A stretch of 59,969 nucleotides of DNA, counting the filler, from Sphacelaria rigidula (Eukaryota), in the NCBI GenBank assembly GCA_964200075.2. It is 4 parts of 4 records of this genome, joined end to end, with 100 filler letters (N's around TTAATTAATTAA, not from the genome) between each part and the next. Parts side by side here need not be neighbours in the genome. Positions count along the whole stretch, not along the records: positions 45,057 to 59,969 come from CAXNAA020001991.1; 3 more parts are not named here. One strand, 5' to 3'. The position numbers and the translations under genes were made by a program. The notes beneath the pieces are model-generated. The model worked only from the letters and a program-made list of their open reading frames with translations. It was not told where the DNA came from and did not search any database. Of the stretch, positions 1 to 59,969 are shown piece after piece. How positions within the stretch are numbered: position 1 is the first letter of the stretch; each line of letters begins with the position of its first letter.

Positions 1-559
1 CCCTTTGCTTCCCTCCTCTTTTTGCCCCGTGCAAGCGGACTAGCGCCGATGGTGGGGGGGGGCGGGGGGGGGGGGGGGGGGGGTACTCATTATCTTTCAT
101 ACCGTAGTCGTGAAACCGTTGACCTCGCATCCCTGCAAAGCCGGGACGGAACACGACGGGTTTTTGCCGGACCAGGCTCGCAATCGATTACCAAGCACAA
201 ATCCCTGTGATATGTTCGGCGAGTCGCATGGAGGGTGAGCTGCATCCTGCTAAGTTCGTTCGGCCCGAAGCGTACCGATCATCTTCCATATTGATCACAG
301 CCTTCAATAAGTTCCTTCATTTTCTGGTATCGCCACTTCCAGAGAGCCACAACTTACACTCTGCCTCATGAGTTTCTCACCATTTAAACACGACGTAGTG
401 TAACCACCCCGTATGCGCGGAGTTGAGATTCTCCCACCACGAACGTAGAATATAGCTCGACCACCATCATGGTCACCGAGAAAAACGCAACCGCGCTATG
501 AAAGAGATTGGCAACCTGGTAACCTAGTTTACGCCGTGGGTGGCCTGGGCCTATCAGAT

Positions 560-1910
560 GGGGAAAAAATATATCCATTCACGATGTCGTTCGAAAGAAA
601 TGTGCTGAGACAAGACTTCACCGTTGGACAACAAGAGTAGGTCATCTCTTGAAATGGCGTAAATTTCACTTTAAAAAAAGTAGTGTGATCCAGATGGACT
701 ACCCTCGCGGTCCGAGGGCTGAATCCTCCTCGAGCACTTGCCAGTCTTTGAGTGATATATCGGCGCACGGGTCGATGCTTGGGCTGTCTACGGCGCACAA
801 GCTCGACAGTCCCAACTTGCGCTGGGCAAGCGTCGGTACAAAGCAGCCGCTATGACGTTCGAAAATAGGGGCATTATCCATTTCTTGTGCTGAGGTGTGT
901 TGTTGACCACTGGGGAGTTAGTTCTGCGGGGAGAATTGTTGGAGACCAATCGTCGTTGTTCCTAGTTACTGTTTTTCAGCGCTTCGGCGGCCGGGATGGA
1001 TTTGTCTATCGTGAGTCGGCATCATTTTCACACATGACGTAAAAAAGACCCGCATGGCCTTTTGGGGGCGAAATTATCGCCCAGTAGATTTTACCCGTTG
1101 GTCGTACACAGTGGTTGATACAATGGCTCGTGCTTGATTATTTATTTGACTTCAGAGTCAATACGATATTCGGATTTCCTCCCCCGTCTTGTTGCCGCTA
1201 CATATCATCCGTTGGATTGGCATCGTTGGATCGGCATCATCTTCACTTGCACTATGACCTGTAACACACAGATAACCCACCCCACCCGGGCTTATTAGGG
1301 TTGACCCTTTGACGGCCGGAGAGGCAGCTTGCTGGGCGGGTATCGTCCTCACTTGAGGAGTCAGTGTAGAGCCCCGATGACCCAGAACGCTGTAGGTCGA
1401 AGGGTCTACCCTTTGGCCGCCAGGGAGGGTCTCAACGGGTTGAGCCTTTGACCGGTTGGAGAGGTGATCCGTTGCATTGGCATTACCTTCACTCGATCGA
1501 TTGATGCATGACACAGATGACCTACTCTCGCGAGCAAGGGTTCAACTCTTTGACAGCGAGGGTGGTTCATCTGGCCTTTACTCATATTTCAAGTAAAATC
1601 GATGCTGGTTCAACAGATGGCCTCTGCCCGGGATCAAATATTCATAACCATTGGTACCGCGGGCATAGTCCATCTCGATCATGCATACTCTTTTCAAGTG
1701 AAATTGATGACAAGTCAATACATGGCCTACTCTCGCCATCAAGTTGACCGCTAGGTTAGATAGATCGTGTGGGTCACGCAGTAAGTCTTTCGGTAAAAGT
1801 GATGCCGATTCAACAGATGACGTACCTTGGCGATTGGTTATAGCGTTGACCGCTTGGTCGCCAAGGTGGGTCATGTGCTGCATTGGCATCACTTCCATTT
1901 GAATGACGAA
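560..1910. repeat. Degenerate ~100-bp repeat arrays in opposite orientations (foldback-like relic)
   Basis: The reverse complement of ~640-715 (accgcgagggtagtccatctggatcacactactttttttaaagtgaaattt) matches 1657-1710 and 1550-1575. Units of the form gttgacc.ttg..gcattggcatca recur at ~1300, 1440 and 1845. Confidence 0.5.
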
Positions 1911-2880
1911 CTCGAGACCAACGTTGCTCACCGTTGCGGTCAAGAGCAGAAAGACAACATTATGCCGCTTTGAAACCTCCAGAAAAAGCTGCAGTTTCGA
2001 CCACAAGTCCAAAAAGTCCAAGACTCTCTTGCATTGCTTCAGGCAAAAGGTGACCGTGCAACCGACGAAAAACACAATGAGGCAGTGAAAGCAGGCTGTG
2101 ATTGAGATGTGTAACGACCTCACGCCTGAGATGTGTAACGACCATACGACTGAGTTTATGTAACGGCTATGCTCGTTGAGCAGGATCCCTCACCGTCGAG
2201 CTCTGCAGGGTCGAGACACAAATATTACGAGACATGCGGCATAAAACGAGGCTAGAAAAATCCGAGGGTCTACATATTACACTCATTACGTGTCACGTGA
2301 TGTCACGTTTCACCTCAATATTCAAGTCAGGGTAGAGTGCTGTACGGTGGGGGACGGGGACCACGTGGGGAGCCCTGTTGGAAAGTCAAGTCAAATCAGG
2401 GCTCCTCACGTACTCCCCCACCGTAGTGTTAGCCTGGCTAAACTTTTGACGACTTTCGACGTGAAACGTGAACGGAACAAGTGTAACGTGTAGACCCTTC
2501 GGAAGACAAAAATAAAAAAGGCGTACAGCGAAAAACAAGTGGAATTGAAAAGAAATAAATCACTCGCCATTTTTTTTTTCCAGTGGTTGCTAGTTTGTTT
2601 GTTTGTTTTTCCTCTTTTTGGTTCATTTATTCTTGGAACACTCCACATGTGTTGGGGTGGATTCTGAAATATTTTTTTTCTCCTCATGCCTTGTTTGTTT
2701 TTGCTCCATCAACAGGTTGGGGAGGTGGTGATGTATTTCCCCCAGGGCCACGCCACGTACCTCCGCACGTTTCCCGAGAACCAAACACCGCCGTACAAGC
2801 TTTTCAAGGGACGACCGGCCGTTGTGCGCTGCCAGGTACCCCTACTTGATTTACAGCACTAATGTAGACGGCTTCGAAAT

Positions 2881-2882
2881 GT

Positions 2883-2929
<47 letters not shown>
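2881..2929. repeat. (GTT)n microsatellite
   Basis: Read directly from the sequence. Confidence 0.95.
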
Positions 2930-3065
2930 CACACCCTGGAGGATAGATTATACTGTCAGAAAATGTACTGCGTACAGTATGAAATCTTTTCTCCCGTGCA
3001 ATAGACGCAGTCGTCGATGCTCTACGCAGTACACTTGATGAATATGGTCAATTGTCCAAGGTGTG
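2930..3065. mobile_element. 136-bp mini-MITE, CACACCCTGG family
   Basis: Ends cacaccctggagga...ttgtccaaggtgtg; flanks ttgttgtt/ttgctgct; its reverse complement aligns to 35529-35666. Confidence 0.75.
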
Positions 3066-3409
3066 TTGCTGCTGCTGATGATGATCACCTCTATTTCTGT
3101 TACTATCACCATTGTTCTTGTTGGACTGATACTACGATTTCACGCACAACGGGGTCACGAGTGTGTTATGCGGCCTCACACATGAATACTGCAGTGGACC
3201 AACATCATCGGTGAAAACGGTGTCGAATAGTTTGAAAATGGACTTGACGTTGATAACAAGGGCGTCCATACGATTACTTCTGCCTGTACCGACGTTTCAA
3301 AGTGGTGCCTTCGTGGTTCAAACCTCTTCCCCCGCCTCCCCCCACACAGTACGGTCACTTGTGAGTAATCGTAGCAGCAGCAGCAGCAAAGTAGAGAAGG
3401 AAACCAGCC

Positions 3410-3630
3410 AACAGTCGACGCAGTGCGGGAGTGCTGATGATCATGATCCAATCCGCGATATCAAAATGTGAGAGTGAGGTGTACCAGGCCACACTCTAGG
3501 AGAAAGATATGGGTTAATCCCTTGAGAGCCACGAACTCGTCCTGAAGGCGGGAGGGAGGGTGTACTCATGATCTTGCATAGGAGGGCGGGGAGGGGAGGG
3601 GTGTAAAGCATCACAGGAAGAAAAAAATCA
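3410..3630 (+). mobile_element. 3' fragment of SINE family 2
   Basis: gtgcgggagtgctga..ccaatccgcga..gggttaatcccttgag..ccacgaactcgtc is shared with 36040-36140. Confidence 0.6.
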
Positions 3631-3728
3631 TGAAAGCTGTTGGATGCTGTTCATATATGGTGTGTTTTTTGTCAAGACAACCTTTTAACCTTTCTCATGT
3701 GCGTTCACTTAATTTTTATTGACTTCAG

Positions 3729-3916
3729 GTAAAAGAACTATCGTACGCATTCCCATCAGACCACGAGGAGAGCGGATGCTACTCCGTCGTGTGCCGTCTG
3801 ACTCTCCAAGTTCTGGGATTCCCGTATCGCGTGAGCGATGCCGTCGTTGCGAGGACCGCCAAAGCTCAGGCGGCTCAGGGCGAGTACCCGCTGGCCTTCC
3901 GCGCGGATTCTTTCAG
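3729..3916 (+). CDS. BRWD-like exon (VKELSYAFPS..VCRLTLQV..)
   Basis: ttcag acceptor and gtacaa donor; ends in phase 2 and joins 4315 in frame. Confidence 0.75.
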
Positions 3917-6867
3917 GTACAACAGCGACCTTTTCAGGTACCTTAGGAACTAGTGCAGGTACAGTGAGCGCAAAAGCCGGAGTCCATTTCGTGCAGTTTT
4001 GCGTTGCTTTGATAAACGGCAAGATACCGTGCGGCCTCTTCACTGCATGTCAAGCAAACTGTGCGTCGTCGTGGAAAAGCGCCCCATATATGTATATTTT
4101 TTTATTTCGCTTGAACTTTTACCGCGATTACTTGTCTCTAGTTTTTTTCTTCCATTTTCTTGTTCTTTCTACACGCTTGTCTCATGAAGCGTACGCGGCA
4201 ACATCTGTCATGTGACATTTAAATATATTTCCTTTTTTTTTCTCTTGACTTTTGAATATTTTATTCTCGGTTTTCTTCTTCTCTTTTTCGCCCATCTCAT
4301 TCGTCTGATTCCAGGCCGCCGGCGGAGGGAGACCAATCAACCACCTTCTCGGTAAGCGTCAGAGATTCTGGGGCAGCGGATTTCCTCGTCCCGGAAAAGC
4401 GGTACGATGAAGCCGTGAACATCGACTGGAAGCCGGCTCAACGTGTAATGATGGAATGGAGGGAGGAGGAAGATGGCACCGGAGGGGGTGGATTGACACC
4501 GTTTTACGGTGAGCAACATTTCGTCCTGATCGAAATACGGGCATCTCCGCGATTATTACACCATCCACACAGTTTTTTTTTTATTGTTATTTTTGTTGGT
4601 GTCGGTGTTGGTGTTGTTTTCGTTCAGGGTTGTCCATTCGTTGTTTAAAATTTTTCCGAGACCTCTGAAAATTTGACTAGTGATTGGTGTTTCTCCTGGA
4701 CGCCAGTCTACATGTCTCTGTATTATATGTGGGCGCATCAGCCGGGGTCACACCGGAGGAAGGGCAACACCAACTCAAGACTGTTTGTGTTTTTTGTTTT
4801 GTTCTAGCTACTCTATCTTCCTCCTGTTGTGTTTGCCTTATCATTTTCACCACCAGAGGAGTTCAGCGGCCCCTTTTCTCTCGTCAACCGTGAAGTCGAA
4901 TGCTTGTGTACCCACGACACAGTCGGTCTCCACTGTTGGGCATGGTGAGGGAAATAGTTCCGGATCGTGTGATTGCACCGAGATTCGAACCCACGATCCA
5001 ACCGTCAGAAGGTTTCGAGGTTACCAACTGAGCCACCGGGGCACTAGAAAATGAGTTGAGTACCTCGCTGGAATATGACACAGGTGTACGATACATGCAA
5101 CTTCAAGCAGTAGTAAACGGATCCATTCCGCTCCCGAATCTAGTGACGATATACGGAGTTGGTGCTTTTTCCCCGCTCTTCAATTTAGATGGAACTCCTC
5201 CAACAACACGCAATCAAACGTCTCTGACCGGAGATCGGAGCAACTGCATCACCGGCCTTTTCACTCAGAAGATCCGTTTTTCTGAGGCAGATGACCATTT
5301 CTGGATGCGGGCTTATGTCCCCCAAATATACTCGGAATAGTCAGCTTGCAACGCTACAGGAACAAAGGGATTATTGAACCTTCGTGGTACAGTAGTACGT
5401 TATATGTTCTGTTTTGTTGTAGAGAGATTATTGAACCTTTTGTAGTACAGTAGTACGTTATATGTTCTGTTTTGTTGTAGAGCGATTATTGAACCTTTTG
5501 TAGTACAGTAGTACGTTATATGTTCTGTTTTGTTTTGTAGGTGTTTAAACATATGTTTACTTACAGTGGTTGAAGATGATTTGTCACAGATTTTTCATAA
5601 ATTTTTTTTGTATATGTATGCCTTGATGATCTATACAACAGGTGTTGTGACGAAGGTGGCCCGGGACCAGAGCAGCGGTGAGGTGTGGCCAAACTCGCCG
5701 TGGGACTGCATCGTCATCAAGTGGGATTCTGACGGGGATAGTTCGGCATCCGGGCCGTGGGAACCTAGACAAGTGAGATCACAGCGGCGTTCTTCATTAC
5801 GTTCTTAACCCTTTTGGCACGGGCAATTGAAAAGTATGGATTTGAAGGTGCTGTTTTTTTAACAACATACGGTCGAATATTTGTAGCTTTCGCGCGAAAT
5901 TATTAGCCCGAGGCGTGTTTTTCAGACACCTTGGAATGAGTTGCTGTACTCGTCTGAGCGATTCCAGGACATGTTCGCGTTTTCCGGTGGCCGCAAATCT
6001 GTTTTTGGCCAAGTAAGCATTGTTGTCCAGAGACGGTCATGTCCAGAGAAAAATGACATTTTTTTTCTAGATTTGACCCGTGATGACTACTGTTCTTGGA
6101 CGAAAAACTCAAGTTTGGTCAAAATAAAAACTGCGGCCACCGGAAAACGCGAAGATTTCCTGGAACCGCTTAAACGAGTGGAGCAAGCCATTCCAAGGTG
6201 TCCAACTCCGCCTAGCTCTCTTTCAGGGCGTAAAACGACGAAGAAAGACTAATGTTTATACAGGACTTTATTTTTATTTGCTATAGAGAGCGGCCTTACT
6301 ATTGATAATACCACGGAAGAAACCCGAACACTTTTTTTTTTCGGTTTTCGAACCGTGGGAGTCTAGACAGGGCGGCCGGTAGTACCGGAATATCATGGTG
6401 AAAAATTTCAATATGCTGATGGAATGAACAATCTCGGACGAACATGGTCTCGCGTGTGCACTAAGTTGATAAAAGGACGTTTTAGCCAAATGTATATACA
6501 AGATGAAATCGAAATCTGTAACGGCGCACGTGGCAAATGTTTGTACCAATTTTTTTCAGGTGACCTGGGCCGAAGGTGAACCCACCCCGCAGCTGGATAC
6601 AACCAAGCTGCGAGCGCACATCCCCTCGAACCTCCGCGATTCCCTCGTTGTCGCCGTGCAAGCAGCGATCGATAGTGACGAGTCGGCAGATTTTCGGATG
6701 CCCGTGCCGGAGGCATTTCACGACTACCCCAACTTCGTCCCCGTCCCGATGGATCTTGGCCTCGTGTTGCGGCGTCTGCAAAATGTGTGTGGGGGACATG
6801 GAGAGGGAATAGGGGGGGGGGGGGGGGGGGGGGGGCCGTGCTATTTTGTTGCTTGTTNNNNNNNNNN

Positions 6868-6937
<70 letters not shown>

Positions 6938-9900
6938 GTGCTCATTTGTTACTTGTCTTGGACGTTTGATCATTGACCACGCGTTCCTTTCGAGACGGAG
7001 CACTGTTCGTACTCCTAATAGAGGCACTTCAACACTCGCATGCTCATTACGTTTCCTCCACACACTACTCAAGAACTTTTCCATATCTCATCCTCGTCCT
7101 GTTTCGCCGTCTGTAGCCACCATCTATCTCCTTGTATAGTTCACAGTTCTGCCACTGTATGAGTTCTGCTCTCTATTGCTCCACTACAGGGGCAATTTTG
7201 TGCATCTACTTCCCCCTCCTCTCGATTACTGGTATACGTCTTCCTTCTTTCTTGCAGGTCCAGGTCCCCGACCCGAAATCGGTGGGGGGAAGGGGGAAGG
7301 GGGGAGGGGGGTACACGAAGTACTAGATGGGGGTTGAGTAGGCGTTTTGGGTCTGTTTCAGACTCCGATACTGTTGGTTGCGCAGTGTATCACTCGACGC
7401 GGTGATATAAGCTGACCGTGATTCGTTTGTGAGCTGCGGCGGCGTGACCGCCGCGAAGTGTGTGGGTGGAAACCTCTCGTCGAAGTAATTCGATAAATGT
7501 GATCTTATGTCTGTGGTCGTGCGGGGCGTCTTTTATGTGGATATTGATAAAATCGTCAAGGCTGAGTTTATCATGGCTCCGGATGACCTACGCCGTGACC
7601 ATGAGTTGTTTTTCTTCTGTCCTTTGCAGTGGGGGTGGGGGTTGGCTTGGACGGGGACCAAGGAGGAGGTGTACTCATCTGTTGCTTGCCTCAGTCATTT
7701 GACCATTGACCACGCATCCTTTTCGAGACGGGGCACTACCGAGGACGGGAGGGGGGAGGGGGGGGCTTATCGACCACGTGGAATCCAAAACACGAACCAA
7801 AGGTTAGCATCAGAAAGATGAATGAAGAATCACACGTGTTCCAATATTCTGTTTCGGCTAACTATGTGTACTCCATCAAACATTCGTACATGAAAGACCT
7901 GAACGAGATGACAAAATTCTCCCATCGTCTCCGCTCCCACCACTGCATGCTGATGGTTTCTTCACGATGATGAATAGCCTCCCCCCCCGGGGGGGGGGAA
8001 CCAGCCTCAGACCTCTGGCGCATACGTACTCACATACCTGCTGTCGTCACACACAAAATACACAGGACTACTATTGCTGTGTGGAAGCCCTGGAGCATGA
8101 CTGCAAGCTCATACGCACCAACTGCGCTCAGTACAACGAGAAAGGATCGGAGATCATCAAGATGGCTGGTCGCGTTGTCAAGCGCCTGTTATCCGCAATC
8201 AGGTCAAGGGTGTCGAGTACTCGCTCAGCCTCCGCTGCCTCCGCTGCTGCCGCTGCCGGAGGCGCCGGCAGCGGGTCTGCGTGGGGCGGCGGAGGGGGAT
8301 CTTCGGGTGCCAGCGGCGGTGGGGCGGGTGCCGACGGGGCCGACGGAGATTATGTCGAAGCTGAGGATGCGATGGACACGGTGAGTCACGGCGGATATCT
8401 TGTCGGTAACGGCGGCGGCGGCACCAGTGGTGGAGGGGGGAGCGGTGGCGGTAGGACTAGCGGTGGCGGTAGCTCCAGTGCAGGGTTTGGCGGCGGAGGA
8501 AGTGGCGGCAGAGAGTCGGGCAGGACAAACAAACCGGTGAGTCTTTTTTTCATGTCGTTCTCGGCGTCTGTGTCCTGTGCTTGTGTGGCCCGTCGCCCGT
8601 CTCCCCCAAGGACCACCATACCCCGACACTACGCCTGCGTTCCGTAATGGGCGTCCCGTGTTCCCCCGGTGGTCAACATTCCTGATTTTATCGTGGATGT
8701 TTTGGTACCTTTCTTGTCTATATTGTGACAGCCGAAGAAGCGCGGCAGGGGACGACCGCGAAAATACCCGAAAGCTCAATCTGCCTACCAAGAGGAAGGT
8801 GAGAGTGCATGCTTTTTCTTTCTCATCTGGTGTGCATCTTTAGTGAGAAACTCGCTGATTGATCCCCGTGGCGTTCTTCTTTTTTTTAATATGAAATCAG
8901 TTTACGTTGACGTGCTGCGTACCGGAGTATGGGTACCGTGACCGAGTAATGTGTTTTGCGTTACTTGCACCTATGCCGGGGGCGCGTTTTTACGAAATTT
9001 GTCTTCGAGAGCTAAACAACACGTCAAACTTGGACCAATTTTCAAGGACTGTATGAAGCATACGTGGCCAGTAACAGCTTGTAAAGCCGCTAACGGTAAA
9101 TAATGGCCTCAAACCATTATCCAAAATTTTCATGTAATCATTACCATTATTACCATTGTAATGATAATGGCCAGTTATAACTGGTACCATTTCCGAGCTC
9201 TAGCTACAGGAGTATTGAATCGACATCACAATGGAGGACAAGACCCTCATGATTTCACCTCACAATCATCACACCAATGGTGAAATATGTCCGCAGTTGA
9301 GGATGGCGACGATGATGAACCTTTCGGGAGCGGGCCGAAGCGAAAGGGCAAGAAACGTGCGCAACCAGAAGGAGGGAGAGGCCGTGGCCGTGGCTCAGGT
9401 ACATACTACTACATGGAGTTGATGAAGTAGTGCCGTGTACATCGTGTAGTCTTTTCCCCGGGTGGATACCTTGCCAGCACGCGCTCATGTGCGTGTGCAC
9501 AGGGTAGACATGTGGATCCGCAAAAGGAGGACATCATCCCGAGTGTGCACCATGTTTTTGTGAGTGTACGTAGAAGTGTAGGAGTCGCCACTCATGTCCG
9601 GGAAGTAAATATATCGAAATCCTCCTCGCATTCGAGTGTCGGCTCGCCAGTTTTCGTTTTCTTCTTGTCCTCCGCACATATTGAATTCGTCATTCTTCTT
9701 TGTGCCCAACTCTCCGCGCTGTATCGTAGGTGCTGGTAGTACTAACGGTGTATCGCCGAGGACTGGTCGAGCGCGGCGATCGTCGAGTGCAGGGAGCGCG
9801 AGGAGTGAAGGTTCTATCGCTGACAACACTAGCACTACCGGTGCGCGGGCGTCAAAGCGGCGCCGAACACCGACGGGTTACTCCCAAGATTGGGATGTCA

Positions 9901-11783
9901 GTCAGGAGGAGGAACCCGAAGAGGAAGAGGAGGAGGAAGAGGAGAGGGAAGAGGTTGAACAGGCAGAGGAGGAGGGGCAAGGAGGGGAGGAAGAAGAGGG
10001 AGGGGTGGGTAATTACCAAGAAGGGATGTTGAATATGGATCAGGATGAGCAGGAGGAGGACTATCGAGAAATTTATGATGAGCATGAAAATGGCTACGGG
10101 GATCAGCAATACGGTAGCAGTATTGAACATCGGGGCAATGGTCATCATCAGGAGGAGGAAGAGGAAGAGGAAGAGGAAGGGGAGCACGGTTATCAGCAAT
10201 ACGGCAGGAGTGATGAACATCGGGGCAATGGTCATCATCAGGAAGAGGAAGAGGAAGAGGAAGGGGAGCAGGGGGAGGAAGAGGAAGGGGAGGAGGAGGA
10301 GGAGGAAGAAGAAGAAGAGCAAGAGGACGAGGAAGAGGAGGAAGGGGACAACGAGGGTGAGGAAGGTGGCTACGGCTATTCGAACGGTGAGTTCTAGTGT
10401 TGAAAATTGGAGGGGTCCGGTGATGGCATTGTTCATAATAGTTTCCTCGACGCGTGTTTCTCCCGATGTGTATTTTCCGTCCCTTGTTGCAGCACGTCAT
10501 CCGAATCAGAAAGTGCGCTGTGCTCCCTTTCCACTCGTACACGTGGCAAGATGTGTTTCGTTGGGACACGGTTTATGAAGAGTTCCTGGAGGGGTTTTAC
10601 CTGCGTATTGTCATTGGCTTGTTTTGACATAAAGTAGTCATGATGTTGAAATCGACTACAACATGTTCGGAGTTGCTGCTATGAACTAGTTGTGCCACTT
10701 CGTTGCTAAATTTGGGTCGCTAAAACAGTCGTTTCTACCCTGTAGAGGGAAAAGAACATTAATTCGAATGGGTACTGCATCGCCACAGCTGGATCCCACA
10801 CGAGTGAAAATCCGTGGACATTATTGGAGCTTCTACACTAGGCCGAGAACTTCCGATGTAGTCGGCAGTATGTGTCATTCATGCACTTATGCACATTTTC
10901 GCCACGTGATGCGAACAAAAATGACCCTACTCTTCAATTCAAAGGTGACCATCAGGGGATGTTCAATGGCAATGATGGCGGCGACGGCGGGGGCTATGAC
11001 TATGACCCTAGCAGCGGCGCCAGCAGCGGTGGCGGAAGCTACAGCGGTGGTGCTGGCGCTGGCGCTGGCGCTGGCGGAGGCTTCATGTCTAACGATGACA
11101 GAGGCGACGGCGGTGCCGGTAGCACGGGCAGCTACAGCAATCACGGTGGCGTTCGAGAATCAGCGGCTTCCGCCGCCCAACGCGCGTTAAGTCCGGTGGT
11201 GCTTGACATGTTGAAGTACCAGGAGGACTTGTTGGATAGCCACGGGGCGCGGGAGATAGTTTTGTGGTTGGCGCAACAAGTGTGGCAGGAGCCTCCACCG
11301 CCGATAGAAGTGAACATGGCGGAGGTCACGGACTACATGTTGTCTTTGCTGAGCGCAGCCGACGAGCACGCGGTATTCGCCGAGCCGGTATCCGAAGAAG
11401 CCGCGCCGGGGTACATGGCGGCGATCCGATGGCCGATGGATTTCGGAACGATTTCCGAGCGTGCGCGCAACCAGAACTGGTATCGCTCCGTTAATGCCTT
11501 GCAGGACGACCTTGTCCTTGTCTTCGGCAATTGCTTGACGTACAATGAACCGGACACACCATTTGCACATCTGGCCATCACGATGACTAAGCAGGCGCAC
11601 CATGCTTGGGCTGAAGCATTGGCTGCTGTTTCTAGAGCTAAAGGGTGGGTGCGGGGAGGGATGGGAGCAGCCGGTTGGGATGGTGGGGGTGGAGCTGGAG
11701 CTGGAGGTGTCTCCCCTCCCCCTTTCCCCGGAGGGAGAGGAGGTGGGAAGGGGAAAAAGAGGGCACGCTCACCGACAGTGTAA
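3729..11783 (+). CDS. BRWD: BRWD/PHIP-like bromodomain protein, 5'-partial. Exons 3729-3916, 4315-4508, 5642-5772, 6560-6784, 8066-8536, 8732-8798, 9297-9398, 9730-10386, 10945-11783 (2874 nt, 957 aa + TAA)
   Basis: All introns are GT-AG and the phases join into one open frame. Motifs: DFLVPEKRYDEAVNIDWKPAQRV..FYGVV..WPNSPWDCIVIKWD..GPWE (BRWD/PHIP Tudor-like region), bromodomain 1 (FRMPVP..DYPNFVPVPMDL..NCAQYN), bromodomain 2 (FAEPV..PGYMAAIRWPMDF..NCLTYN). The N-terminal WD40 part is not in this contig, so the family call rests on the C-terminal half. Confidence 0.88.
4315..4508 (+). CDS. BRWD-like exon (DFLVP..W..RV..FY)
   Basis: Pyrimidine tract plus ccag acceptor, gtgagc donor, conserved DFLV motif. 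Confidence 0.85.
4725..5042 (-). mobile_element. tRNA-derived SINE family 1 (intronic)
   Basis: Minus-strand head GCCCCGGTGGCTCAGTTGG (A box)..GGTTCGAATC (B box); body is shared with the copies at 13862, 17716 and 53586. Confidence 0.8.
5368..5540. repeat. Three tandem copies of a ~59-bp unit (intronic)
   Basis: gattattgaaccttttgtagtacagtagtacgttatatgttctgttttgttgtag repeated three times. Confidence 0.9.
5642..5772 (+). CDS. BRWD-like exon (WPNSPWDCIVIKWD..PWE)
   Basis: acag acceptor and gtgaga donor; SPW and PWE motifs. Confidence 0.85.
5920..6204. repeat. Intronic inverted repeat, ~90-bp arms and ~100-bp loop
   Basis: gacaccttggaatg..ttcgcgttttccggtggccgca pairs with tgcggccaccggaaaacgcgaa..cattccaaggtgtc. 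Confidence 0.85.
6560..6784 (+). CDS. BRWD-like exon, N-half of bromodomain 1
   Basis: ttttcag acceptor and gtgtgt donor; 75 codons; F.PV..Y..VP.PMDL..RRL. Confidence 0.88.
8066..8536 (+). CDS. BRWD-like exon, C-half of bromodomain 1 plus Gly/Ser linker
   Basis: cacag acceptor; DYY..LEHDCKLIRTNCAQYNE; gtgagt donor at 8537, with an alternative in-frame gtgagt at 8381. Confidence 0.85.
8732..8798 (+). CDS. Micro-exon encoding an AT-hook (PKKRGRGRPRKYP)
   Basis: gacag acceptor and gtgaga donor; canonical RGRP core with basic flanks; phases 0/1 fit the neighbouring exons. Confidence 0.82.
9297..9398 (+). CDS. BRWD-like exon (EDGDDDEPFGSGPKRKGKKR..RGRGRG)
   Basis: ccgcag acceptor and gtacat donor; phase 1/1. 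Confidence 0.75.
9730..10386 (+). CDS. BRWD-like exon, Glu-rich acidic region
   Basis: cgtag acceptor and gtgagt donor; same frame as ORF 9636..10397; phase 1/1. Confidence 0.8.
10945..11783 (+). CDS. BRWD-like terminal exon with bromodomain 2
   Basis: aaag acceptor; complete bromodomain at ~11330-11620; basic C-terminal KGKKRARSP; TAA stop. Confidence 0.9.
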
Positions 11784-13861
11784 TAGCGCGCGTTGATGTT
11801 TGTGTGAAGTCTCATTTCCGCGTTGCAGCAGTTTCGTTTAGGGTCTCATTAGAGTCGACAGCAGAAGTTTCTACATTTGATTGTTTGTACTATATACAGT
11901 ATTTGCGTGAACCGGCCTGTAAGCTCTTTACTGTAGTTAAGATGAAACGCTCACTTGGGTGAGCAAGTTGTTTTTGTGCGTCTGTTCGTTTCCGGCTGGT
12001 CTTGGTTTCGCGCTGCCCGCAGCAGCGTGCGTCGCAGGGTTGGTGAATGTAACGACCGCGCGGGCAAAAAATGTTACGTCGATGCGTGTTCGTTCCCGTT
12101 AAAAAAAATGAGCGTCCAACGGCGCTCATGGTTGAAAATATATACGATCCGACTGGTGGCAGTACATCCGGGGGTGAGAAGTGATCGTTTCCTGCTTCTG
12201 GGAGATGGTTTGTCTGCATTAGTGGTACGCACGTAATTGTTGGGGGTCAATTGAAAGTGGTGCCCTGTCGCGCAGGAGTCGTAACTGAGCGTGTGTATCA
12301 AGTGTAATGAACGAAAAATACAAGTACTAGAGCTGTGCTGAACAGCAGAAACACCATTATGAGAACTCTATGGTATGGTATAGTTGGAATTTTCGCTTGC
12401 GGGGCATGAGAGGTGGATATGCTCCAACCCAACGCCGAAAAATGCTATGGTTGGTACATCCTTGCTTCTTGTAAGAACCTAGCCCTACCCCTATATCTCA
12501 AACGCCAACGTAAGGTATACTTATAATCCTCGGGCAAGGCGAGTGTAGGGGAACCGCCGAAGAAAAACCCAGTGGAAAGTTAACAAAGTCGACTGGCAGC
12601 AGCCCATGTGACTTCGTGTGCGACCTTTCCCGTCGTTCGAGCAGTTTCTGCTGTCTCGGTTGATCGTTGTACTCCACGTTTCCAATCTTCGTTGGCTGCT
12701 GCCACTTTTAGGTGTGGGCGCACAAATTTGGGGTAAATACATGCCAACGTGGAGGAGACTTGCAATCTCTCGAGAAAAAAACACCCGACGCGAACCCTGT
12801 CCCGAATGGCCCCCGCGCACATCAGGCCTAAAGGTGTCCCGTTTTTGAGCTCACGAGGATGCTAGGGCTTCGTGATTTCACCCGATTACACGTATGTAGT
12901 CACATTGAAGAAAAAAAGCAGAAGTGTCGGGCGCCAGAACGGGTCTGATGCAAAACCGCGCACTACTAAAGAAATAGAGGAAAACTTTGGTGGCGGGATT
13001 ATAGAATCGTGAGTTATCAGTGCCGGAGATGTTGCCGGTACCGTGAACATATTGATGACAATATTGATATCAGTCGGAGGGGGCGCCAGCACCGATACTG
13101 TCGGCGCGACTGTCGAGAGTGCTACAAATGTCGATGACTGTTCCGAAGGTGTGGGCAACAGTTTCTGAGGTGTCGCCCACACAAACTATTTTAGGTTAAA
13201 TATATTGGCTCTATTCTGGGAGTTCGAGTCAACACCACTTGTGGCAATTTCTCCCCAAGGAGCGCTTCTGCATTGGCCACCTCAGTGCACCGTAAACTTC
13301 CCGCCCGCGTTTCCACGGTTCCACGCAAATATCGGGGCACCTTTCGCCCGAGAAGGTCTGTCATTCGACACCAATTTCCCATTTCCAGCACGAACTGTCC
13401 CGCAATGTTCCTGGTCTATCGTAAGTAATGGCACAGAAATTCTGAAGGAGGTTGAGTGCCACATCCAGCCGGAGAGTATCCTATTCAGCACTCTGTGCCG
13501 TTGTGAGAGGTCTCGTTGGAGGACATCCGCGCGTATGACGGTCTTATCAAATGGGTATCTTCGCTCTGTACGGAACTCGTGACATACCCTTCGCTCTCAA
13601 CACGGGAATTTACAAATTGGGGATTGATTTGTTTTTTAGGATGAGAATCCGGAGAATTAAAATCTTCGTATCCACACCAAATCTTGGCAATGTAGTTCCA
13701 CTCCTCCACCTACTGGTAGCTATTGACAACTACTACATTCCAAACAAACTTGAAAACTGATAACCGACATGTTTGGGCCTTATGTGAAAAAAAAACAATT
13801 TTGGGGCATTCAGATGATCCGATCACATTGCCGGCATTGCCCCAAATTGTTTTTTTCATCT

Positions 13862-14150
13862 ACCCGGTAGCTCAGTTGGTAACCTCGTAACCCTCTGACG
13901 GTTGAGTAGAGGGGTTCGATTCCCGGAGCGATGTGGGATTTTTTCTTACACGATGCCCAACAGTGGAGAGCGACAATGTCGTGGGCGCACAAAATTCGAC
14001 TGAACGGTCGACGAGGGAAAGGGACTGCTCCCTCTCGCGATAAAAAATAAAAGGCAAGCACCGCAGAAGGAAGGTGGGGTACTGTGTGACCCGCGGAACA
14101 GTCGCCCCCTCTCCACGTCCCCACTGCCAATTTCGCCCACACGCCCGAGA
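13862..14150 (+). mobile_element. tRNA-derived SINE family 1
   Basis: cccggtagctcagttgg..ggttcgattcc head; ggtcgacgagggaaagggactgct core. Confidence 0.75.
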
Positions 14151-14920
14151 CACGTCGGCCCCTCTCTATATCACTTCTTCCCAGCCACCCAGTATCCCTC
14201 TGCGGAGCATCTTTCAAAACATTTGGTGAGTGTCATATATCGGACAAATGAAGGTAGCTCACGGAGACGAAATTTATACAGCGCTGTCGTTGAAGCGTTA
14301 CTCCGTTGATTGACGGTGCAAGATCGTGCATGTTGCACAACACGAAGGGAAGAGCAAATCATGCCGTTCCTGCCGCGTGCCAAGTGGTCCGTTCGACAAA
14401 ACCACGGGCACCTATCTGCACGGTAATGTTTCGTGTTGGCTCGTCGCCGGTAGTACAATGAGCATGAAATGCAAGATGTCTGTGAGACTGCGGACTACGG
14501 GACGGTCTTTGATACACCGGCCAGTCACCATCTCATCGATAAGTGATGTGTGCAGATGAGCGAGATGACGCACTGGGTACAATGTGCTCGGTCGAGGTAG
14601 ACGTGATTTTTTCGAAATCGGCGCCTGCATACGCGTAGGATCAACAAGCAACATACATGGTACGGTCCGCATCTGCCAAGATATCCTGTATTGTTTTACC
14701 GCAGGTGACGCAAGCTCGAGATGTAATCGATTCCACACGGGGAAGGCACGGCCTCAGCGATCGCATGTGCGGACCGCCCATGGGCATCATGCACTCCACA
14801 GGTATGAGGCACTCCTACTGTTGTTGTAGTACATCGATGCAGACGGAGTGATTTAACAATCGATTTTATATTTTGGGGTTCATACAAAATATGGGGCTGA
14901 AGTGGCATATCTGTCTTGCA

Positions 14921-15020
14921 NNNNNNNNNNNNNNNNNNNNNNNNNNNNNNNNNNNNNNNNNNNNTTAATTAATTAANNNNNNNNNNNNNNNNNNNNNNNN
15001 NNNNNNNNNNNNNNNNNNNN
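14921..15020. other. Artificial contig spacer
   Basis: N44-TTAATTAATTAA-N44. Confidence 0.97.
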
Positions 15021-15482
15021 CGAAAATCAAATCGGACACCGTTAAGGGCTCGTACAAACATAACGGACTTTACTTATGGGACAGAGGAAGTATTGCTTTT
15101 TTCGTACGCAGGTTCTTCACCTGCCTACAACCAGACTGTTCAGAACAAGATCTCGTTTTGGTGTTGCGCGGTTTGGTGGGGGAAAACGACGGGCTGGGCA
15201 CCAAATGCCGGAAAAATAGGTGTGCGGTACAGCGAGTGCAGCACAACATACCCAGCGACACGCATACCTTCGCTGTAGCTCGGCCACAGCGGCATATAAC
15301 AAGCTACAGAGCTATCCGTGCGCAGTTCCTGTGTCAATCGTGTTCCCCCCAAAGGACTGGTGGTCGCAGTGTATGTCTGTATCCCGACTTGTCCCTATCC
15401 TGTGCTCGGGTACCTTGCTCCGCAACACAGCTCATAGCGAGAAGTCAGCTTGTAAAATTCGATACTTGGTGCACACACAGCC

Positions 15483-15790
15483 ACGCCCCGGTAATGTAAA
15501 TTGAAATGGTCCGACCGGAATCGTGAGGGTGGAGAGAAGGTGGGTTTGATTCCCGACAGATGCGTTGGTTTTTTTCTTCGAGGCATCTGATTTCCACCCT
15601 TGACAGCGCGAGACTGTTAGTAGACAATACTGGTTGACTGTTTTTGTTTGACAAGAGGTGACTCGGTGCGAAGGTGCTGATCCAATCCGCGAGACTCAAA
15701 TGTAAGGCATGTGCCGGGTAAAGATAGGTTAATTGGTTCCTCGAGACTAGTAGACCACAAGCTTGTCCTAAGGAAGCGGATGGATTTAGC
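15483..15790 (+). mobile_element. tRNA-headed SINE family 2, degenerate
   Basis: gccccggtaatgtaaatt..gggtttgattcc head; the body aligns to 35865-36140. Confidence 0.6.
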
Positions 15791-15899
15791 GTGTGACAAG
15801 TACCCGTGTTGCAGACACAAGTTTCAATGTCGCAAGTTCCTGCTTCGCCCGTAGCTATACATTATTGGCATGACTTCACAGGGGAGACTTCAAGGCCTT

Positions 15900-16500
15900 C
15901 CCTTGTGTTGTGATCGAGTCCCGTGTGTACGGTCGAGGTTTCCGTGTCGGCGCCCTCACATGAAAATCGCACGCTGGATTCGAGAGAGGAGAAAGCAAGA
16001 ATGATTTCATATCTTTCTCCCACCCAGCTTGAAAGCTTTCGGATGAATTCTCGTAGCAATGGCACCAAGAGTCGTCCTCTGTCTTTTTGGACCGAGAAAG
16101 ATGAGAAAATAGTGTATTGGTAATCTATTGACTGTTCTTCATACTACCGGGTGTTGAATAACTCAGCCGCGGGGGACATGATCGCAACTGTGACGAAGCA
16201 TGGTTGTCCGTACCGATGGGTGCCAGGATCTGGTCCTATGTTACGGCTCAAAAATCCAGGACTGAGCATGAGAAATGTGGAAAAGGCAAAAGGCTTCTAC
16301 AACGATGCAGTTTACTCCATTACCACGAGTATCCAAGGGGGGATATACTTCAGGTCGTGTACCTCGAGACTGGCGGCGAATTTCATACCCGCATCGGTTT
16401 GTACAACCTTGGAGAATCTCCATGAGCCCGTGCGAAGTCTTGATCAACAAAGGACTTTCTGTGTTGTAGCCGGGATACACTAAATATGCTACGAATAGGC
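15900..16500 (+). pseudogene. Possible Copia pol relic (post-integrase region)
   Basis: Weak by-eye similarity (..KIVYW*SIDCSSYYRVLN..ATVT) to the Copia GY..SKSYRV motif; contains stops. Confidence 0.3.
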
Positions 16501-16809
16501 GCCTATCTTTCGATGATCTTCATGCGGTGAATGTAGATATTTTACCGGAAACTAAGATCTCCGGACGATTCGGGCCACGGCGTTGTGTTCGCTTTTTCTC
16601 AGCATAGAGTGAAAATATGTGGTATGTACCAAGGAAGGTATCGGCGAAGAAATGGTGCGCTGTTTGGTGGGATCTGCTTGTCGCGGTACTGTGTTCCATT
16701 TCCGATCCACGATAACCGAGCTGCGCCTCTAACTTGATTTGGGCTACGACTGGGATTATCGCAGCTCGAAGTATTGTGTTGTGTTGGGGACGATTTTTCG
16801 TGTATTCGT

Positions 16810-17279
16810 GGTATTCACCCGGGTATTACCAGTATCCAACAGTTCTGTAAGCCTTCTATACTGGCACCCGACAGTTCCGTGAGACCTAAACGGATTCTTT
16901 ACCCTTACCTGACCCTACGCTTGCTCCCTTCTCCGTGGCTACCTCTTCATCACTCTACCACTACCCAGTGCTCCCTTGTGGCAGCACTTTATTTCTTTGG
17001 AGCTCACCGCGTGCCGCGCCGTGGCGCACGCGTGCTCCACGCATCTAATTGGAGGAGTGTGCTGTGAAACTCAAGCAAAAGCCTGTGTGAAAATTCCGAT
17101 CTGGATTGCTGTGGTAATTTTCAACTTGTGACTGAATCGGCATAATTTTGATGCCTTTAATCGTGCCCCTGTAAAAATACCTGGTTGCGAGTGAGGGTTT
17201 GCAACCTCTATACCGCACCCGACAGGCTCTGTAAGTTTTGCAAGACATTTATACCTGTACCCTACTGAACACAGCCTTG
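16810..17279 (+). mobile_element. Partial copy of the hAT-like MITE family seen at 37073
   Basis: Ends in cctactgaacacagccttg (TIR variant); shares the agttctgtaag and taccc sub-repeats. Confidence 0.55.
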
Positions 17280-17715
17280 AGATAGTCGACTGCAGTCCGC
17301 CACTTTATTCTTCCAATGCAGTTCCTGTGTGAGTCGACAGCTGAAGCCACGTGGTGATGCAAGCAGGTCCCACCTGGAGGCGTCACGGCTTCACTGCAGA
17401 CGCACGTGTGCATATTTGGCTGGCACAGCGTTCATGTACAAACTAGATATCGCTCCGTGTTTTCCTTATTCCAGTAAGAAAAAGAGGTATAAGTGGTTCG
17501 CAATTTTCTGATCGGCCAAAATGGGAACTCACGATATATGATTGCCATATTCCTTCGTCAACGGCTCACGTCAACCAAGGCGCTTAAGAGCGGAGGCGCC
17601 TGTGGACATGGATAACGTCATTCTGTGGATTTCGGCATTTTGGCGGGCTTTCTGAAGGGAAAAGGAAAAATTCTCGGAAACGTGTTAGCCCAACAAAGCA
17701 TCACATTCATGAACG

Positions 17716-17993
17716 ACGTGGGACGTAATTTTGGGATTTGTGTTGTCATCCCATCCATTCTGCACGCCAGTCTACACCTTTGCTTGCCTTTATTTTGATC
17801 GCGAGAAGGGTTTAGAGATACCTTTCCCTCGTCGACCGTAGAGTCTGATAATCTTGATCCACGACATAGTCGCTCTGCACTGTTGGGCATGATGTGAGAA
17901 AAAAATCCCAGATCTTGTGACTGCACCGAATTGGAATCCGCGACCCAACCGTCCGAATGTTTCGAGGTTAGCAACTGAGCTAGCCACCGGGGC
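17716..17993 (-). mobile_element. tRNA-derived SINE family 1
   Basis: tttcgaggttagcaactgagc..caccggggc end and cctttccctcgtcgacc core. Confidence 0.72.
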
Positions 17994-18816
17994 GATCTGG
18001 ATTGGTTGACACAATTGGCTGGGTTCTTTGATGGCCGGAGAAGATTTAATCATCTGTGCTGTCCTCAGATAGCTTTCGAAAAATCAGAAGGGATCTATAG
18101 ATGAAACTTGGGACATGGGATGAAACGTCCGCATGCAATTTTTTGATTGGCCAAGATAAACACACTCATTCAAATATTCGGGTTGATCAAGGCTTCTCGG
18201 TAAAGAAAACCTATATACACACCCAGGAGCACATACATGTCTTGGCACAACCTTGCTCTATGACGAAGACACAGATTTTCATCTTGTATTTGTCGTGCTA
18301 CTGCGTGCACGTGTTCGTGCTTTGCAGCGTGAATACTCTACTCCCCGAAACTCTGTAGGTATATGTAGCTAACCTTGACCCTAAGTCCACACCCATGGCT
18401 CCAACTATGTGTCGGCAGGATATACACATAGGCTAGCTGCGTTGGGGAGGTGTACATCTGGGCTCAATGCGTTCGCAGAATATACTAAATGCATTGGAAG
18501 CGTGCAAATCTCCTCCGAACTATACTGTACTGACTGCACTGTACTGTACTTTTGTTCTGCGCGTGGGATCCGTCCATGTGATTGGTTCACAGTACACGCA
18601 ATGAAGACAATTAGGTTAACCCCCGCTAAGGCAAGCAACAAATGAGTACGCCCCCCCCCCCCCCCCCTCCGTATATTTCTCTACGGCTGTTTGCTACGCG
18701 TTGCTAAAGGGTTGGGTTTCTTCAATTTCTAGTGACGGGACATTTCAAAACCCAACCCGGCATGGATTCCAGGATCTGGATTCCAGATCACGGTAACTTG
18801 CCATATACCATTCCTT

Positions 18817-20626
18817 CACACTGGACAATGGGCACAATAATAGTCCATTGCTTCAGCAATAGACACAGGAGAAAACCTATCGATATGTTTTATCGAACAC
18901 GATAGATGGTGAAACACATCTATAGATATGTATTGCAAGGGACAATAGATGTTGCAATAGTCGATCGATAGCCTATGGTGATTACAATAGATGAAGATCA
19001 GTCGCCATCGATGGAAATCGTGTACCGCAATAGATTGTGGGATGTATTCATCGATAGCCATTGTCGTAACCGATAGGTTTGGTGTGTCATCCATCGATGG
19101 TCATTGCCGTCATCAATAGATTGGGTGAGCCATCTATCTATAGCAATTGCCGTCATCAATAGATCAGGTGCGCCATCTATCAATACATATTACCGTCATC
19201 AATAGATTGGGTAAACAATCATCGATAGCCTCTGCCGCCAACAATGCATTTTTGGGGTATCTATCATGGTCATTGCCGTCAACAATCGATTGTTCTCGGG
19301 AGCACCTATCGATAGGCAGTGACGCCAACGATAGGTTTTGCAAAATATATTGCTCACTGCAGTGGTCTCATGACATCAATTGCAATGCCCCTTACACATG
19401 AACACGCAACTACCGGAGGCGATAGCTGGCCATAGCTTCTGTGGAATAAGGTGGAAACATACATACAAAATGTGCATACATAGCGATCGACGCCATTGAG
19501 CTACTTTTTCGGGCAGCAATATACATTGGTGGCCGCGATTCAGATGACATTGTGACCCTCAATAGACGTTGGTGGCCGCACCTCTGATCCTGTTATGAGC
19601 AACAACGTATATTGGTGGCCGCGTGGCAGACCCTATTGTGACTAGCAACAGACATTGGTGGCCGCAATCCAGAGCCTAATGCAACAAATAGAATGCATCG
19701 ATGGACAGCTTGGTCCCTTCTTTGTCACGGCAATGATACATTCTGTCCCTTGTCCCGAATCTATTGTCACCTACAAAAGCTATCGATGGACTTTGATGCC
19801 AGTCGATTACGACTAACAATGAACACTGACAGTAAAATAGTCGGGGGTTTCAGCGTCAGTGTTCTATTACATAGTTTATCGTCCAGGGTATAAGTACATC
19901 TCATCCACACACAAGAGTACTGTAAGCGCTCATGTCCATCAAAGGGACACGCATAAGTACCAACACCACACCAACAGCAAAACTTGATTTTTTTTCCCGC
20001 ACGTATTGCGGATTCCTACACATTCCAAGCGCCAAAATTGTAGAAAGGTGACGTCATGTATTCACAATTAGTATTTTTATGTACCCACTGCATGTTCATC
20101 TGCGGCTTCTCTACCGTACCTTAACGGAGTATATTATGCTCTACACGTGGTATGTTGCGATGTAGGTGTGGTAATAGACGACAGGGAATATCTATCGGTA
20201 GGTATTGTATACCACAGTAGATTCTGGTATGTATCTATCGATATTCATTGCCGTCATGCATAGATTTTATACGCAATCTATCATTGGTGATTGCTGTCAT
20301 CAATATATTTGGTATACAATCTGTCAATAGCCATCGTCGTCATCAAGATATTTGGCACGCGGCCTATCGATAGCCATTACCATCATCAATAGATTTGTAA
20401 AGCTATCGATCGATGCAGTTGGTCGGCCGCAATATATCTCGGTGTAGGGTCACAACAAACTGCTGCCCGGACACAAGTGTGGGAAAGTGGTCTATCGATA
20501 GATATTGCCAACGCCAGTAGAAAGAAAAACTTGCCGATCGATGGTCATTATGGGCGACAATATTGGCATCTACTGCAGCAGATTCTATTGCTATTACAAT
20601 AGATGTCGTCTATTGTCCAGGGTGTG
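18817..20626. mobile_element. 1.8-kb non-autonomous DNA transposon, CACACCCTGG family
   Basis: TIRs cacactggacaat / attgtccagggtgtg; 8-bp TSD cattcctt/catttctt; 41-43-bp subterminal repeats containing CTATCGATAG. Confidence 0.85.
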
Positions 20627-20649
20627 CATTTCTTACACCTCTTCCGGCG

Positions 20650-21112
20650 GCAATAGACGACAGAGAATATCTATCGGTAGGTAGGTATTGTATACCACAG
20701 GAGATTCTGGTATGTATCTATCGATATTCATTGCCGCCATGCACAGATTTATACGCAATCTATCCATAGCGATTGTCGTCATCAATATATTTGGTATACA
20801 ATCAGTCAATAGCCATCGCCGTCATCAGTACATTTGACACGCGGTCTATCGATAGCCATTGCCGTCATCAATAGATTTGTATAGCTATCGATCGATGCAG
20901 TTGGTCGGCCACAGTACATCTCGGTGTAGGGTCACAACAGACTGCTGCCCGGACACAAGTGTGGGAAAGTGGTCTATCGATAGATATTGCCGATGACAAT
21001 AGGGAGAGAAGCTTGCCGATCGATGGTCATTACGGACGACAATACTATATGGCATCTACTGCAGTAGATTCTATTGCTATTACAATAGATGCCGTCTATT
21101 GTCCAGGGTGTG
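20650..21112. mobile_element. Second right arm of the same family
   Basis: Near-duplicate of 20173-20626 ending in ctattgtccagggtgtg. Confidence 0.85.
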
Positions 21113-21300
21113 TAACGTACATCCTGGTGCAACTCCTTATAAAATATCAAAATATTTAGATATTTCCCCGACTAGCATCATCGCACTTTTGGGACATTCT
21201 ATCATCTTCACCATCGTCCACATTTTCCCTTTGATCCCAGTTCCTCATATGTTTCCCCACAACCCATTTCTCCATACTGCGTCATGAGCCTTTTGTATCT
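21113..21300 (-). pseudogene. LINE RT fragment (same family as 45190-47460)
   Basis: IQKAHDAVWRNGLW; nucleotide match to ~46300-46470. Confidence 0.75.
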
Positions 21301-24300
21301 GTATCACCCGACAGTTTCTTCGACCCCGCCATCGCACTCGAAGCATCCCGCTCCCCCACGTAGTGATGCCTTGAAGCTTTTGCTCATAGGTGCTACCTCC
21401 TGAAAAGACTTCAGCAGTGCCAAGCTGAAGCGCCAAGTGTATGATTATGAGAGTCGCTTTCGGCGAGTACGATGCGAAGATGGAGACTGAGAAAAGCTAT
21501 GTCGCCGGGAACTCGAGCGCCCAACGCTGGAACGGAGGAACCAAAAATAGACTGCAGCGATCGATGTTTACGAGTAGCTATTGTATGATGTGGTATATGA
21601 TATCATTGCGAGAGAAAAGTAGTGATGATGAAATACGCGAATAACTACCTATATGTTTCTGGTACCGCACGTTTCAGTAATGAATTTCGGGTGTTCCTGT
21701 CTTTTTTGTCGCTTTGTTATTCATTGTTCCCCATCTTGTAACATACGGATACATGTGTGGGCCAAGGCGCGTGGGCTCTATTCCCGGTAATGTAGGCGTC
21801 AGTAGTTATGGAAGAGCATCTCTCACAGAGGCTCCACTCCTGCAACTATTGAGTAGTTCGTGGAGAGTATATTAAGCGATCCAACCAGTGCTGGATATGG
21901 TTTGAGCCCCGCACTACCCCGGAATTCAGTGTAACTACTCCGGGGTGTCGACGCGCGATTAGCTAGACAGCCAATCGTTCTCCAGTCTAACTGAGATCCT
22001 GGGACAACGACAGCGATCGCACTTGTCTCTTGTTTCTGTCGTTGGAAAGGGCGCTATAGATTTCCCCCTCTCCTAACGTATAGAGTTTCCCCCTGCTTAA
22101 CAAGGTTTACCTATCCATTAGATCTGCAACGAGTTTTCCCTTGCACTGTAATTTTGAGGATTTTTCTCGTTTTACCTTCAGGCGTATGATGCACAGGCTT
22201 TGTTGTTGTTCTGACCCTTCCAGCCCTCGGATAATTTTTGTTAGCCTTATAAATAAGGCTGGGAGGATGTTACAGATTTATTGGTCATTTTCCAGTCGAC
22301 TAGTCTCCATGTGCCATATTTTGTTATGCTTGGTATCTGATGGGTCATACTACTTTTGGGGTCCTAGATTGGGCTGCCTGCCCTCCTGTGTTACGGTGGA
22401 TATCGACTGTATATATAGGCGTTTCGAAGTGCGCGTGGCATGTGCAGTAGGTTTTATTCCATTCGCATATTGGTGTCGTGGTCCAATTAGGCGTGCTTAG
22501 CCCGGACCCCTGACCCCTGACCCCTCACAACTTCGTTTCTAGCTAACCAGTGGCCAAGCCTAATAACAAAGCTATCAGCCACCACTTGGAGACATCTCGC
22601 TTTCAAGCAAGTCAAGAGCACCTCTCTGCACGTCGAAGTGAGCCTATGTTTTGCCTTACGATGCAGTGCTGGTTCGGACTCAACGGTCTGTTAGCCTCGA
22701 GCGGGAGTTACTCCACTCAACTGCAATTATTCGTTGCGGCAGCTGCTTTCTCCGTGCAACCCGTGGCCTAGTATATTCCGTGAGAGTTGACACCCTTATC
22801 ATCTCGTGGTCAGACCACACATGGTACCCAATCGAAAAGATAAGCAGTACTGCATAGTCGCATCACTCTAGAGCTGCACTGTTTCGCGTTATGTCTGCAT
22901 ACGGTGTAGCGCAACAATCGTGCTTTCTGTTTAGCTAGGGTGTGATGAAGCTCAGAGGCGTTGCAAGATATACACTGTGCGGGTTTGCTCATAGACCCTG
23001 GATTCCGTGACGCGTTGTTATCGCGTCTGCTACTGTCATAAGTTAGGGTTGTTCACCCGCGGCGGTAGACCGCGTCGCCCTATCTAATCAGTTACCGGCT
23101 TGCCTTGGTCTCTACCCTGGGCCATCACTACGCTCTGCTCCTATGGCTGCCCTGCGGCTGTATTGAGTAAGAGAGCTGCTTGTTTTTAAAACATGAGGCT
23201 ATGAAACACGTGAGTTCTTAATCAACAGTCTAAAATGGATGAACCTACTCTGTGATAGTTAGGATGGATACCTAGGTCTGTGTGAAGTTGCCCACGTGGG
23301 AGCTTGGTGGGTTGGCACCATGGTATCTCCTGGCACTCATACTGAGAGACCCCAGCCAGTGCATTAGCTATTCCCTCCCTATGACAAGGGGTCCTCCAAG
23401 CACCGATCACGTGTTTTTAGGTGCCAAAATTTACATGTCTATCGGTTCCTCGGAGTGACCACCAGCTGGACAGAACGGAGCTGGGACACCTGGCTGTAGC
23501 GTACGCTCGATACCTTCCGTGCGAATACGACCCCACAGGTATGTCCTGTGGTTCATCCTTTCACTTGCATCTGTGCGCACACCCGCGCATGGCTGAGTAC
23601 CCCACGCACCCCCATAATCACACAGGCGGTGGGCTGCAGAGCGCCTGCTTCCGTGTTCGAGAACTGTTCTTGTTTTTAATTGAAAATTTCCGTTCGAAAA
23701 TCTTGCAGTACCCTGTACTGTACACACGCCCCCATCACATGTCACGAAGTTACAACGTGCGCATTGTGTGCACAGTGCTTTGTAGGCTAGAGGTGAGTGC
23801 TGTTGACCCACTACTAGAGAGCGGAGTGTCATGAGGCTGAAATATCCGTGCATGCGTGCGTAACTGGCACATAGCTGGCAGTTGTGTGTATCGGATGCCG
23901 GGAGGTATAGCGAGACTACAATCTGCGTTTATCGTTTCAGGTGTGTACTGTAAAAGAAAAAGGCCCAGATAGATCTGGTGGCCCTGTACCTACCCTAATG
24001 TGATAAAAAGCAAGCGGCAGTATAATGCAAGGACACAGCTTGCAACCCAAGGCACAAGATTGGCAGGCAAGTGTACAACCGTCAGGCTGTTACAACTTGT
24101 AGATACTGTGTAACCTGCTCAGTATCCAAATATCAACCGAGGTTCACGCAATAGGTTCTTCACTTCTCTCTCTCAATTATCTTGATTATAACTCCGATAC
24201 CCACTCAGTCAATCCAACCCAGACCAGCCAATACCTCTCACCGATGGTTAGACTTCCTTTTGCTGGCTAGCAGAGGGGAGCAGTTGATAGTGGTTGGTGG

Positions 24301-26239
24301 GGGGGGCTTTGATCGTGAAGTACGATCAAAGACAAGCCATCCCTGTAATTATACAGGTTCACATTCGTATCCGACTAACTCTGAACAGACCTACAGTCTT
24401 GTCTACCGGGGTTCCTTATCTACCGGGATTCCCAATACTACCGAAAGCCAGACTTCGACAACGAAACCCAGACTTCGACAACGGGTCTGAAGCGGCATGG
24501 CAACAGGTTAGTATGCATCTTCATGACACTACCCATGTTAGCCAGGTACGTGGTCGCATAGTTTTGCCCTGTACTGTGTGCGGTGGCAGCGTGTTTGCCC
24601 TGTCTGCAACTTTGTACCAACGAACTCTGAGCGCACACTTAGGACTGCTCGAGCATTTGTTCGGATCATTCTTCGTGGGTTCGAATGAATTACTGACCAA
24701 CATACGGGACATCTATGCTGGAGTCACGGTGGGGGCGAAAACGTTTCAACGCCCGGCAATGACGAAGAACCCCTAGTATGATTGATTGATGTGGGACATT
24801 GTGAAAAGTCATTGGCACGGGTCAAGTCGTTTAGATTCGCTCCCGCTCCTCGTCACATTATGTCGCCACTGCATTGGGATCTTCTCATTGGCTTACAATT
24901 CGACACATCACATCTGCTCGACAAGCGGTATCGTCACTTCACGTCACGGGGCAACCTACCTTCACGTCACTTCACTTCATGGGGCAACCTATCGTCACTA
25001 CATGGGGCAAGCAACGTTTCGTCACTACAGTACGAAGGCATCGTGGCTTCTTCACGTCGGCAAATTTGGGGCAACCAGTGCCGTTGCTCGGCAGCAGTAG
25101 ATATACCGATTGTATCAGATACTATATGCCGGGCTCACGCCTCGACTGCTTTGTTTTGTTCACCGTTCCACTACTGTAGCGTTGCGTTTGATTCCTCCCT
25201 TCACAGTAACCTACATTTTATTATTATTTTTCCTCGACTATTTACGTCTTTAGTTATTTCGAAGTGTCGGAATTCTTTCATGTATTTTATTTGTTTTGCA
25301 CCACGACCCTTATTTAAGTATTTGTGGGGATATTTGATTCGTTACGTCATGTTATGTTTTCCCGTTTTTGCCTCCCCTATCTACTCTTCCTCACAGTTCA
25401 TCCTTACTATTTTTGCCTTCCCGCCACTACACTGTTGCACCGATATCTTATATCTCTTCGCTTCTCGTTTTGCTACGGTACTTTTAGAGCAGCACCTTTA
25501 ATGCTGCACATGGACATCAGACGAGCCCGCACCAACACTATGCCTCCCCCGTCCGCTCCTGCCGCTTTTGCTGTTCGATTTTGCTCGCCCCAAACGCACC
25601 GGCGCAATGCCGGGACCCATTTCATGGTCGTTGATACCGCATCACACCACATCAATGATCTGGGGCTTTCCCCCTTCTGTTCTTTGTTTTTTTGTTCCTG
25701 ATTTCCTCTCCGCTTCCTCTATCTTCTATTTCTTTTTCATATAATTAGTAACCTTTTCCGCTACTATACTTTTCTTATTTGCTGCCTTTTCTATACGTTT
25801 TCCTCTCCTCCGCTTGCCCTCCTCACTATTTTTTTCAATTAGCCATCACTTTCCTACGCCGCCACTAGTCTAATTTTGCGACTTTCTACATACTCTTTTG
25901 CCCTCTCCCGCTGGTATTTTTCTTGGGGTTAATTTTTTTCTGTTTTGCTATTACACTGTTTTATACTAGTGATCACTGTCCCTCATCGCCTACATTTAGC
26001 TGTCGTAGACCACGATATCATTTTCTTCTTTCACTGACTCACATATTGGATTTGTTTTTTTCCTCTTGTCCCCTGTCTGCTGTATGGTACCCCTAGATTT
26101 TCCGCCGTTTTTTTCCTCTCGCTCGTTTACATTTTCAATTATATGCTCTCTACTTCCCGTTGTAACTGTACTCTACAGCCATCTTCGCTATTGCAATTGC
26201 TATTTTTATGTTGCAAGCATATAGCTTGTTCATCAATGG

Positions 26240-28870
26240 TGTTTTTTTTGGTGAATATTTTGCGAAGAGCCGTTGCCTGATGTACGGAAGTACACCCCAG
26301 GTTCATCTGTCTTGAGAGACCTGCGATGGCCAACTTGAGGGACGACCACTAAGCGCAACGAAAGCCAAACCGGGGTAACGGGGGAGATCGGGCATCGACA
26401 GCGGCTCCACCAATCGCGGCCAGCAGAGGTTTTGCTAGACATCGGAGAAGGTGGTGTAACTATATGTCGGTACTGTTGTAGCGTAAGGTCAACAAGTGAG
26501 ACGGTACTCTTAACCTTTGCGTGACAGGTGTTTCCGCGCTACCATTCCTGCTCAGAGTAAGGTTCCCCGATGCACATAGTTGGATCCGTGATCGCACCCC
26601 TGCCTCTGACCTCCCTGACCTCCCGACTAACGGGTCCGTAACATACTCGTGAGAGTTATCAAGGTCGACCCAAAAACATTCAGAGTAGATCCCCGTCAAA
26701 CCTCCCTCCCCGGGCAGCACGTCCCAACAGTGTCGCTCGACCCACCCGCCTCCAAGGTAAGCGTATCAATCAAATATGAAATAGGCGGGTGAATCGGAGA
26801 AACGGGAGCTGGTGGACGTCCTGCTGGGCTCTCTCGGCACCGGGCTGTTCTCCACGGACCCGAAGCAGGTTCTGGTCACCATCAACGGTGAGCTAGGACT
26901 ACCCCTCGTTTAGGAGTACTGTACACCATTCACAGCAAACCAACGCCACTCTTTTTTTTGCTGAGTGACGTCACGTAGCTCCCCACGAGGTAGACCCGAG
27001 ACCGCCCGCACAACACAGATCGAGGTCCCGTAACAGGTGTAAGTCTTGGTCATTCCGCACAGTCAGCAAATGAACGAAGGTAGGCGAAGTGCTCTCCGCA
27101 GGAGGGGGAGACGCCTAGTTCATCCACAGACCTCCAACTGGACACAGTGGCGAATGATCGTGCTCTGCAGACCCTCACTACCGCATCCAGTCTGAGCGCC
27201 AGCAAGGAGACCCTCTGCGGGAACAGGTACGGTCAGAACTGAAGGGAAAGCGACGGCCGGAACGGTACAGGGTGAGAGACGATCTGAATACAAAACAGAA
27301 GCGATACCTGGCAGTCGATGACAAGAAGCTGTCGGCTGTTCCCAAAGATAATAATCGACCTGTTAGCACTCGTTCACGTTTTCCATGAAAATTTAGCAGT
27401 GGGCACCACCCTATCCACGACGCGTGACCGCTTCCTTATGTCAACGAGGACGAAAGATACCACGCAAGATGTGCTGAACTGCAGTTGCAGGAGGCCCAAG
27501 AGATCAAGCAGTCACCAATTGGCCATGATGTAGGGGCGTGCGGTAGATCCATGGGACGAGGTGGAGATCAGCTTGCCCACGATTGAGGTAACGTTGCATT
27601 CACATACATAAATCTGTCGGGCAGTGACCTCGTGTCCCGATTTCCATTTGGTTTTCCACAGCCATCGAAACACGCCACGGGGTAGTCCCTGCCCCTGCGG
27701 AATGTGCTTAACTTCCGGTGCCTCTCAAAAGATGCGCTGAACAGAGGCGAAGAGTTAAGCGTGGAGGTAGTCACTCATTTGGGCAGGTGGCTGAAGAAGG
27801 GCATCGCTTTCCGAAGCATCAGATCGCCCACGCGGCCAGAACGCAGTCGTAAGACTTGAGGATGGCTACTGGATACGTTGTCGGAGCTTTGCAAGTCATG
27901 ACGTCAGATGGGGTGAGAACGTCTCACTGGCTCTTTGAATCAAGCGCACATTGCTTGACACGCTGCTTCCCTCCCCGAGTTGCCGTGTCGACGCAAAACC
28001 ACGCATATATCTAAGCTGAGTTGCACCTGTCTCACAAGAAGCAGAACCGAGTATTATACTGGACCCTTTCGTAGAACAGCACGAACAGCACCTATGCGAG
28101 GTAAGACTGATGATGGATCCGGAGAAAGAGATCTCAACGGGTCGGGATGGCAACGGCAGAAAACTGCAGCACTAGTACACGGTACATGGAAAGTTGACAA
28201 GGATCAATGACGGCACGCGGTCTAGAGGTTGTGATGCAAGGGCACAAAATACGTACCGTAAGATAGCCCGCCATAGGTCGAACCGCATATCGTTGCCCGC
28301 CTTACCTGAGATATTCAATCGCTGACAGATTCGCCTAGTTTTCCTGAACACCAGACTTCAAGGCGACGCCAACCTTTAACCCAAAACCCCGCCTCCTTAC
28401 CCTGAAAGACCGTCGCGAGTCTCGATCCAGAAAAAAATTCGGTTGGAAATAGCGAGGAAAGGCTCAGGATGAAGCAATGTCGGAGGGGCTACCAGGAAGA
28501 GGTATCCTGGAAGGCCTCACGCTTCCACGAGTGGACGAGTTCCACGCCCTTTGGCATCTGCACCACCCAGCGAAGGCATCAAGTATGCTATTCCGCCCGA
28601 GCACGCCATGTCCTTCTGTCGCGCAGTGATGCTCTGAACTTGTTCCCCCTAGGTTTCGCATTCTGAAAGGATTTTGACGGAGCGGAGCAGAGAGCACAAA
28701 TGCTCGACGATGGCAGACGCTTCTGGAGAGTGACAAGACGACGGAGACTACGAGGAATCTTCACGAAGGAGCTCCAGCAAGTGGCCCAGAAGAGCGAGCC
28801 TATACATCAACGAAGCAGAGAAAATCATTAACTTTGTACGAAGGAGAGCGCAAGAGACCGTTTCGTGCTG
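26240..28870 (+). mobile_element. Degenerate Ty3/Gypsy pol (RNase H remnant and integrase)
   Basis: Integrase Zn-finger remnant LLALVHVFH..RDRF..VLNCSCRRPKR, then PWDEVEI..VSRFPFGFP..RGEELS..HLGRWL..WLLDTLSELCKS; many stops and frameshifts. Confidence 0.75.
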
Positions 28871-28871
28871 C

Positions 28872-29230
28872 ACTACAGAAGCGAGCAGCAGTTTTTAAAT
28901 TTTTGCTTCAGAGTAATGAGCAGTAGTTCAGAGCAATGCTACGGCAGGGGTGCACTTTTTTCGCGAAATGTTGTCTGGTTCAAGGACTCCTAACGATGCT
29001 AGATGCACAAGAATATGCGTCAGGGCATACCTGTTTGCAGATTCATTAGGACTACAGAAGCGAGCAGCAGTTTTTTAATTTTTGCTTTAGAATAATGAGC
29101 AGTAGTTCAGAGCAATGCTACGGTAGGGGTGCATTTTTTTTGCGAAATGTTGTCTGCTTCAAGGGCTCCTAACAATGCTAGACGCACAAGAATATGGGTC
29201 AGGGCATCCCTGTTTGCAGATTCATTAGGG
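28872..29230. repeat. ~180-bp tandem duplication covering a MITE left end and its flank
   Basis: actacagaagcgagcagcagttttt..gttcagagcaatgctacgg occurs at 28872 and 29051. Confidence 0.85.
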
Positions 29231-29366
29231 ATATCCCCAGCACATTGGAATAATAATCCTGGCGTACTCTCGCATATTTTCATAAGTCGCGTTTTGGACG
29301 AGATAAAGGGCTCCTAACAATTCTAGCCCCAGAAAATATGTGTGTACCCCTTCCGTAGCATCACTC
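29110..29366. mobile_element. Sola-like MITE (GAG..CTC termini, 4-bp TSD)
   Basis: gagcaatgctacggtagggg / ccccttccgtagcatcactc; TSD ttca. Another copy begins at 29850 and is cut by the contig end. Confidence 0.8.
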
Positions 29367-29940
29367 TTCAGTACTGTTACTTTCTTTTCATTGGAACAGC
29401 TGTTCAGTATTTTTTTGTCCCTACTCTCTTCGGGTCTATTTTCACTCGTGTTTTTCCGTTGATCATGAGGTCGGTTATGTATCTGGTTATCGTTTCCGGC
29501 TATATTTCCTCACTTTATACCGATTAATCTTGATTTTATTTTGGGGGCATGGTCCCCCTTCTTGATTTTTTCCCCTTGTTTTTTCGGATCAGAACTTTCC
29601 CCTCAGGTCCGTATCTTTTCTTTTCTCTGTTCGGTTTTCTGGTCTGGATTCCATTTACTCTTTTTTCCTCTTCCGTTTTGGTTTCTCTTGATTTCGTAGG
29701 ACCTGATCCTTTTTCTCGTGTCAGTCGTTTTCTATCTTCTATTTGTTTTCATGTTTCATGAGTTATTTTTTTCGTACTATGGACCTGGTATGTCTTTTCT
29801 AGTTTACCTTCATGTTTCAGTTTCCTTTTCCCCCTCCTCTTTTTTCTTGGAGTGATGCTACGGAAGGGGTACACAAATATTTTCTGAGGCTAGAATTGTT
29901 AGGAGCTCTTTTTCTCATCCAAAACACGACTTATGAAAAT

Positions 29941-30040
29941 NNNNNNNNNNNNNNNNNNNNNNNNNNNNNNNNNNNNNNNNNNNNTTAATTAATTAANNNN
30001 NNNNNNNNNNNNNNNNNNNNNNNNNNNNNNNNNNNNNNNN
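29941..30040. other. Artificial contig spacer
   Basis: N44-TTAATTAATTAA-N44. Confidence 0.97.
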
Positions 30041-30799
30041 TTCCGATATCTGCGCGGTACATTCGTACTTGGCATCTGATGCGGACGCCTTCCGTGGTCA
30101 CAGGCTAGCAAAAAAAATCAGATCAAACTCACAAAACGCGATACAAGCAAAACAGGGATAAATAACAAAGAATAAAGAGAGTACATATGACTAACCTCAG
30201 CAGATCCGGTGCCGCAGGTGGCCATTCGGACTTCAGGGGGTGGCACCCAGCTTTTTAACTATCGCGAAAAAACGCGTGTTTAGATCATATACGGTAGATT
30301 ACACCCTCGATTACGGGGTTTTACTCCGTATTGTTACAATAACTCAGTATCGGGTGGTGTGTGGTGTGTCCTGAACACGACCAGTTTCCTTCACCAACAC
30401 CTACCGATTGTCGAACATTAGGTGAAAATGGCAAATCGCCCGCGTAAAAAAAATGATACTGTACGTGAATCCAGGATGTTGGTTATTATGTGACTACTGA
30501 CTGCGTATGCGGGTCGCCAACATTCTTGACAACGAGGGAACGCTATTGGAGAGAACAACCAAGGCACGAACGGCAACACTACCATACATCGCTGTAAATA
30601 GAATAGTCCAAGCGTACTAGCTGCCGAGGCGGAGGTCCAAAGACATCAAAAGAAGCGTTAATTGTTAATTGTAATTGTACTGACGGTGCCGTTACAACGG
30701 GTGACGGGGAATAACACCCCCTTTGATGACAACTTGTTTTAAAACTACGAATTCAATCTCGAACACTTGCGACGGTCACACCAAGTGGTCAAGCCATAT

Positions 30800-32370
30800 G
30801 GCCTAGGCGCTGAACGCCATGTCATGAAACAAGGTCTCATCTGCACATTTTCGACATAGATCGTATTTCGGGCTGTTCTTCTTGATAGCTAGGGCTGAAC
30901 AAATCACTGCGGGTCGCGGGGGGGTCTTATACTTCGTAACGGTAAAGTACAGTAAACTGCAACTTCGCCGAGACTGACATGTGTACCCACACCTACTCTC
31001 GCTGTTCTTTTTTGACGCCACATCTGAAAACCACCGTCAACATCATAAGCGCACGTACCTCGGGTGGACCAACCAGCCTATACAGTAGGAGCAGTAAAAA
31101 ACTCAACGGGAGCAACATCCACACCCCTCTGGTGCTGAACAGGAGGTCTATGATGAACTGTCGGCGGTTTGTGCTGCACGCTACCGGACCGAGCACCCAT
31201 GAACACCAACTCGAAACCTCTCCCACAACACCGGCTGCTGCATTGCTTCCGCCGCCAGCAACGGGATTAAGCAATCCTGGCGGAAATTTTCCATCGGCGA
31301 AGCGCTCCATCACGTTTGAAATCAGAACTACAAGGGCTGCGCGGGTGTTCGGGGTATACAGGAGTTAGCAGGTACGATGGAAAGAGAGGCGTTATATCGG
31401 AACATTATTACGTAGCACGCGGAGGCATGTTTTGAATGTGTAATCGTACTGTAGTGAGCCTGTAGCCGTTTCCTAAAGAATGAAAACATAAAAAGATCCA
31501 TATCCTTCTACAGGATGACGGTGTTGCAGAGATACGTCGTCGTTGTTTGAAGGATAGAACTATACGGTCAGTATATAAGTGGATGCCAATCATGCCGGAT
31601 TTTGCCGGAAGCCTGCGAAGCCCACCTACCGCAACCGTACAGCGCCAGACCGTCCGTTGTTCCGGCCACAGTTTGTAACAACTTACCAAGTGCATGTCGC
31701 CAGATTTCGATAGACGTCAGGCTTCCGGTGTGAGTTTGTGGCACCATTTTGCCCACATATTTTGTGCCGTTTACGGCTTTTCAACCGACTCCCTATTGCC
31801 TTGAACCCAGGTGCAAGCGCAGGATGTGTGGAAGGAGGACTCGAACCAGCGAGCCGTCTTGTTCAGTGTCTACTTGCGGGTGAAAGCTACTGAGTGATAC
31901 CCAACGACATGTCGAACAAATCGAGGAGAAAAATGTCGCTACCTCGGATTTCCGCGGCAAGGTAGCCATGGGGAGCGGAGCCTCATCCGCGACGGTGAGC
32001 CTTTCCTCGTAGCTGTACGGACATTATTAGTTGATACCTACAGTCGTGGAGCTGCCAAAATATAGTAGTTGCATACAACCACTTGCGAACCTTCCGTGTT
32101 ATGCACTATGGTCCTTCACTCCCAGAGTATAGCTGTACCGTACATATGTATCCATGACTTGCGCATCTGTGGGGCACCCAAGGTCAGTCACAGTGCGAGC
32201 TTTCCACCGTTTGTTGTTGGCGCGCGGTTTGATCGCAGCTTTTTGCTTCGGATCAGTCGTTCAATCCATGCATTTCACGTCGAGGACAGTAGTAGTCTTG
32301 GCGGGCTGTCCACAACTCTGCCGCTCCATGAAGATTGGGATGTGGCGACTTCATCTCGCCGGCTAGGCTA
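30800..32370 (-). pseudogene. Highly decayed DNA-transposase relic, tentatively Zator-like, with a Cys-rich C-terminus
   Basis: Ordered remnants across frames: SWSGRVV, LYS.SEGP/HNT..SQV, RSAPHG, LGYHSVAFTR, GPVACS..RR, FRCG, YTCQS, VICS, LCRKC. Confidence 0.35.
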
Positions 32371-32569
32371 AGTCTTACTACGAGCTGGGCCAGCAGTAAA
32401 TCCCACATTCGCTTTCCACACCACAACTTCTCAAGTTTCCCAAATCAGCGCAACTTGAGCATATCGCTATGAACGGCAGACCAACCTGATGACACACCGC
32501 ACCGCCGCTGAATGAAGAAAAAAAGGGGAAAATGTATCGCATAATATATAACCTTAACGACGTACAAAA

Positions 32570-32652
32570 AAGAGGATCTGTGGGGATTCGAACTCATGAC
32601 CTCCATACCTCCTGGAGTCTCCTGTATCACTTGAGTTGAAGGGATGCGGCCG
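32570..32652 (-). other. Degenerate tRNA-like sequence (SINE head or tRNA pseudogene)
   Basis: caactcaagtga (A-box-like)..gagttcgaatcc (B box), followed by T6; no clean cloverleaf. Confidence 0.4.
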
Positions 32653-33427
32653 TGTCACACGAAACGTGCGACGGAAAGCCCAATTTGATGTTTGTTGGCC
32701 GAAACTTTACCAGGGTGTCGTTGACGCGAGTGTTCGTATGTGTTGGAGCGTTGTCGTCGTTCATATCCATTTTTAAGGAGGGTATAGCGTTTCCCCTGTT
32801 TTTGCTGAAATTTCAACTCGCTCTAACTTCCTGTTTTTTCTTGTTCCTATGCACCTTCAATAATAATAGGGTTGCGCGGGTTGATGATAAAAATGTCGTG
32901 TAATTTTTTCAGCTCCGAAGCCGTCGAATTACCAATGGCATCACCACTCTTCGTTCAAAAATCACGGTCAGCTGGCCCAGCTCGTAGGATGTTGGTTGTT
33001 GCGAACCCTTTTCACACCGCAACACGAGGGACAGCCCGCGAAGTAAACGGCGATTCAGCGCCAGAGCTCAAACATCACCACTGTTGTGCAGTAGTTATTA
33101 TAGTAGTTCCATGCATATGCGTCCATTTGTGACACCTGTGAAAATTGAGTAAGTCGTAATCGTATAGTTGCCAGGTAAGCTGCACGCAGTGTGCCTCGTT
33201 TGTTTGGTTGTATGCCCTCATTGAGTTGGTACAAAGCTATACGGCAAAAAATTTAGGCCTGTCTCGTGCGGTGTTATTGAAAGTTAACTTTCGAGTATCG
33301 CCACCATCCTGTCGCCGGCATATTTACGTCTTGAATGTTGAACTTTGCAGCCATTTTCGGCGGAAGCTTGTGTTGGAGAATTTCGTTCCCATTACTGCTG
33401 TAATATTCATGCAAAAATGCAATCTTT

Positions 33428-34830
33428 CAAGGGCAGGTCGGGTATAGGGTATGTACTTTCGAATACTCGGGTAAAGTACCCGGATATTTACTCTACCTAA
33501 CGTTTCGGTAGAATGGGTACGGCCTCAATACTCCACCAAGGTTTTGGGGAGGTTGAGTACGACTTTAAATCCTCTACCCAAAATCTGAGTAGATTGAGGA
33601 CGACCTCAAATACTCTACCCAATACTGGGTAAGTACTCTCAGTAAAACTTGAGTGTAGATTATCACTCGGGTATGACGTCAAGACTGTAGTCAAATTTTG
33701 TGTAGATTGGGCATATGACATGAAATACTCTACCGAATATTGGGTAAATCATCTCAGTAATACTCAGGTATAGGTAACTACTTAGTTATTTAGGTATGAT
33801 GGGTAACCGTGACCTTTTGGCGACTTCGTGACGTCACTGCACAGACGATGCAGAATATATGGGTGAAGCGTGGCTATCAATGAGATGAGTGACGTTACGT
33901 CAAAGGCTACAATTAGTATGAGCGAACGGTGGCCATAAAACAACAAGAAAAGCGTGCAGGTGCATGAACCTACGTGCCGCACCCCCGGCAGTCCATACCC
34001 ATACCCATAATTCATACTTTGCATCCTCTTCGATATCAGTTGGATTACAAAGCGCTTTTCATCATCATTGGGTAATCGAGTTGACGGGTAGTCGGGTAGT
34101 TATTGTAAAAATGAGCGACTCTACGGGTCGCATATCTGACTCCTCTATGGGAGACCAAGCGGTGGAAACGGTGGAAGATGTGGCAACACCGCAACAGTCG
34201 CGAGGAGAAACAACAGAAGAAGGCGCGACGGGATCAGGAGTGATGGACCTGACCCCAAAACAGGCCCCGGTGGTCCGTGTTGTACAGATCGTTTGGGTTT
34301 CTTGAGTACATACTTGAACACTAAAGTTATACGCCAGGTTTTGGTACATTGGGTCCGTCCGGTAGATTGGGTATGACCTCAGATATTCTACCCGAATTTT
34401 GGGTAGATTGGGTGCGAACTCAAACACTCTACCCATTTTTGGGGTAAATTGAGCATGATCTCAAATGCTCTACCCGATACTGGCTAAGCACTCTCAGCAA
34501 TACCTGGGTATAGAGTATCACTTGGGTACGACCTCAATACGAATTTTTTACTATACCCAAATTTTGGGTAAATTGAGTACGACCTCAAATACTCTACCCA
34601 ATATTGGGTAAGTACTCTCAGTAATACTCGCGTGTAGGGTATCACTTGGGTATGAACTCAATACCTTGCCTTACCCAAAAATTGGGTAGATTGAGTATGA
34701 CCTTAAGCACTCTGCCTATTTTCGGGTAGATTGGGTACGATCTCAAATTCTCTACTCAAAGTTTGGATACTAAGAGTATGACTTTTAAGAAATACCGAGT
34801 ATTGGGTATACTTTACCCGACCTGCCCTTG
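33428..34830 (+). mobile_element. hAT-like internally deleted DNA transposon (1403 bp)
   Basis: 17-bp TIR CAAGGGCAGGTCGGGTA; perfect 8-bp TSD caatcttt; dense TACCC/GGGTA subterminal repeats; unique core with ATG at 34111. Confidence 0.9.
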
Positions 34831-35528
34831 CAATCTTTTCTTCTCAACGGTCTAGTATTATGTCAAGCGTGCGATCTGTTGCAATCGGTCATGTATGTTC
34901 CTCGGACTTTCTATTTTGTGGCAGAAGATCATGCTCTATTCTATTTTCGAAAATCGAAGCTTACTACACTCTGGACAAAAGGCGATAGGCCGTCGCTTCA
35001 CCAGTAGGCGCGAGGGAAAATCTAGAAATTCTAACATACACATACATATTATCGAACACAATAGATGGTAAAACGCGTCCGGTGATATGCCTTGCAAGAG
35101 ACAACGGATGTTGTAAGGGTCGATCAACAGTATACTGCAATTATAATATGTTCATATCACTGGCCATCGATAGACATTGCATGCCGCATTAGATACTTGG
35201 ATGCATCTATCGATAGTAATGACCGTCATCAATACATTTGGTAAGGCATCTATTCATAGCCATTGACGATATCAAAGGATGTAGTGAGTCATCTATCAAC
35301 AGCCATTGGCGTCATCAGTAGATTCGGTAAGCTATCTGTCGATAGCCATTGACGTCATCGATAGATATAGTACACAATCCATCGATAGTCTCTGCCACCA
35401 ACAATGGATCCAGGGGTATCTACCAATAAACATTGCAGTGAACAGCAGATTATTGTAGGGGGCAGCTATCGATAGCCAATGCGGCCAACAAAAAGGTTAA
35501 GAATCAATATATTTGAATATATATTGTT

Positions 35529-35666
35529 CGCACCCTGGACAATAAATCATGTTGTCAACAAGTGTACTGCATATAGTATTGACTATTGCGTCTATTGCAA
35601 TAGACAACATATTCCATACTGTACCCACTACAGTTTTTGACGATTTAATCTATTGTTTAGGGTGTG
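35529..35666. mobile_element. 138-bp mini-MITE, CACACCCTGG family (nested)
   Basis: cgcaccctggacaata / tattgtttagggtgtg; TSD atattgtt/acattgtt. Confidence 0.82.
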
Positions 35667-35856
35667 ACATTGTTCCCTGCAGCGGTCTTACATCGTCAAC
35701 AGCAGTAATTCTAACAGATACTGTACACAAACAACTGCCTGGGGTGATAGCTGGCAACAGCTTCTGTGGAAGGTAGAAACATCCACCGCAAAACGTCTGT
35801 TGCCAGCAACAGGTATTGGTGGCCGCGATTCAGACCCTATTGTGACGAGCAATAGT

Positions 35857-36185
35857 GCACCGCTCTGCCCCGGTGGTGCAAATTATAATGGTTCGACTGT
35901 CAGCGCTAGGGTGGAGGGAACGTTGGTTCGATTGCCGATACGTTGAGTTTTAATTCGAATGATCGATTTCCCACCGTCGAAAGCGTGAGTACGTGAGTGA
36001 ACAAAAAGTAGGTGACTGAGTTTGTTTGAAGAGAGTTGACGCGGTGCGGGAGTGCTGACCCAATCCGCGACACAAAAGTGCAATGCGTATGCCGGGGAGA
36101 GACGGGTTGATCCCTTGAGACCACGGACTCGTCGCGAAGAAGTGGAGGGATTCAAAGTGGGACAAGAAAAAAAATGATAACATAG
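35857..36185 (+). mobile_element. tRNA-headed SINE family 2 (nested)
   Basis: gccccggtggtgcaaatt..ggttcgattgcc head and A-rich tail; interrupts the host ttggtggccgc array. Confidence 0.7.
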
Positions 36186-37072
36186 ACATTGGTGCCCGCG
36201 ATTCAGATTCTATCGTGACCAGCAATACGCATTGGTTGGCCGCAACGCAGATTTTATTGTGGTTAGCAACTCCAAGCCTTTTGCAACAAATAACACAGAT
36301 CAATACACCACTTAACTCCCTCCAATGTCAGGCAATGATTTATTCTGTCCCTTGTCCTCGTTTGTTGTACAATAGCCATTGGTAGACAGTGCCGTCAGTC
36401 GATTGTGACTGACAGCGGACATCGACAGACACATGTTTGGGGCTTTTGTAGCCCCAATGTTCTATCCCTGTCTATTGTCCAGGATGCAAGCACATTTCAC
36501 CAACGCACATAAGTACTCTAAGCGCTCTCGTCCATCAGAGGGAGGGCCTTGAGTACCAGTACCGCACCAATAACAAAACTTGCGAACCTCCGTTCACACA
36601 TATCGCAGACTTCTACAGCATACAGCCGTTCCGAATCTGTCGTGTCGTGACGTCCTTTCCTCCCAAGGATTGTAATCATTCCCATTGATACCCACCGCGT
36701 GTTTAACTGTGGCCTCTCTGCCGTACTTGAGTAGAGTATATACTCTATGCACATCATAGTGCATTGCAGGTTTTGGTAAAAGACGACAGAGGATGTCTAC
36801 CGATAAGCACTGTGTACAACAGTATATTTTGGTATGTATTTATCGATAGCTATTGCCGTCATCGACAGATCTCTTACGTAATCAATCAACAGCCATCGTC
36901 GCCATCAACAGATTTCGTACACGACCTATCGATAGTCATTGCCGTCATCAATACATTTGGAAAAATCTATCTATCGATGTATTCGATCGGTCGCAACAGG
37001 TTTCAGTGAAGGGCCTCGATAGACTGCTGTCAGAGTAATAGTGTGGGGAAGGAACCTACCGATAGACATTAC

Positions 37073-37616
37073 CAAGGTTGTGTTCTGTAGGGTGCGGGTA
37101 TGATCTGCAGGGTATAAAATTCCATACATAACTTACAGAAATACCGGGTATCGGTATGAAAGTTTTACAAAAATTACAGAACTGTCGGGTACCGGTGCTG
37201 GATGAAAGTCCTACAAAAATTACAGAACTTATCGGATATGATATGGGAGGCTTGCAGAAAACCGTACCGGCAATCGGGTATTTTTCAAGAGCATATCCGC
37301 GCTCCGGGTATGGGTAAGTATTCCGTACGGAACTCACAGAACTGCCGGATCATAAGGGTATGGAAGGCTTAAAGAACTCACATAAACTGTCGGGTAGGGT
37401 GTGAAGGTTGCACAGAAAACCGTACCCGCAACCAGGTATCTCATCAATATCATACCCGTGCCCCCCGGAAACGGTGCGGGAGGCATACAGAACTCACAGA
37501 ACAATCAGGTGGGGGTATGAAAGTCTTACATAGTTTACAGAACTGTCAGGTACGGTAAATATCCGGGAAAATACCCCGAGTATACAGAAAACCGTACCCT
37601 ACAGAACACAACCTTG
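37073..37616. mobile_element. hAT-like MITE (544 bp, nested)
   Basis: 21-bp TIR CAAGGTTGTGTTCTGTAGGGT; perfect 8-bp TSD gacattac. Confidence 0.92.
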
Positions 37617-39240
37617 GACATTACTTACGACGATACGTCGACGGATGATCCTGTCGATTAGTAGCCATTACCGACGACAATAATGGCGTCTATTACAGCC
37701 GATTCTATTGCTATTGCAAAATCTGTTGTCTATTGTTCACGGCATGAGTTTACTCGTGCCCTTCGGTTACCGTCTGAGACCACATAAACAGAACGGCAAG
37801 GTCATATCAAAGTATTGTCTACCCGTTACCACAGAGCGCAGATATAATGGTTCACTTGTCTTCACGTGTTTCCGCGCAATAACCTTCGGTGACAAGCATG
37901 CGCAGGAAATATTTAACCTCCACATACGTGTAGTATTTTAAGACAGAGCAATGCTTTTATCGAGTGATGTCTGCGACGACAGAGTTCATACGCGAACTAG
38001 CTTTACAGCGGAGGATAACAAAGCACTTCCTCACTTAAAGCATAGTACCACTGCAAGCAGCAGCTGCTCGAGTACTGTATGAATGGCGCTTCTCTCACCT
38101 CGTGATCGCTGGTTATTTCGAGGTCGTCGGCGCGTGGCGGGAGTGACTTTCCCCACCATGCATTCATGTGTGTTGTAGATTATACCACACACAATTTGTT
38201 GTGTATCATCATGTACGGCGGAATTATACCCAATTAATTCGAGTACGAAGGGCGCCCGCAGTCAGCAAGCGTTCAGCAGGTGTTGAAGACCAAGTCATTA
38301 CTTTCAGGCGCACACTAGTTGCACTTGTATGCGAAATTTGTTTCTCAAGGTTGGCCAACTTGGTGAAGCCATCAACCAAGGCGGTGGAAAGTGCCACCGC
38401 GTATAGCAGAGTGCGTCAAATAGCTGCGGCACATTCCACCATTGGTTCATTCAAAAAACAAGATTGAGGGGTACCCACGGGCCACAATTTCACCGTGGGT
38501 ATACAGTAAAATACATCGTAGCGTATTGTCCACGATTTCCCCCGGCCACTCCTTATCCGTGCCACATCCGGCGACGGCTGTACGACGGTATTCATTCTCC
38601 TCACGCATCTGTACCGACATCAAATGCAGATAGCTTACGCGCAACAAGTGCGCTAGGCAGTGTGCTCAGACGCCGAAGGGATACGGGCGATTTTCGGATC
38701 ATGAGCAGATTATTCCGGAACAGTTGCCTGGACTACATGTGTGCCGCGAATTTGACGACATGGCAGCTGAGCAGTCTTCGAACTTGCTCCTCGTATGTCG
38801 ATCGTTGCTATTCCTTTTCCGGCTGCTTTTCATCCTGTTGCCCAGTTTGAACTGTGTTTTTTGCGCGAATTTTCTACTTTTCAGCCGAAAAATGAGTATC
38901 AAATGCTTAGGACAACTTTCCTTGACTGCGAGCGCCCCCTGTATCGACAAAACATACGGTTCTAAGATACGCACTTACACGACAAACAAAACCCACCACC
39001 ACCACAGGTGTATGAAGGAACGGGTGGGAGGTTCTTCCCATCAGCAGGAGAAATCGCGTGACAAATTCACTTCAACCGCATGTTTGCCTTGTTCGTGGCC
39101 AGCGAACGATTATGGATCAGCATTTTTCGCGTAGATGTTTTCTTCTTGCCTTCCTCTGCAGGCTGTTTGATTTATGGGTATGGGTGGTATGCTCCTTGCA
39201 CTCTGTGACCACGGGTTCGAGAGATCGAGCTAATGTGACC

Positions 39241-39342
39241 AACATAATAACAAGAATAGTGATAATAACAATAACAATAACAATAATGATAATGATAATG
39301 GTGATAATAATAATAATGATGATAAGAATGATAATAATATTG

Positions 39343-39375
<33 letters not shown>

Positions 39376-39459
39376 GTAATAGTAATAATAATAGTAATAG
39401 TAATAATAATAGTAATAATAATAATAATAATAGTGATGATGATAATGATAATAATAATT
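39241..39459. repeat. Imperfect (ATA)n microsatellite, probably the tail of a minus-strand LINE 3' end (39460-40090)
   Basis: The repeat is read directly; the LINE-tail origin is inferred. Confidence 0.85.
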
Positions 39460-40129
39460 TAGGAACCAATGTCCTCATACCTGGGAGATGGGGAGGGTTA
39501 GACAGTACCATCAGGACGCACTGAGGGTAAGTAACTCGTCCAAAGTACGCCGTCGACCGGACACAGTGGAGAGTCCTCGTACATGTACTCCATAAATACA
39601 CAGAGTTTTCGGGATTTGGGGTGGCCGGGGAACTCACGAGTGCATTTGTCAGCTTAATGTTTTTTCTTCTTCAAACGACTAACCTTCAAACAGGCTTGAT
39701 GCTCGTGATGAACCTTCGTATTTCGGAAGGATGAGGGGACACACGGGTACCGACTGCGGAGAGCAGTAGTCAGCGTCGACCACGTTCAAGGCACACCGTT
39801 GTAGCGTGAGTTGAACTAACTTTGCCTAAACTCCTGCTCCTACTTCTACGTCTACTCCTACTCCAAGTCCTACTCGTCCCCGCCGTCCTCGTCTTCCTCC
39901 TTCTCCTACCAATGCTTCTCCCACTAGACACCTTCGGGAACCTATGGTAAATACATTTTCCCCGTATATATGATCTATAGATCTGAGAGGAACATGCGGT
40001 ACACGTCTCACAACCTCATGGCTGTACGATTAGTTTGACAGTGATGGATGCCGGTTTTCGTCCGCACAACACCTGAATAAACCCTCCTGCCGAAATGGAT
40101 GGAGCGATGTTCGAACCTCGCTGTACAGT

Positions 40130-40335
40130 TCTTCTTCTCGCCACACATTCAATCTTGACCCCTACCCTTCCTCGGGACGAGTCCATGATCGTGAGTGATC
40201 AACCCATCTCTCCCCCGATACACGCGTTGCTATCTGGTATCGCGGATAGGATCGGCAATGCCGCACCGGGTCGGCTGTCGTCAGACATTCTTCGATACTC
40301 AAGCCCTTCGGCTTTCAACGTTGGAAATTAGATAC
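40130..40335 (-). mobile_element. SINE family 2 fragment
   Basis: gacgagtcc..gatcaaccc..tctcccc..tcgcggat..ccgcaccg is the reverse complement of 36040-36135. Confidence 0.6.
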
Positions 40336-40915
40336 CTATTGAAGAAAAACCCAAGTGCGTCTGCCGGGATTTGAAATCACTTTCGGCGAGCCATGGTGCA
40401 CCCTGCGAGCGATACAAACTGGAAGGCAAGGAATGTGGATCGCACATGCCTAAGAACGATACTCGCCGACTGGAATCGCACATTCTGCCCCCGACCGCAG
40501 CCCGACTAGGGACGGTTGAGTCAAGGTAAGTTGACCCCAACGAACGACCAAACGACACAACCGCGCGTAGGAGAGAGTGTCTTTACATTGTGTCAGTGGT
40601 GTTGTAAGACTCGAACTAGCCACTGGGCCATGCCGATAGTGTGGGACTTCAGGCTCAACCCTGCCGCTGCTGAGTGACATTGCTCAACCCTGCAGCCGAA
40701 GAGTTTTACCCGCACCCGGAGCACTATAACGGAAAAAACGTCGATGAAGATGAGACATGTGTGAGTAAGTGCCAGATTCGGCAGACTGGAAACTAGCGGC
40801 CGACGCCGTCTGGGACGGCTGCACCCTTCCCGCGAGACTTAAAACGCAAGGCGAGTACCATGATCGGTTTGCCCAAGAAAAATCAGAAGATATAAGTTTG
40901 CGCGTAATATTAGAA

Positions 40916-41191
40916 GAGTGATGCTACGGTAGGGGTTGCACTTTTTAGCGAAAAGGTTTCTCGGGGCTACTCGGGGTGTTGGACGGGTCATTTTGTAAAT
41001 TGGCATAATTTTTTCTGAAAAAAGACCGACAATGATGCCAAGTCACGAAAAGGCCTCTGCGCGCAAAGACCATGTTTCCGAGAGTCCGGTCCCCAGAGAT
41101 TTGGGTTGCACAGTAAACCCCATACAATTGTGCTCCTACAAGGAAGAGAGCCTCAGAAACAAAAAGTGCAACCCCTACCGGAGCATTGCTC
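40916..41191. mobile_element. Sola-like MITE (276 bp)
   Basis: ~30-bp TIR gag(t/c)(g/a)atgct(a/c)cggtaggggttgcacttttt; TSD agaa. Confidence 0.88.
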
Positions 41192-41439
41192 AGAAGGAGG
41201 AAAGTACCCAAAACGAGGGCAAAGCAAAGTGCAAGGTGCGTAGATGTAGATAAGGCTAGAGCTAGGTCGCGTATAGGAGCTCAAAGTGACGACCCACAAC
41301 GTTTAAAACACGGCCCGTCACGAGAAAGGACGGGGCTGGTCGTGGTGAGGTGGTTCTGCGAAAGTGTCGAGCGGTGAGTTGTGACGCGTCGGACTCCAGG
41401 AGAGAAGGATACGAGGCCGAACCGAATTTGCTGCCGCAG

Positions 41440-44400
41440 AATACCGTGTATTCTGCTGCGGGGCGGAAGGGGGCACGGAAAGGGCTAGACAACATGGGGT
41501 TAGATTGGCGGTCGAGGTGTCGATCATCCATAAGGCGATATGGACTCAGGCGCTCATCAGCGAACGTCTCATTCCGACGACTTTCAACCCGGCAGGCAAG
41601 TCGAGCGCTCCCACGTTTGCAGTTGCCTATGCCCCTACAGACATATCAGAATCACGAGAAGGGAGATATATGTTCTGGACTGAGCTGAAGAGCATTGTGA
41701 ACCGAATTCCCAACAACTACCACCTACTACGTTTGATGGACGCTAACGCTAGGACTGAGGTAAGAATAGGAGAGGAGATCTGTAAAGTAGTTGAGGCGAA
41801 CGATCAGTACTCCCGAGCCAACGACATCATCCGGACCTCTTTGCTACAATTTGCGGGTGACAGCAGGATCACCCCGGTCGACACGTTTTTTCCACCCCCG
41901 AGGGAGACACTATGGCATGCATGATTATGAGTACATCCCGAGGGAGGCACGTCGCGTACATTCAACGGTATTGTGATTCATCCGAATTAACTACATCCTT
42001 ATACGGCAAGATCACCGCAGGCTTGTTTGCAATGCCGTTGTCCACCTGCAACCATCCAACGTACCGAACTCTGATCACAGCATCATGTGCGCCTCAGTGC
42101 GACGCCTTGGTCGCTTTGCACGCAACCAACCTTGGCGACCCTCACTCGGAGCAAATGTCAGGCGGGCAATAACATCTCACACCGGGATGATGCCACGGTA
42201 GGGATGCAACTTTCAGTTCAAAGGTTTTCGAAGCTGCGCAGTAATGCCCAGATATTTGCCATCAAGAGGCTCCTACAACTAAGAGCCAAAAAAGAAACAA
42301 AAGAGCACCCCTACCGTGGCATTGGTCGCCGACAGAGGTGAGCAACCCACCCAGCTCATCACCAGCGAGCTGAAGCGGGGTAGAACTGGTGATGCGGTCA
42401 GTGCATTCGCTATGACCTTCGCCAACATGCTCCTGATCGAGCCCGTTGACAAGGTGGTACTTTATCAGACCCGGAAGCCACGTATACCGGGGTCGTTCGA
42501 GGATACTGCCACCCGGGCGGAGTGCGAACAGGCGTGGGATCAGCGGAAAAATAGCGAGGTTGATAGCACCAATGGCACCGCGAGGAAATCCCGCGTGGTG
42601 CACCTTGCGAGCAGCGTGCAGACAACTCAAAGGGGTGCTCCAAGCTGGGGTAGGCGGGTACCTAGATTTGTGCACGAAGAATCGGAGGAGTATACCATCA
42701 TTGGGGACATGCGAGGAGGGTACAGACATCTGAAAGGAGTGTGGAGTCTGCCGGGACACGAAGTAGAGAGCGAGCAGTATGTCAAGGACGGCGACGGAAA
42801 CCTGCTGGGGGACAAGAGTTCAATTTGTAAGAGATGGGAGCGATACTCTCCATGTTGCTGAATTCCATATCCATGACTATCGACTGAGCCGCCATCGAGC
42901 ACATTGCGTACGATCGACAACGCTGTCACTCGCAGACCCGACAAACCCAACGGAAACTGAGAAGGCCCTGAAAGCTATGACTCACGGCAAAGCGACGGGT
43001 CCGGGTGGTCCACTGCTGAACCCCTCAAGCTGGGGTTGATAAGCTAGCCTTCGGCGATTCTGTATTTCACCGAATCATCGCTGCTGTTTGGACATTTGGC
43101 GAGAAGCCGCAGGAGTGGAAATACGATACGCCACTGTCAAAGTGTCACGCAAGAGGAAATGTACCGGGTGTGGTAACTACGCGGGCATCTCCCTCGTGGC
43201 ACATGCTGATGGAGTTCTTAAAGTCGTAGATGACAGAGGAGGCAGGGATCTTCCCGTAAGAATAGTGCGGGTCCCGACGCCAACGATCGACCACCGGCAT
43301 GATGTTCATGGTACGCCCACTACGGGAGTTGGGATGGACGAGAGCAATGCTCCGGTGGGGGTTGCACTTTTATTTTGGGGCTTTCCTTTTCGTAGGAGTA
43401 AAGATGCATAGGGCTTACTGTGAAACCTTGAACCTTTCCGGACCAGACTCCCAGAAACATGGTGTTTTCACGCAGGGGTTATTTTCTGAATCGGCACCAT
43501 TTTCATTCTTTTTCGAGTAAAAATGATGCCGACTCACAAAATGGCCCCTTCAAAACCCCGAACAGCCGCGAAAACCCTTGTAGCTACAAATAATGCAACC
43601 CCTGCCGTAGTATTACTCACGAGCAACGTCGCACTAAACGTGTTCATTATCGGCCTATAAAGACGTATTTTTTCATAGACCGCTCGCTCCTGTGGGAGGT
43701 GCTTGCTCGTTTCGGGATCCCGCCGCGGATGGTCAATATCATCCGTGTGTTTCACGATGGTATGCGATCTCGGGTACTGTTGGATGATGGCGAAGTACCA
43801 GCGCGGTTCCACGTCTGTTAGAGACTCACGAAAGGATGCGTTTCCTACCTTTTACTATTTAACATCTCCGATGCAGCCTTGGTCAACGTGAAGTTACAGC
43901 GGTTCGCGGCGGACCCAACCATCGTCTCGACTCAGTAGGTGTAGATGATGCGCCAAAAGATGGCAATCGTGACCTCCTCGAAGAGATGCGGGTGGAGGCG
44001 GTGAGGGGCGCGGTGTAGGGAATGGTATATGCGGGTGACGCCGGCATAGTGTCGAGGTCCCCAGACCCGGCTTGCTGGAGTGATGGCCACGATAGTGATG
44101 GTCAGCGTCGGAGAGCCAGACAGAGTCCATGCACCTTTCATCAGTACCCAGCTCCGTAGAGACTGCGTTGTGCATCAAGGCGGAAGGTTAACGACTACAG
44201 TAGACTTCTGAGTTTGTCAACCCAGGTGGTGCTGTCAGCACGGATGGAAAAATCTCCGTCGAAACCACCTCCCGCATCAGTGTCGTGTGGGTACGTCTCC
44301 GAAAGCATACTTCCCAACTCTACGGTCGGCACAACGCCCAGCTATCTCTGAAAATCGGGCTGCTGAACGAGGACGTGGTCGAAGCTATGCTGCACGGATG

Positions 44401-44820
44401 TGCTACGTGGGCGCTACGTCCTCCGAGAGTCTGCACGCTGCCCACCACCGGCTTTTACTGCGAGTGGTTGGATTCCGCAGGAAGGAGCGAACTGACCACA
44501 AGACTTTGTCGCTCGGAGATATGCTCGAGATGACCACTTGCGAACGTAGCAAGGTGGACATCTGTCGACGTCAACTCTGATTTGCGGGTGCCCTTGTCTG
44601 GTAGGACGAAATATGTCTTCCACAGCGCATCATGTTCTGATAATTAGCCGCATTAGGGCCCAAGGAGGCCCCCCGGTCCCCCAAACATTGGGGGAAGCGC
44701 CTCCAGGAAACCTACGTGCACTAGAGACTCTTCCACGCAAGGGAGAACGACATGAATGGTTCGTCCATGGTGTGGATGTCGGAGACGCATACGATTGAGG
44801 TTTTGATTGATTGATTGATT
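41440..44820 (+). mobile_element. Degenerate RTE-like LINE (APE endonuclease and RT), (GATT)n tail
   Basis: AVAYAPTD..FWTEL..LMDANART (APE); GKATGP, CGNYAGISLVAHA, LLFNI, GMVYAGDAGIVS (RT); VVEAMLHGCATW; gattgattgattgatt at 44805. The 5' region probably extends to ~40400. Confidence 0.88.
43342..43618. mobile_element. Sola-like MITE (277 bp) inserted in the RTE RT
   Basis: gagcaatgctccggtgggggttgcac / tgcaacccctgccgtagtattactc; TSD acga. Confidence 0.88.
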
Positions 44821-44956
44821 GTTGCACTTCAACTGACCCCCCCCAGGGATCCAGTCGTGTTTACATGATAGACGTTCTCGAGACAATACAAAACTAAAGC
44901 GCTCGCTGAAGAAGACAAATTATTATATTATTATATCCATCACATTAGCTCGATCT

Positions 44957-45056
44957 NNNNNNNNNNNNNNNNNNNNNNNNNNNNNNNNNNNNNNNNNNNN
45001 TTAATTAATTAANNNNNNNNNNNNNNNNNNNNNNNNNNNNNNNNNNNNNNNNNNNN
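44957..45056. other. Artificial contig spacer
   Basis: N44-TTAATTAATTAA-N44. Confidence 0.97.
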
Positions 45057-45189
45057 AATTATAACCGCTACATGTCCTAAAAATTTGGAGGTCAATAACC
45101 GAAATGTTGGGGTCCTACGGGGAAATCCAATTTCAGGGTATTTCGGCGATCCGCAATCAAAAGCACCATCCTCAACATAGATGATTGGC

Positions 45190-47465
45190 TGTTAGGTGCT
45201 CTTCCTCGTCTACTTTGCGTCTGAGCGTTCCTTTCCCCCCATATTTCCATAATGTCTCTTACTTTTGTCTTGTACCCCGCGCCTTCATCTATGCACGGTA
45301 TTTCGTCTTGGTTTCCTCCTGTCTATCTCCATACTTTCTCGACTTGTTTATTCCACCTTATTGCAGCCCGCCAAATCGTTTTTGTTTCCCATACATACAG
45401 CTTTATTCAATATAGTCGGCAACCTCTTTCTCCGTATGTTCTTGAAGCTGTATTCTCATCGCAATTTTCTCATGTCTCTGTTTCAAGTGAGTAAATTCTC
45501 AACTCTGCTCTCAATGCTGTATTACGCATCGTTTTCGAGCATCCAAGTATTTTCTGAGTACTGTTTCCAACTTCTTCACTAACATCGCGTTCCTCTCCCA
45601 TACTTTTACATGTTCCAGCTTCGGTACAATCACATTTATCAGGGTACATATCTTGATCCTAGCGTTTAGGTGCGGCTCTCTGAGGATCACGTCCATCCCG
45701 CCCATTTGTGCCTTACCCGTTTCTATTACCTTGCTCATGTGTGCATCCCGAGAACATTTTCTTGAGATTTTCACGCCTAGGTATGTATACTAGTCTACGA
45801 CCGGCAATTCATCTTCTCCCCACTTCCATTCGAACTCTATCGGATTTTTCCCATCTTCGTTACAGACAAGTACGGCGCATTTGTTAACGTTCACTTTCAC
45901 TCTCCATTACCTACGGTATTCTAGAGCCTTCTCTATCTGTTTCTGTAACCCTTCTGGTGTTCCTGAAATCCCCACGAGATCATCCGCGAACATCAAACCT
46001 GATATCACATCTTCACCCTCCTTGACCCCTTCCTTTGATGCTTCTATTGCTACTACCAAGTCATAAATAAATACCTTGAACAAAGTTTTTTTTTTCCTTG
46101 ATGGAAGGAGGAAACCCAACCCAACGCTTACCCCGCTGACGATCGCAAACGATCGCGGGCGAGTTCGTGTGCCGATTACCCGGAGGCTCGGCTAGACCGC
46201 CTTGCGGCGGTTATGTGGGGAAGGCGCCTCGAGCGATGGCTCAAGGCAGTGTGGGGGATGCTCCCACAAAACTTCCCTGTCAACTAGTAGATGATAACGT
46301 ACATCCTTGTGCAACTCCTTGAAAATATCAAAATAGTTCGATACTTTCCCGTCTAGCATCAAAGCACTTTTAGCACATTCTGTCATCTTCACCATTCTCC
46401 CATCTTTCCTCTAATCCCAGCTCCCCACCGCCTTGTCCACAATCCATTTCTCCATACTGTGGCATAGGTGTTTTGCGCATCCAAGAAGAAAAAGTACGTT
46501 TTCAACCCGGTGTATTTCTCACCCTGAAAAATCTTACCGAGTGTGTACACATGGTCGGCGCAACTACGGTTTGGCCTGAATCCTGCTTGTCTCTCGCTGA
46601 TCTTCTCTTCATTTTCTAGCACCGTTTTTACTCAATCGTTCAGAGCCTTACATAATGTTTTCCCTACCGTACTCAGTGGCGTCATCCCTCTATAGGTTCC
46701 CGGCTGAGCCTTGTCTCCTTTTTTAAAAAGATTGACGACTTCTCCTTCCCTCCACCTCTTGGGTGTGTACTCGTTTTCCCATATCCAGTTATGCAGCATA
46801 ACCATCATGGTAATCATTCCCTCTCCCCCGTGCTTCAGATGTTCATTCACTGTTTCATCTGCCCCTGCTGCCTTTCTGTTCTTGAGTTTAGCTACGCACT
46901 CCTTTCTTTCATCTCTGGTAAATTCTCTGCATTTCTTTCGAGCCTCTATCCTCCTGTTTTGACGTCTGTACATTTGCCTCTGTCCATGCGTTGATATTTC
47001 TGTCAAATTTGCATGTCGAACTCCGTGGTCGTTTTTGGCGTTCCTAGTTTACGGTAGTGCTCGACTAGCACTTCTCTTTCCCCCTTCGAACTGCTGATCA
47101 TTTTATCGTTCTGTGCCCAGTGTGTGGTTTTCCCGTTATCTATCTTCCCTGCCTGGTCTCTCGCTATCCCTTTTAGCCCTGCCTACATTTGTTTCATCCC
47201 GCCATCGAAATCTTCATTTGTTTTTATCCCTACGTCTTCCCATAGTCCCTTCTTTTTCTGCTGTACCATATTTCTTACTTCCTTTCGAGCTTTAGTATAC
47301 TCCTCTCCCATCCTGCCCTAGTTTTACTCGATATCTATCCCGCTTGGGCCTCTCTCCTTACTCGTATAGCATCTTTCACTTCCTCATCCCCCTATTTTAC
47401 TGCTCTGTTGCATACTATCAGTTTTTTCCCTGTGATTTCTCTCGCTGTAACCTTGACCAAATGCT
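45190..47465 (-). mobile_element. LINE reverse transcriptase pseudogene (clade uncertain)
   Basis: KLKNRKAAGAD, KKGDKAQPGTYRG, ERQAGFRPNRSCADHVYTL, VWRNGLW, GVAQGCTLS, GLMFADDLVG, YTYLG; several frameshifts. Confidence 0.92.
46086..46285 (-). mobile_element. 200-nt structured, poly(A)-tailed insertion in the LINE RT
   Basis: Splits QGCTLSST|LFKVF; A10 tail on the minus strand; five or more hairpins. Confidence 0.8.
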
Positions 47466-50447
47466 TCCATCCTTTTAACACCGGGGGGGGGGGGGGGGGG
47501 GCCGCGGGTTATGCAGGGGGGGGGGGGGTGTGGACAACGGCGCGGGAAAAAATGCCCCCCCCGTCGGCAAGCGGNNNNNNNNNNTTGGTAGACAGGAGGG
47601 CGTAGAGGGAGGAGGGGGGGGAGGGAGGGGGGGGGGAGGGGAGAAAGGGGGTACCCATGGTCATGCATGGGGTTGGCGTCTGTTGACAACGACGCTGTAA
47701 AACATGCCACTCACTGCGGAAACTAGGCAACGAGATTATCGGTTGTGGTGTCTCGCTTGCGTTGTTTTGCGGTAACCATGATGGTAGTCGAGTTAAATCA
47801 TGTTGTGCGGCGTGGGAAAATCCCAACCCCGCACAAAGGGGATGCTCGTCCTACGTGATGCTTAAATGGTGAGACACCCATGAGGCGGGGTGTAAGCCAT
47901 GCTTGTGTCTAGAAGTAGCGATACCAAAATACCAAGCAACTCATTGTAGACTGTCATCCAAATGCAAGATGATCGGTGCACTTCGGGCCGAATAATGTTA
48001 GCAGGCTACAGCTCACCCTTCATGCGAATCGCCGAACACACCACGGCGCTTCGCGCTTGGTGAATGAGTGCGAGCCTGGTCCGGGGGAAACCCGGCGTAC
48101 TTCATCCCGCGTTCGTAGGGATGCAAGTTCAATGGTCTTTTGACTTTGGAATGCATGATGATGAGTACACCGTCCGACTCCCTCCGCTGCTTTTCCCGGA
48201 TTCTGGGTTGTATTTTCAAAGGCCATGAAGACTGAAGTAGTGCACGATCTCAAGAATGATCTTGAAATGGTGTTTGTCAGGCGCTTCGTACGTCATGGCT
48301 TCGAACTCCCAGCGGTCCTCTTCAGAGGTACGACTCATGTTTCGAAGTAAACGGATTGTCTTGGATAAAGAAGCCCGGCTGTTCATAGTGTAGATTATAC
48401 GTGTTTTTATTTTTGTCTCTTCATCCATTGCAAATGTTCTCGCATCGTAGACGAATGTGGCGAGGATCGGGAACTGCTCCTCGCCATCTTACGGGAGATA
48501 CTGCACGAGACCGGTGTCCGTTTGCACGATACTGATGATGTTGATAGCACAAATGAAGCGGCCACTGTACCTAAACTCCTATTCCCCTCGCCCGCGCGTT
48601 TACCGTACGTTTGGGATTTGGCACCGGGAGCAAGCGCCATTTCGCTCTCTCTACTTGCCAACGGCTGCACTGTACAATGGAATGTTTTGGGATTCGACTG
48701 CCAATGGGAGCCAGCGCCAGTCGACACAACACCAAATCCTGTCTCAACTGTCCAGCTATCGCTTCCTGATGGCACTGCCTTCCGCTCTCACCTTCAACGT
48801 GGGCAAAATCGAACACCCCGTTCAACTTCCCTGTTGCCTTGCGATAACTTCTGGGAGACCCTTCCATCGCGAAGGTATGGTTAGTGATACCTGTTTTCAA
48901 ACTTGAAAATACAAGTGCGGTGCGTGTGCGTTACTCATGCAGTCTGCCGATTCCGCTCATCTCCAGGTCGGTGTAAGTATGAATTCTGAGGCTTCTCTTT
49001 TGAAGCGAGACTATGGTGTCCACGTCGCGGACACCGTGGACGTGAAGACCAACGGAAGAGAGTGTTGGAGGGAGACACCGTCTCATTCGTTGGCGGGCAT
49101 GGTGTGTGCCTTGATCGGGGAAGACCTCCCTGAAGATCCGAGTATCCGCTTCTCTCGATGGAGCGGCAATTCCCTCACGAGGAAAGAGGTGGGATTTGGG
49201 AAACTCTGCGCGTTGCTTCTGCGTCCGCAACGATTTTCTGTAGTGCCCTCCTCATCACTGCATAGTTGTTTCCGTGGTGCTCTTCAAATTGCTGTTTTGT
49301 TCGTGTTTTCATGATGAACTACCCCCGTCTTACGATCACGGGTGCAGTATGCGTGCCTAGACGCGTACGCGTCCGTGGTCGTTTACCAGGACATCGAGAG
49401 ACTGGAAGATCCCACACGCACCCACGCACTGACAACGCTGCCGGTTTGGACAAAGGTGTGAGTATTGAATATTTTTGTATCAGGTGCGCCGAAGCTGTTT
49501 TCTTACGCCGTTCAATCATGTATGATGTGCATCACGATCGCTCGCAAGAGAAACTGCTATCACGCCCCAAATTTGTGTGTTGTATTCTGCTGTCTGAATA
49601 GGTGCGTCTCTACAGCAACAACCACGCCAAACGTGTTGGTCTTGGGAAGGTGTAGAATGGCGTGACTGCTCCTGAAGCTCTGCGCCGGTGGCGTCCTAGA
49701 CCGTGACAACGGTTGAAGGGGGTTTTTGTAGTCAAATTGAGTGAGACGCCCGTATCTGCTGCGTTCATCCCGCACAAGATGGCACGTTCCGTCTCCGGTG
49801 TGAATTGTACGACGATGAAACACTTCTTCGAGAGCGATGGCGACAGTGTTGTTCTGCCAATGTTCGCCTAGTAAGGGGTTGGCACAACATCCTCCGACCC
49901 CGGCACCTTCAGTACCTGAGAGTACAAGTGTCGTCTACGATGATGACGCCGAGTTCTTCGCTTTTGATCCACCTTGTCGTGTCGCGCGCTCGCCAGGTAA
50001 GGTCTTGCCCCCTCCTGTGACAATGTTGTGCTGAATGGTGGAACCCCCTGAATTTTGGGCACTTGGCGAACCATGCAAACTAAATTTGTTTGCATGGTTC
50101 GCCTTGTAGATGACGAGGACTTTGATGAGGACGGAGAGGACAGCGATGAGTATGATGACTGCGACGTCAGCCTCAGGAGCCGTGCTAGTGTCATACGAGC
50201 CGTTGACAAGAGCAGTGGTGATATCGACAATGGCCAAGATGCGAATGTTGCGAAGGTAGCAGGCGACTTTTTAGAGCGAGTATCGATGTTGTCCATGAAG
50301 GCTATTTCCTACAAACGCCAATCGTCGGTGTACTGCTACTGTGTTGGTTGTATTCATCCAATTTCCGCGGGAGAGGTGGTGCATGCTCAAGGTTCGCCTG
50401 AACACCTTTCACGAGCTTCAGCGTCGATCACGCCTGCTGAAGAAGAC

Positions 50448-52174
50448 CACACCCTGGACGATACAATATGTTTTCAATACTGTATATATTAGTCGATCAT
50501 ACTGGAATTTTACGATTTATTGCCGGCGTAATATATATTGGTACGCTTGGACTGCACACGTGTTGCGCGCCCAATATATATTGATGTCATAAAACTGCAT
50601 ACATCTTGCCCGCCCAATATATATGTACACACGCATATATATATATATATATATTGGTACCGTGGGGTTGAGCACATATTGTCCCATCAATATATATTTG
50701 GGCAGTGTGAGCGACGGCATGTTGCACGACCAATATATATTAGGGTCGCATTGGTGAGAACATATTGACCGGTCAATATATATTGGGTCTGCGTGGGTGC
50801 CAATGTACTGGCCGGTCAATATAAATCGGACATTATTAAGTATGGTGTCAATTCGAAGAAAGATCAGACGCGGTGGATGCCGGAGCCCGTGCAGATTGGG
50901 AATAGCTTTGAAGGGGGGCGCAGAAAAACGCATGCATCGCTACGAAGAGTTGTCAATTCGTTTGATGTATATATATATATATATATACATATACATACTG
51001 GTCAGAAAATATGGTGGAAGAAGAAGCGGCACGGTATATATGCCTTCTGATACCTATCTGGCCACCGGTACGGGGCCGCCTATACGCTTCACGGCACGTA
51101 ATATATCTTCGGTAAACATCACGACGACAGAAAACGCGGGTCGATCTGTGTCTTTTGGTACCCCTGCGGTCACCGGTTCTGTGTTGCCTATACCCTGGCC
51201 AAACAATATGTTCCAATAGCATGCCGATACTTCGTATTAGAGACAGCGCAAATATTGTCCTTTCAATATACATTGTGTTAAAATGTCCTCGGAGACATTA
51301 AACCAATAACATGTATTTCTCGTGTCATGATCGTGAAGTAATGCATGACGATATATATATATATATATATATATATTGGACGTGCATTTGCTCCGGGAAC
51401 AACACGTTCAATATATATTTATATATATATATATTGTGCATCCCGACCGTGTATGTATTGAAGTGTCTATGTATCTAGTCGAAGCGATGCGCAAGATATT
51501 GTTGCCATAATATATATATTGAACGCAAACCATGCAGCAGTATCGTTTTCCCAATATATATTGCGCACGCTCATAGCATAGCAATTGTGCAGCCAATATA
51601 TATTGAACACGCTCGCGGAGGAATATATTAAGCGTTTTTGGCATGTGGTGATATATCTTTAAATGGCGCCCGCGAACATAGAACTGCCCACCATACGAAT
51701 TCGAATACATTTTCCAATTTACGTGTTGGAAATCAATATATATGCAGTGCCACACCAATTTGTACTGTGACCGTCCGTTCCCTCGTGTATTGTCCGCCCA
51801 ATATATATCAGACGCATTGACGTACGACGTATTGGGGCGGCATTATGTATTGGCACTACTTCAGGTGTCGAGTATATTGAATCGTCGATATATATCGACC
51901 TCGTGTGGCAGTGAGTGTATTACTTGACAAATATATATTGGCGTCTTACCTCACCAACATATTACTCGCCCAATATGTGTTGAGGTGGCGCGTGTCGTGA
52001 TATGTTGTTCGGTCGATATATATTGCATGTCGCGAGACTTGACATATTGATCGCAGAATATATATTGACCCTCTCTCGTGCCATCATACTGCTCGCCCAA
52101 TATATATTGACCACCCGACGCGTCCACGTATCGAGCGGGCAATAAATATTGAATATTGTATCGCCCAGGGTGTG
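50448..52174. mobile_element. 1727-bp non-autonomous DNA transposon, CACACCCTGG family
   Basis: TIR CACACCCTGG(A/G)CGATACAATAT with 21/22 identity; perfect 8-bp TSD aagaagac; CAATATATATTG palindromes every 42-43 bp. Confidence 0.93.
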
Positions 52175-53585
52175 AAGAAGACCTATGATGGCTGTAGGCC
52201 CTTCATGGCTTGATCGAGAGACGCTTGCATCATCGTAAATCTAGCCGAGTTCAAAGAGGCAAGTGTTGTTGACGTTACTTCTGCTGTTGGTCGCGTCAGT
52301 GACTTTTGTGAGGATTTCAACCTGTTGCATGAATGAGTCCCGGCGGTGTGCTGAAGCTTGCATCACAGCTAATACGCTTGTTCTGATCTCGTTTCCAACC
52401 CATATACCTATATACATATATATGTACATACGTATTTGTTCGGTATTGACAGGTCGACTTAGCGCTGGAAGCGCAAGGCATATAAAACCGGAGGAGGTGG
52501 TAGCTTACAAAGAAAGTCACTGGACGTTTTTAATGCGGAACTGCCGGTGGTTGGTGCCGAACCGGGAACGTTTGACGTAGCGTTTCGATTCAGTGATCGA
52601 TCATTTCCGGGAGGTGATCGACACGAAATTTAGAGAACCTCTCCTCCGGCCAAAAGCAATCGAGGCCATGAACCTCCTCCGCAACCAAATCGAAGCTGGC
52701 TGCCTCAGCGACCCTCACGGGGTGCCGCTGTACTACGCAACAGGCGAAAGCGCAGCGGGGATCACTACGCGTCGCTGTGTCGGGGGTACCAATAGCACTG
52801 AGTTTAGGTTCATGTCCAAGACATTCACGTAGATCAAAGCAACAGGCCATCCTACTGCCACTAAAATGCATAGTTTCTATGTTGGTCGTGTCGCGTTTGG
52901 CGGTGAAAAATACTTTTGTAGCATGGACCTGATAAGTGGACTTGTGTTTTTCGTTTCCTGTACATGCTTGCTCGTGAAAGGGTTGTCATCGTTATCTTCG
53001 CAAGTTACTATTAGCGTATTGCGCATCTCCCTCGCTGGCTCACTCCATGCTCCTTGAGTCCAACCACTGCTGTAATATCAAGATGGCTGTGAAGAACCGC
53101 GACGTACTGAAGGATGTTGAGAGATGTATCGACCAGTTCGATATTGAGATAAATATGCGCGAGACGTCCACTTGGTACCCGGACAGCCCCACATGTTTTC
53201 CGAGCGGGCCTCTGCACTTTATGCGGCAGGCACAGGTGAGAGGATTGGCCTCTCGAAGAGCATCCGGGATGGTGCGGCTGGCAGCGTACTAGCATATTTC
53301 CTTGGTGACCAACGGATGGTCGAGGACGTCGTGCCCCTGCCGACGCTCACGCACTCTGCGAAGCAATACGCACACATGATGTATGTTGGAATGCCTGAAA
53401 TACCCGTGCGCCGTGCAGTCGGGGGAAAGAAGTTCAAGACTGAGCTAAACGCGACCTTTTTCATTCAGGCGATGGGATGAGGAGACTCCCGCAGCACCAG
53501 AGTATCAACTTCGATAAGTGAGCAGTTCGTGTGTTGTGTGCTGTAGTCTCATTTATTATGGACGCTGGACTACACCGTTCGGCAT

Positions 53586-53878
53586 ATGTGGGCGCACCAG
53601 CCGTGGTCACACAGGAGGAAGGCCAACACAGGAGTTTTTCATTTATTGTTTTGTTTTAGTTCTCCATCTCCCTTCTGCGGTGCTTGCCATTATTTTTCGC
53701 GGGAGGAGTTCAGCAGTCCCTTTCCCTCGTCGACCATGAAGTCGAGTTTTGTGTCCCCACGACAAAGTCGCTCTCCACTGTTGGACATGGTGTGAGAAAA
53801 AATCACGGATCGCTCCGAAATTCGAACCCACGACCCAGCAGTTGGAAGGTTTCGAGGTCACCAACTGAGCCACCGGGG
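53586..53878 (-). mobile_element. tRNA-derived SINE family 1
   Basis: Aligns to 4725-5042 from end to end. Confidence 0.8.
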
Positions 53879-55569
53879 AGACCGCCCAGTAGAGTGGAAT
53901 AATCACTGTGAATCGATCGTGTCTGGCCGGGCGGAGTGGGAAGTCATCTATCAGAAAACCTCCAAACAACTCTAGTTGTACTACGAACAACTTGGGCAAG
54001 ACGCCAGTGTACGATGTAAACTATTCGTCGAACGCATGCTAAATTGCGGAGTACTGTACCGGAACCTGGCCGGAAGGGGGCGTTTGCTGGTTTAGTCGGT
54101 AGCGTAGCACCCGCTGCTTTTCCGCGGAGTCATTCTGAGGCAGGCATTGACGGTGGTGGGGAAGGGGGTGCCGTAGGCGGTGCAGGCCTATCGGCTGGGA
54201 ACGATGTAGTGATGGGCAATGTTGGGAGTGGCGGGGATACAGAGATTAACTCCGAACTCTCGCCCAAGAAGTCCAAGGGCCCACCTCGAGCCCCACAACA
54301 GTGCCGTACGTGTGGCAACCGCACACAACGCGGCGGTTACAAGCAATTGCAAGCTACACCGCGAGGAAAAGGGGCGATGCTGCAATGCAATGTACAGCTA
54401 CAAAAGCGTCGCTCTGGATCCTGTAGATATGGGAAATGGAGATGCCGTGGGAGAGAACGGGCGTGGTCTCGCTTTGATTGTGAAAAATGCACAACAGATG
54501 ACTCCTGATTGTTGTGAAATATTCAGGCTCGTGTTTAAGTGGTACATTGGGTCTCTGGTGCACTGAAAATAATAAAGCAGCAATCGCTGTCAGAAGCGAA
54601 AGAAGTGCTTAGACCGCTTCGTCTTGTTCCAATGTTTGATTGGTTGACGTAAAACTGCTGCGTGTTACGTACTTTTGCCGCGCCAGTTTCCTAGCTTACC
54701 TGCTTACACCGACTTTGTCGAAACCGCCGGGTCATCGTGCAAAGAACCATGTCCCAAACGCACAAAACTGGGTGGAAATGGAAATTAATCTCGAAGGGAA
54801 ACATCAAAGTTTGTCAAATTATCGGCTCAGGTCGCATGCAACGGTGGGAGACACAAGTCCCTCAATATATCTTTTGAAAACGTTTTTCTACAGGGAAAAA
54901 ATATTCCGCGCTTCGCGCGAATAATTTACTTCATTACAAAATCATCCCCATATATGGGGTCTGTGCCGTTTTATCTGTTCAGCTAGCCTCTACATTACCT
55001 TCTATTTCTCGTATTTCTGCGCCCCTTCGTTGTGCTCAGACTCCAATTTTTGTGGGGACGTTGTTTTTTGTTTGGCCATTGGGTCCTCATTGTTCTTGTA
55101 TTTTCGGCCATAATTTTCTGGGCATTCTGGTTTACTTCTCTTCGCCTCTAATCTCCGGCGCTTGCTGAGCGGCTTTTTTTCAAATTCCAGCACAAAACTG
55201 AGGAAAGAGGGGAGAGACGTGGAAGTAACATCAGGGGGGAAACACCTTCCCTATATTGAGAAAGAAGAACAAAGAGCAGAGGGCAGGGTCTGGCCCCGCA
55301 GAAATGGGCTCAGAAAACAAAAGTACTTGAAAAAAAGGTCCCGGGGGGGGGGGAATTGGAAATATAAAAAAAACAAATGCGACGAAAAAAAACTTTTCTA
55401 GGCCCCAATTAATATGTGTGGGCTTTCGGGACTGAAAAACCGACGGAGCAAACACCTGCTGAATTCGAAGTTTTCCGCCAATAATCGGTCAACATTTGAC
55501 CGCCGCCTTTTGCCATCTCTTCAGGTCGCGAACGGGCGAACAATGCAAATGCACATCCCGGTCATGTTG

Positions 55570-55830
55570 AAATGATAGGAGCGCCAGCGTCCCCGATCAC
55601 TACCTCTGGTCCTTTATGGGATGCAATGATAGGACACTGCGTATGGCCCTCGATAGGATGCAAGGGTAGGAGCGCGAGCGTCCCCCGACACTATCGGTGG
55701 TCTTGCGGCCCTGTGGTCCTGTGATCCTGTGATCCTCCTTGGGATGCAAGGGTAGGAGCCCTAGCATCGCCGGACACTGTGTCTGCTCCTTGTTTGGATG
55801 CAAGGGTCAGGAACAAGCCGCGAGTTCCCG
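55570..55830. repeat. Short degenerate repeats with core ggatgcaagggtaggagc
   Basis: About four copies, at 55619, 55656, 55742 and 55796. Confidence 0.7.
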
Positions 55831-56349
55831 CGGGCACTGTCTGTGGCCCTTAGGCGGGCAAAAGGGGGCGGAACGGCGGGCGAAAGGGGGCCGAACGGCG
55901 CGCCGGTGGCCAGGGCGTGGTGAGTGACGGAAAATTCTCGAAGTTGTTCATTGGGAGATCGTCGCTGTCGACGGCGGGAGTCTGGGGTCTCTCTGCTCCG
56001 GACGGCATGATGTACGCACACGTCTTTCAGATCATCGCAGAGAGCCCAGAAGACGCCGCGGATATTTCGTGGCGCCTACTGGTGGTGAGCCATTGCGCTG
56101 TGATCAAACGCGTGACTCCTTTAGGAAATATAAATATCTCTCTTTTAAAAAACACGAGGCAGGAATTGAAAATCACGTCGCACCCCAGCATGTCGACTCC
56201 CTTGTGTGTTTGTCGTTGATGTTTCCGTGCCCTCCACACCACTTACGTTCCCCGATATGATGAGTATTTGTGCAGTCCCGATTCTCGCGAGTATTTTAGT
56301 TTCTCGTCGCGTGGGTATCTTCGCAAGTTCTTATTTCGTGCGTAGTCTG

Positions 56350-56670
56350 CACACCCTGTGTAATTACAATAGTGGATAGTTGTTTCTCAAACAAGTAACT
56401 GTTCACACAAACTCTAAAACCGTCACAGCAACTAGTTGTTGCCAAATAGCTAACTGTTCACAATCGTGCGCAGCTATTTTTAGGGGAGGTTTGTTCAGAA
56501 AGAAGCAAACAGTCGTTTATTGCAAACATCGAATTGGCCAAAGAGGCGTCTATTAGTTCAGCCGCTCTTTTAGGCTCACGGAGGAACAGTCAAATAGTCA
56601 GCCGCCTTTTCATTATTTCAGTCGCTTTTTGAGGGTCACGGAGGAACAGTTGAATAGTCAGCCCCGAGCG
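56350..56670 (+). mobile_element. Probable left end of another CACACCCTG-type element
   Basis: cacaccctgtg followed by aactgttcaca and tagtcagcc sub-repeats; no partner end found. Confidence 0.4.
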
Positions 56671-56989
56671 TTCACTTTGCGGGAAAGACCACGGATAGTC
56701 AAAATAAGGAGACGCAAATCAGCGTAGGTTGGAGACACAAAAGGTGGACAGAGAGAGCATAGAAGGAGTTGGGTCAGTTCGACAGGGGCCAACAAGTCTT
56801 ATCGATTAGGTGTAAAGGAGGCGGGGCTGCGCAGGGGGCCAGCTTCCGGGCGTGGCGCGAGGGCATCTACGCGCTTGAAAAGGCGGAAGGAGGCGGGGCT
56901 GCGCACTGGGCCAGCTTCCTGGCGTGGTGCTATCACATATACCGGTATGTCTGGTCACTGTGGTATATCTGTGCGCACTGTGAAACAGG

Positions 56990-58750
56990 CTGCCAGCTAT
57001 CGGGAAGCAGCTACTGTCGAAAGTAAAGTTGCACGACTTTCTGGCTCCATCGCAGACATCTGTGTATTGCCGTTCCTGGGCCATCCCAGAGCTGTCGAGT
57101 TTGGTCGAAGTGCAGAAAACCTACACTCATGCTAAATATTTCTCGCTCAATCGCACACAGGCGTGTATTGCCGTTTCTGGGCCATCCCGGAGGTGTCGAG
57201 GTTTGTCGAAGTGCAGAAATCTATGCTCGTGCAAGGGGAAGCAACTACTTTCGGAAGTAAAGCTGCACGGTTTGATGGCTCAATCGCACACGTCTGTGCA
57301 TTGCCGATTCCGGATCATCCCGGAGCTGTCGAGGTTGTTCGAAGCGCAGAAAACCTACTCTCATGTTGAATGTTTTCTGACTCACTCACACACTGGTGTG
57401 TGTATTGCCGCTCTGGGCCATCCCGGAGTTGTCGAGTTTTATCGAAGTGCAGAAACCTATGCTCGTGCTGAACCAATATCTCCAGGACATCCGAGAGGTT
57501 GACGTCTGATCAGTTCGCGTTGCACACGTCAATAGCGTGTCTGCACATACGCTACTCGACCCGGGCTGCCGATTTCGGGTTGCAGCAATACAATGAGCTC
57601 CAACACATTTCGACAGGCTTGTTACTCAATTGCACGTGTGGTTGCCGTTTCGATTACCTATCGGAGCTGTCGAGTCGTCGTCGAAGTGCAGAAGCCTGTG
57701 TGGCGAAAAAACAAAATATATGCTGAACCATCCTCTCACGGAATTTCGTGGGAGGTTGCCGTCTGGTCAGCAGCGTTGCACATATGCACGCTCCTTGACC
57801 GGGCTGTCGGGAATTTCCGAGTTGCAGCAAGCAGAAAGCCCCAAAATTCAGCAGGCTTCTGGCTCGATTGTCATGTGCAATTGCCGTTTCGATTGTATAC
57901 CGGAACTGTTGAGTCATCTTCGAAGTGCAGAAGTCTGCGGGCCAAATGCCTATGCTGAACCAACCTCCTACGGAAATCCACGGGAGGTTGCCCCCTGGTC
58001 AATTAGCGGATGGTGCAAACGCTTCTTGATTCAGAGTGCCGAAATACTTCGGGAGGCATCATATGTATATATGTATATATATATCAGTTAAAACTTTGAA
58101 TCAATCGTACCCAGAGGTGGTCGCCGTTGCGATTGTAGTGCAACTGTCGAGTTCTGTTTTTCTTACAAGTACAGAAGCCTACGAACGCCGCTGAATCAAC
58201 ATCATACGCTGTTGCCGTTTCATCCCGGATGTTCGATTACTTACCGGCGCTGTCAGTCGTCTTCGAAGTGCAGAAACCTGTGTAAAAGCATATATATATA
58301 TATGCTGACATCTATATCTATATATATGCTGGTCCAAATCTCTCACGGAAATCCACGGGAGGTTGCCGTCTAGTCAGTAGCGGTGCACGTGTTTTCGCTC
58401 CGTGGCCCGGGCTGACGAAAACTTTTCGAGTTGCAGCAAACAATATGTTCAATGTGTGTATATATATCTATATATCAGCACGTTTTCTGCCTCACCTGCC
58501 CTGTGTACTAGCCGCTTCCATTGTATATCGATCCCACGGATATCCACGGGGAGTTGCCCTCTAGTCAATCAGCGGATGGTCAAGACGCTTCTTGATCCAG
58601 AGTGCCGAAAGACGTCGGGAATCAGCCAAATAGATATCAGTCGAAACTTTGACTGTCTATGGGAACGGTCGAGTATAATTTTCTTCGACGTACAAAAGCC
58701 TACGTACGCCGCTAAATCAACATCATAGGATGTTGCCGTTTTCATTATGG
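56990..58750. repeat. Degenerate satellite-like array (~100-120-bp units grading into longer units)
   Basis: tgtattgccgtt..ccatcccggagctgtcgag..tcgaagtgcagaaacct recurs at ~57060, 57165, 57300, 57400, 57640, 57880 and 58240. Confidence 0.85.
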
Positions 58751-59204
58751 ACGCTTGGTGTGTCCGCGATGTAGAGCGTGTGTGTGATCGTCGGTCAAAT
58801 ATCGAATCCGTCGGCACAAGTGTTCTCTGTTTTATACATAATATATATATGTATATATTTTCCCGCGGGGGAGGGCATGACGGAAATGGCGTGATCGGCA
58901 AAAAGCCATCGATCCAAACGCCGGCGAGCGAAAAACACACACACACACACACACACACACAACAATGACACATCTCGACAGCTGATGCCTCCAGCTTGCG
59001 ATAGGAAAACGAGTCTTGTCTACGGGGCTACTGTCCAAACTATCCACGAAAGTTTGACGATGCGTTTCCAACTCGGCGTGATGCTCGCATGTGTTTGAAA
59101 CCCGAACACCAGTGGCCGCCGCTCGTTGATATTCGTCGCTAAACTTTTGTTTATCCCATATTGACCCATATCCGCATGACCGCCTTATTGTTTCTCTACA
59201 TTAG

Positions 59205-59966
59205 ATGCCTGCGGCGACGAGGTCATCGACTGAGGGCATTCCACGGAGGCATGGCCGCGGGGGCGCCCGTACTATATGGCGCGCGCCCGGTAGATCGGGG
59301 TCGGGGCGTGCACCACCCAGGGCGCGGTCGGCCGCACCTCTACGCGAGGGCGCTGCGTTGTTGCGGGCACACTGCCGCAAATGGCCTGCCAAGATGTTGG
59401 AACCGGAGGTATGCGCCATGATGGAGTCCCTCGTTGATGATGACCTGGGTCGGTGGTCTTCGAGCCTGTTTACTAGCGCCGTCGTATTCCAGCGGCAGCA
59501 CCCAACGCCTCCAAATATCGAGGACATGCCTCCGGTGGTGACGCCGCAGTGGACGTTCCTGCGCAACTTTATTGATAGCGGGGGACTTCGGGGCATCCGC
59601 ATCCGCACCTCTTCCCTACTGTCGCCGACCAAGCGTTCCCGCTCCGGAAATAACCAAATTCGTGACCGACACCGCTTCGTGGAGGCGAAGGAAGGAGTAT
59701 GCTGTCGCCGGAACTGCCCATGGGAGCACAACAAGAAAGCAAACCGTCGATCCAGCAACGGGGGCGACGGTCCTCGAGCTAGCGGCGGGGGAGGCGGCGG
59801 CGGTGGCAATGGTCGCGTCGATGGCATTGGTCGCGCCGGTGGCGGCGGCTTGGAGACCGGGGGAACCAACAACCGCCGCAGCAACCAGAGCGCCGGGGGC
59901 GGCACTGGTGGACGCGGTAATGGCGGTGGGGGCGGGGGCGGCGGCGGTGGTGGGGGCCGCAACTAG
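59205..59966 (+). CDS. Possible exon or ORF with a degenerate CCCH zinc finger and Gly-rich tail (retroelement gag-like, or last exon of a gene)
   Basis: Open for 253 codons after a ttctctacattag acceptor-like site; HRFVEAKEGVCCRRNCPWEH lacks the first Cys. Confidence 0.4.
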   Translation: MPAATRSSTEGIPRRHGRGGARTIWRAPGRSGSGRAPPRARSAAPLREGAALLRAHCRKWPAKMLEPEVCAMMESLVDDDLGRWSSSLFTSAVVFQRQHPTPPNIEDMPPVVTPQWTFLRNFIDSGGLRGIRIRTSSLLSPTKRSRSGNNQIRDRHRFVEAKEGVCCRRNCPWEHNKKANRRSSNGGDGPRASGGGGGGGGNGRVDGIGRAGGGGLETGGTNNRRSNQSAGGGTGGRGNGGGGGGGGGGGGRN

Positions 59967-59969
59967 GGG

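What the first reader, a model, noticed from the sequence alone, without database searches (positions are those of the whole stretch)
48440..54510. DDE transposase with a WRN-like 3'-5' exonuclease inserted in its catalytic region
Seen in the sequence: exon-like blocks on the + strand, in this order. D.ECGEDR (48446); exonuclease motif I GFDCQW (48690); motif II region (48967-49188); motif III YACLD (49348); VRLYSNN..VGLG; an acidic linker; VRLNTFH; GCLSDP..RRCVGGTNSTE (catalytic-type E at 52800); a C-terminal CxxC knuckle. GT-AG intron candidates separate the blocks (~48874-48966, 49189-49347, 49456-49600). Established knowledge: DxxH and a late [ST]N..E signature mark ISL3/MULE-type transposases, and GFD.EW / YA..D marks DnaQ-like WRN exonucleases. 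Inference: this is a poorly characterised eukaryotic transposon group (DUF6729-type, which I recall from fungi and animals) carrying its own end-processing nuclease. This copy is dead (E>Q, D>N, stops).
Basis: partly seen in the sequence, partly recalled or inferred. Interest (0 to 1): 0.8.

Follow-up and report, generated by a model that had tools for sequence, protein, structure and literature searches.

The report
Dead Dada transposon with built-in exonuclease
This stretch is a broken, front-truncated copy of a Dada-type jumping gene whose cutting enzyme carries a built-in WRN-like DNA-trimming domain, an arrangement already described for the brown alga Ectocarpus in 2013, so it is a correct but ordinary find.

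Summary
Window 48207-54508 (+) is collinear with a 995-aa Sphacelaria rigidula protein and with Ectocarpus proteins.

Full-length relatives of about 1400-1700 aa share one order: DUF6729 zinc-finger region, first D, second D (TDxCC), WRN-like DEDDy exonuclease, linker, DxxH, catalytic E, C-terminal Cys/His knuckle.

This is the published Dada superfamily. [quoted passage not shown]

The window copy is dead:
- The zinc finger and first D are missing.
- It has 8 in-frame stops and at least 4 frameshifts.
- Exonuclease motifs read E>Q and D>E, DxxH reads D>N, and the knuckle histidine reads Q.
- Two other repeats are nested inside it.

An AlphaFold model of a relative (pLDDT 86) places the exonuclease between strand 4 and strand 5 of the RNase H-like core, ahead of the usual helical insertion. 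Element ends, target duplication and target gene could not be tested.

Verdict: known kind, low interest.

The parts
48207..48327 (+). First surviving coding block (VVFSKAMKT...ELPAVLFR). It lies after the first catalytic D and leads up to the second D. Nothing of the family is detectable upstream.
   Evidence: tblastn with P0015, P0168 and P0176 starts at 48207. The profile of 8 full-length relatives matches only from profile position 437 onward.
48328..48450 (+). GT...AG intron that splits the codon of the second catalytic D (G48327 + AC48451-52).
   Evidence: Read. Relatives read LF[ST]DECC[ED]DR without a break.
48451..48874 (+). Exon holding the second-D motif (DECGEDR) and exonuclease motif I (GFDCQW, 48690-48707, E>Q). 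It has a frameshift near 48815 and a stop at 48845.
48875..48966 (+). GT...AG intron.
   Evidence: with the block ends.
48967..49188 (+). Exonuclease motif II exon (VGVSMNSEAS...). The catalytic D is replaced by E.
   Evidence: 65% identity to P0001 residues 127-206.
49348..49455 (+). Exonuclease motif III exon (YACLDAY; Y and D kept). It follows an intron that starts at 49189.
49602..50448 (+). Linker after the exonuclease. It contains VRLYSNN..VGLG (stops at 49653 and 49704), an acidic stretch, and then the decayed DxxH motif VRLNTFH (N at 50401-03, H at 50410-12).
   Evidence: DxxH is invariant in 45 of 45 aligned relatives.
50449..52173 (.). Nested, unrelated non-autonomous DNA element that splits the Dada coding sequence. 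It has 22-nt terminal inverted repeats (50448-50469 and 52153-52174) and an 8-10 bp direct duplication of the target (GAAGAAGACC at 50439-50448 and 52174-52183).
   Evidence: pair I20, 95% complementary. Sequence read. The Dada alignment resumes at 52160-52175.
52174..52802 (+). Helical region between DxxH and E. It runs from KKTYDGCRPFMA (stop at 52211) to GCLSDP...RRCVGGTNSTE, with the catalytic E at 52800-52802 (stop at 52578).
   Evidence: 74.5% identity to P0001 residues 497-606.
52978..53527 (+). Region after the catalytic E (CHRYLRKLL...), with frameshifts near 53190 and 53460 and a stop at 53519. It is separated from the E codon by an intron-like gap at 52803-52977/80 whose donor is not GT.
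53528..53890 (-). SINE-like repeat inserted in the coding sequence between ...FDK*AV and EWNNHCES. Its - strand starts with tRNA-like A-box and B-box-like motifs.
   Evidence: Three other copies in the window at 74-80% identity: 4725-5041, 14083-13859 and 17781-17995. Sequences read. The tRNA-like motifs are my own reading; ARAGORN calls no tRNA.
53891..54508 (+). C-terminal region with the Cys/His knuckle CRTCGN...Q...C (54302-54388, the histidine position now Q), then FDCEKC and the stop at 54506-08. It has stops at 53973 and 54017 and a frameshift near 54011-54035.
   Evidence: 68.5% identity to P0001 residues 831-995.

Best explanation
Window 48207-54508 (+) is a decayed, 5'-truncated copy of a Dada-superfamily cut-and-paste DNA transposon, of the lineage known from Ectocarpus whose transposase carries an internal WRN-like DEDDy 3'-5' exonuclease.

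In intact relatives, one protein holds these parts in order:
- an N-terminal zinc-finger/DUF6729 DNA-binding region;
- an RNase H-like DDE catalytic core with the DxxH signature;
- the exonuclease, looped out between the second D (after strand 4) and the strand carrying DxxH;
- a helical insertion before the catalytic E;
- a C-terminal CCHC knuckle.

Inferred mechanism for intact members. The DDE core cuts the element ends and joins them to a target, leaving a 6-7 bp duplication. The tethered exonuclease trims 3' ends or flaps exposed during excision or integration. This role is proposed in the 2013 paper and has not been shown.

The copy in this window can do none of this. It lacks the zinc finger and the first D. 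It has lost catalytic residues in both enzymes. It carries at least 8 stops and at least 4 frameshifts, and two later repeat insertions split it.
For: Shown in the window:
- It is collinear with P0001 residues 1-995, with per-block E values down to 1e-61.
- The closest named relatives are brown-algal (Sphacelaria, Ectocarpus, Laminaria, Hapterophycus, Pylaiella).

Shown in relatives:
- Architecture: P0011 and P0021 have DUF6729 followed by PF01612. In 45 long relatives, PF01612 matched in 40 and DUF6729 in 10.
- Motif conservation: DxxH and the E are invariant in 45 of 45. In 14 relatives, D1, D2, exonuclease motif I D and E, and the motif III Y are invariant; motif II D and motif III D are at 90% or more.
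- The exonuclease is WRN-like: profile against PDB, 2.6e-56 to mouse WRN exonuclease; Foldseek to 2fbx, E 1.3e-12, TM 0.85.
- Multicopy: 12 fragments at 90% identity or more on at least 14 Laminaria digitata contigs. The phmmer search gave 2377 hits at 1e-3 or better.
- AF2 model of P0101 (pLDDT 86, pTM 0.75). Its secondary-structure order is: strand 1 with D211, strand 2, strand 3, helix 1, strand 4 with D280 just after it, exonuclease at 310-499, strand 5 with D542xxH545, helices, then E697 on a helix.

Published (PMC3706591, sections 5 and 12 read in full, passages of 6-8): Dada has DDE plus DxxH, an N-terminal CCCC finger, a C-terminal CCHC finger and introns. A family Dada-1_ES exists in Ectocarpus siliculosus. 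A DEDDy exonuclease sits between the second D and DxxH in the Ectocarpus and Laccaria elements.

Decay of this copy.
Against: - No direct alignment to a named Dada reference was possible. Repbase and the paper's Dataset S1 and Figure S1 were not available, so the link to Dada rests on the published description plus Ectocarpus homologues with that exact architecture.
- My last homologue search returned only close relatives and no fish Dada.
- The window shows no element ends, no target duplication and no small-RNA gene nearby. Mobility of this particular copy is therefore inferred from its family.
- The window's own pieces hit no Pfam family.
Foldseek listed only exonuclease matches, and the profile found no solved transposase.
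Confidence: 0.92

Rival explanations
1. It is a pseudogene of a host gene: a WRN-like exonuclease gene, or a domesticated Dada-derived gene. It would then be an old gene duplicate and not the remains of a mobile element.
For: Ectocarpus relatives are annotated 'similar to Werner syndrome protein' and '3'-5' exonuclease'. Domesticated Dada genes exist in cyprinid fish (PMC8869645, passage only). No element ends or target duplication were seen here.
Against: The protein family keeps the DDE and DxxH residues alongside the exonuclease. It is multicopy, with near-identical fragments in one genome and several distinct copies per Ectocarpus assembly. The 2013 paper built a consensus for Dada-1_ES from repeated copies. 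The window copy lies among other repeats: reverse-transcriptase debris, a SINE and a TIR element.
Confidence: 0.04
2. It belongs to another C/DxxH transposase superfamily (MuDR/MULE, ISL3/IS256-like, hAT, P or Kolobok) that gained an exonuclease on its own, and is not Dada.
For: Other superfamilies do carry exonucleases, for example KolobokD with a DEDDh domain (PMC9587614, passage only).
Against: No MULE, ISL3, hAT, P or other transposase Pfam family matched in 45 relatives at E 0.001 or better, or in 8 relatives at 0.01 or better. The exonuclease here is DEDDy/WRN-like, not DEDDh. Its exact position, the host (Ectocarpus), the N-terminal and C-terminal zinc fingers and the introns all match the published Dada description.
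Confidence: 0.03
3. The exonuclease and the transposase are two neighbouring genes, merged only by gene models or by my reading.
For: The brown-algal gene models are fragmentary and skip exons. P0001 lacks motif III and P0002 lacks the stretch after E.
Against: Single uninterrupted proteins of 1387-1722 aa, from contigs of about 4.6-10 kb, carry both parts in the same order. The exonuclease lies between catalytic residues of one RNase H-like core in the model.
Confidence: 0.01

Closest known systems
Dada-1_ES and the Dada superfamily (Kojima & Jurka 2013, PLoS One 8:e68260, PMC3706591)
   Same: - DDE transposase with a DxxH motif after the second D.
- N-terminal Cys zinc finger and C-terminal CCHC knuckle.
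- Intron-containing gene.
- Brown-algal host.
- DEDDy exonuclease placed between the second D and DxxH.
   Different: This copy is a 5'-truncated pseudogene, only 47-71% identical in protein to the named brown-algal relatives I could see. Its ends, its 6-7 bp duplication and any small-RNA-gene target are unknown. The reference sequence itself was not available for alignment.
Dada-U6_DR and other fish Dada families, which target U6/U1 snRNA and tRNA genes
   Same: Same superfamily by the published motifs. The D1-D2 spacing is 68 aa in Dada-U6_DR, against 69-78 aa in relatives here (my count on the sequences).
   Different: The fish families have no exonuclease domain. Their D2-E spacing is 176 aa, against about 415-625 aa here. 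No snRNA or tRNA gene fragment lies near the window copy.
WRN exonuclease domain (PDB 2fbx, 2e6l) and Pfam DNA_pol_A_exo1 (PF01612)
   Same: Same fold and same DEDDy motifs. Profile E 2.6e-56. Foldseek TM 0.85 at 31% identity. PF01612 is above its cut-off in P0001 and P0002.
   Different: Here the domain is an insert inside a transposase core, not the N-terminus of a RecQ helicase. In the window, two of its five catalytic residues are replaced.
hAT, P, MuDR and Kolobok transposases, and bacterial IS256 (the C/DxxH group)
   Same: Shared D..D..(C/D)xxH..E signature, with a helical insertion between the xxH strand and the catalytic E (PMC3706591).
   Different: No detectable sequence match to their Pfam families or to solved structures. 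The extra exonuclease insert comes before the xxH strand.
KolobokD (Kolobok lineage encoding a DEDDh exonuclease; PMC9587614, passage only)
   Same: A eukaryotic DDE transposon that carries a DnaQ-superfamily 3'-5' exonuclease, thought to trim DNA intermediates.
   Different: Different superfamily and a different exonuclease subtype: DEDDh/TREX-like there, DEDDy/WRN-like here.

Membership tests
Dada superfamily (Kojima & Jurka 2013) | DDE catalytic triad in one transposase | tested here: inconclusive
   In the window the second D (G48327 + AC48451-52) and the E (52800-02) are present, but the first-D region is absent. In relatives all three are conserved: D387, D456 and E1015 of P0034 are invariant or near-invariant in 14 sequences.
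Dada superfamily (Kojima & Jurka 2013) | DxxH motif after the second D | tested here: met
   The motif position is present in the window as VRLNTFH, with D>N. D and H are invariant in 45 of 45 relatives.
Dada superfamily (Kojima & Jurka 2013) | N-terminal CCCC zinc finger | tested here: not met
   Absent from this copy because of truncation. Nothing upstream of 48207 matches the profile or the brown-algal N-termini. Relatives have it: the CxxC...CxxC or CxxxxC region within DUF6729. The failure is one of preservation, not of kind.
Dada superfamily (Kojima & Jurka 2013) | C-terminal CCHC zinc finger | tested here: met
   CRTC...(H>Q)...C at 54302-54388 aligns with CRTCGH...H...C of P0001. The three Cys are kept and the His is replaced.
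Dada superfamily (Kojima & Jurka 2013) | In the Ectocarpus and Laccaria lineages: DEDDy exonuclease between the second D and DxxH | tested here: met
   Order in the window: second D at 48451, motifs I-III at 48690-49370, NxxH at 50401. Relatives show the same order.
Dada superfamily (Kojima & Jurka 2013) | 6-7 bp target duplication, no TIRs, short sub-terminal inverted repeats, insertion inside snRNA or tRNA genes | not testable with these tools
   The 5' end is lost, the 3' end is undefined, no other copy is available and no whole genome is held. No Rfam or tRNA match lies in the window or the flanks.
Dada superfamily (Kojima & Jurka 2013) | Sequence homology to a named Dada reference (Repbase, Dataset S1) | not testable with these tools
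   Repbase and the paper's supplements are not available. The link is indirect, through Ectocarpus siliculosus homologues P0002 and P0169 that have the described architecture.
Pfam DNA_pol_A_exo1 / WRN-like DEDDy exonuclease | Match to PF01612 above its cut-off, and the DEDDy residues | tested here: inconclusive
   The window pieces give no Pfam hit, and two of the five residues are replaced (E>Q, D>E). The homologues P0001 (38 bits) and P0002 (44.2 bits) pass the 23.6-bit cut-off. 40 of 45 relatives match.
   No transposase family was listed among the matches of 45 relatives at E 0.001 or better, or of 8 relatives at 0.01 or better.
KDZ (Kyakuja-Dileera-Zisupton) transposases | CxC and KDZ Pfam domains | tested here: not met
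   Only sub-0.9 feature scores (0.80-0.81) to CxC5/KDZ clusters in the Atlas. No Pfam hit.

The most novel reading that the evidence does not exclude
The exonuclease-bearing form of Dada was reported in 2013 from only two species. It may in fact be a large and old clade, spanning brown algae, chytrids, Mucoromycota and many unnamed marine eukaryotes. In that clade the DEDDy residues are as conserved as the DDE triad, and the exonuclease is built into a loop of the RNase H-like core, between strand 4 and the DxxH strand, ahead of the usual insertion domain. That would make 3'-end trimming an integral step of its transposition chemistry and not an accessory. The brown-algal members may also lack the small-RNA-gene targeting that defines the animal families.
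Probability: 0.3. Interest if true: 0.4.

Novelty: new member of a known kind. Interest (0 to 1): 0.15.

Why it matters
For this window it matters little: it is one more dead transposon copy in a repeat-rich stretch of a brown-alga-like genome.

It has three modest uses:
- Annotation. Brown-algal proteins labelled 'similar to Werner syndrome protein' or 'unnamed protein product' with PF01612 are Dada transposase fragments, not repair genes.
- Pfam's DUF6729 can be read as the N-terminal zinc-finger region of Dada-type transposases.
- The family offers intact natural fusions of a DDE transposase with a WRN-like exonuclease. These could be used to test what a tethered 3'-5' exonuclease does during cut-and-paste transposition.

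Tried and rejected
- Pfam on ten window pieces: no relevant family.
- Whole genome of the window: not held, so no copy census, ends or empty sites.
- Earlier scan notes: none for this genome or sequence. A word search gave only unrelated exonuclease-transposase notes from other genomes, which I did not use.
- Search for the missing N-terminal half in the window: nothing above noise upstream of 48207. I used eight distant full-length relatives, the Ectocarpus N-terminus P0015, a profile of eight relatives against all six-frame ORFs, and P0168/P0176. A tempting weak match at 48145-48174 (FGMHDDEYTV) to IFTIMNEYDQV was rejected, because it leaves a 32-nt gap where relatives are continuous.
- Small-RNA target: Rfam at gathering threshold on the whole window gave 0 matches. 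Rfam at E 5 or better on 46000-59969 gave only AT-repeat 'miRNA' noise and one sub-threshold snoRNA-like hit. ARAGORN gave 0.
- Literature: 'DUF6729' occurs in 0 papers.
- Structural comparison of the transposase core: Foldseek's list was filled by exonucleases. The profile against PDB sequences found no transposase. The RNase H-like assignment therefore rests on secondary-structure order and on the 2013 paper's HHpred statement.
- Bridge to fish Dada by sequence: the alignment query returned 9 close relatives only. The Atlas gave DUF6729 clusters, commonest in Chordata and Basidiomycota, at 0.94-0.97; I treat this as a lead only.
- KDZ, MULE and ISL3 readings: rejected.
Full report
**Observation**

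The window is eukaryotic DNA. The DNA shows GT...AG introns at 48328-48450, 48875-48966 and 49456-49601, and a GT-started, AG-ended intron at 49189-49347.

Pfam saw nothing relevant in ten window pieces taken singly. A search with the first 171-aa frame found two long proteins. P0001 is from Sphacelaria rigidula (995 aa, 71% identity). P0002 is from Ectocarpus siliculosus (727 aa, annotated 'similar to Werner syndrome protein').

tblastn of P0001 against the window covers residues 1-995 in order, at 52-77% identity in the well-aligned blocks. So the blocks belong to one gene, they are not chance, and the homology begins at 48207, slightly upstream of the finding.

**What the family is**

phmmer of P0001 against 1.84 billion representatives gave 2377 hits at 1e-3 or better and 132 at 1e-30 or better. 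Uninterrupted relatives of 1387-1722 aa share one order:
- a Cys-rich N-terminal region;
- xGDxxxK (first D);
- TDxCC (second D);
- exonuclease motifs DxEW, a motif II D, and YAxxDA;
- a variable, often acidic linker;
- DxxH;
- GCLSD...RGTxxxEGxH (the E);
- a C-terminal CxxC...H...C knuckle.

Pfam calls PF01612 in 8 of 8 relatives scanned first, 7 above the curated cut-off. It calls DUF6729 in P0011 (31 bits, cut-off 27) and, below the cut-off, in P0021.

I then scanned 45 of the 49 hits of 800 aa or more. Four were left out for size: P0072, P0011, P0141 and P0143. PF01612 matched 40 of the 45 and DUF6729 matched 10. No transposase family appeared.

DxxH and the E are invariant in those 45. 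In 14 fuller sequences, the first D, the second D, exonuclease motif I D and E, and the motif III Y are invariant. The motif II D, the motif III D, the DxxH D and the catalytic E are at 90% or more.

**It is published**

A full-text search for DNA transposon, WRN, exonuclease domain, transposase and superfamily found Kojima & Jurka 2013 (PMC3706591). I read its sections 5 and 12 in full and passages of sections 3, 6, 7, 8 and 19.

The paper defines the Dada superfamily by these features:
- a DDE transposase with a DxxH motif after the second D, a signature shared with hAT, Kolobok, P, MuDR and IS256;
- introns;
- 6-7 bp target duplications;
- no terminal inverted repeats, only short sub-terminal ones;
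- where the ends are known, insertion at fixed sites in U6/U1 snRNA or tRNA genes.

The paper lists Dada-1_ES from Ectocarpus siliculosus. [quoted passage not shown] ' That is exactly the architecture found here, in the same algal group.

The paper's Figure S1 and Dataset S1 (supplements) and Repbase were not available to me. The identification is therefore by described features and host, not by direct alignment to the reference.

Two later papers (passages only) again list Dada among the C/DxxH superfamilies. They also describe another exonuclease-bearing lineage, KolobokD, with a DEDDh domain (PMC9587614 and PMC8869645). A search for 'DUF6729' found no paper.

**State of the window copy**

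The copy begins after the first D. None of the following finds anything upstream of 48207:
- the Ectocarpus N-terminus of P0015;
- P0168 and P0176;
- eight distant full-length proteins;
- a profile of those eight against every six-frame ORF of the window, where matches start at profile position 437 of 1494.

Upstream lie an N gap (47575-47584) and reverse-transcriptase debris on the - strand. The piece 46389-46631 hits RVT_1 at E 1.9e-5, below the Pfam cut-off.

Lesions inside the copy:
- In-frame stops at 48845, 49653, 49704, 52211, 52578, 53519, 53973 and 54017. Adjacent or overlapping alignment blocks also change frame near 48815, 53190, 53460 and 54011-54035.
- Catalytic or ligand residues replaced: exonuclease motif I E>Q (DCQW), motif II D>E (NSEA), DxxH D>N (NTFH), and the knuckle His>Q. 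The second D, the motif III Y and D, and the catalytic E codon survive.
- Two later insertions split the coding sequence.
  - 50449-52173 is an AT-rich element with 22-nt terminal inverted repeats, 95% complementary. It is flanked by a duplicated GAAGAAGACC, giving an 8-10 bp duplication depending on whether the terminal C/G pair belongs to the repeat.
  - About 53528-53890 is a SINE-like repeat with three other copies in the window. Its - strand starts with tRNA-like box motifs by my reading; ARAGORN calls no tRNA.

**Mobility and target**

No small-RNA gene or fragment lies in the window or near the 3' end. The 5' end is lost and no genome is held. Ends, target duplication and target specificity are therefore untested for this copy.

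That the family behaves as a repeat is supported in three ways:
- the paper built a Dada-1_ES consensus from repeated copies;
- there are two or more distinct proteins per Ectocarpus assembly;
- one 90%-identity cluster holds 12 Laminaria digitata fragments on at least 14 contigs.

**Where the exonuclease sits**

An AlphaFold2 model was made of P0101, a compact 976-aa relative, using 59 aligned sequences. It has mean pLDDT 86 and pTM 0.75. Its secondary-structure order, combined with motif positions, is:
- strand 207-213 (D211), then strands 231-236 and 242-248;
- helix 253-269;
- strand 276-279 (D280 just after it), then helices 282-297;
- exonuclease at 310-499 (D345, E347, D410, Y482, D486);
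- a disordered linker at 503-527;
- strand 539-541 followed by D542xxH545;
- helices at 561-660 and a hairpin at 674-689;
- helix 694-710 carrying E697.

This is the RNase H-like order. The exonuclease is looped out between strand 4 with its helix and strand 5. A separate helical insertion lies between strand 5 and the catalytic-E helix, which is the place of the insertion domain in hAT-type enzymes (the latter from established knowledge). So the exonuclease is not in the classical insertion-domain site but one loop earlier.

I could not measure distances between the three acidic residues, because no coordinates were accessible. Foldseek's list was taken up by exonucleases, the best being human WRN exonuclease 2fbx (E 1.3e-12, TM 0.85 on the target, 31% identity). 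A profile of the family against PDB sequences hit mouse and human WRN exonuclease at 2.6e-56 and 1.3e-54, and no transposase.

**Mechanism**

Shown: the domain order, the conservation of both catalytic sets in relatives, and the WRN-like fold of the insert.

Inferred for intact members:
- The zinc-finger regions bind the element ends or the target.
- The DDE core cuts and joins.
- The tethered 3'-5' exonuclease trims the 3' ends or flaps produced. This is the proposal of the 2013 paper, and no experiment is known to me.

The window copy is inert.

**Comparison and novelty**

The thing works like, and by every testable feature is, a Dada element of the Ectocarpus type. The features that failed (first D, N-terminal finger) failed because the copy is truncated. 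The end and target features could not be tested.

It is a new, dead member of a known kind. What goes slightly beyond the paper:
- The exonuclease-bearing form is widespread. Named hits come from at least seven brown-algal taxa, chytrids (Blyttiomyces, Chytriomyces, Siphonaria) and Mucoromycota (Circinella), plus many unnamed marine contigs.
- Pfam DUF6729 corresponds to the N-terminal region of this family. Atlas leads point to chordate and basidiomycete DUF6729 clusters.
- The structural placement of the insert.

Interest is low.

Noticed in passing
window 50439-52183: A 1.7-kb AT-rich non-autonomous DNA element sits inside the Dada copy. It has 22-nt terminal inverted repeats (CACACCCTGGACGATACAATAT and its complement) and an 8-10 bp target duplication (GAAGAAGACC). 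Its superfamily is undetermined; the duplication length fits hAT-like or Mutator-like elements.
   Followed up: partly
window 53528-53890, 4725-5041, 13859-14083, 17781-17995: A SINE-like repeat family is present in four copies at 74-80% identity. One end carries tRNA-like A-box and B-box-like motifs by my own reading; ARAGORN calls no tRNA.
   Followed up: partly
window about 43000-47200, both strands: Decayed non-LTR-type reverse-transcriptase fragments lie directly upstream of the truncated Dada copy. Examples are 46389-46631 on the - strand (RVT_1 E 1.9e-5, below the Pfam cut-off) and the ORF at 46632-47048 on the - strand.
   Followed up: partly
window 7862-8647 and 10842-11783 (+): Two long open frames match the Pfam Bromodomain family (E 7.6e-5 and 2.5e-15). 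This is probably a host gene with two bromodomains.
   Followed up: no
window 14921-15020, 29941-30040, 44957-45056: Paired 44-N runs recur at intervals of about 15 kb, and 10-N gaps lie at 6858-6867 and 47575-47584. The regular spacing looks like masking or assembly bookkeeping, not biology. The 47575 gap lies just upstream of the truncated element.
   Followed up: no
relative P0010 (1299 aa, Siphonaria sp. JEL0065): This gene model fuses a Dada transposase fragment to a triose-phosphate/UAA transporter. The source flags it 'UNVERIFIED_CONTAM'. It is most likely a gene-model chimera.
   Followed up: no

Follow-up and report, generated by a model that had tools for sequence, protein, structure and literature searches.

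Transposons of the hAT superfamily make an 8-bp target-site duplication (TSD) and carry short terminal inverted repeats (TIRs, about 10-25 bp), and an autonomous hAT transposase combines a BED finger, an RNase-H DDE domain that contains an insertion domain and, at the C-terminus, the dimerisation domain PF05699. The tip consensus YARNG and the target consensus nTnnnnAn are hAT tendencies, not strict requirements. In Ac/Ds and Hermes, whose tips are CAGGG or CAGAG, multiple short subterminal repeats near both ends bind the transposase. Transib elements have a TSD of 5 bp, and the transposase domain of the Kyakuja-Dileera-Zisupton (KDZ) elements is PF18758.

The mobile elements of brown algae are still thinly annotated, and the Ectocarpus library (PMC12477816) is the only manually curated one. 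In supplementary file 1 of that study, hAT-2_Ec32 (Repbase hAT-2_ESi) is the only table entry with CACAC-GTGTG termini; it has 21-bp TIRs, and the curators classed it as hAT via blastp to hAT-7_DR. This autonomous element of 8.9 kb has 92 annotated copies, a single one of them intact and with no visible TSD; a TSD of 8 bp is expected for it. The other entries with 8-bp TSDs are hAT-1, with TTGGC termini, and the giant KDZ-1..5_Ec32 elements (9-30 kb), which have tandem repeats in their terminal regions, occasionally duplicated ends, asymmetric or GGGG-rich termini and a transposase unrelated to BED/hAT proteins.

A further relevant system is the Dada superfamily. According to Kojima & Jurka 2013 (PMC3706591), all Dada elements whose ends are defined lack TIRs and possess just short sub-terminal inverted repeats; they make TSDs of 6-7 bp and insert into tRNA or snRNA genes. 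The Ectocarpus element Dada-1_ES / Dada-1_Ec32 encodes a DDE transposase whose DxxH motif is preceded by an inserted WRN-like 3'-5' exonuclease of the DEDDy class; in the Ectocarpus/Laccaria type, the DEDDy exonuclease lies between the second D and DxxH.

Here we describe an element of Sphacelaria rigidula that lies inside a Dada gene and resembles hAT-2_Ec32 at its tips. The window, i.e., the whole stretch of DNA analysed (59,969 nucleotides), consists of four contigs (1-14920, 15021-29940, 30041-44956 and 45057-59969) separated by spacers of the form N44-TTAATTAATTAA-N44. We interpret the element, E5, as a non-autonomous cut-and-paste DNA transposon from a multi-subfamily, high-copy brown-alga family that is most likely hAT, of the hAT-2_Ec32 / hAT-2_ESi lineage, and give this reading a probability of roughly 70%.

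Structure, insertion and abundance of E5

The features of E5 are as follows.

50448..52174, no strand: E5, a 1,727-bp non-coding, non-autonomous TIR element of class B
50448..50469, plus strand: left TIR of E5, CACACCCTGGACGATACAATAT, agreeing at 21/22 positions with the right end read in reverse complement
52153..52174, minus strand: right TIR of E5, reverse complement CACACCCTGGGCGATACAATAT
50440..50447, no strand: left 8-bp TSD copy of E5, AAGAAGAC
52175..52182, no strand: right 8-bp TSD copy of E5, AAGAAGAC
50500..50830, no strand: left subterminal array, 43-bp period (TRF period 43), each unit a palindrome CAATATATATTG plus an ATATTG half-site
51900..52155, no strand: right subterminal array, 42-bp period, CAATATATATTG plus ATATTG motif, autocorrelation 0.40 at lag 42

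The element begins with CACACCCTGG and ends with CCAGGGTGTG, and its two ends form a TIR of 22 bp with a single mismatch. Its flanks match at 8/8 positions when taken at length 8 and at 3/9 when taken at length 9. The insertion is precise: cutting out E5 together with one TSD copy in silico produced an ungapped junction alignment with all four homologues of the interrupted gene (P0001, P0002, P0004, P0006). These alignments bear out two statements of the initial annotation, namely that E5 landed in exon sequence directly following the DxxH motif of a transposase and that removing it with one TSD restores the frame; the insertion point has the DxxH motif on one side and the catalytic E on the other. 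None of the 12 internal ORFs of at least 60 aa matches Pfam, and a Pfam search with 14 ORFs around the insertion gave nothing beyond sub-threshold noise.

Both ends of E5 carry phased repeats. The autocorrelation of the left array peaks at lag 43 with a value of 0.45, against a background of 0.26, while the middle of the element has no 42-43-bp periodicity. The CAATATATATTG-type array motif, with at most one mismatch, has 17 matches in the window against 0.10 expected, and 14 of them fall within E5.

E5 is a high-copy element. Its two junctions are bridged by Logan contigs from runs X1, X3 and X4 with 0-3 differences, and no joint skipping the whole of E5 occurs among the joints listed for the Logan contigs of the sequencing runs. 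In X1, 3,740 contig pieces match the 3.5-kb stretch made of E5 and its flanks at an identity of at least 90%, including 379 that reach at least 99%, and the summed depth is ~100-1,000 times higher over E5 than over its flanks. The loose-end consensus of the 5' tip of the family is CACACCCTGGACAATACAATATG.

Related elements in the window

Four further elements lie on the other three contigs, together with two partial or internal ends.

2930..3065, no strand: E1, a 136-bp MITE, with a TSD of only 6/8 in a TTG/CTG simple repeat
18817..20626, no strand: E2, a 1,810-bp class A element with 43-bp arrays of CTATCGATAG / CAATAGAT and TSD CATTCCTT / CATTTCTT (7/8)
34966..37746, no strand: E3, a 2,781-bp class A element with degenerate ends and TSD AGCTTACT / AGTTTACT (7/8)
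35529..35666, no strand: E4, a 138-bp MITE nested in E3, with TSD ATATTGTT / ACATTGTT (7/8)
20649..21112, no strand: solo right-end fragment of 464 bp, located 22 bp past E2 and containing a perfect terminus
19876..19892, minus strand: internal pseudo-terminus TATACCCTGGACGATAA in E2, with a homologous block in E3 (36472-36488, minus strand) and at 192-208 of the metagenome locus L048

All four share with E5 the 16-17-bp terminus CACACCCTGGACAATAG, which is found across three sequence classes. The tip CACACCCTGG, with at most one mismatch, occurs 15 times in the window against 3.83 expected, a number reached in none of 100 shuffles, and the terminal 17-mer, with up to four mismatches, occurs 14 times, compared with an average of 1.0 over 30 shuffles. 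Over flank lengths from 2 to 12, four of the five elements match best at 8 and at no other length equally well, and random pairs of 8-mers reach 7/8 or better with a frequency of 0.00045. The TSD of E1 is weak on its own, because it matches at 6/8 only and lies within a simple repeat. The initial proposal of a real family of TIR transposons that makes 8-bp TSDs and comprises several sequence classes is supported.

The two MITEs, E1 and E4, are 77% identical in inverted orientation. An empty site is available for E4: the position that it occupies in E3 reads as uninterrupted ATATTGCT in E2. The solo fragment is 89.9% identical to 20170-20626, i.e., to the right end of E2.

Subterminal arrays phased at 42-43 bp are present in all long members, and this periodicity was detected in eight of nine regions tested, including the metagenome relative L048, the exception being the middle of E5. 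Besides the 17 motif matches given above, array-motif enrichment was found at 25 matches against 1.63 expected. The half-site differs between subfamilies, being CAATAT in that of E5 and CAATAG in class A, and the same half-site recurs in the inner part of each TIR. Coding capacity was not detected in the long members, as 0/42 internal ORFs of at least 60 aa from E2, E3 and E5 match Pfam. Across the window, 62 of the 97 ORFs of at least 110 aa (contigs 1-3 and the start of contig 4) yielded only bromodomain matches on contig 1 and sub-threshold noise.

These features suggest how the elements may move. A transposase supplied in trans would bind the phased subterminal repeats through the CAATAT / CAATAG half-sites, pair the two ends and cut at the shared CACACCCTGGA tips; reinsertion with an 8-bp staggered cut would then generate the 8-bp duplication.

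Probable assignment of the family to hAT and competing readings

The similarity to hAT-2_Ec32 includes the brown-alga host, the CACAC...GTGTG tips and a TIR of ~21 bp, in a comparison confined to the five leading bases and the length of the TIR. The 8-bp TSD expected of hAT-2_Ec32 is observed in the window elements (8/8 in E5; 7/8 in E2, E3 and E4; 6/8 in E1), as are short TIRs (21/22 in E5; 16-17 bp for the shared terminus). In contrast to the 8.9-kb autonomous Ectocarpus element, the window elements measure 0.14-2.8 kb and are non-coding, and class B at least is very abundant, unlike hAT-2_Ec32 with its 92 annotated copies. Ac/Ds and Hermes resemble the family in the 8-bp TSD, the short TIRs, the occurrence of internally deleted non-autonomous derivatives and the presence of multiple short subterminal repeats near both ends; however, the tips here are CACAC, the subterminal sites keep a strict 42-43-bp phase across 300-500 bp, and the subfamilies differ in their subterminal sites while sharing tips. 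The CACAC tips depart from YARNG, and the five TSDs do not show the pattern of T at position 2 and A at position 7; curated brown-alga hATs also depart from the tip consensus, with CACAC and TTGGC (PMC12477816). CACTA/EnSpm and Transib likewise have termini starting with CAC, and CACTA also has subterminal repeat arrays, but the 8-bp TSD of the window family differs from the 2 bp of the Ectocarpus EnSpm families and from the Transib length given above.

A coding remnant linked to the family came from metagenomes. A scan with the 17-mer returned 36 loci, one of which, L048, is a real relative; L068 and L072 were rejected as they are both 44-bp satellite, and the other 33 loci were rejected as having no periodicity or motif enrichment. 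A scan of viral contigs with CACACCCTGGRCRATA gave 47 single chance-level matches, for none of which a second end was convincing. In L048 the 17-bp terminus is present without change, together with 42-bp arrays of TATCGATAG / CAATAGG and the internal pseudo-terminus block of E2 and E3 (26/31 with E2, counted by eye); the locus also carries an exon of 77 aa that stops at a GT donor. The exon has 32 relatives at E ≤0.001, among them the Ectocarpus sp. protein P0029, in which a CCHH motif (C-x5-C...H-x4-H), read by eye, stands just upstream of the exon-like part.

In the protein atlas, the neighbours of P0029 include zf-BED, ZBED1_RNase-like and Dimer_Tnp_hAT clusters, and most of those with names are hAT-associated. 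For the L048 exon alone, the named families among the feature matches are only DUF659 (0.85), DBD_Tnp_Hermes (0.84) and ZBED1_RNase-like (0.82), and 7/10 structure rows are hAT/BED clusters, with TM ~0.5. Other searches were negative. Pfam returned nothing relevant for the exon, 13 relatives or 33 alignment members, and PDB sequence and profile searches with the exon family gave no hAT match, only low-complexity noise. The AlphaFold model of P0029 (mean pLDDT 59.8) had no Foldseek match at E ≤0.001 and, by VIA-align, generic helical matches only (best Z 5.4), with Hermes absent from the 50 rows listed. A profile search for proteins of greater length found none, and the exon profile reached a best E of 2.1 against the six-frame window, with nothing significant inside the window elements; tblastn of the exon against the window gave no match. 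The links of the exon to hAT are leads only; a hAT transposase is the most likely one for the family.

One competing possibility is an undescribed superfamily, or a very divergent BED-finger lineage outside hAT proper, with CACAC tips, 8-bp TSDs and 42-43-bp-phased arrays. This would be consistent with the failure of every Pfam profile, PDB sequence and PDB fold to recognise the coding remnant of L048, with tips unlike the usual hAT consensus and with the absence of the 15-mer CACACCCTGGACAAT from the roughly 8.4 million papers searched. We nevertheless regard it as unlikely, given that an 8-bp TSD with a ~21-bp TIR is standard for hAT and that all named atlas neighbours of the L048 exon, as well as most of those of the whole P0029, are hAT-associated. 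Moreover, the Ectocarpus curators placed a CACAC-GTGTG element in hAT (PMC12477816). The same precedent and the hAT/BED direction of L048 make it doubtful that the family is a distinct TIR group, as the initial annotation had considered.

Quite unlikely, too, is that the family consists of non-autonomous KDZ elements driven by the giant KDZ transposons abundant in brown algae. The 8-bp TSDs, the tandem subterminal arrays and the one tandemly repeated right end (20649-21112) all have parallels in Ectocarpus KDZ elements, but the KDZ termini on record lack symmetry and open with GGGG.. or CAGTA, as opposed to CACAC with a clean symmetric TIR. Furthermore, the sole coding remnant associated with the family, the L048 exon with P0029 and its CCHH finger, has atlas neighbours in hAT/BED and none in KDZ.

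The interrupted Dada transposase

Returning to the gene that hosts the putative hAT element, we mapped it with the homologous proteins and found a second Dada region on contig 1.

48225..54505, plus strand: host gene that E5 interrupts, a degenerate copy encoding a Dada-superfamily transposase into which a DEDDy/WRN-like exonuclease is inserted (located by tblastn with P0001, P0004 and P0006)
50401..50412, plus strand: position of the DxxH motif of the Dada copy, NTFH here versus LDIFH or LDPFH in homologues
52211..52213, plus strand: in-frame stop in the Dada copy, FMA*SRDAC versus FMARLRDAC in homologues
80..547, minus strand: second, partial Dada 5' region that runs off the start of contig 1, 73.6% identical over 477 bp to 48171-47703

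The host gene aligns along P0001, with 65-75% identity over most aligned segments. Its full-length relatives P0001, P0004 and P0006 contain the 3'-5' exonuclease PF01612, and their PDB matches are WRN exonuclease; at E ≤1, Pfam reports no transposase family for them, only chance-level TruB-C_2 besides PF01612. P0004 is letter-identical to the exonuclease segment of Dada-1_ES, the part of that protein displayed in Fig. S1 of PMC3706591, and this identity places the host gene in the Dada superfamily, as a transposase with an inserted WRN-like exonuclease of the type already published for Ectocarpus. An ISL3-like origin, which had been suggested for the gene, does not hold. Its domain order is that of Dada-1_ES / Dada-1_Ec32, but the window copy is a pseudogene, dead also for reasons apart from E5: the D of the DxxH motif is changed to N and there is an in-frame stop. 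No small-RNA gene accompanies it, as 0 tRNA genes and 0 Rfam matches were found within the window.

The ends of the Dada copies were also inspected. The similarity between the two copies stops at 47703 and 547, and no CACAC-like terminus (up to four mismatches) occurs in 47600-47800 or 450-650. A candidate right end at 55910-55919 was rejected, because the bases after it are unrelated.

That the exonuclease-bearing Dada transposase mobilises the CACACCCTGG elements, so that E5 would be a member landed in its own driver, had been raised in the initial annotation and is highly improbable: five CACAC elements do lie within 60 kb alongside two or more copies of Dada, the Dada-1_ES / Dada-1_Ec32 type is marked 'incomplete' and 'TSD ?' in the Ectocarpus table (PMC12477816), and Dada transposases share DxxH with hAT, P, MuDR and Kolobok, makers of long TSDs (PMC3706591), but the absence of TIRs, the 6-7-bp TSDs and the small-RNA gene targets of Dada speak against it, as do the window Dada limits, the L048 coding remnant, which is unrelated to Dada proteins, and the tblastn searches with P0001, P0004 and P0006, which found nothing in E2, E3 or E5. 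If true, it would provide the first non-autonomous TIR partners for Dada and a non-target-specific insertion mode. The broader proposition that the CACAC elements are not hAT and are driven by an undescribed transposase lineage, with the Dada type at its extreme, is likewise quite improbable. The E5 family and Dada are most likely unrelated passengers of one genome.

The family is real but ordinary, made of short non-coding elements that are most likely hAT, with one copy inside a dead Dada copy. Known transposon biology is unchanged, and the finding is therefore useful for annotation and not surprising. The neighbouring "exonuclease-transposase" can be relabelled as Dada, the window copies give direct evidence of an 8-bp TSD for CACAC-tipped elements, and a CACAC family can be very abundant in a brown alga other than Ectocarpus. 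Its conserved tips, set against diverging, helically phased subterminal sites, offer a natural system for separating the recognition of ends for cleavage from their binding.

A transposon inserted in a Dada transposase gene

The element E5 (50448-52174) is, with near certainty, a non-autonomous cut-and-paste transposon. As proposed in the initial annotation, it carries the shared terminus and an 8-bp target-site duplication (TSD): it starts with CACACCCTGG and ends with CCAGGGTGTG, its left and right ends are identical at 21 of 22 positions, and AAGAAGAC stands on either side (8/8 at length 8). Its removal with one TSD was also said to mend the host gene, a degenerate Dada-superfamily transposase copy at 48225..54505 (+), and deletion in silico of 50448-52174 and one duplicate indeed gave an ungapped protein alignment with four homologues over the junction. 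In public runs (same organism label and an algae metagenome), contigs spanned both insertion junctions with 0-3 differences; the insertion thus genuinely exists in these data sets. Among the joints listed, none skipped all of E5.

The four further CACAC-tipped elements of the initial annotation were all recovered, and its elements, termini and TSDs are confirmed:

2930-3065: E1, flanks matching 6/8 at length 8, within a TTG/CTG repeat
18817-20626: E2, flanks matching 7/8 at length 8
34966-37746: E3, flanks matching 7/8 at length 8
35529-35666: E4, flanks matching 7/8 at length 8

The E1 match is uninformative alone because of the surrounding repeat. Of the flank lengths from 2 to 12, length 8 alone gave the best match in four of the five elements, and only 0.045% of random 8-mer pairs match at 7/8 or better. 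Furthermore, E2 is continuous, with a single ATATTGCT, where its homologue E3 holds the 138-bp MITE E4. This comparison and the in-silico removal of E5, independent of each other, confirm that the E4 and E5 insertions are genuine. Across the window, the 10-mer terminus at up to 1 mismatch had 15 matches against 3.83 expected (0/100 shuffles as high), and the 17-mer CACACCCTGGACAATAG at up to 4 mismatches had 14, whereas 30 shuffles averaged 1.0.

The 83-aa ORF 3' of the E5 insertion matched brown-alga proteins, best those of Sphacelaria rigidula (80% identity); others were Ectocarpus proteins annotated 'similar to Werner syndrome protein', with PF01612. The exonuclease-bearing Dada relative P0001 aligned by tblastn along 48486-54505, mostly at 65-75% identity, placing the insertion at about residue 465. 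Kojima & Jurka 2013 (PMC3706591) describe exactly this exonuclease-bearing protein, and the Dada-1_ES segment printed in their Fig. S1 is identical to P0004, another such relative; the gene earlier labelled an ISL3-like exonuclease-transposase is therefore the already known Dada transposase. Even leaving E5 aside, this Dada copy is dead: the D of DxxH is changed to N, and an in-frame stop stands in place of R in FMARLRD. Contig 1 carries a second, partial Dada copy (80-547).

Classes, subterminal arrays and abundance

As noted earlier, the elements form three classes, which have the terminus in common and little else. The MITE class comprises two elements of ~137 bp, 77% identical to one another; class A groups E2 and E3 with a solo right-end fragment (20649-21112); class B is E5. 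Internal ORFs of at least 60 aa in the long elements gave no Pfam match (0/42), and no class encodes anything recognisable.

Subterminal arrays with a strict period of 42-43 bp are present at either end of every long member (autocorrelation peaks 0.40-0.60 vs a background of ~0.26, harmonics at ~85 and 128). The class B unit consists of CAATATATATTG and an ATATTG half-site, with 14 of 17 window matches within E5 vs 0.10 expected; the class A unit, CTATCGATAG plus CAATAGAT, has 24 of its 25 window matches in E2 with the adjoining fragment and in E3, vs 1.63 expected. The outer 10-11 bases of the TIR are common to classes A and B, and its inner part is the class half-site (...GGACAATAGA in class A, ...GATACAATAT in class B). 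Judged from sequence, the conserved tip may serve cleavage, and the arrays may be binding sites, subfamily-specific and phased along one helix face.

At 90% identity or more, the 3.5-kb stretch around E5 matched thousands of contig pieces, 3,740 of them in the public run X1, including 379 at 99% or more, and summed depth was ~100-1,000 times greater over E5 than over its flanks. The loose-end consensus of the family 5' tip reads CACACCCTGGACAATACAATATG, and the class B tip thus equals the class A tip over 16 bases.

The solo class A fragment (464 bp, perfect CCAGGGTGTG terminus) begins 22 bp past the complete E2, whose own right end it matches at 90% identity. The fragment is reminiscent of the 'tandemly repeated ends' described for certain giant transposons of Ectocarpus, or of a neighbouring copy that has fractured. 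Its right flank (21113-21285) is 81.5% identical to 46295-46465; non-LTR retrotransposon reverse transcriptase fragments lie at 45900-47050 (-) and 21113-21285.

Other repeats and genes of the window

The window comprises four separate contigs of ~15 kb each and is not a single locus. Its further features were as follows:

14921-15020, 29941-30040, 44957-45056: filler between contigs, N44-TTAATTAATTAA-N44
31-97, 6783-6957, 18628-18670, 47475-47650: long poly-G/poly-C runs adjoining a conserved GTACTCAT(T/C)TGTTGCTTG motif, neighbouring N gaps and one contig start; either a homopolymer-tailed repeat family or recurrent assembly break points
4725-5041, 13859-14083, 17781-17995, 53584-53881: repeat of ~220-320 bp on three contigs, copies 74-80% identical, one within an intron of the Dada gene; it holds a tRNA-like stretch (CCCGGTAGCTCAGTTGGTAACC...) with no ARAGORN or Rfam call and is possibly a tRNA-derived SINE
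6473-11780 (+): multi-exon gene with bromodomain matches (best E 2.5e-15) and interspersed Gly/Glu-rich low-complexity coding repeats
28872-29229: two tandem 179-bp units, 93% identical, adjoining the next pair
29276-29366 / 29850-29940: inverted repeat pair closing contig 2, with 91-bp arms that are 93% complementary and separated by 483 bp; possibly a further foldback/MITE-like element
33506-34781: unclassified cluster of ~41-bp and 124-bp units (CCAAAATTTGGGTAGATTGAGTACGACCTCAAATACTCTACCC...) in several imperfect direct copies
40916-41191 / 43342-43618: inverted repeat pair of ~276 bp, 75% identical, bracketing ~2.1 kb on contig 3; its GAGCAATGCTCCGGTGGGGGTTGCAC motif recurs at 29110 and 42296, and the pair is another TIR-like family, unclassified

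Superfamily affiliation

We assign the family to the hAT-2 lineage of the hAT superfamily, with a probability of about 0.7. Among the entries of the Ectocarpus library curated by hand (PMC12477816, supplementary file 1), only one has CACAC-GTGTG termini, the autonomous 8.9-kb hAT-2_Ec32 (Repbase hAT-2_ESi), with 21-bp TIRs, a best blastp match to hAT-7_DR and a TSD 'assumed to be 8 bp'. The library's other entries with 8-bp TSDs are hAT-1 and its non-autonomous partner, which have TTGGC tips, and the giant KDZ elements treated below; its EnSpm families with CAC tips have TSDs of 2 bp.

When metagenome contigs were scanned with the 17-mer, 36 loci matched; one of them, L048, is a true relative, which has the exact terminus and 42-bp arrays of TATCGATAG / CAATAGG. 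It shares the block CTTATACCCTGGAyrATA... with E2 and E3, where the block lies 0.7 kb from the corresponding end. Between its arrays and terminus and this block, L048 encodes an exon of 77 aa with a GT donor at its end; this exon was undetected within the window's own elements. Among 1.84 billion representatives the exon had 32 relatives at E<=0.001, nearly all exon-sized fragments, including P0029 from Ectocarpus sp., with a C-x5-C...H-x4-H motif read by eye just upstream. The exon and its relatives were blank in Pfam, PDB sequence and PDB profile searches, as were two fold searches with the mediocre P0029 model. In the protein atlas, P0029 neighboured BED, ZBED1_RNase-like and hAT-dimerisation clusters; the named neighbours of the exon alone were DUF659, DBD_Tnp_Hermes and ZBED1_RNase-like, and hAT/BED clusters made up 7 of the 10 structural matches listed (TM ~0.5). 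We regard these neighbours as leads to a hAT link, not proof.

The block also forms an internal pseudo-terminus, (C)TTATACCCTGGAyrATA, at 19876-19892 (-), 36472-36488 (-) and L048 192-208 (-), conserved between the class A elements and L048, oriented like the nearer real end and 0.7-1.0 kb inside it; the predicted protein fragments P0022, P0023 and P0032 read through it (SYTLDNTL-like tails). In the same scan, one sample contained a 44-bp tandem satellite (L072 1-660, L068 2410-2613). Each of its units starts with CACACCCTGGACAATAA, which equals the transposon tip at 16/17 positions, and its period is near that of the 42-43-bp arrays; the satellite may reflect chance or a transposon-derived satellite of another organism.

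The 15-base terminus CACACCCTGGACAAT did not occur in the searched literature. That the family is an undescribed lineage seems improbable. Slightly less likely still is membership of the Kyakuja-Dileera-Zisupton (KDZ) giant transposons, whose Ectocarpus members have 8-bp TSDs and tandem repeats but asymmetric termini, GGGG-rich or CAGTA (PMC12477816). Mobilisation by the exonuclease-transposase, suggested in the initial annotation, is very unlikely: although PMC12477816, where it treats the exonuclease-bearing Dada type, leaves its ends undefined, the Dada elements with defined ends in PMC3706591 have no TIRs, 6-7-bp TSDs and sites in tRNA or snRNA genes, and the window's two Dada copies diverge at 47703 and 547 with CACAC-like sequence absent nearby. 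Neither tRNA genes nor Rfam genes occur in the window. A candidate downstream Dada terminus (55910-55919) was ruled out, as unrelated bases follow.

With hAT-2 as the preferred affiliation, the only mildly unusual feature of the family is its phased, subfamily-specific subterminal arrays. The elements add to a known kind of transposon and are worth recording for brown-alga TE annotation.
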